A DNA stretch of 64,000 nucleotides from Deltaproteobacteria bacterium (GCA_016210005.1 JACQVA010000008.1:10625-74624), one strand, 5' to 3'; shown: positions 1 through 64,000, counted from the stretch's first letter. The notes: generated by a model not told the origin, from the letters alone. Numbers and translations: made by a program.

Positions 1-3000
1 CGCGTGATCTCGCCGCTCTCCCACGCCGCGCCACCGGCGGCGCCGGCCCGGACGTAGTTCGTCATCCCGCTCTCGGCATACACCGCCGCGAAGACGCTGC
101 CGCGGCGTAGGCCGTAATTGAGCGTACCGCTGCCGCCCATCGAGCCGCCGAAGAGATACTGGCGATCCTGATCGACGCGGAACTCGCGCTGGACAAAGCT
201 CACAATCGCATCCAACCGCTGCTGGGTGTAGTCCACGATCGGCGCACCGGAGAGCGGCAGGTCTTGATGCCCGGCGTTGGCGCCGAAGCCGAACCACCAG
301 GTGTTGGTGCGGTCGTCGGGAAACACCTGAATGATCGGCCAACCGTAGTCCGTGCCGCCGCCGCCCGGCTCGGCCGGCAGCGCGTAGGTGCCGGTGTAGG
401 CGTGCAGTTGCACCAGCAGCGGCCATGGCGCGCCGGCGGGGTCGTAGCCGGCAGGTACGCCGACGTAGAAGTTGTAGGCGTAGCCCTCCACGTTCGGATT
501 CCAGTCGGCGTAGTCCATGAACTGAGTGTAGACCCAGCCGGTGCGGGTGGCGTTGGTCCACACCCGTACCGGCCGCGGCCAGCCGGCGGCCTCCGCCAGC
601 GGCCCGGCGCGGTTGCTGCCAAAATCATCACGGTTCTCGTTGCCATCCACCACGCTGGTGACGGCGTAGTAGCTCATCACCGGCTCCACCTCACGCGCGG
701 TGAACACGAACAAGCCGACGCCGTTCGCCAAGGGCGCGCCGTCGTCCTGAATGATGAAGCGCGACTGGCCGATAGGCGAGCAGTCCGACCGGTTACTGCA
801 GCCGCTCACCTCATGCGTGTAAGCGCCCGAGTTGGAGCCGACTTCGGCAAGCAACGCGGCCGCGTCGAGGTTCGCCGCCGTGATCGGCTCGCGGTGGCGG
901 TAAACGCGGTGGCTGGCGCCGCCGATTTCGTTCCAGGTGATGAAGGTCTGGCCCGAGCGATGAAAGGCGCTGGCAGCGCCGGCCTGGGGCGGGCGATTCG
1001 GATTGGCGCCCTCGTACGTGATTTCGAGATACGGCCGGCTGCCGGCATCGGCGTTCTCGCGCGCGGGTGCCTCGTAGAGCCGGCCGGGGAGCGAAGGCAG
1101 TGCCAGCCCGTGATTGCTGGTGGGATCGTCAACCCATCGCTGCACGGTGCCGGTGACTTCCCACTCAACCCAGTTGCTGCTCCACTGCGCGAGATTGCCG
1201 AGGTAGGCGCGGCCGGCTTCTGCACCGATGGCGGTGCTGAGGTCGCCGCGCGCTGACCAGGGCACGCCCGGCCGCCGCTCATTGAACGAGGCCCCCGCTT
1301 CAGACCACAAGCCGGCGCTGTCCGGATCAATGATCGGGTGGGCCGGCAACCACACTTCGAGCGGCTCACTGTGCGCAAACAGCGCCAGCCGCACACGCGC
1401 GCTGCGCACGCGCGTGCCCGGGGCCAGCACCGTGAGGTCGAAGCGCAACAGCGCCCAAACGCTGGCACCTGTAGGCTCGCCGACCAGCAGCGACGAATCG
1501 CCGCCCCCGCCCGGCCAAGTGGGATTGGCGGCGTCGAGTGAGGTATCAATTGCCGTCCCGCGGTGCAGCGCGGAAGGGTGTGCTCCCCAACGCTCGGTGA
1601 CCACGGAAGCACCGGCGTTTCCAGCGGCGGTGCTGGTGCGCGTCGGCGTGCGCGAGCGGGTGGGGCTCGGCGTTGGCGTTCGCACCGCTGTCGGCGTTGC
1701 ACTCGAACGCCGCGTGGGGGTCCGCGTCGGCGTTAGCGACGGCGTGCGCGTGGGCCGGCGGGTGTTGGTCGCGGTCGCCGTACGAGTGGGTGTGCGCGAA
1801 GGTGAACGGGTCCAGGTCGCACTCGGCCGGCGGGTTCGTGTTGCCGTCGGCGTCGCCGTGCGGGTTAAGGTCGGGCGGCGGCTGGCGGTGGCCGTTGGGG
1901 TCAAGGTGGGCCGGCGGGTCCACGTTCGCGTCGGCGTCACACTCGGCCGTCGCGTCCACGTCGGCGTGGCCGTGGCTGTTGGCCGGCGCGTCACACTCGG
2001 TGTCGGCGTGGCGGTGTAGCGGCGCGTTGCCGTGCGGGTTGGCGTCGGGGTGGGAACGGCAGTGTTGGCCGGGGTCGGGCCTCCGCCGGGGTTCGGTAGT
2101 AGAATCGCGGCCCCGCCGGCGGGCACCGTCACGCTCGAGACCGCTGTGTAGTTCACGGTCCAGCCGATTGGCAGCACGCCATCGGCGGGCACGTTGCCGC
2201 CGCCGGTCGGTTGGGCTTGGTAGTAGCTGCGGCCGAGGGCAACTATGCGGCTGCTACCGCTGGTATTCACCAGCACCAGGCCGTTGCTGTAGCTGCGGGC
2301 GTACACGCCCCAAGTCTCGTTGAACAGGTCGCCGACATCAGCCGGCGCCGGCGCCGTCGGCGCGCCGATCGGGATCTCGTACTCCGGCCACCACTCCGCC
2401 TCAAGTCCGGCGTCGAGGTTGACGTAGGTACGGTCGCCTTTGATCAGCAGGTAACTGCCGAGGGTGAACAGCCGTTCGGCAGTGCTGGTGATTTCGTAAG
2501 ACTGGCCGATGACGGCGCGGCCGTCGTTGATCAAGCCGAGCGCGCGGTTCATTTGCTGCGCCCAATCCGCCGCGCCGAAATAAAGATAGGCGTCGTTGCC
2601 GAACCCTTCGATCATGACGCCGTCGGCGCCGCTGTAGTCGACGGCATCACGACTAGTGACCCAGAAGCCGACGTTGGGGATGAAGTAGTAACGGCCGGCG
2701 AAACGGCCCTGGAGGTAGGTGATGAAGCGCTCCATCCGCGCTTTCCATTCCTCCTCGAAGGCCGGGTCGTAGCCTGGCAGCGGCGGGTCGTAAGTGCCGC
2801 CGCCGAGGTAGTTCGGCACGCTGAAGCTGTCGGCGAACAACCCGTCGTCGTCGTTGTTGGCCATTTGCCGCATCACCGCGGCGCTCCACCATGTGCGCCA
2901 CGACGGGTCGTCGAGCTGCATTAGATACCAGCCCCAACCGCATTGGTAGACGCGGCGGCCGCCGTAGCGATAGAACCACGAGTCCTGTGCCGGCGCATCG

Positions 3001-4592
3001 CCGGGCCACTCCTGGGTCCAGTCGCCGTCTATGACATACAGGTAGTCGCCGTCTGGGGTGCAGTCGCCGCTGGTGGTGCGATAGCCGAGACCGTGGCCCA
3101 GGCGATAGTGCAAGATGACGAAGTCGGGGTTGAGCGCGCGCAGATCGTCGGCGTCGGCGCGCGTCATCTTCTGCGTGCCGGCGTAATGGCCGGCGGCGAA
3201 GGCGCGCTGCTGCGGGCTAAGCCAAGCCAGTTGATCGTTGAAGACGTGAATGCCGTTGGTGGTGTCGGGCAGCGGCCGCGGTCGCCCGGCGCGCAGGTCG
3301 ATCAGGAAGGGGTCGCCTTGGCCCAGGCCGCCGGCGCCGCAGTCGCCGCCGCGCCCCCAGTCGGAGGCAAAGACCAGGTAGCGACCGTCGCGCGAGATCG
3401 TGGCGCGCGGCTGCACCCAGTAGCCGCAGCTGCTCGAACGGTGATGCGCCAGACGTTCGACCCGGCCGTCGGTGTACTGCAAGAACAGCTCGGCCTCGAA
3501 CGGACTCCAGCCGTTGGTGGAATCGCTACCGGCGGTGACCAGGCACACCCCGGCACGCCCCCGGCAGGAGATGTGCTCGCCATTGCCCCAGTCGAGCACT
3601 TGCACGTAAGTGGGCGCACTCGCGGTTGCGTTTCCCGGCAACGTGCGCCACCCGAGCGCGAGGTTGCCGCTGGGGTGGTACAGCTCGAAGGTCATGAAGA
3701 ACTCGGTATCGCCGTCGGGTTGAACGCCGAGGTCGCCGTGCTGGTGGCCGTCGTAGACGCGGCCGGCGAACGCGCCGGTTTGGAGGTTGAAGGTTTCCAA
3801 GCCGCTGCAGCGCGCGGTACCGTCGCGCGGCCACTGCACCACCAGATAACGGCCGAGCGGCGAAGCGGCGATCCAGTCGGGCTCGATCACGCCCCATTCC
3901 GGATCGGGTGCGCACGGTCCGGCATAGAGATCGGGTATGGCCAGCACAGTGCCCAGAGTGCGGTTCAACACATCGAGTGCGAAGATCACCGCGGCACCGT
4001 CATTGCGGGACAGCATGCCGGTGAGCCAACGCCCGTCGCGCGACAGTTCATCGAAGGATTGGTTTACCCGGACGCGCTGGTACGCCGGCGGGAACGTGAA
4101 CACGGTGGTCGTGGTCAGCGCGTCGAGGTCGGTGAACTGCAAGCGCACTACGGTATCGTCGTTGCTGTCGAAGTGGATTACGGTGTGCGGTCGGGTCGGA
4201 TGCCAACGCGGAGCGTTCCAACTCGAGGTGTCCAGGCCTACGAGCAGAGTCAGATCAGCGGTGCGGCGGATGATATAGCCGTTGCTGCCAGCCAGAAGCA
4301 GGTAAGCATTGTCGGCTGAGAAGGCCTGTAGTTGCGAGTAGATCTGGGTCTCGAAGCCGCCGCTATCGCTCGTGTTCGACACCCGGCGCAGCGTGGTGCC
4401 GAAGACCGGATCGACGACGCTCGCGCCCGCAAGTGGGAGCCCCAGAGCAGCTGGCGTTACCACTCGCGTGGGATCAGTGATGCCGATGGCGCCGGCGGCG
4501 GTGGCACTTGCCAACATCACCGCCGCGGCCATCAGCGCGGCAAAATCCGTGACTGTGACAAAACGCGCGCATCGATACCGGCGGAAAACCAT
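1..4592 (-). CDS. Large secreted multidomain carbohydrate-active protein, 1530 aa or more within the window; the 3' end and stop codon lie off the left edge. It has a signal peptide, a beta-propeller-like region, a glycoside-hydrolase-like region, a Pro/Thr-rich linker, a DNRLRE-like region and a C-terminal alpha/beta-hydrolase esterase.
   Basis: Hand-translated minus frame (ATG at 4592..4590, RBS GAGGAGG about 8 nt upstream) is open with very high GC3 through the plus-strand shadow ORFs 2943..4319, 2211..2924 and 264..1256, all in the same register. N-terminus MVFRRYRCARFVTVTDFAALMAAAVMLASATAAGA reads as a signal peptide. PT repeats map to about 1620-2050. The esterase motif YLFGGSMGGSG maps near 150-190. 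The gene is missing from the ORF track because no stop codon occurs inside the window. Confidence 0.7.
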   Translation of the reverse strand, partial: MVFRRYRCARFVTVTDFAALMAAAVMLASATAAGAIGITDPTRVVTPAALGLPLAGASVVDPVFGTTLRRVSNTSDSGGFETQIYSQLQAFSADNAYLLLAGSNGYIIRRTADLTLLVGLDTSSWNAPRWHPTRPHTVIHFDSNDDTVVRLQFTDLDALTTTTVFTFPPAYQRVRVNQSFDELSRDGRWLTGMLSRNDGAAVIFALDVLNRTLGTVLAIPDLYAGPCAPDPEWGVIEPDWIAASPLGRYLVVQWPRDGTARCSGLETFNLQTGAFAGRVYDGHQHGDLGVQPDGDTEFFMTFELYHPSGNLALGWRTLPGNATASAPTYVQVLDWGNGEHISCRGRAGVCLVTAGSDSTNGWSPFEAELFLQYTDGRVERLAHHRSSSCGYWVQPRATISRDGRYLVFASDWGRGGDCGAGGLGQGDPFLIDLRAGRPRPLPDTTNGIHVFNDQLAWLSPQQRAFAAGHYAGTQKMTRADADDLRALNPDFVILHYRLGHGLGYRTTSGDCTPDGDYLYVIDGDWTQEWPGDAPAQDSWFYRYGGRRVYQCGWGWYLMQLDDPSWRTWWSAAVMRQMANNDDDGLFADSFSVPNYLGGGTYDPPLPGYDPAFEEEWKARMERFITYLQGRFAGRYYFIPNVGFWVTSRDAVDYSGADGVMIEGFGNDAYLYFGAADWAQQMNRALGLINDGRAVIGQSYEITSTAERLFTLGSYLLIKGDRTYVNLDAGLEAEWWPEYEIPIGAPTAPAPADVGDLFNETWGVYARSYSNGLVLVNTSGSSRIVALGRSYYQAQPTGGGNVPADGVLPIGWTVNYTAVSSVTVPAGGAAILLPNPGGGPTPANTAVPTPTPTRTATRRYTATPTPSVTRRPTATATPTWTRRPSVTPTRTWTRRPTLTPTATASRRPTLTRTATPTATRTRRPSATWTRSPSRTPTRTATATNTRRPTRTPSLTPTRTPTRRSSATPTAVRTPTPSPTRSRTPTRTSTAAGNAGASVVTERWGAHPSALHRGTAIDTSLDAANPTWPGGGGDSSLLVGEPTGASVWALLRFDLTVLAPGTRVRSARVRLALFAHSEPLEVWLPAHPIIDPDSAGLWSEAGASFNERRPGVPWSARGDLSTAIGAEAGRAYLGNLAQWSSNWVEWEVTGTVQRWVDDPTSNHGLALPSLPGRLYEAPARENADAGSRPYLEITYEGANPNRPPQAGAASAFHRSGQTFITWNEIGGASHRVYRHREPITAANLDAAALLAEVGSNSGAYTHEVSGCSNRSDCSPIGQSRFIIQDDGAPLANGVGLFVFTAREVEPVMSYYAVTSVVDGNENRDDFGSNRAGPLAEAAGWPRPVRVWTNATRTGWVYTQFMDYADWNPNVEGYAYNFYVGVPAGYDPAGAPWPLLVQLHAYTGTYALPAEPGGGGTDYGWPIIQVFPDDRTNTWWFGFGANAGHQDLPLSGAPIVDYTQQRLDAIVSFVQREFRVDQDRQYLFGGSMGGSGTLNYGLRRGSVFAAVYAESGMTNYVRAGAAGGAAWESGEIT

Positions 4593-4890
4593 ACGGCCGT
4601 GCCTCCTCGACAACTCGCCGGTGAGACGTGCAACGCCGGTGCCAGGCCGAAACAAGTCGGCCGCGGCGCAAGGTGCGGGAGCGACCACGGACAGCGCTGC
4701 ACCTTGCAGTGACGGCAGCGCCGGCGCACGTGGCAGGCACATGATGTGGCGAGCGCTCGCCAAACGCGGCATTCGCCAACACTGAGAGCCTGTGAGGAAA
4801 TCATCGATGTGCCCGCGGTCGCGACGAAGTGCGGCGGGAGCACCGCTCCCGCCTTCAAGATCGGAAGGCGGAGCGAATGGCATCACTGTT

Positions 4891-4927
4891 GAGGGGTGGA
4901 GCATTGCTCCACCCCTCAGAGTTTTTC
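4891..4927 (+). terminator. Rho-independent-type terminator on the plus strand: a 13-bp GC-rich stem followed by a U-tract.
   Basis: gaggggtggagca-t-tgctccacccctc followed by agaGTTTTTc. It sits in the 4593-4949 intergenic region where both flanking genes are on the minus strand. Confidence 0.5.
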
Positions 4928-4949
4928 GCAGCCTCTGAGGCCCTGGACG

Positions 4950-5831
4950 TCAGCTCGCTGCACGCGGCCGGCGCGCGGTCACGATCCACGCAGCCGAGCC
5001 CATACGCACACCCGCCGGAGTAACGAACGGAGCGATCGCCTCGCGTATCGCAGCGGCCACTCGCGGTCGCAAGGCGGGATCGTTGGCATCGCGCAACGCT
5101 TTAGCAGCCGGGCCCATTTGCAGCAGGAACTCCACGGTCTCGTCCAGACCCTGGCCGCCACCGCCGAGCGCAAGCGGTTCGCAGACCGCTTCGAAGGCGA
5201 CGTTGACGAATCCCGCCAGCGTCAGAATGCCCTCGACCCGGGCAGCATCGGCAAACGCGAACGGTCCAGGCGCGCCGGGCGCGGGCAGCGGCAGGGGTGG
5301 CAGGTGTGCTGCGGCCGCTGCCAGGGGCACCACCATCCACGGGTTGTCCTTTAGCGCCTGCCAACAGACGAACGCCAACCGGCCGCCCGGGCGCAGCGCA
5401 GCGCACAGGTTAGCAAACGCCTGTTCGGGATGGGCGAAGAACATCACGCCAAAGCGCGAGTAGAGCACATCGAAGGAATCCGGAGGGAACACTTGCGTCT
5501 GCGCATCTGCGTTCTCGAAGTGCACGTTGTCCGCGGCCTCTCGCGCGGCCCGCTGGCGAGCGCAGTCGAGCATCGGCTGCGACAGGTCGATGCCGGTGAC
5601 GTGACCGGTCGCGCCCACCCGCCGCGCCAATTGCACCGTCGTATGGCCACAGCCGCAGCCGATATCCAGCACCCGTTCCCCGGCGCCGATCGCCGCCCGG
5701 TCCATCGCCATCGCGCCCAGCGGCCCGATCTGCGCGTCGATGAGCGGTTGCACCGCCACCCACTTTTCGCCGGCAATGTCGTTCCAGTACTGAATCTGCT
5801 CTGCGTTCGGCCCACTCACGGCAAGTCCCAT
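4950..5831 (-). CDS. Class I SAM-dependent methyltransferase.
   Basis: ORF of 293 aa with the LDIGCGCG motif (Rossmann motif I) and an AAGGAG RBS 5 nt upstream of the ATG. Confidence 0.85.
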   Translation of the reverse strand: MGLAVSGPNAEQIQYWNDIAGEKWVAVQPLIDAQIGPLGAMAMDRAAIGAGERVLDIGCGCGHTTVQLARRVGATGHVTGIDLSQPMLDCARQRAAREAADNVHFENADAQTQVFPPDSFDVLYSRFGVMFFAHPEQAFANLCAALRPGGRLAFVCWQALKDNPWMVVPLAAAAAHLPPLPLPAPGAPGPFAFADAARVEGILTLAGFVNVAFEAVCEPLALGGGGQGLDETVEFLLQMGPAAKALRDANDPALRPRVAAAIREAIAPFVTPAGVRMGSAAWIVTARRPRAAS

Positions 5832-6004
5832 TCTCGGCTCCTTTCAGCAGCGCTGGGGATAGCAGGTTTGCGGCGGCAGCGGGATAGGGGCGGCGGCACC
5901 CGGGTGCCGGATATCGGCGCCGTTGAATTCGTGCCCGCGCCTGTGGCAACTGAATGGGGCCGGCGCCCGCAAGACCGGCGGCAAGGCCAGGGAGGACGAC
6001 AGCT

Positions 6005-6481
6005 ATGGAAGAAATCCGCTTCGACGACTTGGAACGGCTCCGCGCACACGTGAGCGAGGAATTCGGCGCATGGGGGCCGGAGATCGAGATCACCCAAGCC
6101 ATGATCAACCAGTTCGCCGAGCTCACCGGCGACCATCAGTGGATTCACGTCGATGTCGAACGCTGCAAGCGCGAGAGCCCGTTCAAGCAGCCGATTGCAC
6201 ACGGCTTCTTGACGCTCAGCTTGCTGCCCGCGTTGCGCGCGGCCGCTGACTTCCGCATCGCTGGCTACGGCAACGTGACCAACTATGGCGCCGAGAAGCT
6301 GCGCTTCGTCAGTCCGGTGCCGGCCGGCAGCAAGGTGCGCGCGCGCTCACGCTTGGCGGCGGTGGAGGCGAAGCCGAAAGGGACGCAGCTGACGCAGGAA
6401 ATCGCCGTGCACGTCGCCGGCAACGACCGGCCGGCGTTGCTGTACACGATGCTGCTGCTCTATCACCCGCCGGCAAAGTGA
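6005..6481 (+). CDS. MaoC-like (R)-specific enoyl-CoA hydratase / dehydratase, hot-dog fold.
   Basis: Motif FAELTGDHQWIHVD..IAHGFLTLSL. The likely start is the internal Met (MEEIRFDD) with a GGGAGGA RBS. The ORF-track N-terminal extension is Arg/Pro-rich and looks spurious. Confidence 0.75.
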   Translation: MEEIRFDDLERLRAHVSEEFGAWGPEIEITQAMINQFAELTGDHQWIHVDVERCKRESPFKQPIAHGFLTLSLLPALRAAADFRIAGYGNVTNYGAEKLRFVSPVPAGSKVRARSRLAAVEAKPKGTQLTQEIAVHVAGNDRPALLYTMLLLYHPPAK

Positions 6482-6505
6482 GCCGTGCCGAGTGCCGCCG
6501 GCTGG

Positions 6506-7615
6506 TCACAACAAGTGCATCACCGGCACCCGTGCGAGGCCGAAGGTATCGGCGACGCCAGGGTGGGTGACGTGGCCGCCGAGCGTGTTGACCCCGCGCT
6601 GGAGCGCGGGGTCGGATTCGAGCGCGCGGCGCAGTCCCTTGTTGGCCAAATCGAGGGCGTACGACAAGGTGGCGTTGGTCAGAGCGTAGGTCGAGGTGTG
6701 CGGCACGACGCCGGGCATGTTGGTCACGCAGTAGTGGACGATTCGCTCCTCGACGTAGATGGGGTCGTGGTGTGAGGTCGGGCGGGAGGTTTCGGCGCAA
6801 CCCCCTTGGTCGATGGCGATGTCGACCAGCGCGGCACCGGGCTTCATCGCCCGCAGCAGCTTGCGCCGGATGAGTTTGGGGGCCTTGGCGCCGGGGATCA
6901 GCACCGCCCCGATAACGAGGTCCGCATTCAGCACTTCCTCTTCGATGTTGGCGGTGTTTGACATCACCGTGGTGACGTGGCCGCCGAGGATGTCGTGGAG
7001 GTAGCGCAGCTTGGCCGGGTTCTTGTCGATGATGCTGACGTGGGCGCCGACGCCGACGGCGACCTGGCAGGCATTGGCGCCGGCGACACCGGCGCCGATG
7101 ACCACTACTTTCGCCGGGCGCACACCCGAGGCGCCGCCGAGTAACACCCCGCAGCCGCCGTTGGGCGCCTGCAAGCACCAGGCGCCGACCTGGATCGAAA
7201 GCCGTCCGGCGATCTCGCTCATCGGCGCCAGTAAGGGCAGGGTGCCGTCATCGAGCTCGATGGTCTCGTAGCCGATGGCGGTGACCTTGCGCCGCTGCAG
7301 TTCCCGGGTCAGCGCCTGAGCGGCGGCAAGATGCAGGTAGGTGAACAGGATCAAGCCCTCGCGCAGGTAGCGGTACTCCGGCGGCAACGGCTCCTTGACC
7401 TTGAGAATCATGTCTGCCCGCCGCCAGACCTCGCGCTGCGCCGTGATCTGCGCCCCTGCCGCACGGTAGCCTTGGTCGGGGATGCCGCTTCCCAGACCCG
7501 CGCCCCGCTCCACCAGCACGCGGTGCCCATGCGCCACCAGGGCGCTCACCCCGCTGGGCGTGATCGCCACCCGATTCTCTTCCGGCTTGATCTCCTTTGG
7601 AACGCCGATGATCAT
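6506..7615 (-). CDS. ald: Alanine dehydrogenase.
   Basis: Canonical N-terminus MIIGVPKEIKPEENRV and the NAD-binding motif VVVIGAGVAG. The track ORF carries a spurious 44-aa Arg-rich N-terminal extension. Confidence 0.9.
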   Translation of the reverse strand: MIIGVPKEIKPEENRVAITPSGVSALVAHGHRVLVERGAGLGSGIPDQGYRAAGAQITAQREVWRRADMILKVKEPLPPEYRYLREGLILFTYLHLAAAQALTRELQRRKVTAIGYETIELDDGTLPLLAPMSEIAGRLSIQVGAWCLQAPNGGCGVLLGGASGVRPAKVVVIGAGVAGANACQVAVGVGAHVSIIDKNPAKLRYLHDILGGHVTTVMSNTANIEEEVLNADLVIGAVLIPGAKAPKLIRRKLLRAMKPGAALVDIAIDQGGCAETSRPTSHHDPIYVEERIVHYCVTNMPGVVPHTSTYALTNATLSYALDLANKGLRRALESDPALQRGVNTLGGHVTHPGVADTFGLARVPVMHLL

Positions 7616-7827
7616 GGGCGAGCAAACTAAATCGGCGCGCGCGAAACGTAAAGGGGGCAGGCGATGCATATTGTCGCCCGGGTAGTGAAACGCGCGCTGA
7701 GCCCGCCGCGGCGTGCTGTGCCGCACACTGTCAGCGACCGACCGCACTCGCCCGTGAACTCCTTTTCGTCTATGGTCAACCGCTCAGTACGGGCGCGGCG
7801 CGGACGGGCGGACATGGAGGAGAGACA

Positions 7828-9285
7828 GTGGGCAGTGAGCGAGTGAACCCAACCGAAGTGCGCGAAGTCGGCAGCGTGAAGAGTTGGGATATCGAGGCCG
7901 ATGTCGTCGTCGTCGGTTTGGGCTGTGCCGGTGCCTGTGCCGCGATCGAGGCTGCGGAGGCCGGCGCCGAGGTGCTGGTGCTCGAGCGCGCCGGTGGCGG
8001 CGGCGGCACGTCGGCGAACTCCGGCGGACTGATATACATGGGCGGCGGCACGCCGGTGCAGCGCGCCTGTGGCTTCGACGACACCCCCGAAGAGATGTTC
8101 CAGTTCCTGCTGGCGGCCCTGGGGCCTGAGCCTGACGAGGCCAAGCTGCGGCTCTTCTGCGGCGAGAGCGTGGCGCACTTCAACTGGTTCGAAAGCCACG
8201 GCGTACCGTTCAAGTACACCTTCTACCCCGAGCCCGGTACTGAAGCGCCGAGCGACGACTGCCTGGTCTACTCGGGCGGTGAGGACACCTTCCCGTTCAA
8301 CCGCATCGCCCGGCCGGCGCCGCGGGCGCACAAGCCGCGACATCCGGCGGCGGCGGGCGGCTTCTTGATGCAGAAGCTGGTCGCCGCCGCCGAGCGCAGC
8401 GGCGCTCGCATCGTGTGCGATGCCCGCGCCGAGACCCTCGTCATTGACCGCGACGGCGCAGTGGCGGGCCTGGTGCTCTGGCGCGACCTGCGCGAGCAGT
8501 ACGTGCGCGCCCGCCGCGGTGTCATTCTGACTGCCGGTGGCTTCATCAACAACCGCGACATGGTGGCGCGCCACAGCCCGCGTATCTGGCAGTGCAGTTT
8601 CAAGCTCGGCGTCGAAGGTGACGACGGCCGCGCCATCCGCATGGCCATGGGCGCCGGTGCCGACATCATCCACATGGACGCCGCGGAAGTGGCCATCCCG
8701 CTGACGCCGCCGCGCCGGCTGATGCGCGGCATCGTCGTCAACCGCTTCGGCCAGCGCTTCATCAACGAAGATACCTATTACGGCCGCGTGGGCCAGGAGG
8801 CGCTCTTCAAGCACGATGGCCATATCTACCTGATCGCCGACACCGCCATCTACGAACGCAACATGATCGGGTTCGAGCCCACGTACGTCGAGGACACGAT
8901 CGCGGAACTGGAGCAGAGCATGGGCTTGCCGGCGGCGTCACTGCAAACCACCGTCGAGTATTACAACCGCTTCGCCGCCCGCGGCGAGGACCCGCTGTTC
9001 CACAAGCTGCCCGAATTCATCCAGCCGCTAACCACGCCGCCGTACGCCGCCATCGATTGCCGCCCCGAGCGGGTGCTGTGGGCCACCTTCACCCTCGGCG
9101 GCTTGCACACGTTGCCGACCGGCGAAGTGCTGGACCCGGACGGCCGCCTCATTCCCGGTCTCTACGCCGCCGGGCGGACCACCTCGGGCATCGCGGCCTG
9201 GGGCTACTGTAGCGGCATTTCACTCGGCGACGGCACCTTCTTCGGCCGCCAAGCCGGCTGCCGAGCAGCAGCGGCGCTGCGCTAG
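7828..9285 (+). CDS. FAD-dependent oxidoreductase of the fumarate-reductase / 3-ketosteroid-dehydrogenase flavoprotein type.
   Basis: GTG start with a GGAGGAGAG RBS. FAD dinucleotide motif VVVVGLGCAGACAAIEAAEAGAEVLVLER. Overall 485 aa with typical composition. Confidence 0.8.
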   Translation: MGSERVNPTEVREVGSVKSWDIEADVVVVGLGCAGACAAIEAAEAGAEVLVLERAGGGGGTSANSGGLIYMGGGTPVQRACGFDDTPEEMFQFLLAALGPEPDEAKLRLFCGESVAHFNWFESHGVPFKYTFYPEPGTEAPSDDCLVYSGGEDTFPFNRIARPAPRAHKPRHPAAAGGFLMQKLVAAAERSGARIVCDARAETLVIDRDGAVAGLVLWRDLREQYVRARRGVILTAGGFINNRDMVARHSPRIWQCSFKLGVEGDDGRAIRMAMGAGADIIHMDAAEVAIPLTPPRRLMRGIVVNRFGQRFINEDTYYGRVGQEALFKHDGHIYLIADTAIYERNMIGFEPTYVEDTIAELEQSMGLPAASLQTTVEYYNRFAARGEDPLFHKLPEFIQPLTTPPYAAIDCRPERVLWATFTLGGLHTLPTGEVLDPDGRLIPGLYAAGRTTSGIAAWGYCSGISLGDGTFFGRQAGCRAAAALR

Positions 9286-9302
9286 CAGCCGGCGGGCTGG
9301 CT

Positions 9303-9701
9303 TCAGCCGCCGAGCAGCACCGCCTGGGCGTGCATGGTGTCCATGTATTCCTTGAGCTGGACGATCTTGCCGTCGCGCACGATCACTAGGAAGTGATACT
9401 GATTGTGATATCTCTTGCCGCTGGCGTGGCGCCCGTCTGATTCGGCCTCGACCGCGACCCGCTCGCCTTCGGCGGTCATGGCGGTGATGGTGAACTGTAA
9501 GCCGTCGGGAAACAGACCGAGGATCTGATCCATGCCCTGTAACGCTTGGGTCTTGTTGAAGGTACCCGAGAACGGCAGAGTCCCGGCCGTCCACAGGGTG
9601 AAGTCGTCTGCGTACATCTCGGCAACGGCGGCAGCGTCGGCGCGGCTGAGCGCGGCGAAGAGTGCGCGCGTGATCTGCTTGTTCTGTTCGCTCTCGCTCA
9701 T
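9303..9701 (-). CDS. SnoaL-like / NTF2-fold protein.
   Basis: The real product starts MSESEQNKQITRALFAALSRAD... (about 132 aa). Upstream of this, the track ORF is Arg/Gly-rich and looks spurious. Confidence 0.6.
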   Translation of the reverse strand: MSESEQNKQITRALFAALSRADAAAVAEMYADDFTLWTAGTLPFSGTFNKTQALQGMDQILGLFPDGLQFTITAMTAEGERVAVEAESDGRHASGKRYHNQYHFLVIVRDGKIVQLKEYMDTMHAQAVLLGG

Positions 9702-9727
9702 GGCGTAGTCCTCCCGCAGTCTCATAG

Positions 9728-9842
9728 CGCGGGCTGACGCCCGCAACCCAAAGCTCGACAGGGGTATTCCGTCATGCCCGCAATCCTTAAGCGGGCATCC
9801 AGGGGCGGTGGGGCTCCGGATGGATTCCCGCCTTCGCGGGAA
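9728..9842. repeat. Cluster of three short GC-rich hairpins with GCGGG/CCCGC cores, resembling REP elements or a terminator.
   Basis: gcgggc-tgac-gcccgc; atgcccgc-aatccttaa-gcgggcat; ttcccgc-cttc-gcgggaa. They lie in the intergenic region between two minus-strand genes. Confidence 0.4.
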
Positions 9843-9889
9843 GGACGGAGGGAAATCTGCGCGCGACGCCAGGACTTTCGGCCATAGTT

Positions 9890-10765
9890 TCAGATCTTGT
9901 CCATTACCTGCCGGCGAAAGCGCTCGAACCAGCGGCGCGCCTCCTCCAAGTCGGGCGCTGGCACCGCCACCACCATGCGCTCGACCCCGGCGGCCGCGAG
10001 CTGTTCGGCGTGCTTGATCTCGGGCAGCCCGACGCAAGTCAACGGGATGGCCCCCGGGTCACGCCCGTGGCGCTGTGCCTCCGCGGTCATGATTGCGCGC
10101 AGCCCGGCGAGCTGAGAACCGAAGACGCCCAGCGGGAAGAAGCCGTTGCCGAGACGGCCGGCGCGGCGCGCCGCCGCCGCTGAATGCCCGCCAACGATTA
10201 TTGGCACCCCGCCCGCTTGCACCGGGGTAGGCCGCGATACGACCCGATCGAAATTGACGAACTCGCCGTGGAAGCTTGCGATCGGCTCGCGCCAGAGCGT
10301 GCGCATGACCGCGATGTACTCGTCGGCGCGGCGACCGCGGGTGTGGAAGTCGGTGCCGAGCGCTTGCGCCTCCTCGCGTACCCAGCCCACACCGATGCCC
10401 AACTCGACCCGTCCGCCGGAGAGGCGGTCCATCGTGGCCAGCTCCTTGGCTAGAATCAGCGGGTTGCGCTGCGGCAGGATGAGCACGCCGGTGGCCAAGC
10501 GGATCGTGCGCGTGTGTGCAGCCACGTAAGTCAGCCACAGTAACGGATCGGGCTGAACTACCTCCGCGGTGAACGGCGAACGGCCACTGGGGTCGTAAGG
10601 GTAGACGGAGTCGTATTCCACCGCCATGACCACGTGCTCGACCACCCAGATGGACTCGAAGCCGTACTGCTCGGCCATCTGAGCCAAGGCCACGCTGTAG
10701 TCCGGCGACTCCAGCGGGGCCCGGCCGTACGGCGGGATGACTCCGAATTTCATCGCTTCACGCAC
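9890..10765 (-). CDS. Luciferase-like monooxygenase (LLM-class, F420-dependent-type) oxidoreductase.
   Basis: MKFGVIPPYG...ESIWVVEHV and overall LLM composition. The start may be the MKFGV Met at 10753. Confidence 0.8.
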   Translation of the reverse strand: MREAMKFGVIPPYGRAPLESPDYSVALAQMAEQYGFESIWVVEHVVMAVEYDSVYPYDPSGRSPFTAEVVQPDPLLWLTYVAAHTRTIRLATGVLILPQRNPLILAKELATMDRLSGGRVELGIGVGWVREEAQALGTDFHTRGRRADEYIAVMRTLWREPIASFHGEFVNFDRVVSRPTPVQAGGVPIIVGGHSAAAARRAGRLGNGFFPLGVFGSQLAGLRAIMTAEAQRHGRDPGAIPLTCVGLPEIKHAEQLAAAGVERMVVAVPAPDLEEARRWFERFRRQVMDKI

Positions 10766-10816
10766 ACTCGATCTTGGCCGTGCCCGGGTGTCACTCGCAG
10801 TGCTGCGCCGCCGGCC

Positions 10817-11377
10817 TCACGACAGCGCCAGCCAAAGTAGCAGCAGCACGGTCGCCACCGGCCACACCCACGCCAGCTCGCCCGGACCGCCCGCGCCGGT
10901 TCTGGCGGCGGTGCGCCGGAGACGGATGAGGTGGTAAGTGGCCGTGGCGGCGCGCAGCGCCTCGTCGGTTATGCGCAGCGGATCAATGCCGGCGGCGCGG
11001 GCGGCGAGGCCGCTGTTCAGTAACACCGCGCGCAGCCACTCGCTCTGCGCGCCAGCGCCGGCAAGCTCCTCGGCCGTTGCGGCCCACCAGCCTTCGGGCA
11101 GCCACAGCTCGACCTGCGGCTGCGCCAGAATGTTGCGGTACCAGTCGGAGCCGCTGCCGAAGCCGGCAAGGCAGTAGACGTCGCCGCTGATGATCGCGTA
11201 GTTCAGCGGCGTGAAGCGGCGCCGGCCGCTGCGGCGGCCGGTATGGACCAGCACCATGATCCGTCCGCCGAGCGCGGGCCAGGCATTGACCCAAGCCCCC
11301 AGCCCCAAGCGCCACAACAGCAACATGAAGCGGTTGAAGTACTTGAATCCGCGGCGCAGCCGTTCTTCCACTGGCAC
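10817..11377 (-). CDS. Deazaflavin (F420H2)-dependent nitroreductase-family oxidoreductase of the DUF385 type.
   Basis: N-terminal motif FKYFNRFMLLLWRLGLG..MVLVHTGRRSGRRRFTPL, characteristic of this family. There is a hydrophobic C-terminal tail. Confidence 0.75.
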   Translation of the reverse strand: MPVEERLRRGFKYFNRFMLLLWRLGLGAWVNAWPALGGRIMVLVHTGRRSGRRRFTPLNYAIISGDVYCLAGFGSGSDWYRNILAQPQVELWLPEGWWAATAEELAGAGAQSEWLRAVLLNSGLAARAAGIDPLRITDEALRAATATYHLIRLRRTAARTGAGGPGELAWVWPVATVLLLLWLALS

Positions 11378-11395
11378 GATCGATCTCCGTCCGAG

Positions 11396-11887
11396 TCACG
11401 TCACCGCGGACCCCGCGCAGCGCACGTGCGCGGGAATGATGTCGGTGATCGGCAGCTGGGCCGGGCGCAGTGCCACCTCACATACGCTTACTCCGGGCTC
11501 AGCCTGCGAGCGCACGACGACGAAGCTGGCCCCGGCGCGCTCGGCAATCGCACGATCGAACGCCATCAGCCGATAACAGGCCGCGGTGTCGCCGCTGCCG
11601 CGCAAGGGGCAATGCACGCGCACTTCAGCCCAGACGGTGTCGCCGTCGATGCGGGTGATGGGCACGAGCGCCGGCGAGCCGAAGGCGCTCTGCCAGGCGC
11701 GGCCAATGCCCGCTGAAGTGGTTTGGCGGCGCACGCCGTGCACCCGCGCGGCAGCCGTGCCGAGCCAGCCGACTAGACACTGCGTCGGCCGTCGCAGCGG
11801 TGCCCGCCGAACCAGCGCGGCCAAGACCACCAGCCCGGCATTGAACGCGGCCGTCTCGACGGCGCGGAGGAGGGAGCGGGTTCGCAT
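11396..11887 (-). CDS. Hypothetical protein of about 163 aa, possibly ATC-hydrolase-like.
   Basis: Coding-like composition from MRTRSLLRAVETAAFNAGL...; no family was recognised with confidence. Confidence 0.4.
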   Translation of the reverse strand: MRTRSLLRAVETAAFNAGLVVLAALVRRAPLRRPTQCLVGWLGTAAARVHGVRRQTTSAGIGRAWQSAFGSPALVPITRIDGDTVWAEVRVHCPLRGSGDTAACYRLMAFDRAIAERAGASFVVVRSQAEPGVSVCEVALRPAQLPITDIIPAHVRCAGSAVT

Positions 11888-11978
11888 GCAGCACGTGAGC
11901 CAATAGCTGGCGCAACGGCCGGTGGTATAACTTGGGGGGCAGGATGGGCGCAAGCTGGCGGCGCGGAACGCTCCCGGC

Positions 11979-13052
11979 TCAGCCCTGCAGCAGCGCTACG
12001 ACCTCCCGCGCGCGCCGGGCGTCCTCGGCCGAGCGCAGCGGGAAGTCGGTGGGCAAGTTAATGGTGGTCAAGACCCCGCCCCAGCGCTCCTTCAAGAGCG
12101 CGCCGATTTCGTCGAGGTGGCCGATCGTGCCGAACTCCTGCGCCATCTCGTCGGGGACGAGCTTCGTCATTTCGTCCCACTTGCTCTCGAGCGACAGCGC
12201 GTGCAGCCGCAGACCGAGATCGCCGTAGCCGTGGGCGGCGAAGATCGGGTGATAGGTGCGGGTCGAGCCGTAGAACGCAACCCGGCGCTTGAGCAGTTGC
12301 TTCTCCCGCTGCAGCTCTTCCTGGTTGCGGCCGGTGACAATAATGGGCGCGCCGGTGATGTCGATGCCGGCCGGCTGGCGGCCGGCTTTGCGCGCCCCGG
12401 CGGCCACCTGGGGCAACATCACCTCGCGGATGTACTTGGCGGTGCACGCGGGATGGGGAAACACGCCGTCGCACAGCTCGCCGGCGAGCCGTGACATGTA
12501 GTTGTTGACGGCGGCGAGCTGGAGCGGAATATGCGGGTGCGCGATCGCGCCCGCGGTAAACACCGGCGGTGACATGGTGTACTGGTAGTGCTTGCCCTTG
12601 AAGTACGTCGGCTGCTTGTTGTCCTGGAAGGTCTTGAAGATGGCCTGCAAGCAGAGCACGTACTCGCGCATGCGCGGTCCCGGCGCCGCCGTCCATGGCA
12701 CACCGTAGCGCCGCTCGTTGTGGCCCTTGACCTGGGTGCCGAGGCCGAGGTGGAAGCGCCCGCCGGAGAAGCGCTGGAGATCCCACGCCATTTGCGCCAC
12801 CACCATCGGACTGCGCGGGAAAGCCACCGCCACGCCGGTGCTGAGCTTGATTCGCCCGGTGTGCTCGGCGGCGATGAGCAACGGGAAGAACGGATCGTGG
12901 CCGGCGGTCTCGGCGGACAGGATGCTGTCGAATCCGAGCTCCTCCAGCCGGCGCGCGGCGGCGGCGATGCCGGCGACGCCGAGCGATAGCGGCTCCTCGG
13001 TGAAGCTGTAGCCTTCAATCAAGGCGATGCCGACTTTCACTTGCTCCTCCAA
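11979..13052 (-). CDS. Luciferase-like monooxygenase (LLM-class, F420-dependent-type) oxidoreductase.
   Basis: 357 aa with the VKVGIALIEG start region and LLM signatures (HLGLGTQVKGH). The start may be the GTG at 13040 with a GGAGGAG RBS. Confidence 0.8.
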   Translation of the reverse strand: MEEQVKVGIALIEGYSFTEEPLSLGVAGIAAAARRLEELGFDSILSAETAGHDPFFPLLIAAEHTGRIKLSTGVAVAFPRSPMVVAQMAWDLQRFSGGRFHLGLGTQVKGHNERRYGVPWTAAPGPRMREYVLCLQAIFKTFQDNKQPTYFKGKHYQYTMSPPVFTAGAIAHPHIPLQLAAVNNYMSRLAGELCDGVFPHPACTAKYIREVMLPQVAAGARKAGRQPAGIDITGAPIIVTGRNQEELQREKQLLKRRVAFYGSTRTYHPIFAAHGYGDLGLRLHALSLESKWDEMTKLVPDEMAQEFGTIGHLDEIGALLKERWGGVLTTINLPTDFPLRSAEDARRAREVVALLQG

Positions 13053-13080
13053 GCAGGGGCGAGGACCCGCGTGCGGGTGG

Positions 13081-15969
13081 TCATGCTTTCTCCATCTCTA
13101 CCGGCGCTCCGCGCGGCGAATGTCCGGGCGAGCCGTAGAACATGCGATAGTGAATGTGGCCATAGCCGCCGGCGAGATGAATGGGCTTCCACGGCGCCTC
13201 GACCGGGTCCTGCTGCCCCTGCCAGTTCTTGAACTGGAAGGGCTCCCAGGCGTGGTAGATGATGACCTCGCCCGGCCGCACCGAGGGCGAGGTCTTAGCA
13301 ATGGCTTCGAACTCACCGGCGTCGTTGTGGACGCGGATGCGGTCACCGTCCTGGATCCCGCGCGGATCACAGTCGAGCGGGCTGACGTAGCAGACCGGCT
13401 CGCCCCGCTGCAGTCGCAGCATGAAGCGATGATCGCGCCAGATGGCGTGGATACTCCAGCGAGTGTGGCCGCCGTTGATGCGCAGCGGATACTTGCTGCC
13501 GGCGTGGGGCGGGTCCTTGTGCACCGGCAGTGCCTCGCCGGCCTCCAGGTACCACTCGTGGTCGAGGTAGAACTGCTGCCTGCCGGTGAGTGTCGGCCAC
13601 GGCACCTTGCCTTCAACGAACCAGCGGTGCGTCCAGTGCGTGTCCTGGGGATCGTAGTCACTACAGGTTTGATAGATCGGCGAAGGGCGCGCGGCCCCAA
13701 CGATGCGCACCGCGCCCAGGCGCACCGCCTCGGCGCCGCTGATGTTGCCGACGCTGGGGCTGTTGCTCATGATGTCGTCGATCAACTTGACCGGGTCCTG
13801 GGGGTCACGCGGATCATAGTGGCCGTTGGCGGTGTAATGGTCATAAGCCTTAGTGAGATCGAGGGGCTCGTCGTTGTAACCGCGCACCAGGCCGACGTTG
13901 CGCTCGCCGGCGCGCTGAGCGATGCGCTCGGCGAGCAAGGCAAAGATCTCCCAGTTCGGCTTGGCCTCACCCCGCGGCTTGGCCGCCTGGTCAGACAAAA
14001 TGACGTAGGAGACGTAGCTCTGGGCGTACTTGATGCCGTGCTGCTCGTAGTAGCCGGCGGTCGGTAGCACGTAATCGGCGTACATCGTCGTCGTGCTCAT
14101 GCGGAAGTTCACCGAAACAATGCAGTCGAGCTTCTTGAACAGGTGCTTCTTGGCGTACTGCGGCGCCGGCCAGCGGCGCAACGGGTTGGAGCCGGTGAAG
14201 ATGAGTGCGCGCGGGCGGCGGTCGGGCCGGGGATGCACCTTGGTCCAGCCGCGCTCGATCGACAGCTTCATGTACTCGTCCATCCCGCGCGGCAGTGCCG
14301 GGTCGACCAAATCCTTGCGCGACCACAGCTCGCGGTAGCCGCCGTGGACGTAGAGGAACGGCATCAGCGGGGTGTTGGGCGCTTTCTCGCTGTGCTGGGT
14401 GTACAGGTCCTCGTAATCGCGAGGGGTCAGGCCACGGATGGCCTTGGGAATTATCCGCAACATTTCGAGCGTGCTCATCTTGGAGCCGGTCATCTTCTCC
14501 TGGCCGTCCAAGGCCCACCAAGCGGCCACGCGCAAGCCGCTGCCGGGTTTGCCCTGATTGGCGGTGAGCGCCAGGAGCAGGATCATGGTGCGCTGGAACA
14601 GATCGCTGTGGTGGTGCTTGCACGCGCCCCACGAGGCGAAGATCATGGCGTTGTTGGCGGCGGCCACTTCGTGCGCGAATTGCCGGATCAACGCCGGCGA
14701 CAGCGTGGTGATCTGGCTGGCTTTCTCCGGCGTGTAGTCGGCCAGTTGTGCGCGCAGTCGTTCGAAGACCGGCTTGACCTGGACCTGCCGGCCGCCGGCC
14801 AGCTTCACCGTGAACTCTCCGGTGAGCGCGGGTTTAAGCGCGCCCAGCGCCAACGAGCGCCCGCCGTCGCCTTCGCAGCCCGGCACCCGTACGGGTTTCC
14901 CCGTGGCTTCGTCCCAGAAATAGAAGAGGTTGTCCGCGCCGCCGGCACGGAGGTCGGACTGGCGCAGGAAGCGGCCGGTGTCTTCGCGTACCAGGATGGG
15001 CAGATCGGTCTGCTCGCGGATGAAGTCGGCTTTGTAGAGGTTCTCGTCGATGATGACCTTGGCCGCCGCCAAGCCCAGCGCGGCGTCGCTCTCGGGCTTG
15101 ATGTTCATCCACATGTCGGCGTGGATAGCGCTGGCGTTGTAATCGGGGCCGATCACCACCACCTTGGCGCCGCGGTAACGGGCCTCGTACATGAAGTGGA
15201 CCTCGGGGATACGAGTGTAGACCGGGTTGCCGATCCAGACGATGATGTAATCGGAACGAAACCAATCGTCCGCGGTTCCCTCGCAATTGTACATGCCCCA
15301 GGTTTGCACGCAGCCCATGGGCATGTCGCCGACTCCGGACCACGAATCGAGGACGGTGGCACCGATCGCATCGGTGAGGCGCATCTCACCGGCGGTCTCC
15401 GGGCCGTAGCCGGCATTGGTAGTGCCGTGATCATGAACGATGGACTCGCTGCCCTCGGCCACGGCCGCATCGATTAACTTGTCGGCGATTTCGGTCACCG
15501 CTTGATCCCAGGAGATCCGCTCCCACTTGCCCTCGCCGCGCTCGCCCGTGCGCTTGAGCGGATAGAGCAGCCGCGTGTGACCGGCTTCGAGGTCGCTGTA
15601 GCAAGCACCTTTCTGGCAGCCGCGCGGGTTGAAGTCGGGCACGTCAGTACGCGGCCGCTCGTAGACCGCGTTCTGCTCTTCCTTCCAGACGATGCCGTCC
15701 TTGACGAACGCGTTCCACGAGCACGCCGACACGCAATTGGCCCGGGTGTGAGTGGTCTTGGCGACGCGATCCCACACCCACCGTTGGCGATAGATATCCT
15801 CCCACGTGCGATAGATCGGCGGCCCCCCCACCGCCTGCGCATCGGCGGCCGCGGCGGCGCTCGCACCGAGCTGCGGCTGTAAGCGCTGCAAGCCGAGAGC
15901 GAGTGTGGTCGCGCCCGCACCGATCAAGAAATCCCGTCGCGAAATCTGCATTGACGCCAAGTTACCCAT
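13081..15969 (-). CDS. Tat-exported NarG-like (type II DMSO-reductase family) molybdopterin oxidoreductase catalytic subunit.
   Basis: Twin-arginine signal SRRDFLIGAGA. FeS motif H-x3-C-x3-C (HTRANCVSACSWNAFVKDG). Nar-family blocks TLTGRQQFYLDHEWY and RWSIHAIW. 962 aa. Confidence 0.85.
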   Translation of the reverse strand: MGNLASMQISRRDFLIGAGATTLALGLQRLQPQLGASAAAAADAQAVGGPPIYRTWEDIYRQRWVWDRVAKTTHTRANCVSACSWNAFVKDGIVWKEEQNAVYERPRTDVPDFNPRGCQKGACYSDLEAGHTRLLYPLKRTGERGEGKWERISWDQAVTEIADKLIDAAVAEGSESIVHDHGTTNAGYGPETAGEMRLTDAIGATVLDSWSGVGDMPMGCVQTWGMYNCEGTADDWFRSDYIIVWIGNPVYTRIPEVHFMYEARYRGAKVVVIGPDYNASAIHADMWMNIKPESDAALGLAAAKVIIDENLYKADFIREQTDLPILVREDTGRFLRQSDLRAGGADNLFYFWDEATGKPVRVPGCEGDGGRSLALGALKPALTGEFTVKLAGGRQVQVKPVFERLRAQLADYTPEKASQITTLSPALIRQFAHEVAAANNAMIFASWGACKHHHSDLFQRTMILLLALTANQGKPGSGLRVAAWWALDGQEKMTGSKMSTLEMLRIIPKAIRGLTPRDYEDLYTQHSEKAPNTPLMPFLYVHGGYRELWSRKDLVDPALPRGMDEYMKLSIERGWTKVHPRPDRRPRALIFTGSNPLRRWPAPQYAKKHLFKKLDCIVSVNFRMSTTTMYADYVLPTAGYYEQHGIKYAQSYVSYVILSDQAAKPRGEAKPNWEIFALLAERIAQRAGERNVGLVRGYNDEPLDLTKAYDHYTANGHYDPRDPQDPVKLIDDIMSNSPSVGNISGAEAVRLGAVRIVGAARPSPIYQTCSDYDPQDTHWTHRWFVEGKVPWPTLTGRQQFYLDHEWYLEAGEALPVHKDPPHAGSKYPLRINGGHTRWSIHAIWRDHRFMLRLQRGEPVCYVSPLDCDPRGIQDGDRIRVHNDAGEFEAIAKTSPSVRPGEVIIYHAWEPFQFKNWQGQQDPVEAPWKPIHLAGGYGHIHYRMFYGSPGHSPRGAPVEMEKA

Positions 15970-16299
15970 GCTGCGTTCCTCTTACCGTTGCTACTGACTC
16001 GGCCCTCAAAAGAAGTGGTTCAGCGATCGTCCCAAACGCCTGTTTGGTAACATTTTGCCAGAAAACGACCACCGACAAATGTCATGACTTGGCCTGCCCA
16101 AAGGCGGTCGGCGTTGCCGGCCGACGCAGTGCTCGAGGTGTAAACGGGCGCTGAAGGCAAAGACCGCGAGGGGCTTCATGCTGAGAAGCGAGGCGACGGA
16201 GAACCAGATCACAGATGTGCACATCCCCGCGACCGGCAAGTTGTCAGAAGAATCGGTCACGGCTTCGGTCGGAAGCCAACGACCCCGGGCGGGCCCGCA

Positions 16300-16338
16300 C
16301 GCTTTGGGCAGCTTTCTGCCCAAGCGGCATAATGCCGC
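16300..16338. promoter_or_regulatory. Pair of perfect palindromes in the divergent intergenic region; candidate operator sites.
   Basis: ttgggcag-cttt-ctgcccaa followed immediately by gcggcat-a-atgccgc. The region 15970-16500 also has lower GC and a third hairpin ggcttc-ggtc-ggaagcc at about 16261. Confidence 0.35.
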
Positions 16339-16503
16339 GATCCTGCAAGGAGGCCGAGACAAACCTCGCAGCCCCGCGGCATGGCCGCAGAATTCGCTTG
16401 AAAAAGTTTAAGTGCCCATGGTAACCGTGATTGTCGGTCGGCAATGCGAATCGCATGGTAGCGCCAAAGAGCAGATATCGAGCCCGCGCACGGGCTACCA
16501 GCC

Positions 16504-17228
16504 GTGCCGCGTGGTGGCGCCGCCGGTCTTGAAGAGAGAGAGCTCGTGATCAGATCAGAGGGATCGCTGCCTGAGGCAGCACGCCAGTCGCATGGCATTA
16601 GTTCGCCCAGTGAACCACGGGTTCGCGGCGATGGCGACCTGGTGGTGGTGCAGCCGGCGGTGTTGGCAACGGTCGATCACACCTTCGGCAACATCTTCCA
16701 GCGCCTGTACCACCTGATTCGTACCGCTGCGAGCGGCAACAGCGGAGCGCTGACGACGTTGGAGACGTCGGTGCGCGAACTGCAATCACTGCTGGAGCTT
16801 TTCGTTGATTACGTGGCGCCGACGCCGATGGCTATGCGCTGCCTGAGGATGAGCGATGTCGCCACCAGCTTTCGACGCCACCTCGACGATGGCGTGGGCG
16901 CAGGGCGCGTAGATGTTGTCGTGAGTGAGACGGCTGGCGCGACGGTGACTGCGGACCCCGCCTGTCTGGCGCGGGTTTTCCGCCTGCTAGCGCAGTCCTT
17001 GTGTGCCAGTGCGAGTCCGGCCGGCGTGCGGGCGGCTTGTGGGTTGTCTTCTGAGGAGGGGGGACACTTCGAAATCAGCGTCGTCGGCCCGGGTTCCGTG
17101 GCGACACCACTAACCGAATTACGCTGGGCGCTGGCGCAGAAACTGATCGAACTCCAAGGCGGAGATCTGCGTCAGGAGGTCAACGAGGGTGGGCAGCGAT
17201 GGACCATCCGGTTGCCGCAAGGGGTGGC

Positions 17229-17232
<4 letters not shown>
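16504..17232 (+). CDS. Sensor histidine-kinase-like protein: soluble, with a degenerate ATP-binding region.
   Basis: The H-box-like VDHTFGNIFQRLYHL is followed by an HATPase-like region lacking clear G1/G2 glycine boxes. Its stop overlaps the response-regulator start (ATGA). An alternative GTG start lies at about 16546. Confidence 0.45.
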
Positions 17233-18635
<1,403 letters not shown>

Positions 18636-18757
18636 GTCTGGCGCGGATGCAGTGCCTGGCAGAGCTGCAAGCGGAAAACCGGTGCTTTGCCACGACAGTT
18701 GGTGGAGCGCCTGCCTCGCTGCCGTGTGTATCGCCGGCGGCGTTCATTGACCACTCA

Positions 18758-18772
18758 TGGCACAGCTGTTGC
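18758..18772 (+). promoter_or_regulatory. Sigma-54 (-24/-12) promoter.
   Basis: TGGCAC-agctg-TTGC matches the consensus TGGCAC-N5-TTGC exactly. It sits 25 bp upstream of the ATG at 18797. Confidence 0.6.
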
Positions 18773-18796
18773 GCCACAACGACACGGGGATGATCC

Positions 18797-20803
18797 ATGT
18801 ACTGTGACTTCTACCAGATGTCGGAGCGCCCATTTAACGTGACTCCCGATCCCAAATGCCTCTACCTTAACGCACGCTATCGGGAGGCATTGGCGGCGCT
18901 CCAGTACGGCATCTCGCAGCGCAAAGGATTCATTACGCTCATCGGCGAAGCGGGCACCGGCAAGACGACTTTGCTCAAGCGGCTGCTCGACGAGTTCGAC
19001 CAAAAGACCCGCTCGGTCTTCATCTTCAATACGCACGTCTCGTTCGAGGAGATACTCGAGTACATCTTCGCCGAGTTCGATCTCCCCGTCCACAACGGCA
19101 AGAAGCTCTACATGCTGCAGCGGTTGAACACCTTCCTGCTCGAAGAGCTGCGCGGGGGCGGCAACGTGGCGTTGCTGATCGACGAGGCCCAAGACCTCGA
19201 CTTCGCTGTCCTCGAAGACTTGCGCCTGCTCTCCAACTTGGAAACCGCGAAGGAGAAGATCTTGCAAATCGTTCTCTCCGGCCAGCCCGAGTTGGGCGAG
19301 AAGCTGAATAACCCGAACTTGCGGCAGCTGCGCCAGCGCATAGCCGTCAGCTGCCGGCTGCAACCGCTGTCGCGGGAGGAGCTTGGTGAGTACGTTCAGT
19401 ACCGGCTGCATGCCGTCGGGTGCAGTGATCTGAAGCTCTTCTCGCGCGATGCCGAGGATCAGCTCTACCATTTTTCGCACGGCATTCCGCGGCTGATAAA
19501 TGTGGTGTGCGACAATGCCTTAGTGATCGGCTACGCGCTGGGGAAAAAGCGCATCGGCGGAGATGTTATCAGCGAGGCGGCGGCCGATCTGATGCCGCTG
19601 CAAGAGGTGCGCGAGATTGTGGTTCCTAAAGACGTCCCGCCCGCGCCGGTGGTGGCCGCGGGTGTGCCGTTGCCATCGCGCGCCCGCATCGGGCTGATAG
19701 CGATGGTGCTGGTGGCGATTGCCGTCGGGCTGCTATCCGTCGGGCGCAGCATGTTGCAGCGCCCGGACGGCGGCGAACCGGCCGCCGGTAGCGCCGAACG
19801 GGGGGCAGCGGTGGCGCGGCCGCCCGAGGTGATTCGCCCCGGTTCCCGGGCGGCTGAGCCGGTGGTGGAGCCGGCGCCGCCCGAGGCCGCCGGGCGCGGT
19901 GTGGTACGCCCGCTCGAGGTGCCGGCACCGGCGCCGGCGCAAGAAGCACCGGCCGACTCGCCGTTTTCGGATGCGGGCGCGGCGAGCGCGCCGGTGTCGC
20001 AGGTGGCGGCGCAGCGGTTCGAGCGCGTTGCCCCTAGTGCTGACGAGCCACCGCCTGCCGCCGCTGCTAATAAAGCCGGCGAACCGGAGCAGCTTGCTAG
20101 CGTTGACGCGGTGCCCCACCCCGAGCCGATGGTCTCCGAGCCGATTGCCTCCGAGGCGCCACCGCTGGCTAACGGGCGCGAACGCGCGCGGGCGGCAGAT
20201 GAGCCCCGCCCACAGCGCGCTGCCGAGCGTGCCGCGGTGGCCAGTGCCCCATCGGCGACGACGCTATGGGATGCGGAAGCTGCACCGGTGCCGGCGCCCG
20301 TGCCGGCACCGGTCGCGCTGCCGCCAGAGGAGGGCGAGGCGGGAGTGATGCGGCTGGCGACCAACCAGATGGAGCGGGTGATCGTGCAGCCGGGCGACTC
20401 GGTATCTCGGATCGCGCTCAAGAAGTATGGCCAGGCCAACTACACCATCCTCGACTTGCTGAAGCTGGCCAACCCGAACTTGCGCGATGTCAATGTCATC
20501 GCCGTCGGTCAGGCGTTGCAGCTGCCGGACTTGAGCGAAAGCTCGGTGGTATCGGCCGGCGATCGTCGTTTCGGTGTCCTGGTCTACTCGACCACCGAAG
20601 CGGCGCGCGCCGCGGCGTTGGACGCCGCGTTGCGGGCACGGGGCCAGCGCAGCCGAGTGAGCCGCGCTGAGTTAGGCGCCGGCCGCCCGATCTTTCGGGT
20701 TGTGATCGAAGGCTTTGCGGAGCGAAACGCTGCCGCCGCGGCCAGCAAGGAAGTCCAGCGCTTGTTTCGTGAGGACAGCCGCATGGCGCTGCTGGTGCGC
20801 TAG
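18797..20803 (+). CDS. ExeA/GspA-like AAA ATPase of the PEP-CTERM-locus type. It has a TM segment, an Ala/Pro-rich linker, and C-terminal LysM and SPOR domains.
   Basis: Walker A GEAGTGKTT plus the ExeA-like N-terminus; hydrophobic segment IGLIAMVLVAIAVGLL; LysM-like VQPGDSVSRIALKKYG; SPOR-like C-terminus FGVLVYSTTEAARAAAL...FRVVIEGF. Confidence 0.8.
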   Translation: MYCDFYQMSERPFNVTPDPKCLYLNARYREALAALQYGISQRKGFITLIGEAGTGKTTLLKRLLDEFDQKTRSVFIFNTHVSFEEILEYIFAEFDLPVHNGKKLYMLQRLNTFLLEELRGGGNVALLIDEAQDLDFAVLEDLRLLSNLETAKEKILQIVLSGQPELGEKLNNPNLRQLRQRIAVSCRLQPLSREELGEYVQYRLHAVGCSDLKLFSRDAEDQLYHFSHGIPRLINVVCDNALVIGYALGKKRIGGDVISEAAADLMPLQEVREIVVPKDVPPAPVVAAGVPLPSRARIGLIAMVLVAIAVGLLSVGRSMLQRPDGGEPAAGSAERGAAVARPPEVIRPGSRAAEPVVEPAPPEAAGRGVVRPLEVPAPAPAQEAPADSPFSDAGAASAPVSQVAAQRFERVAPSADEPPPAAAANKAGEPEQLASVDAVPHPEPMVSEPIASEAPPLANGRERARAADEPRPQRAAERAAVASAPSATTLWDAEAAPVPAPVPAPVALPPEEGEAGVMRLATNQMERVIVQPGDSVSRIALKKYGQANYTILDLLKLANPNLRDVNVIAVGQALQLPDLSESSVVSAGDRRFGVLVYSTTEAARAAALDAALRARGQRSRVSRAELGAGRPIFRVVIEGFAERNAAAAASKEVQRLFREDSRMALLVR

Positions 20804-20812
20804 AGGTCCAGG

Positions 20813-21320
20813 CATGCAGTGCGAGAGCCGCCAATGGTTTGTGGTGCGCACCAAGGTGCGCCGCGAGGAGTACGCCGAATGGCAGCTGGCGCGGCGTGGG
20901 GTGCATACGTTCTTGCCGCGTATCTGCGAGAGTGTGCGCGCCGGAATCCATTCGGTGGTTGGCCCGCTGTTCCCGGGCTACCTGCTTGTCCAGATAGATC
21001 TTGAGACCCAGTATTTCGACGTAGTGTGGACGCCCGGAGTCAACAAGTTCGTGGCGTTCGGTGGTGTGCCGTGTCCGCTAGAAGACGCGGTGGTGGAATA
21101 TTTGCGCGCACGCGCCGGGGCCGACGGGGTCATCCATGCTTACCCCGTGTTCCGGCAGGGGGACCGGGTGCGAGTGAAGTACGGACCGTTCGTGGGACTC
21201 GAGGGCATCATCGAGAGTCACGCGAGCGGGCGCGGTCGGGTGCGGATACTGATGGAGCTGCTGCGGCGGCAGACGTGCGTAGAGCTGCCGCAGGAGTTCG
21301 TCGACCGCATGCCGGCGTAG
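20813..21320 (+). CDS. NusG-family transcription antiterminator paralog (RfaH/UpxY-like).
   Basis: N-terminus MQCESRQWFVVRTKVRREE (NGN domain); KOW motif FRQGDRVRVKYGPFVGLEGII. Confidence 0.75.
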
Positions 21321-21321
21321 C

Positions 21322-21356
21322 CGGCCGCGCACAGCATCTGCTGTCGCGGCCGGCAT
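21322..21356 (+). promoter_or_regulatory. Long GC-rich hairpin immediately after the NusG-like gene.
   Basis: ccggccgcgcacagca-tc-tgctgtcgcggccgg: a stem of about 15 bp with one bulge and no U-tract. It lies in the 63-bp gap before the next gene. Confidence 0.45.
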
Positions 21357-21383
21357 TGGCAATGGAGTTCTAGACTCCGCGGG

Positions 21384-23273
21384 GTGGGCCAGAACGGGCC
21401 TTATGGGCGGAGCTATATCCGCCGGCCATGGCAAAGGCAGTACGAAAGGATAATCGTGACATCCGATTCGAGTGATTCAGTGGTGGGGCAGCTGATTGCC
21501 GGCCTCCTTGGTGGGGCGGTTGGTGGGGCTTTGATTGGCCTCGGGGAGGTGGCGCTGATCGTCTTCACGAGCGCTCCGCCGGAGGAGTATTGGCTGGTTC
21601 CTTACGCGGTGATTGCATACGGATCGCTTGGGCTGGTGTTAGCGGCGGGCGGCGCGCTGGTGCGACTGGTGGCCGTGCGCGCTGGCTCGGCAGCGGCTGG
21701 CTTTTCCGCTGGCGTGGCGATCGCTGTGGCGCTGCTGCTGATGGTCGTCGGCCGCTACCACGTCATCCAGCGCGTTTTCCACGAGGAGTTGGTGACCGCC
21801 TCGCCGGCCGGTCTCGGGGTTCACGCAGGGATCGTGACCGGCGGTGTAGTCATCGCCTGGTTGATCGCACGGCTTTGCCGCTTGCTCTACAGCGGCGGGC
21901 GAATGGGTGGTGCGTTTGCGACCCTCGCGCTGTTGCTCGCGGGCAGTGTCGGGCTGGCGTTGGCGACCGCGCCGACCGCGCCAGCCGCAGCCGCTGGGCG
22001 TAAGTCCACCGCCAGCGGGCCGAACGTGATCTTCATCGTGCTGGACACGTTGCGGGCGGATGCGCTGAGCTGTTACGGCGGCAAGGCCGGACAGACCCCG
22101 GCGCTGGATGCGTTTGCGCGCGATGGCGTGCTATTCGAGCACGCCTACGCCCAATCCAGTTGGACACGGCCATCGATCGCCAGCATGCTTACCGGTGTCT
22201 ATCCTTCGGTCCACGGTGCCGTCCATAAGATGGACATGCTGCCGGAGCGGGCGTTGACGCTGGCGGAGGTCTTCGCTGCGGCCGGATACTGGACCGCGGG
22301 AATTGTGACCAATATCAATGTGGCCCCGATCTTCAATTTCCAGCAAGGCTTCGGCGAATATCACTACCTGGAGCCGGAATTCTACTTCTGGGCGACCGAC
22401 TCGGCCACTCGCCTGGCCATCTACAAGGGCCTGCGCACCGCTCGCGAGCGCTTGGGCGCGAGCCGCATGTACTTCTATAACTACTACCAGGACGCCGAAG
22501 TGGTTGGGCAGGCGGTGGGCAAGTGGCTGGAGCAGCGGCCGCCGCAGCCGTTCTTCCTGCTCATTCACTACATGGATCCGCACGACCCGTTCTTCGCCAT
22601 TCCGTACAACGGCTACGGCATCGCCCGGGCCAATACCCCGTCACCACCCGCGTCGCGCCGGGCCGAAGTGCACGACCTTTACTTGCAAGACGTTTCCTAT
22701 CTCGATACCCACCTCGGCCGCTTGTTCGATCAGCTGCGCCAGCTCAAGCTCTATGACGACAGCGTTATCGCCATCGTCGCAGATCATGGTGAGGAGTTCT
22801 TGGAGCACGGTGGCTGGTGGCACGGCACCACGTTGTATGAGGAAGGCGTGCGCGTGCCGCTGCTCATCAAGCGGGCCCGTGAAGCGAACTCCGGGACGCG
22901 ACGGAGCGAAATCGCTCGCACCATCGACGTTGCGTCTACGATGGTGGCGGCAGCCGGTATGGCGGTACCGGAGCGGTTCATGGGCCGTGACCTGTTCGGC
23001 TCGGTGGCTGGGGAGCCGCTGTACGCGGAGGAGGATCTTGAAGGCAACGTCCTGGCATCTATCCGGGTTGGCAATTGGAAGCTCATCACCGCTAATCCCG
23101 GCAATCCGCGCGGGTTGGCTCCGGTAGAGATGTACGATCTGGGCGCTGACCCAGCGGAGCAGACCAACCGCGCCGCCAGCGAACCTGCCCGGGCGGCTTC
23201 GTTGCTGGAGGAGCTGGGTCGGATGCGGGCCCGCATCGCTGAGGGGCGAGCGCTTCGTCAAAGGCAGGGCTAA
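21384..23273 (+). CDS. Membrane-anchored sulfatase-like (alkaline-phosphatase superfamily) hydrolase/transferase.
   Basis: N-terminal multi-TM region, then NVIFIVLDTLRADALSCYGG. The active-site block SSWTRPSIASMLTG has Thr in the position of the sulfatase Cys/Ser and lacks the conserved Arg. Confidence 0.75.
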   Translation: MGQNGPYGRSYIRRPWQRQYERIIVTSDSSDSVVGQLIAGLLGGAVGGALIGLGEVALIVFTSAPPEEYWLVPYAVIAYGSLGLVLAAGGALVRLVAVRAGSAAAGFSAGVAIAVALLLMVVGRYHVIQRVFHEELVTASPAGLGVHAGIVTGGVVIAWLIARLCRLLYSGGRMGGAFATLALLLAGSVGLALATAPTAPAAAAGRKSTASGPNVIFIVLDTLRADALSCYGGKAGQTPALDAFARDGVLFEHAYAQSSWTRPSIASMLTGVYPSVHGAVHKMDMLPERALTLAEVFAAAGYWTAGIVTNINVAPIFNFQQGFGEYHYLEPEFYFWATDSATRLAIYKGLRTARERLGASRMYFYNYYQDAEVVGQAVGKWLEQRPPQPFFLLIHYMDPHDPFFAIPYNGYGIARANTPSPPASRRAEVHDLYLQDVSYLDTHLGRLFDQLRQLKLYDDSVIAIVADHGEEFLEHGGWWHGTTLYEEGVRVPLLIKRAREANSGTRRSEIARTIDVASTMVAAAGMAVPERFMGRDLFGSVAGEPLYAEEDLEGNVLASIRVGNWKLITANPGNPRGLAPVEMYDLGADPAEQTNRAASEPARAASLLEELGRMRARIAEGRALRQRQG

Positions 23274-23280
23274 GGCGCGC

Positions 23281-24939
23281 ATGTTACTGATCTTCGGTCT
23301 CGACGGCGCCACCCTCGAGCTGGTGCGACCATTGGCCGACAAGGGCCTGCTGCCAAACTTGCAGCGGCTGTTTGGTGCCGGTGCCTGGGGGCCGCTGCAA
23401 TCGACGGTGCCGCCGGCCACCTTTCCAGCGTGGACGACGTTCATGACCGGCGTCAACCCGGGGCGGCATGGGATCTTTGATTTCACCCGCCGCGTTAGCG
23501 GCCGGTACGCGGTCGAGTTCGTCAACGGTAGCTTCCGCAAGGTCCCGACAGTGTGGAACCGCCTCAGTGCTGCGGGCAAGCGTGTCGCCGTGCTCGGTGT
23601 GCCGGGAACGTATCCACCCGAGCCGCTGAACGGGTGCATGATTAGCGGCTTCGATACACCGGTGACCGTGAGAGCCGACGCCTCGTTTGTCTACCCGCCG
23701 GAGTTGGCGCCGCTAGTCGAGGCCAGCGGCGGCTTCCCATTTGCCGACTTCCAGGAGTTCCGCGTCGATCGGCAGTGGTACCGCGAGGCCTTGCGCGGGC
23801 TGCTGCAGGGTGTTGCGACCAAGGCGCGACTGGCGACGCGCATATTGCGGCGCGAGCGTTGGGACTGCGCGATGGTGTTGTTCGGCGAGTCCGATACCGT
23901 GGCGCACCACTTCTGGCGCCATTGCGACCCCGCCTCGCCGCGCTTCGACGAGAGCGGTGCCGCCGAGTTTGGCGGCGCGATTCGGAGCGTGTATGCGGCC
24001 CTCGATTCGGCCATTGGCGACTTGATCGAGGCGAGCCAGCCCGATGCGGTGCTGGTGTGCTCGGACCACGGCTTCGGCGGTGCGGCTACGATTGCCGTGC
24101 ACTTGAACCGGCAGCTTGAGCAAGCGGGACTGCTGCGCTGGCGCCAGGGCGGCGTGATGGCGCGTGGCGCCGCTATCGGAAAACGGCATCTGCTGCAATG
24201 GATGCCGGCGCGAATGCAGGCGCGCTGCTTTCGGCTCGCTGGTGGGCGTGTGGCAGGGGCGGTCGAGTCGGCGGCCCGATTCGGCGCTATTGATTGGGAG
24301 CACACACAGGCCTTTTCGGAAGAACTGAATTACTTCCCCTCCGTCTGGCTAAACCTCCGCGACCGGGAGCGGCAGGGAACGGTGGCCGCGGGGCAGTACG
24401 AGCAGGTGTGCGCGGCAGTTACGGCAGTGCTGCGTCAGTTGCGAGACCCGGATACGGGTGCAGCGGTTGTCGAGCGAGTGTGGCGGCGCGACCAGGTGTA
24501 TGAGGGGCCGTGGGTACACCAGGCGCCGGACTTGATCATCGAGTTCGCACTCAAGGACGGCTATTCGTACACCTGCCTGCCCAGTCACGGCGCCGGTGCG
24601 CCGCTGCGGCGAATGTCGAGTGCAGAGGTCGCCGGCGGTAAGCTCAGCGGCCTCAGCGGTAGCCATCGGCGCGATGGCCTGTTTGCGCTGGTGGGTCCGG
24701 TGACACAGGGAGTCTTTCACGGGGCAACCATCGCCGACATGACCCCAACAATTCTCGCCCTCTGCGGCGTGGCGGTTCCAGAGGGGCTCGATGGGCGGGT
24801 TCTGTCGTGCGTCGCCGGGCGATTCACGAAAGCAGTCGCCGGTGGAGAGGATCCGCCGTCCGAGGCAGAGATCGGGTACGACCCGGCGCAGGAGCGCATC
24901 GTGGAGGATCGGCTGCGGGCGCTGGGATATATCGAATGA
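23281..24939 (+). CDS. Alkaline phosphatase family protein of the type I phosphodiesterase / nucleotide pyrophosphatase type.
   Basis: N-terminus MLLIFGLDGATLELV...PATFPAWTTFMTGVNPGRHGIFDF. Confidence 0.7.
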   Translation: MLLIFGLDGATLELVRPLADKGLLPNLQRLFGAGAWGPLQSTVPPATFPAWTTFMTGVNPGRHGIFDFTRRVSGRYAVEFVNGSFRKVPTVWNRLSAAGKRVAVLGVPGTYPPEPLNGCMISGFDTPVTVRADASFVYPPELAPLVEASGGFPFADFQEFRVDRQWYREALRGLLQGVATKARLATRILRRERWDCAMVLFGESDTVAHHFWRHCDPASPRFDESGAAEFGGAIRSVYAALDSAIGDLIEASQPDAVLVCSDHGFGGAATIAVHLNRQLEQAGLLRWRQGGVMARGAAIGKRHLLQWMPARMQARCFRLAGGRVAGAVESAARFGAIDWEHTQAFSEELNYFPSVWLNLRDRERQGTVAAGQYEQVCAAVTAVLRQLRDPDTGAAVVERVWRRDQVYEGPWVHQAPDLIIEFALKDGYSYTCLPSHGAGAPLRRMSSAEVAGGKLSGLSGSHRRDGLFALVGPVTQGVFHGATIADMTPTILALCGVAVPEGLDGRVLSCVAGRFTKAVAGGEDPPSEAEIGYDPAQERIVEDRLRALGYIE

Positions 24940-26231
24940 ACGGCAGTCGCACAGGTTATCGAATTGCCATGGTGGCGGCTTGCCCGTTTCCCAGCCTGCG
25001 CGGTTCGCAGGTGCTGATTCGGGAATTGGCAGAAGCTCTGGCGGCAGCGGGCCACGAAGTTCACGTTGTTGCCTATCCTGCCGGAGAGCATCTGGTTCCG
25101 GTCAAGGGCATGGCTATCCACCGAGCCCGGACCTGGTGGGGGTTGGATGGATGCGGCTCGTGGTGGGCGAAGTTGGTGCTCGACGTGGCGTTGATACTCG
25201 CCCTCTACCGGGTTGTGCGCGCGCACGCGATCGACGTAATTCACGCTCACAACTATGAGGGTCCGCTGGTGGGTTACGCGGTACGGTGGTTGTTGGGTAC
25301 GCCGGTCGTGTACCACACTCACAATGCTATGGCAGACGAACTGCCTTACTACTTCCAGGGATCGTTGGCGTCCCGGTTGGCTCGCCGGTTCGGATCGTTG
25401 CTGGACAGGGTGGTGCCGTTGGGCGCGGATCATTGTCTGGCCCTCACCGATGAATTGAGTGGGTATCTGCGGCGAAAAGGGGTGCCGCGGCCGCGAATTA
25501 CGGTGGTACCACCTGCCATCAGCCAGCCGGCGGCTGGGGGTCTGTCCGCTTCACGTCTGTTTCCGCACAATGAAGTGGTCTTGTACGCTGGGAACATCGA
25601 CCCATACCAGGGAATCGACGTCTTATTGCTGGCTTACGCCCGTTTGCGCGAGCGCCGCCCCGGTGTCCTGTTGGTCATTGCGGCGCATCCGGCGAAGGCG
25701 CCGGCGGTTCGCGGGCGGCTGGCAGAGCTGGCGCAGTTGCCTGGCGTCCGCGTGGTGATGGCGCAAACGTTTGGGGCAACTCGGCCGATCCTGAACCGTG
25801 CGGACGTGGTTGTGTGCTGTCGCTCGTCTTGGTCTGGATTTCCAATCAAATTGCTGAATTTCATGTCTTTTGGCCGTGCAATCGTGGTATGTAAGAGTGC
25901 GGCGAAGGCGGTCAGCGACGGGGTAAGCGGAGTGGTGGTGCCCGATGAGGACGACAAAGCGATGGCCGATGCGATTGAGATGCTTCTTGCGGATGGCCAG
26001 CGCAGGGCGGAGTTGGGGGCTGCCGCTCGGAGGGCGGTGCAAAGGGGCCACAGCTGGGCAGTCGCTGTGTCACTGATCGAGACGGTGTACGCGGGGGTCG
26101 TCGGGGATGACTCAGCTGGTGGGATAGATGGCGAAAAACGGCGGTTCGGGGGTGTGCAAAATCACTTGATGGCGTCGACCGAAGATCGTATAAGCCCGCG
26201 GGCGCAGACCCGGAGGACCGGGAGCGAATGA
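24936..26231 (+). CDS. Glycosyltransferase family 4.
   Basis: The start overlaps the upstream stop (ATGA). N-terminal block IAMVAACPFPSLRGSQVLIRELAEALAAAGHEVHVV and a GT4 C-terminal domain. Confidence 0.8.
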   Translation: MNGSRTGYRIAMVAACPFPSLRGSQVLIRELAEALAAAGHEVHVVAYPAGEHLVPVKGMAIHRARTWWGLDGCGSWWAKLVLDVALILALYRVVRAHAIDVIHAHNYEGPLVGYAVRWLLGTPVVYHTHNAMADELPYYFQGSLASRLARRFGSLLDRVVPLGADHCLALTDELSGYLRRKGVPRPRITVVPPAISQPAAGGLSASRLFPHNEVVLYAGNIDPYQGIDVLLLAYARLRERRPGVLLVIAAHPAKAPAVRGRLAELAQLPGVRVVMAQTFGATRPILNRADVVVCCRSSWSGFPIKLLNFMSFGRAIVVCKSAAKAVSDGVSGVVVPDEDDKAMADAIEMLLADGQRRAELGAAARRAVQRGHSWAVAVSLIETVYAGVVGDDSAGGIDGEKRRFGGVQNHLMASTEDRISPRAQTRRTGSE

Positions 26232-26932
26232 AGAACGCTGTCGTGAAACGTGTTGGACTGGCGCTCGCGTTAGTCGTGATGATGGGGTGTGGCCGCGCTC
26301 GCTCCACCCCGCCCGTGCCGTTGCCGGCTCTGGATGCTTCTGCTCCGGAGGCGAAGACGGCTAGCGAATACCTGATTCAGCCGGGTGACACGTTGCGAGT
26401 GAAGTTCCTCTATCACCCCGATTTGGATGTAAGGCTACCCGTGCGCCCTGACGGCAACATCTCCCTACAAATGACCGGCGATATCGCGGCGGCAGGGATG
26501 AGCGCGAACCATCTGGCGGAGGTTATCCGGGAGCGCTCAGGCGATCGGCTGCGTGACCCCGAGGTGACGGTGATTGTGGCCGAAATCGGCGAGCAAAAGG
26601 TCTATGTTGGCGGCGAAGTGCGACTACCCGGCTTCGTTCCCTATAGGTCCGGTTTGACGCCGCTGCAAGCGATCCTGGATCGTGGCGGGTTTACCGACAC
26701 CGCCCGCGCCGACAGTGTCGTGCACCTGATGGTTGGAGAGAAGGACTACCAGGCCACGCGCCTGGATCTTACGAAAGTGCTCGAAGGCGAACCCGAGTCC
26801 GTGCAGCTAGCAGCCCGCGACATGCTCTACGTGCCGCGAACGACAATTGGTGACATGAACTCGTTTGTTGACCTCTATGTCCGGCGCTTGCTGCCGATCC
26901 CGCCGCGGGTGGGTGTGGGTTTTTCGCCGTGA
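26228..26932 (+). CDS. Polysaccharide export (Wza-like) outer-membrane lipoprotein.
   Basis: Lipobox LALALVVMMGCG; the poly_export motif IQPGDTLRVKF..PDGNISL; and a SLBB-like region. Confidence 0.8.
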   Translation: MKNAVVKRVGLALALVVMMGCGRARSTPPVPLPALDASAPEAKTASEYLIQPGDTLRVKFLYHPDLDVRLPVRPDGNISLQMTGDIAAAGMSANHLAEVIRERSGDRLRDPEVTVIVAEIGEQKVYVGGEVRLPGFVPYRSGLTPLQAILDRGGFTDTARADSVVHLMVGEKDYQATRLDLTKVLEGEPESVQLAARDMLYVPRTTIGDMNSFVDLYVRRLLPIPPRVGVGFSP

Positions 26933-26953
26933 CGGCACTGTGAGTTCATCAGC

Positions 26954-28564
26954 ATGGCAGACGAAATTCAAAGACCGCGAAACGGTACAGGTCATGGCAA
27001 TGGGCACGGCAATACCAACGCCCACGGCAATGGTAACATCCATGGCAACGGTAATGCGCACGGCAACGCTAACGGCTACGGAGGTGGTGGCGGACGGATA
27101 TTGACGGGCGGCGAGCAGTTGCGCGAAGTGCTGCATGTGTTGTTCAAGCGCTGGCGGATGATCGCGGCGCTCTTTGTGGTGGTGGCCTTACCGGGCTTGG
27201 CCGTGTCGACGTGCAGCAAGCCCAAGTACGTGGCCACCGCCAAGGTCCTCATTACCACCCAGCGGGGCGACGCCACCGTTCAGCCAACCGATCTGACGAA
27301 GGTGTCTACCCTGGACTTGAACGAGTCGGCCGTGAACTCGGAAGTGCACATCATTCGTAGCCGGCAGATGTTGGATCACGTTGTTCGCGGGCTGACCTAT
27401 GGCGATAGCAACGGCGACGCGCGGATTGAAAACGTTAGCCTGCAGAATAACGGGGCGGATTTGGGACTGAAGGTGATGGCGCTTGAGCAGGCGCTCGTTG
27501 TAACCCCGATCAAGTCTTCTAACGTTATCCAAATCGACTACAAGGCCCAGAGGCCGGAGACCGCGGCGCAGGTGGTCAATCGTGTGGTTGACGAGTACCT
27601 CGCGTTTCACGCCGAGGTGCACGGCAACAAGAACCTTTCGCACTTCTACGAAGAGCAGCGCCGGGATCTGGAGAAGCGCTTGCGTGTGTCCGAGGACGCC
27701 CTCAAGGAATTCGCGGATCGCGAGGGCATTTCCTCGCCGCGCGAGGAGATTCAGGCCGCGGTCCGCGCGGTGGCTGAGCTCGACACCGCGATGCGGGAGA
27801 TCAATGCGAGCATCAACGGAGCCGAGGAGAAGATGCGGATAGTCCAGCAGCAGTTTGCGGATCAACCACCGATCATCAAGCGCTATCAGTATCTCGAGGT
27901 TAACCCGGTTGTTACCCAGCTGACGCAGCAGTTGGTTGATCGGCAGATCGATCGCGTCAGCCTATTGCGCCGGTACACCGACAAGGATCGCCACGTGCGC
28001 GACAATGCCGAGGAGATCGGCGAGTTACAGGACCAGCTGGACGAGGAGCTGCGAGATCACCCAACGGTGGTGGCGCGCCAGATGTTGCGGACCAACCCAG
28101 TGCGTGAGGATCGCTTGCGGCTGATGCTGGACCTGGAGAGCTCGCTCAAGGAGCTGCGGGCGCGCCGCGCCACGCTGGAAGAGGAAACGGTTCGTGGCAA
28201 TCGCCGGCTGATTTCATTGCGGCAGAAGACGCTGGAGTACGATCGGCTCGATCAAGAAGTGAAGAACCGCCGTGACACCTTCGAGCTCTACGTTAAGCGC
28301 GAACAGGAAGCCCGCATCAGCGAGGCAATGGATCAGGAGCGGCTGGTAAACGTTGACGTGGTACAGCGGCCGGCACTGCCGCTGCCGCGCACCGACAGCC
28401 AGCGGACTTCGGTGTTTCTGTCGCTGATTTCGGGCCTGGCAGTGAGTTTTGGGGCTGCCTTCGGGCTCGAATACCTCAATCGCTCGCTGCGCTCGGAGTA
28501 CGATGTCGAGCAGCACCTGGGATTGCCGCTGCTTGGCAGCATTAACGACTATTCGCAAGCCTGA
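26954..28564 (+). CDS. Chain-length determinant (Wzz/GumC-like, PEP-CTERM-locus type) protein with an N-terminal His-Gly-Asn repeat tail.
   Basis: Repeat stretch HGNGHGNTNAHGNGNIHGNGNAHGNANGYGGGGG, followed by a TM segment, a long coiled-coil periplasmic domain and a C-terminal TM. Confidence 0.8.
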   Translation: MADEIQRPRNGTGHGNGHGNTNAHGNGNIHGNGNAHGNANGYGGGGGRILTGGEQLREVLHVLFKRWRMIAALFVVVALPGLAVSTCSKPKYVATAKVLITTQRGDATVQPTDLTKVSTLDLNESAVNSEVHIIRSRQMLDHVVRGLTYGDSNGDARIENVSLQNNGADLGLKVMALEQALVVTPIKSSNVIQIDYKAQRPETAAQVVNRVVDEYLAFHAEVHGNKNLSHFYEEQRRDLEKRLRVSEDALKEFADREGISSPREEIQAAVRAVAELDTAMREINASINGAEEKMRIVQQQFADQPPIIKRYQYLEVNPVVTQLTQQLVDRQIDRVSLLRRYTDKDRHVRDNAEEIGELQDQLDEELRDHPTVVARQMLRTNPVREDRLRLMLDLESSLKELRARRATLEEETVRGNRRLISLRQKTLEYDRLDQEVKNRRDTFELYVKREQEARISEAMDQERLVNVDVVQRPALPLPRTDSQRTSVFLSLISGLAVSFGAAFGLEYLNRSLRSEYDVEQHLGLPLLGSINDYSQA

Positions 28565-28585
28565 GCGCTGCGCTGGGGCGACCAC

Positions 28586-29326
28586 TTGAGCAAGATCTAC
28601 GAAGCGCTGAAGAAGGCGGAAGAAGAGCGCGAACGCGTGCGCTGGACCGAGCCGGCGCCGGGCGCAGGGGGCGCCGAGCCCGCGTCGCCGCTCGCGCTGC
28701 CGCCCACCGATGTCGTCGCCGAGGATTACCAGCGGCTTCGGGCCAGCTTGGTCTCCGGACTGAGCCCCTCCGCGTTGCACACGATCTTGGTTGCTTCTGC
28801 GCGCCATGGCGAGGGCGCCAGTACGGTTGCCATCGGTTTGGCCACTGCTCTCGCCAAGGAGCGTGAGACGCGGGTGCTGCTGGTGGAAGGCAACTTGCGC
28901 CTGCCCAGTCTGGCCCGGATGCTGCCGGTTGCCCCTAACGGGGGCGTGAGCGATTTCATCAGTGGGCAACGCTCCGCCGAGTCGGTTGTGACCCGAGTGG
29001 ATGCGCTCAACCTGTCGGTGATTGTGGCAGGTAACCATGCGCGCGGTAGCATCGACCTCGAACAGATCAGCGCGCTGCTGGCACGGCTGCGCCCGCAGTT
29101 CGATTTCATTGTGATCGACGCGCCGCCGGTTAACCGCTATGCCGACGCATCAATCTTGGCCCCCAAAGTTGACGGCGTTATCTTGGTTGTGGAAGCTGAC
29201 CGTACGCCGTTGACCGAGGCCGAGACCGCTAAGCGACAGCTCGACAAAGTCGACGCGCGTATTCTCGGCGTCGTGCTAAACCGGCGCCGCTCATACATCC
29301 CGGCCTTTCTCGAAAGCTTGCTGTGA
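28586..29326 (+). CDS. BY-kinase-like (tyrosine autokinase family) protein with a degenerate Walker A motif.
   Basis: The P-loop region SARHGEGASTVAIGLA has GEGAST instead of GEGKST. Walker B IVIDAPP is present. The C-terminus has a single Tyr and no Tyr cluster. Confidence 0.7.
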   Translation: MSKIYEALKKAEEERERVRWTEPAPGAGGAEPASPLALPPTDVVAEDYQRLRASLVSGLSPSALHTILVASARHGEGASTVAIGLATALAKERETRVLLVEGNLRLPSLARMLPVAPNGGVSDFISGQRSAESVVTRVDALNLSVIVAGNHARGSIDLEQISALLARLRPQFDFIVIDAPPVNRYADASILAPKVDGVILVVEADRTPLTEAETAKRQLDKVDARILGVVLNRRRSYIPAFLESLL

Positions 29327-29350
29327 TCTTCTTGTGGTAAGCGGATTGAC

Positions 29351-30781
29351 GTGGCTCAAGCTGTTGTAGTTCGTGACCGCGCGGCCGCGGCGTTCCCGCT
29401 GGGCCCAATTATAGGGCTGGTGGGGGTCGCGGTGCTGGCGACGCTGGCCGACCTGGCGATTGGCGCTGGCGCCTGGTTCTTCATGGTGGCGGCGCTGCTG
29501 GTGCTGGCGTTGGTCATGGCCCGGCCAGAGGTAGGGATCGCGGTTTTCCTGTCGACATTCCTGGTTACATATCCGTCTGTGCTCGCAGGCGCCGGCTATC
29601 TGACCATCAATAACGTGCTGGGACTGGTATTCCTGGTGCTCTTGGCCCATCGCGTTTACAGCACCGGCGACTGGTGGTTTGCCCGCAACCCGGAGATGTT
29701 GCTCTTCGGCCTCATCGTGCTCAGTTACCTCGCTTCGGGCTACTTCAACGGACCAGACCCGCGCTTGTTGCAGTTGATCGGCCCCTCTGAGCGCAATGAG
29801 GCCATGCGCTTGTTCGTTAATCGGGTGGCCTTCGTGCTTTTTGTGATAAATTTCATTCGTACACCGGCGCATATTCGCCTGATATATATGTTGGCGATCT
29901 CACTGATGGTTGCCAGCGGCTTGGTCGGCCTGTACGGGGCCTTAAGCGGCGGCGGGCTATACGGTTACCGGGCCAGCACCTTCATCTGGATTATCGCGGC
30001 ATCCGGTAATCCCAATCGTTTGGCAATGTTCTCGATCATCTCGATGGGCGCGCTGTGGTACTTGTCGCAGCAGGTGTACAGCCGAGTCGGCCGTGCGCTC
30101 TTGATCGCAACCATCGTTGCGCTGGTGTTGGCCGTGTTCATGGCGGCCTCGCGCAGCGGGTTGCTGGCGCTGAGCGCCTGCGTGCTCTTCATTCTCGCCG
30201 ACGAAGGGGCCTCTCCCAGGCGGGTGCTTGGCCTGGTGGCGGCGGGGGTCTTGGCGGTCGTCCTGGTGCTGCAATTTGTGCCCGAAAAGAGCTTGGAGCG
30301 CGCTACTACTTTGCCTGGTACCGAGAGGGCGGAGACCGGCGTTGGTTCTGGGTCGCTGGAGCGGCGACGGTATACACTCTCGGTCGGCTATGAGATCGTG
30401 AGCGAAAACGTGCTCCTCGGAGTCGGCGTCGGCAACTGGGAAATCACGCGCTTCTTGCGCGACCCGGGGCGCTACACCGCGCCACCGCACAATTCGTATC
30501 TGCTGGCGATGGCAGAGGGGGGGCTGTTCTGTTTGCTTGGCTTCGTCGGCTTGTTCTGGCGTACCTGGGGCAACCTGAGCACGGCCCGCCGCCTGCTGCC
30601 ACCGCCTAGGCAGTTGCGGGACATCAACTGGATGGTCAGCGGGGCTCGGGTCGGTCTGATCGCCGTCGTGGTGTTCTCCATGTTCGCCGACCTGTGGCAG
30701 GCGATCCCGCTGTTCTGGTTAGTAGGCCTGGGCGTGACCATGCGACGGTACGCCGAGGCGCGAAGCTACGCGACGGCATGA
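29351..30781 (+). CDS. O-antigen ligase / Wzy-like polymerase family membrane protein.
   Basis: About 10 to 12 TM segments, with a periplasmic loop between TM blocks typical of the Wzy_C / O-antigen-ligase family. Confidence 0.7.
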   Translation: MAQAVVVRDRAAAAFPLGPIIGLVGVAVLATLADLAIGAGAWFFMVAALLVLALVMARPEVGIAVFLSTFLVTYPSVLAGAGYLTINNVLGLVFLVLLAHRVYSTGDWWFARNPEMLLFGLIVLSYLASGYFNGPDPRLLQLIGPSERNEAMRLFVNRVAFVLFVINFIRTPAHIRLIYMLAISLMVASGLVGLYGALSGGGLYGYRASTFIWIIAASGNPNRLAMFSIISMGALWYLSQQVYSRVGRALLIATIVALVLAVFMAASRSGLLALSACVLFILADEGASPRRVLGLVAAGVLAVVLVLQFVPEKSLERATTLPGTERAETGVGSGSLERRRYTLSVGYEIVSENVLLGVGVGNWEITRFLRDPGRYTAPPHNSYLLAMAEGGLFCLLGFVGLFWRTWGNLSTARRLLPPPRQLRDINWMVSGARVGLIAVVVFSMFADLWQAIPLFWLVGLGVTMRRYAEARSYATA

Positions 30782-32187
30782 GCACGTGCGGTAACGGAAT
30801 GCGGCGGGAGGGCGTGCCCGCTGTGGGGTACCTTTTTCCGGCCTTCCCGGTTCTTCATCAGACCTTTGTGTTGTGGGAGGTCCTGGCGTTGCGCGAGCGC
30901 GGCGTGCCGATTCGATTGTATTCCCTCAAGCGGCCGGCGGCCGATGACGCGCAGCAGCCGGAGGCAGCAGCGCTGATGCCGGAAGTGACCTACCTGCCCT
31001 GGGCGCTGCACCCGCGCCTGTGGTGGAGTAATGGCATCGCCCTGCTGCGGCGACCCGCACGATATTGGCAGACTGTCGTCGGCTTGGTGCGCGAGTGGTG
31101 GCGTGACCGGCAGCTCCTCGGTCAGGAAAGCGAGCCGGAGCAGTTGACGCTGCGCGAGCAGCTCCTCGGCTTCTACAATACCAACGCCGTGCTCTACCTA
31201 CTGAAGTCTTTGGTGCTGGCGTGGAAGGCGGTGGACCTGGGGCGGGTTCTGGCTCGCGACGGCGTCGGTCATGTCCATGCCCACTGGGCCAGCTATCCGA
31301 CCACGGTCGCCTATGTCGTGCACCGCCTTTATGGTCTCGAGTTCAGTTTCACAGCGCATGCATACGACGTCTACATGATGCAGTACTTGCTAAGAGAAAA
31401 ACTGCGCACCGCGAGGTTCACGGTTACCTGCGCGGCCACCAACGCTACCTACCTGGAACATACCTTCGGTGCCGAGCGGCACAAGCTCGTGGTCAACTAT
31501 CACGGTACCGACCTCCAGCGTTTTGCTCACCGCTCGCGTCCGCCGCGGCCGGTGCCGCTGATTCTCACCTGCGGCCGGTTGGAGCGTTACAAGGGAATTC
31601 ACATCTTGTTGCAGGCCTGCCGCCAGCTCACGGAAGCGGGTCTGGTGTTCGAGTGCCGAATTGTCGGTGAAGGGCCACAGCGTGGCGATTTTGAAGCGCT
31701 GGCGAGGCAATTGGGCCTGTCTGATCGCGTCGAGTTCGTGGGGCCGGTGACCCAGGAGCGGTTGGCGGAAATGATGGCCGAGGCCACGGTATTCGTGCTG
31801 GCGAGCGTCGTGGTTCAGCGTTTCGGTAAGCGCGATGTCATCCCCAATGTGCTGGTCGAGGCGTTGGCCTCCCGGGTGCCGGTGGTGGCCTCGGACGTCG
31901 GCGGCGTGCGGGAGCTGGTTATCGAGGGCAGCACGGGACGCCTGGTGGCGCCGGGCCGGCCGGTCGAACTGGCCGGGATTATCGCCGAGCTGCTGCGTGA
32001 CCCTGTCACACGCGAGCGCTTGGCCGCAGAAGGCCAGCGCTACGTTCGGCGCTATTTCGATCGTGAGCGGAATGTCGAGGTGCTCGCCGAACTGCTGCGA
32101 GCCGCTACCGGCCGATGCGGGGCGGCAGTTGAAAGCGTGCTGGCCAGGGGCGGCACCGAAGCCCAGCCGTTCTCCGCCAGCGCATGA
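30778..32187 (+). CDS. Glycosyltransferase family 4.
   Basis: The ATG overlaps the upstream stop. GT4 C-terminal block GLSDRVEFVGPV...EALASRVPVVASDVGGVRELV. Confidence 0.8.
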   Translation: MSTCGNGMRREGVPAVGYLFPAFPVLHQTFVLWEVLALRERGVPIRLYSLKRPAADDAQQPEAAALMPEVTYLPWALHPRLWWSNGIALLRRPARYWQTVVGLVREWWRDRQLLGQESEPEQLTLREQLLGFYNTNAVLYLLKSLVLAWKAVDLGRVLARDGVGHVHAHWASYPTTVAYVVHRLYGLEFSFTAHAYDVYMMQYLLREKLRTARFTVTCAATNATYLEHTFGAERHKLVVNYHGTDLQRFAHRSRPPRPVPLILTCGRLERYKGIHILLQACRQLTEAGLVFECRIVGEGPQRGDFEALARQLGLSDRVEFVGPVTQERLAEMMAEATVFVLASVVVQRFGKRDVIPNVLVEALASRVPVVASDVGGVRELVIEGSTGRLVAPGRPVELAGIIAELLRDPVTRERLAAEGQRYVRRYFDRERNVEVLAELLRAATGRCGAAVESVLARGGTEAQPFSASA

Positions 32188-32199
32188 GCAAAGCCAGCG

Positions 32200-33120
32200 A
32201 TGGAAACGGCCTTTGCCAGATTTCTAGCCGGGATCGGACACCGCGTTGTGACCACAGGCAGCGGCGAATGGTTCGATGCCGGTCCGCGGTTCTTCTTGAA
32301 TCTGCCGTTTCACCGCACCATTACTCCGGCTAGCGCGGAGCTGCGACAGGTGTTCCACGCCGGGGGGGCGCTGGGAGTTAGATTTGTGGCACCGCTCGAT
32401 GGCCCGGGACGATTGAGTTACCAAATCGTCTGCGATGCCAAGCCCTACGACCTCGAGCAGTTGAGCGCCAACACCCGCAGCAAGATTCGCCGCGGGTTGC
32501 GTCGCTGTCACATCGAGCCGGCGCCCTGCGCGCTGGTGGCTGAGCAGGGCTGGCCAGCTCATGTTGACACGCTGCGGCGCCAGGGGCGCTTGGTTCGTGA
32601 TGACGAAGCGGCGCGGCGACAGTGGCGGCGCTACTGGGCCGCCGCTGCCAGCACGCCTGAAATCACGGTGTGGACGGCCACGGTCGATGGACAACTGGCG
32701 GCTTACTTGTTGACCATCGCCATCGAGGATCGCGTCGAGTTCCTCCAGGCACGCTCGTGCGACTCGCTGCTGTCGAGCTATCCGAACAATGCCCTGATCT
32801 ACGCGGTGACCCGTGACACGCTGGCCCGGGCCGAAGTGAGCGAGATTACCTTTGGGCTGGAGTCCCTCGAAGCGGTGGATGCCCTCGATCAGTTCAAGTT
32901 CGCCATGGGCTTTCGCCGCCGCCCACTGCGCCAGCGGGTGGTCACGCGAGCCGGGCTGGGCCGCTTGTTGCAGCACCCAGCCGTGCTCCGAGCGGTGCGC
33001 TGGCGGGCGCAGCAACCGGCGGCACACCCGCGCTGGCGGAAGCTGGCGGGCATCATCGAGTTCATGCGTGAGGATGCAACCGCCGCACCGTCTCACGGCG
33101 CGACCACGGCGGTCCACTAG
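32200..33120 (+). CDS. FemAB-like / CelD-like GNAT acyltransferase (PEP-CTERM-locus type).
   Basis: 306 aa with FemAB-family-like layout (ANTRSKIRRGL..; WTATVDGQLAAYLLT). Confidence 0.6.
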   Translation: METAFARFLAGIGHRVVTTGSGEWFDAGPRFFLNLPFHRTITPASAELRQVFHAGGALGVRFVAPLDGPGRLSYQIVCDAKPYDLEQLSANTRSKIRRGLRRCHIEPAPCALVAEQGWPAHVDTLRRQGRLVRDDEAARRQWRRYWAAAASTPEITVWTATVDGQLAAYLLTIAIEDRVEFLQARSCDSLLSSYPNNALIYAVTRDTLARAEVSEITFGLESLEAVDALDQFKFAMGFRRRPLRQRVVTRAGLGRLLQHPAVLRAVRWRAQQPAAHPRWRKLAGIIEFMREDATAAPSHGATTAVH

Positions 33121-33143
33121 AGTACCTGTCGGATGGGTTCAGC

Positions 33144-33785
33144 ATGACGGCGGCGAGTTCAGGAATGGCGGTGGCGACCGAAGCGAAGCCAAGCATCGGC
33201 TTGATGCGGCCCGAGCACGTGGCGACCGTGGCCCGTCTGCACCGCGAGACGTTTCCCGACGAGCTGTTGCCACAGCTGGGTCCGGCGGTGATGGATGTGC
33301 TCTATCGCAGTTACCTCGACAGCCCCCGGGGGGTAGCGGTGGCGGCCACCCAAGACGGCGAGGTGGCAGGCTTTGCCACCGGCGCCATCGGCCCCGGGTT
33401 CGTGCGAGAAGTGGTGCGTCGTCACTGGAAGTTGATCGCGGCTGCGGCCCTGCGGGCGGCGGTGCGGTCTCCGCGCCTGCTCCGTGAGTTGACAGCGGTG
33501 ACGCAGCGCTTGCCGGACCCCTTTCCCGGGGATCCGGCACGACGCTTCTACTGGCGCATCTTGGTGGTTGCGCCGGCATGGCGCGGGCAGCGACTGGCCA
33601 TGCCGCTGGTGCGGGCGATCTTGCTCGAAGCGCGCCGGCGCGGTGCCCACGACGTCTTTTCGCCTGTCTATGACTACAACAGGCCCTCGATCCGCTTGCA
33701 CGAAATCCTCGGGTTCGAGAGCTACCCGGCGGCGCCCGGGTTGCATTTCTATCGCTTGGAGTTGGCCCGCCTAGGGGAGGAGTGA
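33144..33785 (+). CDS. GNAT family N-acetyltransferase.
   Basis: Acetyl-CoA-binding motif RILVVAPAWRGQRLAMPLVRAILLEARRRGAHDV. Confidence 0.75.
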   Translation: MTAASSGMAVATEAKPSIGLMRPEHVATVARLHRETFPDELLPQLGPAVMDVLYRSYLDSPRGVAVAATQDGEVAGFATGAIGPGFVREVVRRHWKLIAAAALRAAVRSPRLLRELTAVTQRLPDPFPGDPARRFYWRILVVAPAWRGQRLAMPLVRAILLEARRRGAHDVFSPVYDYNRPSIRLHEILGFESYPAAPGLHFYRLELARLGEE

Positions 33786-33883
33786 GATGAGCGTGGGGGT
33801 GAGCTTCAAGGAGTGGGCAGGGCCAAGGCCGCGAGCAACCAGCAGCGGCCTGCGCCCGCCGTTGGGTTCGATGCGCGGTTCGT

Positions 33884-35047
33884 GTGGGAGATGCCATGGC
33901 AGCGAGTGATCCGATCCCGTTTCACCGGCCGCCGATCGGCGAAGAAGAAATCGCCGCGGTGGTGGAGGCGCTGCGCTCGGGCTGGCTGACGATGGGGCCG
34001 AAGACGCGCGCCTTCGAGGAAGCCTTCGCCGCCGCGATCGGGGCGCGGCATGCCATCGCGGTGAGTTCCTGCACCGCGGCGCTGCACCTCGGGCTCAACG
34101 CGCTCGGCGTCGGGCCCGGCGACGAGGTCATCACTTCCACCTACACATTCACCGCCACCGCCGCCACCATTGTGCACGCCGGAGCGCGGCCGGTGTTGGC
34201 CGATTGCACCGCCGACACGCTCAACCTCGACCTCGATGACGTACGGCGCAAGATCACAGCGCGCACCAAGGCTATCGTCCCCGTACATTTCGCGGGCCAA
34301 CCGGTCGATATGGACGGGGTTGCGGCTGTGGCCAAAGAACACGGCCTGGTGGTTCTCGAGGACGCCGCACACGCGTTGCCGGCCGCGTTCAACGGCCGGC
34401 CGATCGGAACCATCAGTCCGCTGACCGCCTTTAGCTTCTACGCCACCAAGAACATCACCACCGGCGAAGGGGGCATGCTGACCACCGCCGATGACGACAT
34501 CGCCGACTGTTTGCGTACGCGGCGTTTGCATGGCATGAGCCGCGACGCTTGGCGCCGGTATAGCGCGGAGGGGTCGTGGCGGTATGACGTGGCCTACCCC
34601 GGCTTCAAGTACAACATGACCGACTTGAACGCCGCCCTCGGCTTGGTCCAGTTGAAAAAGATGGAGCGCTTCCGCCAGGCGCGCGAGTCGCTGGCGCAAC
34701 GCTACACGGCGTGCTTTCGCGCGGTGGAGGAGGTGCAGGGGCCGGCGGTGCAGCCGAACCGGCTGCATGCTTGGCATCTCTACGTGCTGCGCATTCTGCC
34801 GGCTGCCCGAATCACGCGCGACCAGCTGATCGAGGAACTCAAACAAGCCGGCATCGGCACCAGCCAACACTTCATCCCGGTCCACCTGCATTCATATTAC
34901 CAGCAAGCCCTCGGCGTGCGGCCCGAGGATTTTCCGGTGGCTACCACCGTTGCCGAACAGAGCCTGTCGCTGCCGTTGTATCCGGATCTGAGTGCACAGG
35001 ACGCTGAGCGGATTGCGTCCACCGTTATTCGCTTGGTTCGGGGGTAG
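33884..35047 (+). CDS. DegT/DnrJ/EryC1/StrS-family sugar aminotransferase (PLP-dependent).
   Basis: N-terminus IPFHRPPIGEEEIAAV; the region AFSFYATKNITTGEGGM with Lys for PLP. Confidence 0.9.
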   Translation: MGDAMAASDPIPFHRPPIGEEEIAAVVEALRSGWLTMGPKTRAFEEAFAAAIGARHAIAVSSCTAALHLGLNALGVGPGDEVITSTYTFTATAATIVHAGARPVLADCTADTLNLDLDDVRRKITARTKAIVPVHFAGQPVDMDGVAAVAKEHGLVVLEDAAHALPAAFNGRPIGTISPLTAFSFYATKNITTGEGGMLTTADDDIADCLRTRRLHGMSRDAWRRYSAEGSWRYDVAYPGFKYNMTDLNAALGLVQLKKMERFRQARESLAQRYTACFRAVEEVQGPAVQPNRLHAWHLYVLRILPAARITRDQLIEELKQAGIGTSQHFIPVHLHSYYQQALGVRPEDFPVATTVAEQSLSLPLYPDLSAQDAERIASTVIRLVRG

Positions 35048-35061
35048 AGGGGAGTTCGACT

Positions 35062-36462
35062 ATGAAGCGGGCCGTTGACTTGACTCTGGCGCTGGCCGGG
35101 TTGGTGTTCTTGCTCCCGCTCATGGCGCTGGTGGCGTTGCTGATCAAGCTCGACTCCGCCGGCCCGGTGTTCTTTCGCCAGCGACGCGTGGGGCGCGACG
35201 CCAAGCCGTTCGAGATCTACAAATTCCGGACGATGGTCGTGGGTGCCTATCAGATGGGCTCACGTCTGACGACCAAGCGCGATCCGCGCGTGACCCGCGT
35301 CGGGCAGATCCTACGGTGGTTCAAGATCGATGAGCTGCCCCAACTCCTCAACGTGGTGAGCGGCGAGATGAGCCTGATCGGCCCCCGGCCCGAGGACCCG
35401 TACTTCGTGCAGTTCTACTCAGCGGCGCAGCGGGCGGCGCTGTCGGTACGGCCCGGAATTGTCGGACCGAGCCAGATCTCAGGGCGCGACGAGCTGGAGA
35501 GCTATCCCGAGGGCTTGAAAGACACCGAAGGGTACTACGTGGACCATATTCTGCCCGATAAGCTCGCGCGCGACCTCGAGTACATCCGCAACGCCACGCT
35601 GATGGGGGACATCAAGTTGCTGCTGCACGGCGTCTGGGTCACTGTCCTGGGTGCAATCAAGACCAAGTACCTGTGGCGGCGCCGCAAGCGCATCGCTTTG
35701 ATGGCGGCCGACCTGGCATTGGTGGCGGTGGCCTATTGGGCAGCGGTCCTAATCCGCTACGAAGGGGCGTGGCCCGATGACGCGGCATTTGCGCTGACGC
35801 CGTTGCTGATCATCGTCCTCGTCCGGCCGGTTTCCTTGATGTACTACGGTGCCTACCAGGGCATTTCAGCCTACTTCGGCCTGTGGGACGTGGTGGCCTT
35901 GGTCAAAGCCGTCTCTTTCAGCGCGGTGGTCGCCGCCGGCCTGACGTTCTTTCTGGGCTTTCAGAAGTTTCCCCGCTCGGTGTTCGCGATTGATTGGGCC
36001 CTGGTCCTTCTGCTCATGGGGAACTTGCGCTACGGCCTGCGCGGCTGGGCGCGCCGCGGCGTGCACCAGCACCGCCCACGCAAGCAAAAGGCCCTCATCG
36101 TCGGTGCCGGCAGCGGCGGCGAGCAAATCAGCCGCATGTTGCTGGAAGATCCGTTGTCGCCCTACCGCCCGATCGGGTTCATCGATGAATCAGCCGAACG
36201 GTGGGGCTCGCTGATCCACGGCATCCGGGTGCTGGGCGGGAGCGCCGAGCTGGCGCTGGCGTTGTCGGCCAATGGCGTCAAAGCCGTGTTCGTGTGCCCG
36301 TCGGATTTACACGACGGCATGGCCGAGGACGTGATAACGACTTGCGAACGGGCGGGCGTTGACTACCGCATTGTCCCCGCCTTGACCGACTTATTGAATA
36401 CCGACGGCTTCACGGTGGAACGGCCGGGCTACGGCGCGCAGCGCAGTGTGGCGTCGGTGTGA
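35062..36462 (+). CDS. Polyprenyl-phosphate sugar-phosphate transferase (bacterial sugar transferase). The catalytic domain is N-terminal, followed by TM helices and a C-terminal Rossmann-like (CoA-binding-type) domain.
   Basis: Catalytic block [24 protein letters not shown]...[21 protein letters not shown] lies within the first 120 aa. Three to four TM segments follow, then [14 protein letters not shown]...GFIDE. Confidence 0.8.
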
Positions 36463-36489
36463 AAGCGTATCACAAGAAGGGAACAGGGC

Positions 36490-37503
36490 ATGTCGCAGGA
36501 TCTCGTGCTGGTAACCGGAGGCGCCGGTTATGTTGGTTCACATCTGGTCCGTAAACTGTTGGCCGATGGCTTCCGGGTGCGGATCTTGGACAATCTCCTT
36601 TACGGCGAGCACGGCATCGCCGATCTCCGTTCTGACCCGCGGCTTCAGGTGAGCGTAGGCGACATCTGCAGCCTGCGCGACGTTGCCCGTGCGGTGCAGG
36701 GGGTGCGCGCGGTGGTGGCTTTGGCGGCGGTGGTCGGTGATCCGGCGTGTGAGGTCGACCCTCAGGAGACCATGCGAATAAACTTCGAGTCGACCCGCTG
36801 TATGCTCGACGCCTGCCGCGAGGCGGGGGTGCGGCGGTTGGTGTTCGCCTCGTCGTGCAGCGTTTATGGGGCGAATGGCCAGGAGCTGTTACACGAGGGC
36901 TCTCATCTCAACCCGGTGTCGCTGTACGCGCGCACGCGCATCATGTCGGAGAACGTGTTGCTGCAGGAGCGTGGTCCGGTCGAGGTAATCATTTTGCGCC
37001 TGGCGACAGTCTGTGGGCAATCAACGCGCATGCGCTTCGATCTGATGGTGAACACGATCACGGCCCGCGCCGCTCGCGAGGGCAGAGTGCGGATCGTCGG
37101 GGTCGAACAGTGGCGCCCGCACTTGCACGTCCGCGACGCAGCCGCGGCGTTTGCTCGGGCTGTCGAAGCGCCGAGCGCGGCGGCCCAGGGAGGCATCTTC
37201 AACGTCGGCCACGAATCGCAGAATTTCACCATCGGTGATGTGGCCGAGAAGGTCGTGCAGCACCTGCCCGATACCGTCGTCGAGTATGCTAACGGCACCG
37301 GCGACCGCCGCAGTTATCGCGTCAGCTTCGAGCGCGTCCGCGAGCAGCTCGGCTTTGTCCCACAGTTCACGGTCGACGACGCGATTCGAGAGATTCGCAC
37401 TCTGCTGACCAACGGGGCGATCGCCGATATCGACGACGCTCAGTTCCACAACGTGAAATGGCTGCGGCGGACGGGCCTGCGCCCGGCGGCGGCGCCGGGC
37501 TGA
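36490..37503 (+). CDS. NAD-dependent epimerase/dehydratase (SDR family).
   Basis: VLVTGGAGYVGSHLV and the catalytic YxxxK region. Confidence 0.85.
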   Translation: MSQDLVLVTGGAGYVGSHLVRKLLADGFRVRILDNLLYGEHGIADLRSDPRLQVSVGDICSLRDVARAVQGVRAVVALAAVVGDPACEVDPQETMRINFESTRCMLDACREAGVRRLVFASSCSVYGANGQELLHEGSHLNPVSLYARTRIMSENVLLQERGPVEVIILRLATVCGQSTRMRFDLMVNTITARAAREGRVRIVGVEQWRPHLHVRDAAAAFARAVEAPSAAAQGGIFNVGHESQNFTIGDVAEKVVQHLPDTVVEYANGTGDRRSYRVSFERVREQLGFVPQFTVDDAIREIRTLLTNGAIADIDDAQFHNVKWLRRTGLRPAAAPG

Positions 37504-37509
37504 CCGCGC

Positions 37510-38571
37510 ATGCAGTCTCGCCCTCGCGTGACGGCCGCACTGATCGGATGCGGCCGCATCGCACAGGTGCACCAGCAGTACCTGGCCACAGTGCCGGAGG
37601 CGGAGCTGGTGGCGGTGTGCGACGCCGACGCCGGCGCGCGGGCGGCGATGAGCGCCCGCGCCGCGGTGCCGCCGTACGCCTCGCTGGAACAGCTGCTGGC
37701 AGCCGCTGCACCCCAGGTGGTCCACATCCTAACCCCGCCGCCAACCCACGCGCCGCTGGCGCTGCAAGCGCTGGCGGCCGGTGCTCACGTGCTGATCGAG
37801 AAGCCGATGGCGCTATCTGCCGCCGACGCGGATAGCCTGGTGGCGGCGGCGCACCGAAATAATTGTATTGTTACCGCAGATCATAATCGGTGGTTCGATC
37901 CGGTGGTGCAGCGGGCGCGGGCGCTGCTCGCCAGCGGCGCGCTCGGTACCCTCACCGGGGTCGAGATCTTCCAGGGCGCGGTCGGTGAGGGCGACGCCGC
38001 GGCGCTGGGCTGGAAGACGGCCTTGCCGGGCGGCCCGCTGCACGACGTCGCTCCGCATCCGCTCTATTTTCTGCGCCACTTCCTGGGCCCGATTGCTACC
38101 TTCGAGGTGATGGCAGAGCGCGACGCCAACGGAAACGTGGCCGAGGCGCGGGCGATCGCCCGGGGTGAAGCCGGGTGGGGGACGGTGACTCTGTCGCTGC
38201 GCGCACGCCCGGCCAGCAATTGGGTGCGGTTGCTGGGTTCGGTCGCCACCGCCGAGATCAACCTCAACCACATGACCTTGGTGGTCTATCGCGACCACCA
38301 GGTGTCGAAGCTGATCGGCAAGGTCCTGCCCAACCTCGACGTGGCCTGGCAGCTGGTGCGCGACACCGCGCGCAACGGGATGGAGTTCGTGCGCGGGAAG
38401 CAGCGTTTCTATCCCGGCATTGGCGCACACCTGCGCGAGTTCTATCGCTGTGTGGCGGGCGGTTTGCCGGCGCCGGTGAGCGCCGAGGCGGCCCGCGACG
38501 TGGTCGCCATGTGCGAGCAGACTTTGGCGGCGAACGGTGCCTCGCAGCCGGCTCGGGCGGTTGGCCTGTGA
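37510..38571 (+). CDS. Gfo/Idh/MocA family oxidoreductase (sugar-nucleotide dehydrogenase type).
   Basis: AALIGCGRIAQVHQ Rossmann N-terminus and the EKP motif (HVLIEKPMAL). Confidence 0.85.
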   Translation: MQSRPRVTAALIGCGRIAQVHQQYLATVPEAELVAVCDADAGARAAMSARAAVPPYASLEQLLAAAAPQVVHILTPPPTHAPLALQALAAGAHVLIEKPMALSAADADSLVAAAHRNNCIVTADHNRWFDPVVQRARALLASGALGTLTGVEIFQGAVGEGDAAALGWKTALPGGPLHDVAPHPLYFLRHFLGPIATFEVMAERDANGNVAEARAIARGEAGWGTVTLSLRARPASNWVRLLGSVATAEINLNHMTLVVYRDHQVSKLIGKVLPNLDVAWQLVRDTARNGMEFVRGKQRFYPGIGAHLREFYRCVAGGLPAPVSAEAARDVVAMCEQTLAANGASQPARAVGL

Positions 38572-39530
38572 GAGCGCTGGTTACAGGCGCCGCCGGGTTT
38601 CTCGGGCGCCACGTAGTTGCACGACTACTGGCAGAGCAGGTGGCGGTGCGCGCGCTGGTGCGCCGCGAGCACGCCGCGCTGCCGGCGGCCGCCGAGCAGA
38701 TCGTCGGTGATATCTGCGACGAGGGGGCGGTGGCCCGCGCCGTGGCGGGCGTGGACTGGGTGATCCACACGGCCGCGCGGGTGGCCACCAGCGGTACGTG
38801 GGCGGAATTCGAGGCGGCTAACGTCGCCGGTACCGAGTTGGTCTTGCGCACTGCCGCCGCCGCCGGGGTGGCGCGCGTGGTGCACGTGAGTTCTTTGAGC
38901 GTCTACGCGGTGCCGGCGAACGGGGTCACGATCACTGAGGACAGCCCGTACGAAGCCGGTGCCGGCGAGCGGGGCTTCTACTCGAAGTCGAAGTTGATCG
39001 CCGATCGCCTGGTCATGCAGGCTGCGCACGGCGGCGCCCCGGCCACCGTGGTGCGGCCGGGGCTGTTGTACGGGCCGGGCCGCCGGCCGCCGTTGGCGCG
39101 CCAGGCGGTGGCGCTCGGACCAGCGCGCGTCATCCTCGGCAGCCGAAAGTATCTGATGCCGATGAGCTACGTCGAAAACACGGCCGCGGCGCTGCTGCTA
39201 GCGGCACGGGCCGAAGGTGCAGCGGGCAGAGCTTACACCGTGGTCGATGCCAACGTACCCCACGCCGAGTATGCGCGGCGTTATCGCCAAGCCGCCGGCC
39301 AGCAGTGGCAGGCGGTATATGTGCCGGCCGGATTACTCATGCCGTTGGCTCGCTGTGCCGAGCTGGCGAGTGCCGTCATCCGTCGTGCCGCGCCGCTTAC
39401 CCGGCACCAACTCCGCCGCGCCACTTGGAGTGCCTTCTACGACTGTGCTCGGGCTGAGCGCGAGCTGGGCTGGCGCCCGCAAGTGGATCTCGAGGAAGGA
39501 TTGCGCCGCAGCTTTGCGGCAATTGACTGA
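38568..39530 (+). CDS. NAD-dependent epimerase/dehydratase.
   Basis: The GTG start overlaps the upstream stop (GTGA). N-terminus VRALVTGAAGFLGRHVV. The N-terminal extension in the track ORF (38175) is spurious. Confidence 0.8.
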   Translation: MRALVTGAAGFLGRHVVARLLAEQVAVRALVRREHAALPAAAEQIVGDICDEGAVARAVAGVDWVIHTAARVATSGTWAEFEAANVAGTELVLRTAAAAGVARVVHVSSLSVYAVPANGVTITEDSPYEAGAGERGFYSKSKLIADRLVMQAAHGGAPATVVRPGLLYGPGRRPPLARQAVALGPARVILGSRKYLMPMSYVENTAAALLLAARAEGAAGRAYTVVDANVPHAEYARRYRQAAGQQWQAVYVPAGLLMPLARCAELASAVIRRAAPLTRHQLRRATWSAFYDCARAERELGWRPQVDLEEGLRRSFAAID

Positions 39531-40276
39531 TGCCGCTTGCAGCGCCGGCCGAAATCCAGGGCTACTATCGTGACCGCGAGGTGGTGGCGCGCTACCTCGA
39601 ACGTCGCACCGCGCAGCCGCTCAACGGTACGTTGCACGCGGCGCAAGTGCGCTTCCTGCGCCGCCTGATCGCCGAGCGCGCTCCGCAACGTGTGCTCGAG
39701 ATTGCCCCCGGACCGGCTCGTTTGACCGCTGAGCTGCCGCTGCCTGGTCTCGGTCTGGCCCTTGAGTACAGCGAAGGCATGCTGGCGGCTGCTAGTGACC
39801 GGATTACACCCACCTCCCATTGGCGCCTGGCCCGCGCCGACGCATTCCACCTGCCGGTGCGCGACGGCCAGGCCGACTTGGTGTTTACGTTGCGATTCAT
39901 TCGCCGCTTTCAAGCCGCCGACCGGCAGCGGGTGTACGCCGAGATCCATCGTGTGCTCAAACCCGGCGGCAGCTTGGTGTTGGATGCGCAGAACCGGGCG
40001 GTGGCGCTGCCCCATCGGCTCGAACGGGGCTTGGAAAAATATCCGGTGCACGACGAGCTATATGATCGGCCGCAGCTCGAGGCGGAGTTAGTGGCGGCCG
40101 GTTTTCGCGTGCGGCACCTCGAAGGCATGATCCGGCACGCGCGGCTCCAGCGCTCACTCAACCGGTTGCGGCGAGTACGCCTCAGTGCGGTCGCGCGAGC
40201 GTTGATCGCGGTTTTGGAGCACGTACCGAGCGCCAATCCGTCGACCTGGATGGTGTTGTGCGAGAAGACAGGCTGA
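39530..40276 (+). CDS. Class I SAM-dependent methyltransferase.
   Basis: VLEIAPGPARLT motif I and VLKPGGSLVLD. Confidence 0.7.
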   Translation: MPLAAPAEIQGYYRDREVVARYLERRTAQPLNGTLHAAQVRFLRRLIAERAPQRVLEIAPGPARLTAELPLPGLGLALEYSEGMLAAASDRITPTSHWRLARADAFHLPVRDGQADLVFTLRFIRRFQAADRQRVYAEIHRVLKPGGSLVLDAQNRAVALPHRLERGLEKYPVHDELYDRPQLEAELVAAGFRVRHLEGMIRHARLQRSLNRLRRVRLSAVARALIAVLEHVPSANPSTWMVLCEKTG

Positions 40277-40279
40277 GCG

Positions 40280-41629
40280 ATGGCGCGGACGGTCGGTAAG
40301 AACGCCCTCTATACCCTGATTGCCGGACTCGGCTCGTTCGCCATGGGTTTGGGCACAGGCATCATCACCGCGCGCATGCTCGGGCCGCACGACCGCGGCA
40401 TCTTCTCGCTGGTGTCGGTGCTGCCGCATACCGTTGTGGCCTTCGTCAAGCTGGGCATGGCGCAGGGCAGCATTTACGCCATTCGCCGCCAGCGTGCCGA
40501 CCCTGGCGCCGTGGCGGGGCAGCTCCTGCTGGCGGCGTTCGCCATCAGCCTGCCGGTTATGGCCGGCGTGTATGTGTACAAGGCGCAGGCAGCGCGGCTG
40601 CTGCTCGCAGGGGCTAACCCGCTGTACTTCCTGCTGGCACTGCCGCTGATCCCGCTGCTGTTGCTCGAGAGCTATTTCTTCGGCGTACTACAGGCGGTGG
40701 ACCGCTTCGGTATCTTCAATCGCCGCCGTTTGCTGGCGGGGGCCGGCGGCCTGATCGGCATGCTGCTGGCCCTGGTGATCTGGCGCGGCGGCTTGACGGC
40801 GGCCATTCTCGTCTCGGTCGGCATTACCGCGCTACTCGATCTCTGGCTGATCGTCACGGTGGCGCGCGTGTGTGGGATGCATTTCCGCTGGGACGGCAAG
40901 TTGGCGCGCGGGCTGCTGAGCTTCGGCCTGAAGTCCCATCTGCAGACAATCGCCACCCACATGCACTTCCGCGCCGACTTGTACTTGGTTGCGCTGCTGC
41001 TAAACCCCACCGACGTCGCATTCTACTCGATTGCGTCACGACTGGCGGAGGTGATTCTGTTCGTTCCCGAGTCGCTGGGCTTGGTGGTCTACCCGAAGCA
41101 GGCGGGCTCCTCTAAGGCGGTGTTGGAAGACCTCACCGCCGCCTCGTGCCGGCACGTGGCGCTGATGACAGTGCTGGCGGGGCTAGCGCTGGTAGCTGTC
41201 GGGCCTTGGCTGGTGGTGGTGTGGTACGGGCGCGATTACGCCCCGGCGGGTGCGCCTCTGTTCTATGTCGTGCCGGGCGTGATCATGATGTCGCTCTTCT
41301 TCATGTTGTCGCGCAGCTTCACCAGCCAGAATCGGCAAGAGATCAACATCGTCGCTTCGGGCGTGGCGCTGGGGTGCAATGTGCTGTTCAACATCTACCT
41401 CATCCCCCGCATGGGCATCTCCGGAGCTGGCTTGTCGACTGCCCTTTCGTATTCGCTGGCCACGCTGATCCTGGCGCGCGTATACCTCAAGGAGTCGGGG
41501 AAGACAGTTCGTGATCTGCTGGTAATCAAGCGTGATGATCTGGTGCTCTACCGCCAGCTGCTGGCCGAAGTGATCGGCCGCCGTGGCAGCATTCGGCCGG
41601 CAGTGGCGACGCAAGGCGGTGCTCGTTGA
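40280..41629 (+). CDS. Wzx-type oligosaccharide flippase (MOP superfamily polysaccharide biosynthesis protein).
   Basis: 449 aa with about 12 to 14 TM helices and a polysaccharide-biosynthesis-protein-like layout. Confidence 0.75.
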   Translation: MARTVGKNALYTLIAGLGSFAMGLGTGIITARMLGPHDRGIFSLVSVLPHTVVAFVKLGMAQGSIYAIRRQRADPGAVAGQLLLAAFAISLPVMAGVYVYKAQAARLLLAGANPLYFLLALPLIPLLLLESYFFGVLQAVDRFGIFNRRRLLAGAGGLIGMLLALVIWRGGLTAAILVSVGITALLDLWLIVTVARVCGMHFRWDGKLARGLLSFGLKSHLQTIATHMHFRADLYLVALLLNPTDVAFYSIASRLAEVILFVPESLGLVVYPKQAGSSKAVLEDLTAASCRHVALMTVLAGLALVAVGPWLVVVWYGRDYAPAGAPLFYVVPGVIMMSLFFMLSRSFTSQNRQEINIVASGVALGCNVLFNIYLIPRMGISGAGLSTALSYSLATLILARVYLKESGKTVRDLLVIKRDDLVLYRQLLAEVIGRRGSIRPAVATQGGAR

Positions 41630-42747
41630 TGGCCGAGCTTCGGTTCAATTTGGCCGGTGCCGGCGGGTCGCTGCGCAGTCACTACGCGCCCTTCATGGCG
41701 TATGCCGAACAGCATCTGTTGCCGCTGCGGATCGCCGCAGGCGAGGTGGCGCCCGTCATCGACGCGGTGCTGGAGTGGCATGAGAGCCCGCCCCCGCAGG
41801 ACCGCCACACGGCCGAACCGGAATTGGCCGGGCTGGAGCGCCTGGATCGCGATCTCTACGTCGGGCCGGGGCGCGTCTGCTGGTTTCGCATCGATGACTT
41901 CCGGGACTTGCACCTGCGCTTTGATTGGGACGGCCGGCAGCTACACGTCCACGGGCACTACTACTTCTACCTCAGCCGCGACCGGCTGCGCGACCGCACC
42001 AAACGTTGGTGGGCCGGCGCGCGCCTGCGGGCGCAACGGCTGAATCGGTTCACCACCTTGCTCTACTATCTGGCCTACTATCCCGCGTTCTGGTGGTGCG
42101 AAACGCAGATGGGCTTTCACCCGATTCATGCGGCCGGGGCGGTGACCGATGCCGGTGCAGTTGTGCTGGCCGGGCCGAGTGGGGTCGGGAAGTCGACCCT
42201 CGCCCTGGCGCTGGCGGCGCAGCCGGCGCAGCTGTTGTCTGAAACGTTTCTGCTGCATCGTGGCGCAACGCTGCGCCCGGTGCGGGAGCCGCTGCTGCTT
42301 GATGAATGGAGCCGCTCATGGCTGGGCAGTGCCATGAGCGGCCTCGAACCGCTGCGCGCGGGCTTCGTGTTCAGCCGCAACGGCTACCATCGACTGGCGG
42401 GGTTGGCCGAAGAAGGCCGGGCGGCGGCGGTGCTCTTGCCGCGCCGGGCGCCGCGCACCTACGTGCGGGCGATCAGCGCCGAAGAGGCCCATCAGCGCCT
42501 CAGTGCCGCCAACCAGATTGTGAAGGATATGCGGCGCTATTGGGCGTTTGCCGCCGCGCTCGATCCGCTGGCGCCGAGTGGGCTGATGGCGCAGCGCGAG
42601 GCGGAGCTGGCTCGGCTGACCGCCGGAGCCCGCTGCGGCGAATTCGGCCTCGGCCCCGAGCTGAAACTCGGGGATGCGGTGCGCCAGGTGCGCGAGTTCC
42701 TGAGCGCCGAGTCTCTCCCTGTGACGCGGCGAGCGCGGTGCGCATGA
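41626..42747 (+). CDS. HPr-kinase/phosphorylase C-terminal-domain-like P-loop protein (HprK-related kinase).
   Basis: VVLAGPSGVGKSTLALALAAQPAQLLSETFLLHRG aligns with the HprK pattern LtGeSGiGKSelALeLikrGhrLvaDD. Start and stop both overlap neighbouring genes (ATGA). Confidence 0.55.
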   Translation: MMAELRFNLAGAGGSLRSHYAPFMAYAEQHLLPLRIAAGEVAPVIDAVLEWHESPPPQDRHTAEPELAGLERLDRDLYVGPGRVCWFRIDDFRDLHLRFDWDGRQLHVHGHYYFYLSRDRLRDRTKRWWAGARLRAQRLNRFTTLLYYLAYYPAFWWCETQMGFHPIHAAGAVTDAGAVVLAGPSGVGKSTLALALAAQPAQLLSETFLLHRGATLRPVREPLLLDEWSRSWLGSAMSGLEPLRAGFVFSRNGYHRLAGLAEEGRAAAVLLPRRAPRTYVRAISAEEAHQRLSAANQIVKDMRRYWAFAAALDPLAPSGLMAQREAELARLTAGARCGEFGLGPELKLGDAVRQVREFLSAESLPVTRRARCA

Positions 42748-43973
42748 GGCCGTTGCGGGTGATGTTCATCGAAGCGTCCAGCGGGGGGGTGGTTGGGGGT
42801 TCGCTGACCGGACTTTACCACCTGATCCGCGGGCTCGACCGGAGCGCGTTTGCCTGCAGCATGGTGCTGTATGAACCGAAGACGATCGAGGCCGATCTGG
42901 CGGCGCTCGGCGTGCCCGTCTATCACGTGTCGCGCCGGCGAGTCCCGAAGCAGCATGCGCTGTTGGGTGTCCAGAGCTACCAGCGCGCCAAGCGCGTCGG
43001 CGTGATTGCGCGCGGCCTGCGTTGCGGCCGCCAAGCGGTACGACTGGCAGTCGAGGAAGGCCCGGCTGCGCTGGGCTTACGCCGCGTCATTCGCCGTGAG
43101 CGGCCCGACGTGTTGCACTTGGGCAACGGACTGCGTGCCAACTTCGATGCCGTGCTGGCTGCCCGCTTAACCGGTACGCCGGTGGTTTGCCACATCAAGG
43201 GTTTCGAGAAGTACAGCACGCGCGAGCGGTTTGCTGCCGCCAAGATCGACGCCCTGGTATGCATGACCCAGGCGGTACAGGCGCACTGCGCCGCGAACGG
43301 TGTGGTCGCCCGGCGCAACGAGGTGGTTTACGACGCGCTCGACGAGGACGGCTTTTGCCCGGCTCGCAGCCCGGCGCAGGTGCGCGCCGAGCTGCCCGGG
43401 CTGGCGCCGCAAACACCGTGCGCCGGGATCGTCGGCAACATCCAGGAGTGGAAAGGGCAAGCGGTAGTGGTGGAAGCCATGGCGCTGGTGCACCGGCGCG
43501 TTCCGCAAGCCCGCTGTCTCATTGTCGGCGGAGCACATCGTGCGGGTGCCGCCTACGAGCTGGAGCTGCGCCGGCGTGTGCGCGAGGCCGGCTTGGAGAA
43601 CGTGGTTCACTTCACCGGGTTTCGTGCCGATATCGCCGACGTCATCAACGCGCTCGACGTCGTCGTCCATGCCTCGGTGCGCCCGGAGCCGTTCGGCCGA
43701 GTGATTCTCGAAGGCATGCTGCTGCGCAAGCCGGTGGTGGCGGCAGCGGCCGGCGGCGTACCGGAGTTGATCGCCGACGGCGACACCGGCTTCCTGGTGC
43801 CCCCGGGCGATGCGGCGGCGCTGGCCGAGCGGCTGATCACACTGCTGGGCGACCCGGAGCTGCGCCAGCGGATCGGCTCGCGGGCCCAGGCCTGGGCCCG
43901 CGAGCGCTTCAGTCTGGCCCACCACGTCGCCAGCATGACCGGCATCTACCATGAAGTGACTAGGACACACTGA
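42744..43973 (+). CDS. Glycosyltransferase family 4.
   Basis: N-terminus MRPLRVMFIEASSGG; C-terminal EPFGRVILEGMLLRKPVVAAAAGGVPELI. Confidence 0.85.
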   Translation: MRPLRVMFIEASSGGVVGGSLTGLYHLIRGLDRSAFACSMVLYEPKTIEADLAALGVPVYHVSRRRVPKQHALLGVQSYQRAKRVGVIARGLRCGRQAVRLAVEEGPAALGLRRVIRRERPDVLHLGNGLRANFDAVLAARLTGTPVVCHIKGFEKYSTRERFAAAKIDALVCMTQAVQAHCAANGVVARRNEVVYDALDEDGFCPARSPAQVRAELPGLAPQTPCAGIVGNIQEWKGQAVVVEAMALVHRRVPQARCLIVGGAHRAGAAYELELRRRVREAGLENVVHFTGFRADIADVINALDVVVHASVRPEPFGRVILEGMLLRKPVVAAAAGGVPELIADGDTGFLVPPGDAAALAERLITLLGDPELRQRIGSRAQAWARERFSLAHHVASMTGIYHEVTRTH

Positions 43974-43975
43974 TT

Positions 43976-45754
43976 ATGCGAATTCTCGGCATCTCGTGCT
44001 TCTATCATGACGCCGCGGCGGCGTTGCTCGACGACGGCGTCTTGGTGGCGGCGGCGGAGGAAGAGCGCTTCTCGCGCAAGAAGCACGATTACGACTTCCC
44101 GGCATTGGCGATCCGGTTCTGCCTGGCGCAGGCCGGCATCACCACCGCTGACCTCGACTATGTCGTCTTCTACGAGAAGCCGTTCGTCAAGTTCGAGCGC
44201 ATCCTGACCACGGCGCTGCAAGTCGTGCCCAAGTCGTGGAAGGTGTTCGGCGATGCCATGACGACATGGCTGCTCGACAAGCTGTGGGTAAAAAACCTCA
44301 TCAGCAAAGAGCTGGGTGTACCACCGTCGAAGATCCTGTTCAGCGAGCATCACCTGTCGCACGCCGCCAGCACCTTTCTTTGTTCGCCCTTTGATGAAGC
44401 GGCGGTGCTGACGATTGACGGCGTCGGCGAGTGGGCGACTGCCACCATGGGGCGTGGAAAGGGCACCGACTTGCAGTTGCTGCGTGAGATCCGCTTTCCG
44501 CACTCGGTCGGCCTGCTCTACAGCGCGTTCACCGCGTTCTTGGGCTTCGAGGTCAACGAGGGCGAATACAAAGTCATGGGCATGGCGCCTTACGGCAAGC
44601 CGCGCTACCTCGACAAAGTCCACAAGCTCATTCAGCTCGGCCGTGATGGCAGCATCTGGCTCGATATGGATTACTTCTGCTTCCACCACTCCTCGCACCA
44701 GACCTACAAGCCGAAGTTCACCGAGCTGTTTGGCGAACCGCGCGATCCCTCGTGGCACTTCTTCACCGAAAGCTCGGGCTATCCGTCGTACTTCGAGCCC
44801 AAACCGGCCAACTACGGCGAGTTGGCCAAGAAGAACGAGTACTACGCGGACGTGGCCGCCAGTATTCAACAGGTTACCGAAGAGATCGTCCTGGCCATGG
44901 CGCGCCGGCTCCACGAAGAGACCGGACTCGACAAGCTCTGTCTGGCTGGCGGGGTGGCGTTGAACAGTGTGGCGAACGGGCGGGTGCAGCGTGAAACCCC
45001 GTTCAAGCAGCTCTTCATCCAGCCGGCCGCGGGTGACGGAGGCGGGGCGCTGGGCGCGGCGCTCTACGCCTATAATTGCGTCTTGGGCCGGCCCCGTAAG
45101 TTTGTGATGCGCCATGCTTACTGGGGGCAGGAGTTCGGCGCCGGCCCGATCAACGACTTCGTACGTTCCACCGGGGCGCCGGCGCAGACCTTTAATAAGG
45201 AAGAGGACCTCCTCGACCGGGTGGTGGAGGAGTTGCAGGCGGGGCGCGTGGTCGGGTGGTACCAAGGCCGCTTCGAATGGGGGCCGCGGGCGCTCGGCGC
45301 CCGCAGCATCATCGCCGATCCGCGCCGCGCTGACATGAAGGAAGTCGTCAACGTCAAGATCAAGTTCCGCGAGCCGTTCCGCCCGTTTGCGCCGTCGGTG
45401 TTGGCGGACGCCGCCGAGCGCTTTTTCGACTTACCCGATGCGCCGTCGCACTATCCCGCTCGCTTCATGCTGTATGTAGTCGATGTCAAGAACGGCCAGG
45501 GCGACGTCGTCCCTGCGATCACGCACGTGGACGGCACGGCGCGCTTGCAGACCGTGCACCGAGCGGAGAGCCCGCTCTACTACCGCTTGATCGAGCGCTT
45601 CGGCGCCGCGACCGGTGTGCCGGTAATCATGAACACCTCGTTCAACCTGAAAGGCGAGCCAATTGTGACCACCCCAGCCAATGCTTTCAGTACCTTTCAG
45701 CGCAGCGGCATGGATACGCTGGTGCTGGGCAACACCGTGGTCTCGAAAGCGTAG
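43976..45754 (+). CDS. Carbamoyltransferase (NodU/CmcH family).
   Basis: N-terminus MRILGISCFYHDAAAALLDDG...; 592 aa with a carbamoyltransferase C-terminal domain. Confidence 0.85.
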   Translation: MRILGISCFYHDAAAALLDDGVLVAAAEEERFSRKKHDYDFPALAIRFCLAQAGITTADLDYVVFYEKPFVKFERILTTALQVVPKSWKVFGDAMTTWLLDKLWVKNLISKELGVPPSKILFSEHHLSHAASTFLCSPFDEAAVLTIDGVGEWATATMGRGKGTDLQLLREIRFPHSVGLLYSAFTAFLGFEVNEGEYKVMGMAPYGKPRYLDKVHKLIQLGRDGSIWLDMDYFCFHHSSHQTYKPKFTELFGEPRDPSWHFFTESSGYPSYFEPKPANYGELAKKNEYYADVAASIQQVTEEIVLAMARRLHEETGLDKLCLAGGVALNSVANGRVQRETPFKQLFIQPAAGDGGGALGAALYAYNCVLGRPRKFVMRHAYWGQEFGAGPINDFVRSTGAPAQTFNKEEDLLDRVVEELQAGRVVGWYQGRFEWGPRALGARSIIADPRRADMKEVVNVKIKFREPFRPFAPSVLADAAERFFDLPDAPSHYPARFMLYVVDVKNGQGDVVPAITHVDGTARLQTVHRAESPLYYRLIERFGAATGVPVIMNTSFNLKGEPIVTTPANAFSTFQRSGMDTLVLGNTVVSKA

Positions 45755-45763
45755 TGCGCGGCC

Positions 45764-46954
45764 GTGACGCGCGGGCAGGAGGTGAGCGCGTGGGCGCTGT
45801 TGCTGCTGCTGGGGCTGCTTCTGGGCGGCGGCCTGGTCGAAGCCGGCGTCCGCGTCTTGCATCTCGTGCCCGATCGCTTTTGGGAGCCGGATGCGAAGCT
45901 GGGGTGGCGGCACAGCGCTGGCAGGACCGGCTGGTGGACGCAAGAGGACCGGGAGTTCCTGGTCCCGATCAGTATAAGTCGGCAGGGACTGCGCGATGTC
46001 GAGCACGCGTATGCCAAGCCTGCCGGAGTGACGCGAGTGTTGCTGTTGGGAGACTCGTTCATTGAGGCATTGCAAGTGCCACTGGCAGCGACCGTAGCAC
46101 GGCGACTAGAGGCGCATCTCGGGGCAACGACCGAAGTCATCAACGCCGGCGTCAGCGGCTATGGCACCGCCAGTGAGTTGCTGTTTCTACGCGATCAAGG
46201 GTTGCGCTACGCCCCCGACGTCGTGCTGCTGGCCTTCTATCCGGGTAATGACGTGAAGAACAACAGTGCGACGCTCGAAGACATCCTGCCACCGGTTTAT
46301 GACGGCGGCGGCAAGCTGGAACGGGTGACGGCTCCACTCGAAGGGTTCGCGCGCGCGCGCACGGGTTGGCGCGATCACGTACAGGCATATCGCTACACCC
46401 GCCAACTGCTGCTGCGTCACCCGGAGCTGACGGCGCCCTTGCGCCGCCTCGGGGTGGCGGCAAGCCTGGATGCCCCGCGCGCGGCGAGGGAGCGCGACGG
46501 TGTGCCGGTTGACTACTGGGTTTATGCCCCTGAGCCCAGCGCCGAGTGGGAAGACGCTTGGCGGCGCACGGAGTCGTTGCTCGCCGCCGTGCGCGCTACG
46601 GCGATCAGTGCCGGGAGCCGGTTCGCGATCGCGGTCATTCCCAGCCGCTATCAGATCTATCCCGAGCTCTGGGCGGAAACGCTCGCCGCGCATCCGGCGA
46701 TGCAGGGACGGGCGTGGGAGTTGGCCGGTCCAACTCGGCGCTTGCTACGGTGGTGCGAAACGCAGGGCGTGCCCTGCCTCGACTTGGCGGCGGGTTTGGT
46801 GGCGGCGGTGAAGACGAGCGCGCCGTTGTACTTCCACCACGATGGCCATTGGACCGCTGCCGGGCACGAAACGGTAGCGCAACAGCTGAAGAACTTCTTG
46901 CGCGAGCGGCAGCTCGTGTCAGTGCAGGAGGCAGAGACGCATGAGCTTCATTGA
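45764..46954 (+). CDS. SGNH/GDSL-hydrolase-family protein (AlgX/AlgJ-like polysaccharide O-acetyltransferase component).
   Basis: Signal anchor; LLLGDSF (GDS block); DGHWT. An alternative GTG start lies at about 45782. Confidence 0.7.
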   Translation: MTRGQEVSAWALLLLLGLLLGGGLVEAGVRVLHLVPDRFWEPDAKLGWRHSAGRTGWWTQEDREFLVPISISRQGLRDVEHAYAKPAGVTRVLLLGDSFIEALQVPLAATVARRLEAHLGATTEVINAGVSGYGTASELLFLRDQGLRYAPDVVLLAFYPGNDVKNNSATLEDILPPVYDGGGKLERVTAPLEGFARARTGWRDHVQAYRYTRQLLLRHPELTAPLRRLGVAASLDAPRAARERDGVPVDYWVYAPEPSAEWEDAWRRTESLLAAVRATAISAGSRFAIAVIPSRYQIYPELWAETLAAHPAMQGRAWELAGPTRRLLRWCETQGVPCLDLAAGLVAAVKTSAPLYFHHDGHWTAAGHETVAQQLKNFLRERQLVSVQEAETHELH

Positions 46955-47120
46955 AGGACTCCGCAACCGCTTGGGCATCGCCGGCGAGCTGCTGTCATTC
47001 CTTTGGCAGCGCAAGCTGTGGTGGATGATTCCGATGGTCTTCGTGCTGCTAGTGTTCGGCGGCCTCATGGTCACCGCCCAGAGCACGGCGCTGGGGCCGT
47101 TCATCTATACGCTGTTCTAG
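46941..47120 (+). CDS. Small membrane protein, DUF5989-like (59 aa). It is not in the ORF track.
   Basis: MSFIEGLRNRLGIAGELLSFLWQRKLWWMIPMVFVLLVFGGLMVTAQSTALGPFIYTLF. The gene overlaps the upstream gene by 14 nt. Confidence 0.6.
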   Translation: MSFIEGLRNRLGIAGELLSFLWQRKLWWMIPMVFVLLVFGGLMVTAQSTALGPFIYTLF

Positions 47121-47166
47121 TGGGACAATCGGTAAGCCATGTCGGTCTATTTCGCGAAGAAGGACC

Positions 47167-50100
47167 ATGATTGACCGATACGGAAAATCCCTGCTCCTGG
47201 CAGTCGCGCTCTTGGGGCTTAGTGCGCCAATGGTGCAAGCTGCGCCGGTCCTGTTTGTTCGCACGACCGGTGACGACGGGGCGGATGGGTTGTCGCCCGC
47301 TACCGCCCTGCAGAGCATCCGTTCGGCGGTGCAGCGCCTAAGTGAAAGCGGCGGACAGGTGATCGTAGGCCCAGGCACATATGTCGAAGGGGATATCTCG
47401 CCGCGGACACTTGCCGGGCCGGGCTTGCTGCGCCCGGATGCGCTGGAGATTATCGCAGATCGCGATGGGCGGCTGACTAGCGAGCTACCCGGGCCGGTGA
47501 TCGTCGACGCCGGCGTGGCCGGCAAGCCGACAGGGTTCGTGCTGCTCGGCGAATCGAATATCCGCATAGATGGATTCCACGTGCGTGGTGCGTCCGACGC
47601 CGGTATTCAAGTTCGGTTCAATACCGCGGCAGGCACGCCGTCCGCGGATGTCACGATCATAAATTGTGTGGCGTTCGCGAACGAGAAGCGCGGTATCGAT
47701 GTTCGCGATGCCGACCGGGTTACGGTGGCGAACAACCTAACGTACAATAACGGCTCGACCGGCATCTCGGTCGGTGGTGGGATCCGTGGCTCCGCCGACG
47801 CTGTAATCATGCAGAACACCAGCGTTGGCAATGGCATCTACGGGATCTTTGTCGGCGATGGCAATCAAAGCGCCGTCGCCTCGAGTAACGTCATCGTCTT
47901 GTCGAATGTGACAGCGTACAATGGCGTGGCGGGGATCAAAGCGGCCCCGGCTTCGCAGCGCACGTACGGCAGTGCTTTCAATGTGAGCGCCGACGCCTTT
48001 GAGCCGGTGACGTCACAAGACCCGACCGACCTGGCCGCGGATCCCTTGCTGGCGAACCCTGCTGGTGCGCCAGGCGGGCTGGGTGGGGGCGAACTTGCCG
48101 ACGATGATTTCCGCCTGCGAGCGGGAAGCCCTGCGCTCGATTACGGACCCGCTGACGCGACAACCGTCGGAATCACCGGCAGCGCGGCGGTGGACGGCGG
48201 CCCTGACGATGGCACGGTTGACGCCGGCTATCATCAGAGCAACACGGCGACGCAACTGGTGGTGCCGGCGATTCCCTTGGTGCCGATCTTCGTTCGCATC
48301 ACCGGCAGTGATTCAAACGGCGGCGGGACGGCGGACCAAGCGTTGCGCACGATTGGGGCTGCAGCCGCTCGCGCTCGTGCCGGAAACCGCGTTGTCGTTG
48401 GCGCTGGGGAGTACCGCGAAGGTGATATCAGCCTGTTGGATCAGTCGGGAACGAAGCATCGGCCGGTAGAGTTTGTCGCGGACCACGATGGCATCTGGAC
48501 TGGTGATCAGGGTGCGGTGATCATAGATGCCACCGGCTGGCAGACTGCTTTTAACCTTCTTGGAAGCCGCTACGTGAAGATCGACGGTTTTAGCGTTACC
48601 GGCGGGCGCGATTCCGGCATCCAGATCCGCGCGCGCGCAACGGTAGATGGCCTACACGGCGCCGACAACGTTACTGTGATCAATTCGCTGGTATTTTCCA
48701 ACGGCGGTAGCGGAATTCTGGTCAGGGATTCAGCCGAAGCGGCAATATACAATAACCTGGTGTATGCCAATGCCACGGGTGGAGTGGCGATCGGCGGTCT
48801 CGAGGTTGGTTCGCCGCGGGCACGCGTCGCCAACAACACCGTGTATCAGAACGGTGGACACGGGATCCTGATCGGGAGCCGGGGCGATCAAGACAGGCGG
48901 GGATCACCCGGGGCACTGGTCCTGAACAATATCCTGGATCGCAACGGCGGCCGCTCCCTGCTGGTGACGCCGCTGTCGCTTCGGGATTTCAGCGCCACTG
49001 CGAACTTGGATGGGGACATCGTCGGCGCGATCGGCTTCGTCAATCCGGCCGGGGCCGACGGCCAGCTCGGCGGCGCGGGCTTCCTGGATGACGACTTTAG
49101 GTTACAGCAGCGCAGTGCCGGGCAGGAAACGACGAGTGTCGCGGTCGATTATAGTGCCGGCATGGCCGCACCGATGGGGCTGCACTTCGGCTCGACGCGC
49201 ACTGACCTGGTCGGCGACGAAGGGCTTGCCGATGCCGGTTTTCACTATCGCCGTGTCGGGCAACGGCCGGTGTTGGGCACGCTCGCTACCCTGCAAGCGC
49301 GCCTGGCCGGCGTTAACGCAAACCGGCTTCTCTTCGTGGCTGTCGATGGCGACAATGGCGATGGGCGGACGCCGGCCAACGCCTTTTCGACCATTCGGGC
49401 AGCAGCTCGCGTGGCAATGCCCGGCGATACAATCGTGGTAGCGCCGGGCCGGTATGCGGAGGGAGATGTCTCGTTCAACAACAGCGGCACTGTGCTGCAA
49501 CCGATCGCAGTAGTGGCGGATTCCAGCGGAGCACTATCAGGCACTGCCCCGGGGCGTGTAGTGGTCGATGCGACAGGGTACGATACAGGTTTCGTGCTGT
49601 TGCGTCGCAGCTTCATTCAGATTCGCGGATTCTACATCAGCGGGGCACGAGAGGCCGGTATTCAAGTGCGGGCATGCTCGGGGGACGGATCGTTGTGTGC
49701 AACGCGTGCAGGATCCGATCACGTCACCATCGCCGGAAATGTGATTTACTCCAGCCGCCGGGGTATCGACGTCATCGACTCCAGCGACGCGGTGATCTTC
49801 AACAATCTTATATACGCCAACGAGAGCACCGGCGTCACCGTTATCGGCGAGGTGCGCTCTGCCGACGGCACGCAGGTGACGAACAACACGCTCTACCGTA
49901 ACGGTGGCGACGCGCTCTTGCTCGCGGGCACACTGGGAGCACCGAACGCCAGCGTAGTTAATAACTTGATTCAAGGGAGTGGTCTCCTCGGGGTGAAGGC
50001 GAAGCCCGAGGCGCGGCCGACGCTGGTGCTGAGCCATAACATCAATCTCGACGGTGCTAGTGCAGGAACGCCGCCGGACCCGGACGACCGAGGAATGGAC

Positions 50101-51300
50101 CCCCTATTTGTCCAGCCGACAGGTGCAGACGGAATCTTGGGCGGTGTGGGCTTTGCTGACGATGACCTCCGGCTTCAGGCTTGGCGCAGCCCCGCAGTGG
50201 ATGCCGGCGCACTCGACGCGGCCGACATGGCGCTCAGTGACGGTGTTGCCCGGAGTGATGGCGTTCGCGACAGCGGGCGCGCCGATCTCGGGTTCCACTA
50301 TGACGTCCTCGGGCCGCTCGCCGATACGGCGCAGCCCGCGGTGACGCTCTACGTCCGGGCGCAGGCAGGGGACGACCGGAACGACGGTCGCACGCCGGCC
50401 TCTGCCTTGCGGACGGTGGCGCGCGCCGCTGCCCAAGCGGGTGCCGGGACCCGGGTCTTCATTGGCACCGGGGTGTACCGTGAAGGGAATCTGCGGCCGG
50501 CTGGCAGCGGAACGGCGACAAATCCGATTGTGTTCGTCGGGGATTCTACCGGCGTCGAGACCGGTGACGGGCCGGGCGAGGTGTTGATCGATGCGACCGG
50601 ATGGAGCACGGGTTTTCGGCTGGTGGGTGGCGGGTATGTCAGATTGGAGAATCTGAGCGTTACCGGGGCGGCTAGCGCGGGCATCCTGGGCCATGCGATT
50701 GCTGGGCTCGAGTTGGCAAACTGCAAGGTGTTCTCCAACCGCAGCACGGGCGTGGCGCTGTGGCGCGTGCGCGGCGCCAGCACGGTTTTCAATAACTTAG
50801 TGTACGCCAACGGTGGCGACGGGGTGCAGCTGCGCTTGCGGCGAGAGCGTGCGGGGGCGGTGCGGCTGGCCAACAACACGGTCTATGGGAACGGCGGCCG
50901 CGGGGTATGGGTCGAGCGCTCGGGGCCGTCGCGCCGCCAAAGTGCTGTGCTGATCGCGCATAACATCATGCACAGCAATGCCGTTGACCTCGTTGTAGCC
51001 TCGCGCCGCGCTACCGGGCTCCGGCTGTTGCCGAACCTGTTGTCTCAGGCGCCAGCTGGCGACATTAGGGATGGGGGACTGCTGGTGAGCCCCCAGCTGT
51101 TTGCTGTGCCAGCCGGCGCCGACGGTGTACTTGGCGGGGCCGGCTTCGCCGACGACGACTTTCGCGTGGAGGCGACTTCCCGCGCCATCGACGCCGGGGT
51201 GGACGGTGCGGCAACCTGGGCTCTGGCTGAGACAACTGTTCGCCATGACGAGCTAGCGGACGAGGGTCTGATTGATCTTGGTTATCACTACCCACGCTGA
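47167..51300 (+). CDS. Secreted protein of 1377 aa composed of four tandem right-handed parallel beta-helix modules.
   Basis: Signal peptide MIDRYGKSLLLAVALLGLSAPMVQA. Four modules of about 340 aa each begin with a related motif (LFVRTTGDDGADGLSPATALQSIRSAV / IFVRITGSDSNGG..ALRTIGAAAA / LFVAVDGDNGDGRTPANAFSTIRAAA / LYVRAQAGDDRNDGRTPASALRTVARAAA). Each is followed by NN..N.. turns and ends with ...LGGAGFADDDFRL. Confidence 0.85.
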   Translation: MIDRYGKSLLLAVALLGLSAPMVQAAPVLFVRTTGDDGADGLSPATALQSIRSAVQRLSESGGQVIVGPGTYVEGDISPRTLAGPGLLRPDALEIIADRDGRLTSELPGPVIVDAGVAGKPTGFVLLGESNIRIDGFHVRGASDAGIQVRFNTAAGTPSADVTIINCVAFANEKRGIDVRDADRVTVANNLTYNNGSTGISVGGGIRGSADAVIMQNTSVGNGIYGIFVGDGNQSAVASSNVIVLSNVTAYNGVAGIKAAPASQRTYGSAFNVSADAFEPVTSQDPTDLAADPLLANPAGAPGGLGGGELADDDFRLRAGSPALDYGPADATTVGITGSAAVDGGPDDGTVDAGYHQSNTATQLVVPAIPLVPIFVRITGSDSNGGGTADQALRTIGAAAARARAGNRVVVGAGEYREGDISLLDQSGTKHRPVEFVADHDGIWTGDQGAVIIDATGWQTAFNLLGSRYVKIDGFSVTGGRDSGIQIRARATVDGLHGADNVTVINSLVFSNGGSGILVRDSAEAAIYNNLVYANATGGVAIGGLEVGSPRARVANNTVYQNGGHGILIGSRGDQDRRGSPGALVLNNILDRNGGRSLLVTPLSLRDFSATANLDGDIVGAIGFVNPAGADGQLGGAGFLDDDFRLQQRSAGQETTSVAVDYSAGMAAPMGLHFGSTRTDLVGDEGLADAGFHYRRVGQRPVLGTLATLQARLAGVNANRLLFVAVDGDNGDGRTPANAFSTIRAAARVAMPGDTIVVAPGRYAEGDVSFNNSGTVLQPIAVVADSSGALSGTAPGRVVVDATGYDTGFVLLRRSFIQIRGFYISGAREAGIQVRACSGDGSLCATRAGSDHVTIAGNVIYSSRRGIDVIDSSDAVIFNNLIYANESTGVTVIGEVRSADGTQVTNNTLYRNGGDALLLAGTLGAPNASVVNNLIQGSGLLGVKAKPEARPTLVLSHNINLDGASAGTPPDPDDRGMDPLFVQPTGADGILGGVGFADDDLRLQAWRSPAVDAGALDAADMALSDGVARSDGVRDSGRADLGFHYDVLGPLADTAQPAVTLYVRAQAGDDRNDGRTPASALRTVARAAAQAGAGTRVFIGTGVYREGNLRPAGSGTATNPIVFVGDSTGVETGDGPGEVLIDATGWSTGFRLVGGGYVRLENLSVTGAASAGILGHAIAGLELANCKVFSNRSTGVALWRVRGASTVFNNLVYANGGDGVQLRLRRERAGAVRLANNTVYGNGGRGVWVERSGPSRRQSAVLIAHNIMHSNAVDLVVASRRATGLRLLPNLLSQAPAGDIRDGGLLVSPQLFAVPAGADGVLGGAGFADDDFRVEATSRAIDAGVDGAATWALAETTVRHDELADEGLIDLGYHYPR

Positions 51301-51304
51301 AACA

Positions 51305-52462
51305 ATGCCGAAGATCCGTATAGTCTACGCCATCAAGTCGATGCCGGTCGGGGGTAGCCAGACGCATTTGGTACAGGTGCTGCGGCTGCTCGACCGCCGG
51401 CGCTTCGAGCCGTCGCTGTACTGTCTGACGGGCGAGGGCGTGCTGCTCGACACCGTCCGTTCGCTCGGGTTGCCGGTGGTTGATGGCCGAGTGGGGCAGG
51501 GCTTTCGCGGCCATCGGGCGGCGGCGGCGGTGTGGCGGTTGGCGCGCTACCTGCGGCGCGAACGAGCCGACGTCGTACACAATTACTTGCTGCGCGCCAA
51601 CGCCATCGGCTCGATGGCGGCGCGGCTGGCGCAGGTGCCGGTCATGCTGTGTAGCAAACGCGGCTGTCATGAACGCAAAGGCTTGGAACTAGCCGGTGCC
51701 AAGCTGGGGAACTGGTTGGCCGATTGCGTCACGGTCAACGCCGAGGCCGTGCGCGACTTTGTTGCCGACAACGAAGGCTGTCCGCGACAAAAGATGGTGG
51801 TCATCCCTAGCGGGGTGGATACGCAACGCTTCCAGCCGCTGGCGGTGGCAGACTACAAGACGGCGCTGGGAGTTGACCCGCAGCGCCTGGTCGTCGGCAT
51901 CGTGACCCGGATGCGGGTGCGCAAAGGGGTCGAGGAATTCCTGCGCGCGATGGTGCGGGTGCGCCAGCAGCTGCCGGCCGCGCACGCGGTGATCGTCGGC
52001 GAGGTCGAGCTTGACGACGACTTGCAACGCCTGGTGGCTGACAGCGGGCTGACCGACCACCTCACCCTGCTCGGGCGCCGCGGCGATATGCCCGAGGTGC
52101 TCTCGGCTTTCGATGTCTTCGTGTTGTCATCCCACGACGAAGGCATGTCCAATGCCATCCTCGAAGCGATGGCGATGGAGAAGCCGGTGGTGGCCACCGA
52201 CGTCGGCGGTACGGGTGAAGTTGTGCGCCACGGGCAGACCGGCCTGCTGGTGCCGCCCAAGGAGCCGCTGCCGCTGGCCGCGGCGATCATTGATGTGCTG
52301 GCGGCCCCGCAGCGCGCACGCGAGATGGGCCGCCTCGGCCGTCGCGTTGTCGACGAGCGCTTCTCGGCGAACGCCATGGTGCGGCAGATGGAAGACCTCT
52401 ACGTTCGGTTGCTGCGCCAGCGGGGTGCGGCGTTGGCGCAAGCCGCGGCGATCGCAAGCTGA
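51305..52462 (+). CDS. Glycosyltransferase family 4.
   Basis: N-terminus MPKIRIVYAIKSMPVGGSQTHLVQ; C-terminal EGMSNAILEAMAMEKPVVATDVGG. Confidence 0.85.
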   Translation: MPKIRIVYAIKSMPVGGSQTHLVQVLRLLDRRRFEPSLYCLTGEGVLLDTVRSLGLPVVDGRVGQGFRGHRAAAAVWRLARYLRRERADVVHNYLLRANAIGSMAARLAQVPVMLCSKRGCHERKGLELAGAKLGNWLADCVTVNAEAVRDFVADNEGCPRQKMVVIPSGVDTQRFQPLAVADYKTALGVDPQRLVVGIVTRMRVRKGVEEFLRAMVRVRQQLPAAHAVIVGEVELDDDLQRLVADSGLTDHLTLLGRRGDMPEVLSAFDVFVLSSHDEGMSNAILEAMAMEKPVVATDVGGTGEVVRHGQTGLLVPPKEPLPLAAAIIDVLAAPQRAREMGRLGRRVVDERFSANAMVRQMEDLYVRLLRQRGAALAQAAAIAS

Positions 52463-52521
52463 AACCGGGCGGGACAGCGGTAGGCAATCCCACACACACT
52501 TCGTTGAGCAGGAAGAGGGCA

Positions 52522-53901
52522 ATGGCTTCGCAACAGTTGAACATCGTGCTGGTCGTTCTCGGCGGCGTACGTGCCGACCACCTCTCGTGCTACGGCTATT
52601 CGCGCCCGACAACGCCGTTCCTTGACCAAGTGGCCCGCGAAGGCGTGCGTTTCCAGCGCTCGTTCGCCACCGCCTCGTGGAGTTTGCCTTCCCATGCCTC
52701 GCTGTTCACCGGCCTGTTCCCCTCCAGCCATGGTGCCACCGACGAACACCTCTTCCTGGCGCCGCGCCACGCGCTGCTGCCGGAGTGCTTGAAGGCGGTG
52801 GGATACCGCACGGCCATCTTCTCGACCGATACGTGGGTGAGCCCGGCGACCGGCTTTGCTCGTGGAGTGGACCACTTCGATACCCAAAGGTTGCCCAACC
52901 CGATCCTGCGCCGCGCCCAGAACTACCGGCGCGCGGTTACCGATCGCTTGCTGCGCCGCGCAGACGCGGGGGCGCGTCGCACCAATCAGGCGCTGCTGCG
53001 GTGGGTGGGGAACTCCGATCAGCCGTTTTTTGCCTTCGTGCATTACAACGAAGTGGGCCTGCGTGCTCACCTGCCCCGTCCCTATGACAAGAAGTTCCTG
53101 CCGCAAGGCGTAAGCGAGAAGCGCGTGCACAGTATCACCCAGCGCTACGACGAGTCCTTGTGCGGCTGTGCCGACATGACCGAGGAGGAGATTGCGATCT
53201 TGACTGCGCGCTACGACAACGGCCTGGCTTACGTCGATTTCCGTGCGCGCGAGATTGCCGAAGCGCTGCAGCGGGGTGGCCGGTGGGACGACACGCTCTT
53301 CATCGTTACAGCCGATCACGGTGAAGACCTCGGTGCGCATCGTAAGGTGGCGCCTAGCTGGGGACTGTACGACACGCAGGTGCGTGTCCCGCTCATCGTA
53401 CGCTGCCCAAGCGTGGTGCCGCAGGGTTTCGTGGTCGAGGAGTTTGCCCAGTCCTGCGACACCATGCCGACGGTGCTCGGGCTCGCAGGCGTTGCCGATG
53501 GTGCGCGTCGGATGCAGGGGCGGCCGCTGATCGCCGGCGGCCGGGCCACGCCGGGCCCGGCGTTTGTGGTCTCGGAGCAGTTTCGGCCGAATCTCGCCGC
53601 GCTGCGGCGTGCCGGGCGCGCCGATGCGCGGCCTTACGATGTGCGCAAGAAAGCCATCCGCACGATTCGCGAGAAGTTCATTTGGCATTCGGATGAAGCC
53701 AACGAGTTCTACGATCTAACCGCTGACCCGGGAGAAACCCACAACCTCATCGATCGCGAGGGCGGCCGTGCCGATGCCCTGCGCAAGCAGCTCTTCGATT
53801 GGCTGGCCCAGCTCGACAAGTTCGAGGGTGAGGAGAGCGTGTCCCGGGAGATGGGTGGGCTCGTGCGCGAGCAGCTACGCGGGCTCGGTCATGTGGCCTG
53901 A
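52522..53901 (+). CDS. Sulfatase-like (alkaline-phosphatase superfamily) enzyme, soluble.
   Basis: NIVLVVLGGVRADHLSCYGY. The active-site block SWSLPSHASLFTG follows the S-x-P-x-H pattern, with His where sulfatases have Arg. Confidence 0.75.
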   Translation: MASQQLNIVLVVLGGVRADHLSCYGYSRPTTPFLDQVAREGVRFQRSFATASWSLPSHASLFTGLFPSSHGATDEHLFLAPRHALLPECLKAVGYRTAIFSTDTWVSPATGFARGVDHFDTQRLPNPILRRAQNYRRAVTDRLLRRADAGARRTNQALLRWVGNSDQPFFAFVHYNEVGLRAHLPRPYDKKFLPQGVSEKRVHSITQRYDESLCGCADMTEEEIAILTARYDNGLAYVDFRAREIAEALQRGGRWDDTLFIVTADHGEDLGAHRKVAPSWGLYDTQVRVPLIVRCPSVVPQGFVVEEFAQSCDTMPTVLGLAGVADGARRMQGRPLIAGGRATPGPAFVVSEQFRPNLAALRRAGRADARPYDVRKKAIRTIREKFIWHSDEANEFYDLTADPGETHNLIDREGGRADALRKQLFDWLAQLDKFEGEESVSREMGGLVREQLRGLGHVA

Positions 53902-53913
53902 GCCAATGCGCCG

Positions 53914-55590
53914 GTGGTCGCGGGCGTGAGGGAACACGGCGTGCGTGATCCTTGGCTGCTGGTCGTACTGGCGCTCAGCGCCAGCCTCGGGCTCTACCAA
54001 CTCACGTGGGGGCTGCCCAATGGCGATCACTCGTGGGCCGCCGACGCGCTCGGGCCGGTGACCGTGCTCGGGATCGTGCGCCGCTCGCTCGCCGAATGGA
54101 ATTCGGGATGGTTCTACTTCAAGTACCCCGTGGGCTATCCCCTGATGCTGTTCGCGGTCTCGGCACCGTACCTGGCGTGGCTGTTTGTGAGCGGGCAGCT
54201 GCGGCAGCCCAAGGCCGTCTATCCCTACGGCTTCAGCGATCCGGAAAACGCGCTCTACGCCATGGCGCTGCTCGGGAGATGCCTGAGCGTGATTTGCCTG
54301 GTGGCAACGGTGGCGCTGACCTACGATATCGGCCGGCGGCTGTTCGGCCGTACCGCCGGCCGCTTGGCGGCGTGGTTTGTCGCCAGTGCCTATCCGGTGC
54401 TCTACTACGCTCACACCACCAACTTAGACGCGGCCTACCTCTGCTGGCTGGCGCTGGCATTGTGGGCCGCGGTGGTGGCGGCCGAGGGCGAGCGGCGCTG
54501 GCCCTATGTCGCGCTCGGCATCGCCGCCGCGATGGCGGTCTCGACCAAGGAGCAGGCGTTTGCCTTCCTGCTGCCGCTGCCGCTGGTTATCGCCGTGCGC
54601 CGGTATCGGGCGCAGCCGGCCGCGCTCGGCGGTGCGCAGCGCTGGGCCACTGCGCTGTGGAACCGCGGCACCCGCGCTGGGCTGACGGCTACGATGCTGG
54701 CCTTGACGATCGGCAGTAACGTGGCGTGGAACCCGAGCGGGTTCGTCAATCGGATTCGCTACCTCAGCGGCCAGCAGATCCCCGGGGTGTCCGCGCGCCT
54801 GGCACCGGTGGAGTTCGGGCTCTTCAAAGGGGCTGACAAGGAGTGGCAGTACTTGCAGCAGCTTTACGACGCAATCGAGAGCAGCCTGGGCCTGCCGCTG
54901 GTACTCACCAGTGCGGCCGGAGTGGTCTACGTGGCACTCAGGTACCGCTCGGCTGCGGCCGCTTTGCTGTTGCCGGCGGCCGCCCAGTACTACCTTTCTC
55001 TGCGGACCCTCGACTTGATCACCCTGCGTTACACGCTGCCGCTGAGCTTGATCATCGCCTTGTGTGCCGGTGCGCTGTGCGCGGATGCGCTGGCCTCACC
55101 CGCGCGCTACCTGGCCGGGGCGGTGGTAGCTGGCCTGTGTGTGCTTGGCCTGGCGCGAGCGATCGAGTTGGATCTGCTGCTGCGTGATGATCCGCGCTAC
55201 TACGCCGAGGCCTGGTTGCGCCGCAACGTGGCGGCTGCCAGCGCGGTGGAAGTATACCAGAAGCCGGTGTATTTGCCGCGGCTGCGCGGCCTGAACGCTC
55301 GAACGGTGGCACTCGAAGAGCGCACGCTCGCGGGCTTGTCACAACGGCGGCCCGACTTCATCGTTACCAGCTCGGCGGCGAAGAAAGGTATCACCCACCG
55401 CTGGCGTACCGACTGGCGCCAGGGACTGCTGGAGCCGGGCGCCGGCGCCCCGGACTTCCTGCGGGCGCTTGAATCCGAGCAGCTCCCCTACCGTGCGGTG
55501 GCGCGCTTTCGCCAGCAGCCGGCGCTGCTGCGCGTGCGCATTACCAGCCTGTGCCCGGAGATCACCGTCTTCGCGCGAAGCAACCCATGA
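53914..55590 (+). CDS. GT-C-fold membrane glycosyltransferase (family-39 / ArnT-PMT-like).
   Basis: Multi-TM N-terminal half with a conserved early loop (..YFKYPVGYPLM..), then a C-terminal soluble domain. Confidence 0.6.
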   Translation: MVAGVREHGVRDPWLLVVLALSASLGLYQLTWGLPNGDHSWAADALGPVTVLGIVRRSLAEWNSGWFYFKYPVGYPLMLFAVSAPYLAWLFVSGQLRQPKAVYPYGFSDPENALYAMALLGRCLSVICLVATVALTYDIGRRLFGRTAGRLAAWFVASAYPVLYYAHTTNLDAAYLCWLALALWAAVVAAEGERRWPYVALGIAAAMAVSTKEQAFAFLLPLPLVIAVRRYRAQPAALGGAQRWATALWNRGTRAGLTATMLALTIGSNVAWNPSGFVNRIRYLSGQQIPGVSARLAPVEFGLFKGADKEWQYLQQLYDAIESSLGLPLVLTSAAGVVYVALRYRSAAAALLLPAAAQYYLSLRTLDLITLRYTLPLSLIIALCAGALCADALASPARYLAGAVVAGLCVLGLARAIELDLLLRDDPRYYAEAWLRRNVAAASAVEVYQKPVYLPRLRGLNARTVALEERTLAGLSQRRPDFIVTSSAAKKGITHRWRTDWRQGLLEPGAGAPDFLRALESEQLPYRAVARFRQQPALLRVRITSLCPEITVFARSNP

Positions 55591-55594
55591 TATT

Positions 55595-57013
55595 ATGATC
55601 TTCAACTCACTGGCGTTCTTGATTTTCTTACCCGTCGTGCTGGTGCTGGTGGCGACCCTGCCCAAGCGCTGGCGCAACGCCATGTTGCTGGTGGCCAGCT
55701 ACATCTTTTACGGCTATTGGGATTGGCGCTTCGTCGGGCTGCTGTTCGCGACCACTGTGGTGGACTTCTGGGTCGGGCAGCACATCTACGCCACCAATGA
55801 TCGCTTGCGCCGCCGGCGGATCCTACTGCTGAGCCTGGGGGTCAACCTCGGGGCACTCGGGTTCTTCAAGTACTTCAACTTCTTCATTTACTCCGCGGCG
55901 GCCGCGCTGCAGTCGGTCGGGCTCCATGGTTCGATTCCGACGCTCTCGATCATTCTGCCGGTGGGGATTTCCTTTTACGTCTTTCAGTCGATGTCGTACA
56001 CCATCGACATCTATCGGCGCGAGATGGAGCCGGCGCAGAGCTTCTGGGATTTCGCCCTCTACGTCGCTTACTTCCCCCAACTAGTCGCCGGCCCGATCGA
56101 GCGTGCCACCCACCTGCTGCCGCAAATCGTCAACCCCGGCCGCTTCTCGCCCGAGCGCGCCAACATCGCCGTGGTATTGATCATTGTCGGCTTCGCCAAG
56201 AAGGTGTTGATCGCTGACAACCTGGCACCGGAGGTCGAGCGCATCTTTTCCGATCCCGGTCACATGAGCAGTGGGGAGCTATTACGGGGCGCCTACTACT
56301 TCGCCTTCCAGATCTACGGTGACTTCGCCGGCTATTCCGATATCGCGCGCGGCGTCAGTGAGTTGCTCGGGATTCGACTGATGTTCAATTTCAACCAACC
56401 CTACCTCTCACAATCAATCACCGAGTTCTGGCGCCGCTGGCACATCTCCCTTTCCACCTGGCTGCGCGACTACCTCTACGTGCCGCTGGGCGGCAACCGC
56501 TTGGGCGAGTGGAAGACCTATCGCAACTTGATGCTGACCATGCTGATCGGCGGGCTGTGGCACGGGGCGAACTGGACCTTTGTCGCCTGGGGCGGCATCA
56601 ACGGGCTGTATCTGGCGGTGGAGCGCCGGCTTGGCATCGGCCGCGGGTTGTCCGCCGCCGAGGCCAATCCGGCGCTGCAATGGGTCGGTCGCGTGGCCCT
56701 AACGTTGCTGACGTTCCACTTGGTAACGCTGACGTGGATCTTCTTTCGCGCGCCGAACTTCGGCGTCGCCTTCGAGTATCTTGCCGGCATCGCGCAATTG
56801 CGCGACCTGACGGCGATCGGAGTGTGGCCGTTCGCTGTCGCCGCGGCTCTCTTAGCCATCGACATTCCTCAGAATCGCTCCGGGGATCACGCGGTGTTTC
56901 TACGCATGCCGTGGTGGGTGCAATCTCCCGTCTATTGCGGCCTGGCGTTCGCGGTTTTGGGCCGGCTGCTCTGGGGCGGGAAGGAATTGCCGTTCATCTA
57001 CTTCCAGTTTTGA
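55595..57013 (+). CDS. MBOAT-family membrane O-acyltransferase (AlgI/DltB-like).
   Basis: MIFNSLAFLIFLPVV N-terminus; conserved His region WRRWHISLSTWLRDYLY. Confidence 0.85.
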   Translation: MIFNSLAFLIFLPVVLVLVATLPKRWRNAMLLVASYIFYGYWDWRFVGLLFATTVVDFWVGQHIYATNDRLRRRRILLLSLGVNLGALGFFKYFNFFIYSAAAALQSVGLHGSIPTLSIILPVGISFYVFQSMSYTIDIYRREMEPAQSFWDFALYVAYFPQLVAGPIERATHLLPQIVNPGRFSPERANIAVVLIIVGFAKKVLIADNLAPEVERIFSDPGHMSSGELLRGAYYFAFQIYGDFAGYSDIARGVSELLGIRLMFNFNQPYLSQSITEFWRRWHISLSTWLRDYLYVPLGGNRLGEWKTYRNLMLTMLIGGLWHGANWTFVAWGGINGLYLAVERRLGIGRGLSAAEANPALQWVGRVALTLLTFHLVTLTWIFFRAPNFGVAFEYLAGIAQLRDLTAIGVWPFAVAAALLAIDIPQNRSGDHAVFLRMPWWVQSPVYCGLAFAVLGRLLWGGKELPFIYFQF

Positions 57014-57030
57014 GGCAAGGAGCAAGCAAC

Positions 57031-57996
57031 GTGAAACAGTCGGCGGTCGTGAATACACCGGCTCGGCCAGGGACGATCGCGGCCTCTGCCGCCGTGGGTT
57101 GCCCGGTGTGCGGCGGGACGGAGTTTGGCGCGATGTTCGGCGGGGGCGCGCGGCCCACGGCGCGTCGCAACGCCGGGGCCTACCGCATCACGCAAAGCTC
57201 GCGCGCCTTGGTCGGCGCCATCCAGCGTTGCCGCAACTGCGGCTTGGGGCTGTTGCCGCCGGCGTTGGTTGACGCCGGCCACTACGAAGAGGGCTTCGAC
57301 GAGCGCTTTGCCGAACAGGCCCAGGTCCGTATCCGTAACGCCGAGCGGCTGCTCGAACTGTTGCCGCCGCCGGTGCCCGGAGCGCGCTTGCTCGATGTCG
57401 GCTGCGCCTACGGCTTTCTGCTCGCGGCGGCGCGCATCGAGGGCTACACCCCGGTCGGGGTCGAGCTGTCGCAACCGGCCGCCGAACACGCCCGCCAAGC
57501 TTACGGGGTCGAGGTGTTCAACGGCCCGGTGCAAGATGCGCCATTCCCGCCCGGAAGTTTCGACGTCATCACGCTCAGCGACGTGATCGAGCATTTCAGT
57601 GATCCTGCACCGGTGGTGGCACGACTGCACCAGTGGCTGCGCCCGAACGGGCGACTGCTCATCCTCACGCCGGATGCCGGCAGCGTGGTGGCCCGCCTGT
57701 TGGGCCGTCACTGGTGGGCCTTGCTGGATGATCACTACTGGTATTTCTCGCGTCCGACGCTGACCCGCTTCTTGGCGCAGCAAGGCTTTGCCGTCGAGCG
57801 GCTGCACTCTTTCGGGCGAGTATTTCCAATCGCGCATTGGGTGTTCAAGCTCAGCCAGTACAACGCCGGCGTGCACCGCCTGCTCGACCGAACCGTGCGC
57901 ATGTTGGGTTTGGCGGAGACGGAAGTGCCACTGAATCTCGGTGATCAGATGGCGTGTGTGGCGCGACGGACGGACCAGGGTAGGCCCAGGAGATAA
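57031..57996 (+). CDS. Class I SAM-dependent methyltransferase with an N-terminal Zn-ribbon (CxxC..CxxC).
   Basis: GTG start with an AAGGA RBS. CPVCGG...CRNCGL, then LLDVGCAYGFLL motif I. The track ORF N-terminal extension overlaps the MBOAT gene and is spurious. Confidence 0.75.
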   Translation: MKQSAVVNTPARPGTIAASAAVGCPVCGGTEFGAMFGGGARPTARRNAGAYRITQSSRALVGAIQRCRNCGLGLLPPALVDAGHYEEGFDERFAEQAQVRIRNAERLLELLPPPVPGARLLDVGCAYGFLLAAARIEGYTPVGVELSQPAAEHARQAYGVEVFNGPVQDAPFPPGSFDVITLSDVIEHFSDPAPVVARLHQWLRPNGRLLILTPDAGSVVARLLGRHWWALLDDHYWYFSRPTLTRFLAQQGFAVERLHSFGRVFPIAHWVFKLSQYNAGVHRLLDRTVRMLGLAETEVPLNLGDQMACVARRTDQGRPRR

Positions 57997-57997
57997 G

Positions 57998-59236
57998 ATG
58001 GCGGTCGAAGCAGCTCGATCTTCAGCGCGGCGGACAGAGCGCGAGGACCAAACCCCCGCGGCGACGCTCCAAGCGGCGGCGCGCCATAGTGCGCGGCGCC
58101 GTGATCCCGGCGTCACCAGCTTGCGTGATTACATTGACTACCTGACGCCTAAGCGAGTGGGTAAGTTGCTCTTCGGCGTGGCGGTCAGCCTGATAGTCGG
58201 CGAGGTTAGCCTGTACTGGCTGACGCCGATGGAGGAATTCCTGCCCAAAGACATTGTGACCAAGGATGCCGAGTTGGGCTTTCGAATGGTGCCCAACTAC
58301 GTCGGGACGATGGTGGTGAAGGAAAACGCCACCCCGTTCTCGTTGCCGTTGCTGACCAACTCTTGGGGGCTGCGCGACCGCGAGTACGGCGAGCGTCCGG
58401 CCGGCGGCATGCGGGTCTACGTCATCGGCGACTCGATGATATTCGGCTACGGTGTGCCGGTGGAACAGACCTTCACGCGGTTCCTGGAGAAATCGCTGCA
58501 GCAGCAGCTGGGGCGTCCGATCGAGGCCGTTAATGGCGGCGTGCCCGGCTATGGGACGGGGGAGGAGTTGGGCTTCTTCGAAAGAACCGCCGATACCGTC
58601 AAACCGGATGTCGTCTTGCTGGCCTTCAACGTCTTCAACGACGTGGACGAGAACATCAACTTCACCGCCGCGGCGCACAAGGCGTCGCGTTTGCCGAGCT
58701 GGTTGGACGAGGTGCGGTTATGGTTGCGCCAGCGCAGCCAGCTGTATTTGCTGGTGCGCCGCTACAAGGCGGCGGCGCGCACCGAACGGATCCTGCAAGT
58801 CCATCGAGTCGAGCCGCCGGCGCGAATCGTCAAAGGTTTGGCCACAACCGAAGACCTGCTGGCGCGTTTCGCGCAAGCCGCAGCCAGTCGCGGCGTTCGC
58901 TTCGCGGTGGTGCTGATTCCCAACTACCGTCAAGTGTTCCCGACGGTGTGGGCGCAGATGGTGGCCAAGCAGGGACAGGCCGCCGCCGCCTTCGATCCGC
59001 AGCAGCCCAACGCCCGGCTGACGGCGGCGCTGCATGCGCGCGGCATTCCGGTCATTGACCTGCTCCCGGTGCTGCGCGCGCACGTCGACGATGCCCTGTA
59101 CTACAGCGTCCATTGGAAGGCGCCCGGGCACGAGCTGGTCGCCAAGACCGTGGCGGATTTCATGCTCGGGAGCGGATTGCTCGCTCCCGCCCCGGCGGTG
59201 TCAGCAACCGCGGCGGCGGCACCCGATCATACGTGA
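57998..59236 (+). CDS. SGNH/GDSL-family protein (AlgJ/AlgX-like).
   Basis: ATG with an AGGAG RBS; RVYVIGDSMIFGYGV (GDS block); signal-anchor TM. Confidence 0.7.
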   Translation: MAVEAARSSARRTEREDQTPAATLQAAARHSARRRDPGVTSLRDYIDYLTPKRVGKLLFGVAVSLIVGEVSLYWLTPMEEFLPKDIVTKDAELGFRMVPNYVGTMVVKENATPFSLPLLTNSWGLRDREYGERPAGGMRVYVIGDSMIFGYGVPVEQTFTRFLEKSLQQQLGRPIEAVNGGVPGYGTGEELGFFERTADTVKPDVVLLAFNVFNDVDENINFTAAAHKASRLPSWLDEVRLWLRQRSQLYLLVRRYKAAARTERILQVHRVEPPARIVKGLATTEDLLARFAQAAASRGVRFAVVLIPNYRQVFPTVWAQMVAKQGQAAAAFDPQQPNARLTAALHARGIPVIDLLPVLRAHVDDALYYSVHWKAPGHELVAKTVADFMLGSGLLAPAPAVSATAAAAPDHT

Positions 59237-59250
59237 ACAAGGAGCACGCG

Positions 59251-60078
59251 ATGGCGACTCAACCAACAACCGCTGCCGTGGTTGCCGCGACTGCGCCAGC
59301 CGCCAGGGGGACGCAGGACCGGCCGAAGGTCGTGGTGGTAATGCCCGCTTACAACGCCGCGCGTACGCTGCGCATGACCTATACCGATCTACCGCATGAC
59401 TCGGTCGATATGGTCATCTTGGTCGACGACGGCAGCACCGATGATACCGTCGCCGTCGCCCGCGAGTTGAACCTCAAGCTGTTCCTGCACGACCGCAACT
59501 ACGGTTACGGCGCCAATCAAAAGACTTGCTACGCCGAAGCCCTACGCGCAGGCGCTGACATCATCGTCATGGTTCACCCCGATTATCAGTACGACCCCCG
59601 CCTGCTGCCCGACATCGTCCACCCCATTCAACGGGGCGAGGCGGACGTCGTACTCGGCTCGCGGCTCAAGAGCGGCTCGGCCCTCAGTGGCGGCATGCCC
59701 TGGTGGAAGTACGTCTCCAATCGCTTCCTCACCGGGGTGGAGAACTGGGCCTTCGGACTGCACTTGTCCGAGTACCACACCGGTTACCGGGCCTACCGCC
59801 GTGAAGTGTTGGAGACCGTTAACTTCCGGCTCAACGCCGACAAGTTCATCTTCGATCAGGAGATCATCGCTCAGGTGGTCGACGCCGGCTTCCGCATCGC
59901 CGAGGTGGCAGTGCCGACCCGCTACTTCGCCGAAGCGTCATCGGCGAGTTTCTTGGCCAGCGTTCGCTACGGGCTCGGCATCCTCTGGGTGGTTGGACGC
60001 TATCTGATGCACCGCTCCGGGCGCTGGCCGCAGCGGCAGTTCCAGAGCCTGCAGGGGCGCTACCGGGCGATCAACTGA
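59251..60078 (+). CDS. Glycosyltransferase family 2, polyprenyl-phosphate sugar synthase type (Dpm1/GtrB/ArnC-like).
   Basis: AAGGAG RBS; VVVVMPAYNAARTL, VDDGSTDDT and the DxD region. Confidence 0.8.
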   Translation: MATQPTTAAVVAATAPAARGTQDRPKVVVVMPAYNAARTLRMTYTDLPHDSVDMVILVDDGSTDDTVAVARELNLKLFLHDRNYGYGANQKTCYAEALRAGADIIVMVHPDYQYDPRLLPDIVHPIQRGEADVVLGSRLKSGSALSGGMPWWKYVSNRFLTGVENWAFGLHLSEYHTGYRAYRREVLETVNFRLNADKFIFDQEIIAQVVDAGFRIAEVAVPTRYFAEASSASFLASVRYGLGILWVVGRYLMHRSGRWPQRQFQSLQGRYRAIN

Positions 60079-61474
60079 GAGGCCGCCGCGCGTATACCTG
60101 CACCGCGTCGATGGTGCCGACGCGCTCGTAGCGCGCGTTGATCTGCGGTTGAAAGTCACTCCAAGTGGTGGGTACAGTCACGATCACCTGGGGCTCGCCG
60201 GCACTGATCAGGGCGCCGATACGCCCGAGGGTCAGGCAATGCCGGGCGGCGGCCTGCGGCTCGGCGAGCTTGCGCGCCATGTTGGCTTCCCAGAAGCCGA
60301 CACCGCGATAACCCGGCCGGCCGGCGAAGGTGGGGTATCCTTCCCACCACGAGAGCACCGGGTCGTTGGGGCGGCTGTGCCGCTGAATCAGCGCCACCAC
60401 CGCCGCTACCGTCGGGCGGCTCCAGAGGCGGTTCTTCGCCTCGCCTTCTTCGGAGAAGACGCTGATCGGTGAGAGGCCGAGCGTGGGGAGTAGACAGAGC
60501 ACATACACCGCCACGGTTGTCGCCAGCGCGCGGCGATGGCGAGCGAGCCGTTGCATGCCCGGCGCGGCCGCGGCGAACAGGAACGGCAGCAGCTGGACTG
60601 CGTAGATCAGGTAGGTCGGGGTGGCCTGCAGCAAAGCCGCGCCGATCAGCACGCAGGCAACGGCGGGCAGTACCGGCACGGAAGCGCCGGCGCCTGCGGT
60701 AACCAGAAGTAACAACAAGTTCTGAGGAAACAGAAGCCACTTCAGCAGGACCGCCGCCTTCTGCCATGCGGCCGCGATCGGGTCGGCGAAATTGCCGCGC
60801 AAGGCGTGGAAGCTGTAGTTGCCGAAGATGAAATTGGCGGGGTCGATCAGGGCCAGGATTCCCGCGGGTGCGAGTGCGAGCGCAAAGCCGGCGGCCAGCG
60901 GCAACAACGCCCGCGCCCGGCCATGCCACCACAGCCCGGCGGCGTACGCCGGCAGCAGCGGCAGCAGCGGCAAACGGCAGCCGACAGCCAAGCCGAGGCA
61001 CAACCCAGCCCAACCGGGCCGGGCGCGCTCGATGGCGATAAAGGACACGAAGGCCAGTAGGTCGGACGGAGCATGCGTAATCGCGGTGGCGTGGGTGCTC
61101 AGCTTCAAGCCATGCAAGACGAAGCAGGCGAAGAGCGCCAGGCGCGCGGTCGCGGACAGCTGCCAGCGGGCGCTCTCGCGGTACAAAACCCACGACAGCA
61201 CGATACTACAGGCGGCTGCCGTGATGCGGGCTGCCGTCAGCAGCGGCAGCCCGGCCAGCACCAGCGGCGCGAACAGATACGGCAGGTACGGCATCTGGGG
61301 ATAGAAATAGTCGCGGTAGAGCACCTGGCCGGCGGCCACCTGCCGGCTGGCGGCGAGGTAGAACCCTTCGTCGGGATTGATGCGGCGGTGAAATACCATC
61401 CAGACGAGCAGCAGCGCCTGCAGCAGCAACAGCAGCCCGGCGGCCGTTGCTGTTCGTCGCGGTGTCAGATGCAT
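60071..61474 (-). CDS. GT-C-like multi-TM membrane protein, a putative polyprenyl-phosphate-sugar-dependent glycosyltransferase.
   Basis: 480-aa ORF with about 10 TM segments and the N-terminal loop motif INPDEGFYLAAS. It converges on the GT2 gene and overlaps it by 8 nt. Confidence 0.5.
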   Translation of the reverse strand: MHLTPRRTATAAGLLLLLQALLLVWMVFHRRINPDEGFYLAASRQVAAGQVLYRDYFYPQMPYLPYLFAPLVLAGLPLLTAARITAAACSIVLSWVLYRESARWQLSATARLALFACFVLHGLKLSTHATAITHAPSDLLAFVSFIAIERARPGWAGLCLGLAVGCRLPLLPLLPAYAAGLWWHGRARALLPLAAGFALALAPAGILALIDPANFIFGNYSFHALRGNFADPIAAAWQKAAVLLKWLLFPQNLLLLLVTAGAGASVPVLPAVACVLIGAALLQATPTYLIYAVQLLPFLFAAAAPGMQRLARHRRALATTVAVYVLCLLPTLGLSPISVFSEEGEAKNRLWSRPTVAAVVALIQRHSRPNDPVLSWWEGYPTFAGRPGYRGVGFWEANMARKLAEPQAAARHCLTLGRIGALISAGEPQVIVTVPTTWSDFQPQINARYERVGTIDAVQVYARRPLS

Positions 61475-61562
61475 AGCGGGGCGCGAGTAGCACTGGCGCT
61501 TCCGCGCTGTCAATGCGCCTCGAGCGGAAAGCCACGATGAGGGCAGCTCCGGGGGCCGGAGA

Positions 61563-63269
61563 TTGCGCCAGCGCTACGCGGTGCCGGGGCGGGGGATGAG
61601 CAGCGGGATGCGGGCGGGCGGACAGAATGGCGCACCGATTGGGCAGGTGATCCGGGACTCCGGCATCGCCTCGGTACTGGCGGTGCTGATCGGCGGGGTG
61701 ACCACTGCCATGCTCCTGCGCGAAGCCGGCGGCAGCCCGTTGGGCTTGCTCCACCGGGGCGCGGGCTCGGCCTTTGCCCTCGGCGCTCTGCTGGCCGGCA
61801 GTGCGTTCAACTTCGGCGGGCGCTGGATCCGCTGGCAATACCTGCTGCGGGTCTGTGAAGTGCGGTTGCCGACGCGGGAAAGCGCGCGGCTGTTCTTCTC
61901 GTCCTTCGCTGTGCTGCTCACACCGCTCTACCTGGGCGAGATCATTTTCAAGGCCTTCGTGCTGCAGCGGCGCCGCACTACGCCGGTGGGGTTGACCGCC
62001 GCCGTAGCGTTGGCCGAACGCCTGTACGACTTTGCTGCTCTCATGCTTATCGCCGGGCTCGCGGGTCTGGCCAGCGGACACGCCACCGGCTGGCTGCTCC
62101 TGCCCACGGCGGCGTTGTGTATCCGGCCGATCCGGCGCGCGCTGATGGCCGCCGCCGCGTGGCCGGTGATGGCGGCGGGCAAGCTCGCACTCGGCGCCGA
62201 TACCCAGCCGGCGCGCGAGACGATGCTCGCGCTGGCCGATGACGCCGTGTCGTTGCCAACCGTCGCGCTGTCGGTGCTGTGTTGGCTGCCGGTGACGCTG
62301 GCGTTGTGGCTGGTGGGGATTGCCGGCGCTTTGCCGATCGGCCTGGTGCCGGGCGCACGGCTGTTCTCGACCTCGGCGCTGCTCGGCGGCGTCTCGCTAC
62401 TCCCGGCTGGAGTGGCCATCGCCGGACAGAGCATGGTGCATGGGCTGACGGAACTCGGCGTGGAATTTCCCCGGGCGGTGGCGGCGGTGGTGCTGGTGCG
62501 TTTGGGGACGCTGGGGCTCGCCATCGGTGTCGGCCTGGCGGCGCTGGCCTGGACGGCCTGGCGCGGCGAATTCGCCGATACCGGGGCGCAAGCGCACTTC
62601 GATCGCGTCAGCGCGGTGTACGACGCCGAGATCCCCTTGCACGTGCGCGACTACGTGGTCCGGCGCAAGGTCGACCTCATGGCCGCCGGCATAACCGGGG
62701 CGGCGCCGGTGGGACTCGATCTCGGCTGCGGCCGCGGCTACTACCTCGAAGAGCTGCGCCGGCGCGGCTATCGCGTGGTCGGCAGCGATCTCTCTGCCGG
62801 GCAGCTCAGAACCGCCCGGGCCGCGGGTGAGGCGGTTGCCGCCGATGCTTCGCAACTGCCGTTTCCCGATGGCACGTTCGATTTTGTATACAGCGTCAAC
62901 ATGTTCCACCATCTGCCTCGGCTGGAGATGCGGCGGCAGGGGTTGGCGGAGATTCGTCGCGTGCTGAAGCCGGGCGGCCGCTTCTTCTTGCACGAGATCA
63001 ATGTGACCAATCCGCTGTTTCGCTTTTACATGAGTTACGTGTTTCCGATTCTGCGCCACATCGACGATGGCACCGAGCGCTGGATCCTGCCCGCCACGCT
63101 GGCGGGGCCACCCGGGCTCAGCCTGTGCGCGGTGCGCTACTTCACCTTCATCCCCGATTTCCTGCCGCGCTGGGCCGCCCGCTGGATGCACGGCCTGGAG
63201 CAGCGCTTGGAAGCCAGCCGCTGGGCGCAGTTCAGCGCCCACTTCGTCGCCGACTTCGAACGAACGTGA
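61563..63269 (+). CDS. Fusion protein: an MprF-type flippase-like TM domain (LPG-synthase-TM / TIGR00374-like) joined to a C-terminal class I SAM methyltransferase.
   Basis: The N-terminal 330 aa are multi-TM with LTPLYLGEIIFKAFVLQRRR..ERLYDFAALMLI. The C-terminus has VGLDLGCGRGYYL and VLKPGGRFFLHE. Confidence 0.65.
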   Translation: MRQRYAVPGRGMSSGMRAGGQNGAPIGQVIRDSGIASVLAVLIGGVTTAMLLREAGGSPLGLLHRGAGSAFALGALLAGSAFNFGGRWIRWQYLLRVCEVRLPTRESARLFFSSFAVLLTPLYLGEIIFKAFVLQRRRTTPVGLTAAVALAERLYDFAALMLIAGLAGLASGHATGWLLLPTAALCIRPIRRALMAAAAWPVMAAGKLALGADTQPARETMLALADDAVSLPTVALSVLCWLPVTLALWLVGIAGALPIGLVPGARLFSTSALLGGVSLLPAGVAIAGQSMVHGLTELGVEFPRAVAAVVLVRLGTLGLAIGVGLAALAWTAWRGEFADTGAQAHFDRVSAVYDAEIPLHVRDYVVRRKVDLMAAGITGAAPVGLDLGCGRGYYLEELRRRGYRVVGSDLSAGQLRTARAAGEAVAADASQLPFPDGTFDFVYSVNMFHHLPRLEMRRQGLAEIRRVLKPGGRFFLHEINVTNPLFRFYMSYVFPILRHIDDGTERWILPATLAGPPGLSLCAVRYFTFIPDFLPRWAARWMHGLEQRLEASRWAQFSAHFVADFERT

Positions 63270-64000
63270 GCGACCGAGCCACGGTGTTTCCGCCCATCCG
63301 GCTGGGGCTGGTGATCGGGCAGCTCAGCGCGGGCGGCGCCGAGGGCCAGCTCTTGCTGCTGTGCCAGGGCCTCGATCGCGCTCGCTTCAGTCCGGTGGTG
63401 TATTGCCTAGGCGATCGGACCATCCCTTACGCGCCGCTGCTCGAGGCCGCGGGCGTGCCGGTACGGGTGATTGCCGGTGCGCGCCCCGCAAGACTGTGGC
63501 GGCTGGCGCAATGGTTGAATCGCGATCGTATCGAGGTGGTGCACGCCTGGCTGTTCATTGCCAACGCTTACGCCTGGCTGGCCAACCGCCATCGGCGCCG
63601 CCCGCTGCTGACTTCCGCCCGTAACTGCAAGCGCCAGGGCTGGCTGCTCGACCGGCTCAACCGCCGCGCCTTCGCTGCCAGTGACGTGATTGTCGCCAAC
63701 TCACAACAAGTGGCACGCTACATCGCAGAGCAATACGGTGCCCCGCCCGGGCGCACCACGGTGGTATACAACGCCATCGATACGCAGCGCTTCCATCCAC
63801 CGGCGCAGCGTGACGGCGGCGGTTTGTGTGTCGTCATGATCGGCCGGCTGGTGCCGCAGAAGGACCCACTGCTGTTCGTCGCCGCCGCCGCCGCCCTCCG
63901 CCAGCAGCTGGCCGGCGTGCGCTTCGTGCTGATCGGCGACGGGCCGTTGCGGGGCGAGGTCGAGGCGGCGGTAACGGCGGCCGGCCTGCAAGCTTGTTGC
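63266..64000 (+). CDS. Glycosyltransferase family 4; the 5' portion only, since the gene runs off the right edge.
   Basis: The GTG overlaps the upstream stop. IRLGLVIGQLSAGGAEGQLLLL is a typical GT4 N-terminus. It is missing from the ORF track because there is no stop in the window. Confidence 0.7.
   Translation, partial: MSDRATVFPPIRLGLVIGQLSAGGAEGQLLLLCQGLDRARFSPVVYCLGDRTIPYAPLLEAAGVPVRVIAGARPARLWRLAQWLNRDRIEVVHAWLFIANAYAWLANRHRRRPLLTSARNCKRQGWLLDRLNRRAFAASDVIVANSQQVARYIAEQYGAPPGRTTVVYNAIDTQRFHPPAQRDGGGLCVVMIGRLVPQKDPLLFVAAAAALRQQLAGVRFVLIGDGPLRGEVEAAVTAAGLQACC

Follow-up and report, generated by a model that had tools for sequence, protein, structure and literature searches.

A gene of a member of the Deltaproteobacteria (GCA_016210005.1; JACQVA010000008.1:10625-74624, the whole stretch of 64,000 nucleotides that was analysed and is called the window here) codes for a protein of 553 amino acids in which a flippase-like transmembrane (TM) domain is fused to a class I SAM methyltransferase. 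Since this fusion keeps the same gene company in many uncultured bacteria, it probably serves cell-surface glycosylation through a methylate-and-flip step that is as yet uncharacterised. The more specific reading, in which it handles the lipid as the middle one of three components of a periplasmic glycosylation pathway, between a GT2 and a GT-C glycosyltransferase, is given about even confidence; this reading is supported by gene context, the parts being co-located and co-conserved across the loci that carry the fusion. The relevant features of the window are the following.

40280-41629: Wzx flippase
53914..55590, + strand: second GT-C glycosyltransferase, PMT_2 family, 558 aa (PMT_2, E 9e-12, 45.9 bits versus a cut-off of 26.1)
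55595..57013, + strand: MBOAT/DltB-AlgI-like membrane O-acyltransferase (PF03062, E 7e-29; DltB model, E 1.6e-45, below cut-off)
57031..57996, + strand: stand-alone class I methyltransferase (Methyltransf_23, E 3.5e-30; gene call in locus L001)
57998..59236, + strand: SGNH/AlgX-like protein (Lipase_GDSL_2 and ALGX matches; gene call in L001)
59251..60078, + strand: GT2, DPM1/PpgS/AglJ-like candidate polyprenyl-phosphate monosaccharide synthase, 275 aa (PF00535, E 7e-22)
60071..61474, - strand: membrane glycosyltransferase of predicted GT-C fold, ArnT-like, 467 aa, no Pfam model (GT-C467)
61475..61607: divergent intergenic region between the GT-C467 and fusion genes, 133 nt, read from the sequence
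61608..63269, + strand: PplT(PF03706)-SAM methyltransferase fusion gene, 553 aa (reading frame open from TTG 61563)
61674..62528, + strand: MprF-type flippase-like TM domain (PF03706/PplT) of the fusion
62586..63266, + strand: class I SAM methyltransferase domain of the fusion
63266..64000, + strand, running off the window: GT4 glycosyltransferase (GTG start overlapping the fusion stop, GTGA)

Database gene calls place the start of the fusion at ATG 61608, within the longer open reading frame. In a profile search, residues 38-322 of this frame matched nearly the whole of PF03706 (LPG_synthase_TM; positions 2-300 of 302) with 46.0 bits, above the gathering score of 33.4, and in the NCBIfam search TIGR00374 scored 36.7 bits, just under its cut-off of 43.2. 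Residues 385-476 matched Methyltransf_11 (E 3e-26); among the Pfam and NCBIfam profiles the C-terminal half matched methyltransferase families only, and not DUF2156. The predicted structure (pLDDT 91.9, pTM 0.90) consists of two intact domains packed as one unit. Its TM domain superposes on MprF and has the fold of the MprF membrane domain, and its methyltransferase half shows a Rossmann-like fold with the glycine-rich motif I and the acidic post-I residue. Across the fusion family neither the SAM motif nor the family-specific residues vary, and there are invariant positions in the TM half, the methyltransferase half and the linker alike; within the TM domain the family alignment shows R72, R81, R138 and D141 to be invariant and R75, R90, E111 and E137 nearly so. 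A phmmer search of the PDB with the TM domain, by which these residues might have been paired with the charged cavity residues that MprF needs for translocation, gave no match. Identity with the bifunctional MprF itself was rejected, as the NCBIfam model scored 23.8 bits versus a cut-off of 600. The methyltransferase domain is equally weakly similar to sugar O-methyltransferases, a phosphatidylethanolamine (PE) N-methyltransferase (8ys9) and UbiG, and this likeness to several substrate classes was counted against the three-component reading.

More than 100 protein clusters match the fusion, and approximately 100 of 109 matches keep its architecture at 500-590 aa, which excludes a frameshift that joined two genes. 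At E<=1e-30, 1,105 representatives (50% identity) match it, and the top full-length matches share the architecture. The fusion of a flippase-like half and a methyltransferase, as claimed in a preliminary description of the window, is thus borne out by profiles, model and recurrence, with an N-terminal domain that belongs to PF03706 and not to an unrelated transporter family.

The GT2 upstream is predicted from its sequence to be of the polyprenyl-phosphate sugar synthase type. Its best NCBIfam models are AglJ (3e-23), PpgS (2e-21) and dolichyl-phosphate hexose transferase (3e-16), all under the equivalog cut-offs, and its nearest solved structures are the Pyrococcus DPMS (5mlz) and ArnC; it has no TM helices and is therefore not a processive synthase. 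GT-C467, which converges with the GT2 in an 8-nt overlap, had no Pfam, NCBIfam or PDB sequence match, nor could a CAZy family be assigned. Its AlphaFold2 model (pLDDT 94.4, pTM 0.93) was most similar in Foldseek to ArnT (5f15; E 9e-7, TMq 0.71), with STT3, ALG9, ALG12, PglB, DPY19 and Pmt4 next. Across the 49 homologous clusters of its family, a DEGFY motif after TM1 has an invariant E36 and a D35 conserved in at least 90%, and this acidic motif lies in the predicted first periplasmic loop, as in the GT-C superfamily. The domain assignments first made for these genes, a GT2 and two GT-C enzymes, hold up: the GT2 by its relatives, GT-C467 by an ArnT-like predicted fold although no profile library recognises it, and the gene at 53914 by its PMT_2 score.

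Gene neighbourhoods were compared over 83 non-redundant fusion loci, within 5 kb of the fusion. A DPM1-like GT2 was present in 26 loci and directly adjacent in 17 of these. Verified GT-C enzymes of five families (PMT, PMT_2, YfhO, GT87 and ArnT-like) occurred in 27/83, a count that rises to 53/83 on addition of three unannotated polytopic families and to 61/83 when a GT-C or any adjacent large polytopic protein is accepted. Partner matches cluster at the fusion and become fewer in the outer flanks. A VTT/DedA gene lies near the fusion in 14/83 loci, and in an operon of the Acidobacteriota the order is DedA, GT2, fusion, a polytopic protein of ~900 aa with a weak match to the LA_3751/LA_3752 putative glycosyltransferase model, and SGNH, the stop and start codons overlapping. 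Undecaprenyl phosphate is a known substrate of DedA flippases, but some DedA subfamilies flip PE instead; the latter were counted against the three-component reading. The combination of GT2, flippase-like protein and GT-C suggested earlier for the window is consequently backed by neighbourhood conservation across phyla.

The same loci bear on the possibility that the fusion couples housekeeping phospholipid methylation (PE to methyl-PE or phosphatidylcholine, or ornithine-lipid methylation) to flipping and stands in a polysaccharide locus by coincidence. Nineteen of the 83 loci have no GT2 or polytopic partner, although a few of these are short contigs; one such orphan context is locus L092, and the structural likeness to 8ys9 points the same way. 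Against this, a GT2 or GT-C is adjacent, often with overlapping stop and start, in most loci across phyla, far beyond coincidence. The family is also patchy: relatives were found in the genomes of 177 of 185,579 GTDB species representatives, with hosts in the Myxococcota, Acidobacteriota, Gemmatimonadota, Planctomycetota, Chloroflexota and others, and so it fits a housekeeping role poorly. We regard this explanation as very improbable.

The surroundings of the fusion in the window are a Wzx/Wzy-type polysaccharide locus, and sister cassettes help to separate its permanent from its variable parts. Such cassettes (L089, L091 and, apart from the GT2, L090) share the GT2-GT-C467 pair, PMT_2, MBOAT, SGNH and a beta-helix protein with the window but lack the fusion; their PMT_2 protein (566-578 aa) occupies the same cassette as the second GT-C of the window. 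The GT2 is paired with the GT-C467 family in L089, L091 and L008, a fusion locus 66% identical to that of the window, and in L090 a UbiA prenyl-phosphate enzyme and a methyltransferase stand in its place. The fusion is an accessory insertion in this cassette, a point that the preliminary description missed, and is not needed for the GT2/GT-C pair, because the sister cassettes work without it. These cassettes are also relevant to the view that the fusion is a membrane-tethered tailoring methyltransferase that flips nothing: PF03706 would be an anchor or scaffold beside GT-C or polymerase complexes, the substrate would be a Wzx/Wzy intermediate on the cytoplasmic side, such as the repeat unit linked to Und-PP, and the polyprenyl-phosphate sugar would cross elsewhere. 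The stand-alone methyltransferases in the fusion-less L089 and L090 and in the window, the fusion-less GT2/GT-C pairs of L089 and L091, and the Wzx flippase of the window all agree with such a role. However, the invariant charged TM residues and the full MprF fold exceed the needs of an anchor, and the fusion also adjoins GT2 and GT-C where there is no Wzx/Wzy, as in the five-gene operon of the Acidobacteriota. Moreover, no other candidate small flippase was found: the window contains no ORF of 90-230 aa with at least three hydrophobic segments, as expected for a GtrA/ArnEF-like protein, and no small polytopic ORF besides DedA recurs across the 83 related loci. Tethering without flipping is hence unlikely.

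Two features of the operon structure were counted against the three-component reading: the oppositely oriented GT-C467 gene separates the upstream GT2 from the fusion, and the latter is co-transcribed with an overlapping GT4-GT2-epimerase series. In the window it is translationally coupled to the downstream GT4, and not to the upstream GT2; in L001 this GT4 has 366 aa, and after it come a GT2 (349 aa), a protein of 98 aa and an epimerase. A search of the divergent intergenic region for a consensus sigma-70 site found none. This arrangement would suit a glycerolipid or glycolipid head-group pathway in which the downstream GT4 and GT2 glycosylate phosphatidylglycerol (PG) or diacylglycerol, the fused methyltransferase methylates the head group and PF03706 flips the lipid, the neighbouring GT2 and GT-C being unrelated members of the locus. 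The same-strand order GT4, GT2, small protein, epimerase is repeated in L008, one planctomycete homologue overlaps and is coupled to a CDP-alcohol phosphatidyltransferase gene, and the structural matches of the fusion include a PE N-methyltransferase. Every experimentally characterised PF03706 protein or partner (MprF, GpgSDF, HexSDF) acts on glycerolipids or glycolipids, for which reason a glycerolipid role is retained as a possibility; GpgSDF (GT4, deacetylase and PF03706) makes GlcN-PG, HexSDF is analogous, and MprF is termed a promiscuous lipid scramblase in the title of one report. The glycerolipid substrates of these proteins and the planctomycete coupling also weigh against the three-component reading, as do the loci without partners and the sister cassettes that lack the fusion. 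Yet the GT4-GT2-small protein-epimerase block adjoins GT-C467 in L090 and L091, where there is no fusion, and so belongs to the cassette. Of the 83 loci, the window and L008 alone have this GT4 beside the fusion, whereas the neighbours conserved family-wide are DPM1-like GT2, GT-C families and DedA. The cassette of the window contains no lipid-synthesis gene, and the deacetylase of a GpgSDF/HexSDF-type operon was sought in it and not found, although the GT4 overlaps the fusion. A head-group pathway is thus judged improbable.

For the three-component pathway, we infer a polyprenyl-phosphate sugar as the substrate, which would be methylated and then flipped. Judging from its family, the GT2 (59251-60078) would transfer a single sugar from a nucleotide sugar to polyprenyl phosphate on the cytoplasmic side of the membrane, where the C-terminal methyltransferase, kept cytoplasmic by its own TM domain, could methylate the lipid-linked sugar. 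After flipping, the ArnT-like GT-C (60071-61474), whose fold suggests this activity, would transfer it onto the Wzx/Wzy polysaccharide of the locus or a secreted protein, possibly with participation of the PMT_2 enzyme (53914-55590). In other lineages the DedA protein might return the free carrier lipid. Such a pathway would place the logic of MprF, in which the flippase domain is supplied by the protein's own cytoplasmic modifying domain, in a GtrABC/ArnC-ArnT-type setting without a small GtrA-type flippase. Tentatively, and with more doubt than confidence, this may be extended: MprF-type PF03706 domains could be the missing polyprenyl-phosphate monosaccharide flippases of GtrA-less bacterial GT2/GT-C systems, with a methyltransferase-fused subfamily that methylates before flipping, so that PMT, YfhO, GT87 and ArnT-like enzymes and those of two unannotated polytopic families install methylated sugars on surface glycans.

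Several known systems resemble parts of this arrangement. As in GtrA/GtrB/GtrC, ArnC/ArnEF/ArnT, CsbB/GtcA/YfhO and PpgS/Rv3632/Rv3779, a DPM1-like GT2 stands beside a GT-C in a locus for cell-surface glycans; the GT2 is similar to PpgS, AglJ and ArnC, GT-C467 folds like ArnT, and partners of the fusion elsewhere include YfhO, PMT and GT87. Unlike in the GtrABC and ArnC-ArnEF-ArnT types, there is neither a GtrA (PF04138) nor an SMR-type ArnEF flippase, and the sole candidate translocator is the MprF-type domain of ~8 TM helices, with a covalently attached methyltransferase that is absent from the GtrABC, Arn, CsbB and PpgS systems. PF03706 is likewise associated with a dolichyl-phosphate-sugar-forming GT2 and a PMT/STT3-like transferase in the archaeal AglD/AglR/AglS and arCOG00899 systems: a triad of these types, with PF03706 as flippase, was predicted for archaeal glycosylation from arCOG00899 neighbourhoods (Makarova et al., 2015; PMC5898192). 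In Haloferax volcanii, the transferase AglS receives Dol-P-Man made by AglD, in which a GT2 is fused to PF03706, and the Agl N-glycosylation pathway includes a SAM methyltransferase, AglP; translocation has been linked by experiment to AglR, and not to the AglD C-terminus. The system described here is bacterial; in it PF03706 is joined to a methyltransferase instead, and the GT2 is a separate gene in the window and related loci. MprF shares the succession of a membrane domain and a cytoplasmic lipid-modifying domain and the same proposed modify-then-flip logic, but has 14 TM helices, a DUF2156 aminoacyl-transferase as C-terminus and a setting in tRNA-dependent lipid aminoacylation, whereas the genomic partners of the fusion are glycosyltransferases. 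GpgSDF of P. aeruginosa (GlcN-PG) and HexSDF of C. difficile also encode a PF03706 protein with a GT4 and a head-group tailoring enzyme, but the latter is a separate deacetylase, the substrate a glycerolipid, and neither GT-C nor DPM1-like GT2 is present. The preliminary description, which did not recognise the system among described ones, overstated its novelty, since a PplT plus SAM-methyltransferase combination (cl04219 + cl17173) is among the less frequent PplT architectures of Hauser et al. (2022; bioRxiv 10.1101/2022.03.11.483950) and the triad is in Makarova et al. (2015); the preprint only lists the combination and neither defines a family nor describes its gene context or proposes a function. 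The fusion system is a variation on known three-component and PF03706 themes, with an architecture that had been listed before.

A long polysaccharide locus, with its genes on the same strand, ends in the region encoding the flippase-methyltransferase fusion; the G + C content of the genome is 64–70%. The features of this locus are as follows:

upstream part of the locus: several GT4 glycosyltransferases
upstream part of the locus: epimerases
29351–30781: Wzy_C protein
33884–35047: DegT aminotransferase
35062–36462: initiating Bac_transf protein
39530–40276: methyltransferase
40280–41629: Wzx-type flippase
43976–45754 (+): NodU/CmcH-type carbamoyltransferase
45764–46954: SGNH/AlgX-like protein
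47167–51300 (+): multi-module beta-helix protein of 1,377 aa with four or five NosD/Beta_helix modules
53914–55590: PMT_2 GT-C transferase
55595–57013: DltB/AlgI-like MBOAT protein
57998–59236: second SGNH/AlgX-like protein
59251–60078 (+): GT2 glycosyltransferase, 275 aa
60071–61474 (–): ArnT-like GT-C transferase of 467 aa (GT-C467)
61608–63269 (+): fusion protein, 553 aa

The gene order following the beta-helix protein is GT4, sulfatase-family protein, PMT_2 GT-C, MBOAT, methyltransferase, SGNH/AlgX, GT2, GT-C467 (reversed), and fusion. The carbamoyltransferase implies, by its sequence family, a carbamoylated sugar, and the presence of one MBOAT and two SGNH/AlgX-like proteins suggests periplasmic O-acylation of the polymer. 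The beta-helix protein, whose N-terminus was judged by eye to be a putative signal peptide, could be a glycosylation acceptor or a polymer-modifying enzyme; a similar giant protein is encoded at the head of the equivalent cassette in two other loci (L089 and L090). In NCBI, the exact match of the fusion is a 553-aa “methyltransferase domain-containing protein” from a deltaproteobacterial MAG. On the contigs carrying this exact protein, the genes beyond the window code for a GT4, a 349-aa GT2, a 98-aa protein, and an epimerase.

Profile searches, together with an AlphaFold-type model and fold matching for GT-C467, bore out the domain assignments that the preliminary description had made for the GT2, the GT-C enzyme, and the fusion. 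The GT2 is short and contains no TM helices. Its top-scoring profiles were AglJ, PpgS, and Dol-P hexose transferase, and its closest solved structures DPMS and ArnC; since all profile matches fell below the equivalog cut-offs, they support its assignment to the candidate class of polyprenyl-phosphate sugar synthases only and not an exact activity. Membership in a processive synthase family was ruled out by these top matches, by the absence of TM helices, and by an E-value of only 4e-4 for PgaC/IcaA. GT-C467 had no matches in Pfam, NCBIfam, and PDB sequence searches. Its model, which was built from an alignment of 48 sequences and reached a pLDDT of 94.4, matched ArnT first (E 9e-7, TMq 0.71), followed by STT3, ALG9, ALG12, PglB, DPY19, and Pmt4. 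A DE pair follows TM1, with D35 conserved at ≥90% and E36 invariant. According to the model, GT-C467 is thus a GT-C enzyme of a family for which no profile model exists.

The two-domain architecture of the fusion (500–590 aa) was found in approximately 100 of the 109 database clusters matched by the protein, and a scan with a degenerate pattern, in which each GTDB species was represented by one genome, identified relatives in 177 genomes, affiliated with the Myxococcota, Acidobacteriota (Vicinamibacterales), Gemmatimonadota, Planctomycetota, Chloroflexota, Binatia, Spirochaetota, and others. They include one cultured strain, the myxobacterium Pyxidicoccus fallax DSM 14698, in which the fusion homolog (L087, approximately 10001–11506) adjoins a GT87 enzyme (11287–13104). 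At E ≤ 1e-30, an exhaustive profile search with the fusion family recovered 1,105 representatives clustered at 50% identity, with the best matches spanning the whole profile. The TM half contains the invariant residues R72, R81, P106, R138, and D141; further invariant residues lie in the methyltransferase domain, namely in its N-terminal helix directly after the linker (H330, F331, and Y338), in SAM motif I (D371, G373, C374, and G375), and in a C-terminal segment specific to the family (H434, H435, E463, N465, N468, R472, Y474, and Y477). This broad distribution and the invariant residues in each half exclude a frameshift joining two genes, an artefact considered in the preliminary description. 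The fusion is a genuine protein of moderately wide distribution, and the conservation of its two halves suggests that each is functional. Some proteins of 200–300 aa (e.g., P0282–P0298) match the methyltransferase half only (profile positions ~267–530, E 1e-89 to 1e-117); these may represent metagenomic genes that are cut short, or orthologs of the fused methyltransferase that genuinely stand alone.

By profile and fold the fusion belongs to PF03706, and in both sequence and predicted models the SAM enzyme, which requires the cytoplasm, is covalently joined after the last helix of the MprF-fold membrane domain. By its high pTM, the model suggests that the halves are packed into a single unit. 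A phmmer search of the TM domain against the PDB gave no matches and hence no residue-level alignment to MprF. The methyltransferase domain matched the structures of the sugar O-methyltransferases RebM and AtmM, of PE N-methyltransferase, and of UbiG at similarly low identity, and these matches therefore do not discriminate between substrates.

The genomic context was analyzed in 80 fusion loci with 10-kb flanks and in loci from exact-protein look-ups, and counts refer to 83 non-redundant loci. Neighbors were clustered from six-frame ORFs, cluster representatives were annotated, and cluster HMMs were used for counting, since antisense shadow ORFs cause the ORF locus maps to undercount GT2 and DedA proteins.

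Neighbors within 5 kb of the fusion gene (83 loci)
GT2 family including the GT2 of the window: 26/83 (17 adjacent, mostly upstream on the same strand)
Verified GT-C (PMT, PMT_2, PMT_2-TPR, YfhO, GT87, ArnT-like): 27/83
Verified GT-C or three unannotated 10–15-TM families (~563, ~690, ~900 aa): 53/83
As before, or other adjacent large polytopic proteins: 61/83
VTT/DedA protein: 14/83
None of the counted neighbors: 19/83 (a few on short contigs; some true orphans, e.g., locus L092)

The matches concentrate at the fusion and not in the outer flanks; the GT2 family, for example, occurred in 29 loci overall. No small GtrA/ArnEF-like polytopic ORF was recurrent among the 83 loci or present anywhere in the 64-kb window. 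The Acidobacteriota possess a compact operon of DedA, a two-TM GT2, the fusion, the ~900-aa polytopic protein, and SGNH, with stop/start overlaps between genes; this arrangement was confirmed by independent gene calls. In about 17 loci of this type, a 512-aa polytopic protein without Pfam matches is encoded divergently from the DedA-GT2-fusion operon (e.g., L093, 3848–5386 (–)), and an inositol monophosphatase-family gene lies consistently 2–5 kb upstream. In Gemmatimonadota loci (L061, 4295–5359 (–); L028), PF03706 occurs once more, a few kb away from the copy fused to the methyltransferase, as a stand-alone protein (354 aa, E 1e-36) that adjoins a GT2 with two TM helices and a polytopic protein of 514 aa; this set would be a second, unfused GT2/PF03706/polytopic triad.

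Two of the unannotated polytopic families were characterized further:

L076, 11605–14319; L093, 8635–11235; 16 other loci: ~900-aa family (c4L), 10–15 TM helices, GGDEPHYLI motif
L039, 11472–13544; 20 other loci: ~690-aa family (c3), 10–13 TM helices, FNGDGAHAFE motif

The former directly adjoins the fusion in 16 of the 18 loci in which it occurs, and the latter in 17 of 23. Neither family had Pfam or PDB sequence matches, and hhalign comparisons with the ArnT-like family and the PMT clusters were not significant. The ~900-aa family weakly matched the NCBIfam LA_3751/LA_3752 putative glycosyltransferase model, as did a 743-aa neighbor of the top match of the GTDB scan, a fusion relative of 53% identity (L009). 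Each probably constitutes a new GT-C-like family.

For GT-C enzymes to glycosylate in the periplasm, a lipid-linked sugar donor has to cross the membrane. To our knowledge, translocators of such donors are known in few systems only (GtrA, ArnEF). Here, a DPM1-like GT2 and GT-C enzymes are encoded alongside the fusion, and another candidate flippase is missing. In this family, an MprF-type domain occupies the usual place of the flippase across at least six phyla. In the proposed pathway, the GT2 would load a polyprenyl-phosphate carrier with a sugar, the fused methyltransferase would modify this lipid-linked sugar at the inner face, the PF03706 domain would move it across the membrane, and the GT-C enzyme would pass the sugar to a periplasmic acceptor; DedA, where encoded, may bring back the carrier. 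As a whole, this pathway has an about even chance of being correct. Precedents exist for its parts: MprF is organized to modify and then flip; AglD, a GT2-PF03706 fusion, makes Dol-P-Man that is used by the transferase AglS; AglP is a SAM methyltransferase of the Hfx. volcanii Agl N-glycosylation pathway; and DedA proteins are undecaprenyl-phosphate flippases.

Relatives of GT-C467 with 35–40% identity (L089, L090, and L091) occupy the same type of cassette as in the window, in the order beta-helix giant, GT4, sulfatase, PMT_2, MBOAT, SGNH, GT2 (276–282 aa), GT-C467, GT4, GT2, small protein, and epimerase. The shared cassettes lead to the conclusion that the GT2 and GT-C467 form a conserved functional pair that would use a lipid-linked donor. 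In L090 (6121–7950), a UbiA-family enzyme and a 250-aa methyltransferase replace the GT2, which by analogy to the mycobacterial DPA pathway hints at a polyprenyl-phosphate pentose donor. Proteins of 515–568 aa that match PF27429 (LB_356), a recent addition to Pfam, adjoin the MBOAT in L089 (14515–16221) and L091 (4102–5649). None of the three sister cassettes contains a PF03706-methyltransferase gene; GT-C467 and the fusion occur together in the window, in the locus of a 66%-identical relative (L008), and on the contigs of the protein pairs P0004/P0113 and P0005/P0114. The fusion is therefore an accessory module gained by the clade of the window. This accessory nature, and the stand-alone methyltransferases of the sister cassettes, would also agree with a membrane-tethered tailoring methyltransferase that does not flip its substrate, a reading that leaves the conserved intramembrane charges and the absence of another flippase unexplained and is unlikely. 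Between the fused methyltransferase and the stand-alone methyltransferases of the cassette, similarity was of the generic class I type only and did not support orthology.

A function in a glycerolipid pathway has to be weighed against methylation and flipping of a lipid-linked sugar, since all experimentally studied PF03706 proteins act on glycerolipids or glycolipids. The fusion is translationally coupled to the following GT4, whose GTG start overlaps the TGA stop of the fusion gene on the contigs with the exact protein, and in a planctomycete MAG (L005, 10001–12459) a CDP-alcohol phosphatidyltransferase gene starts in overlap with the fusion stop and is followed by housekeeping genes, with no GT2 or GT-C, a context that points to phospholipids. 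However, neither gene is a conserved partner across the family: the phosphatidyltransferase was found in this one planctomycete only, and the GT4-GT2-epimerase block also occurs in cassettes without the fusion (L090, L091), which weakens the case for these genes as dedicated partners. A glycerolipid pathway is accordingly improbable; if correct, it would represent a new pathway to a methylated membrane lipid. Housekeeping phospholipid methylation agrees with the orphan loci, but with these only, and is very improbable.

The preliminary description had not recognized the arrangement from described systems. The domain combination, however, is not new: PplT with a SAM methyltransferase is one of the less common PplT architectures named, though not analyzed, in an earlier preprint (Hauser et al., 2022; bioRxiv 10.1101/2022.03.11.483950), and a GT2/PF03706/PMT-STT3-like neighborhood has been predicted for archaea (Makarova et al., 2015; PMC5898192). 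A literature search revealed no paper characterizing or analyzing the methyltransferase-fused PF03706 family. New here are the definition of this family, the methylate-then-flip hypothesis, and the cross-phylum association of the fusion with at least five GT-C families, DPM1-like GT2, and DedA. If the hypothesis is true, polyprenyl-phosphate sugars would join phospholipids as substrates of the MprF flippase fold, a lipid-linked monosaccharide donor would be shown to be tailored by an enzyme that carries its own translocator, and the unannotated polytopic families (~690 aa, ~900 aa, and the 467-aa ArnT-like family) would gain a functional handle. The fusion is not MprF, since it has no DUF2156 domain; its cassette is not GpgSDF-like, as it lacks a deacetylase; and the unfused GT2 sets the system apart from AglD. 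Although the system of the window lacks the small GtrA or SMR flippase of GtrABC, ArnC/ArnEF/ArnT, and CsbB/GtcA/YfhO, it functionally resembles all three.
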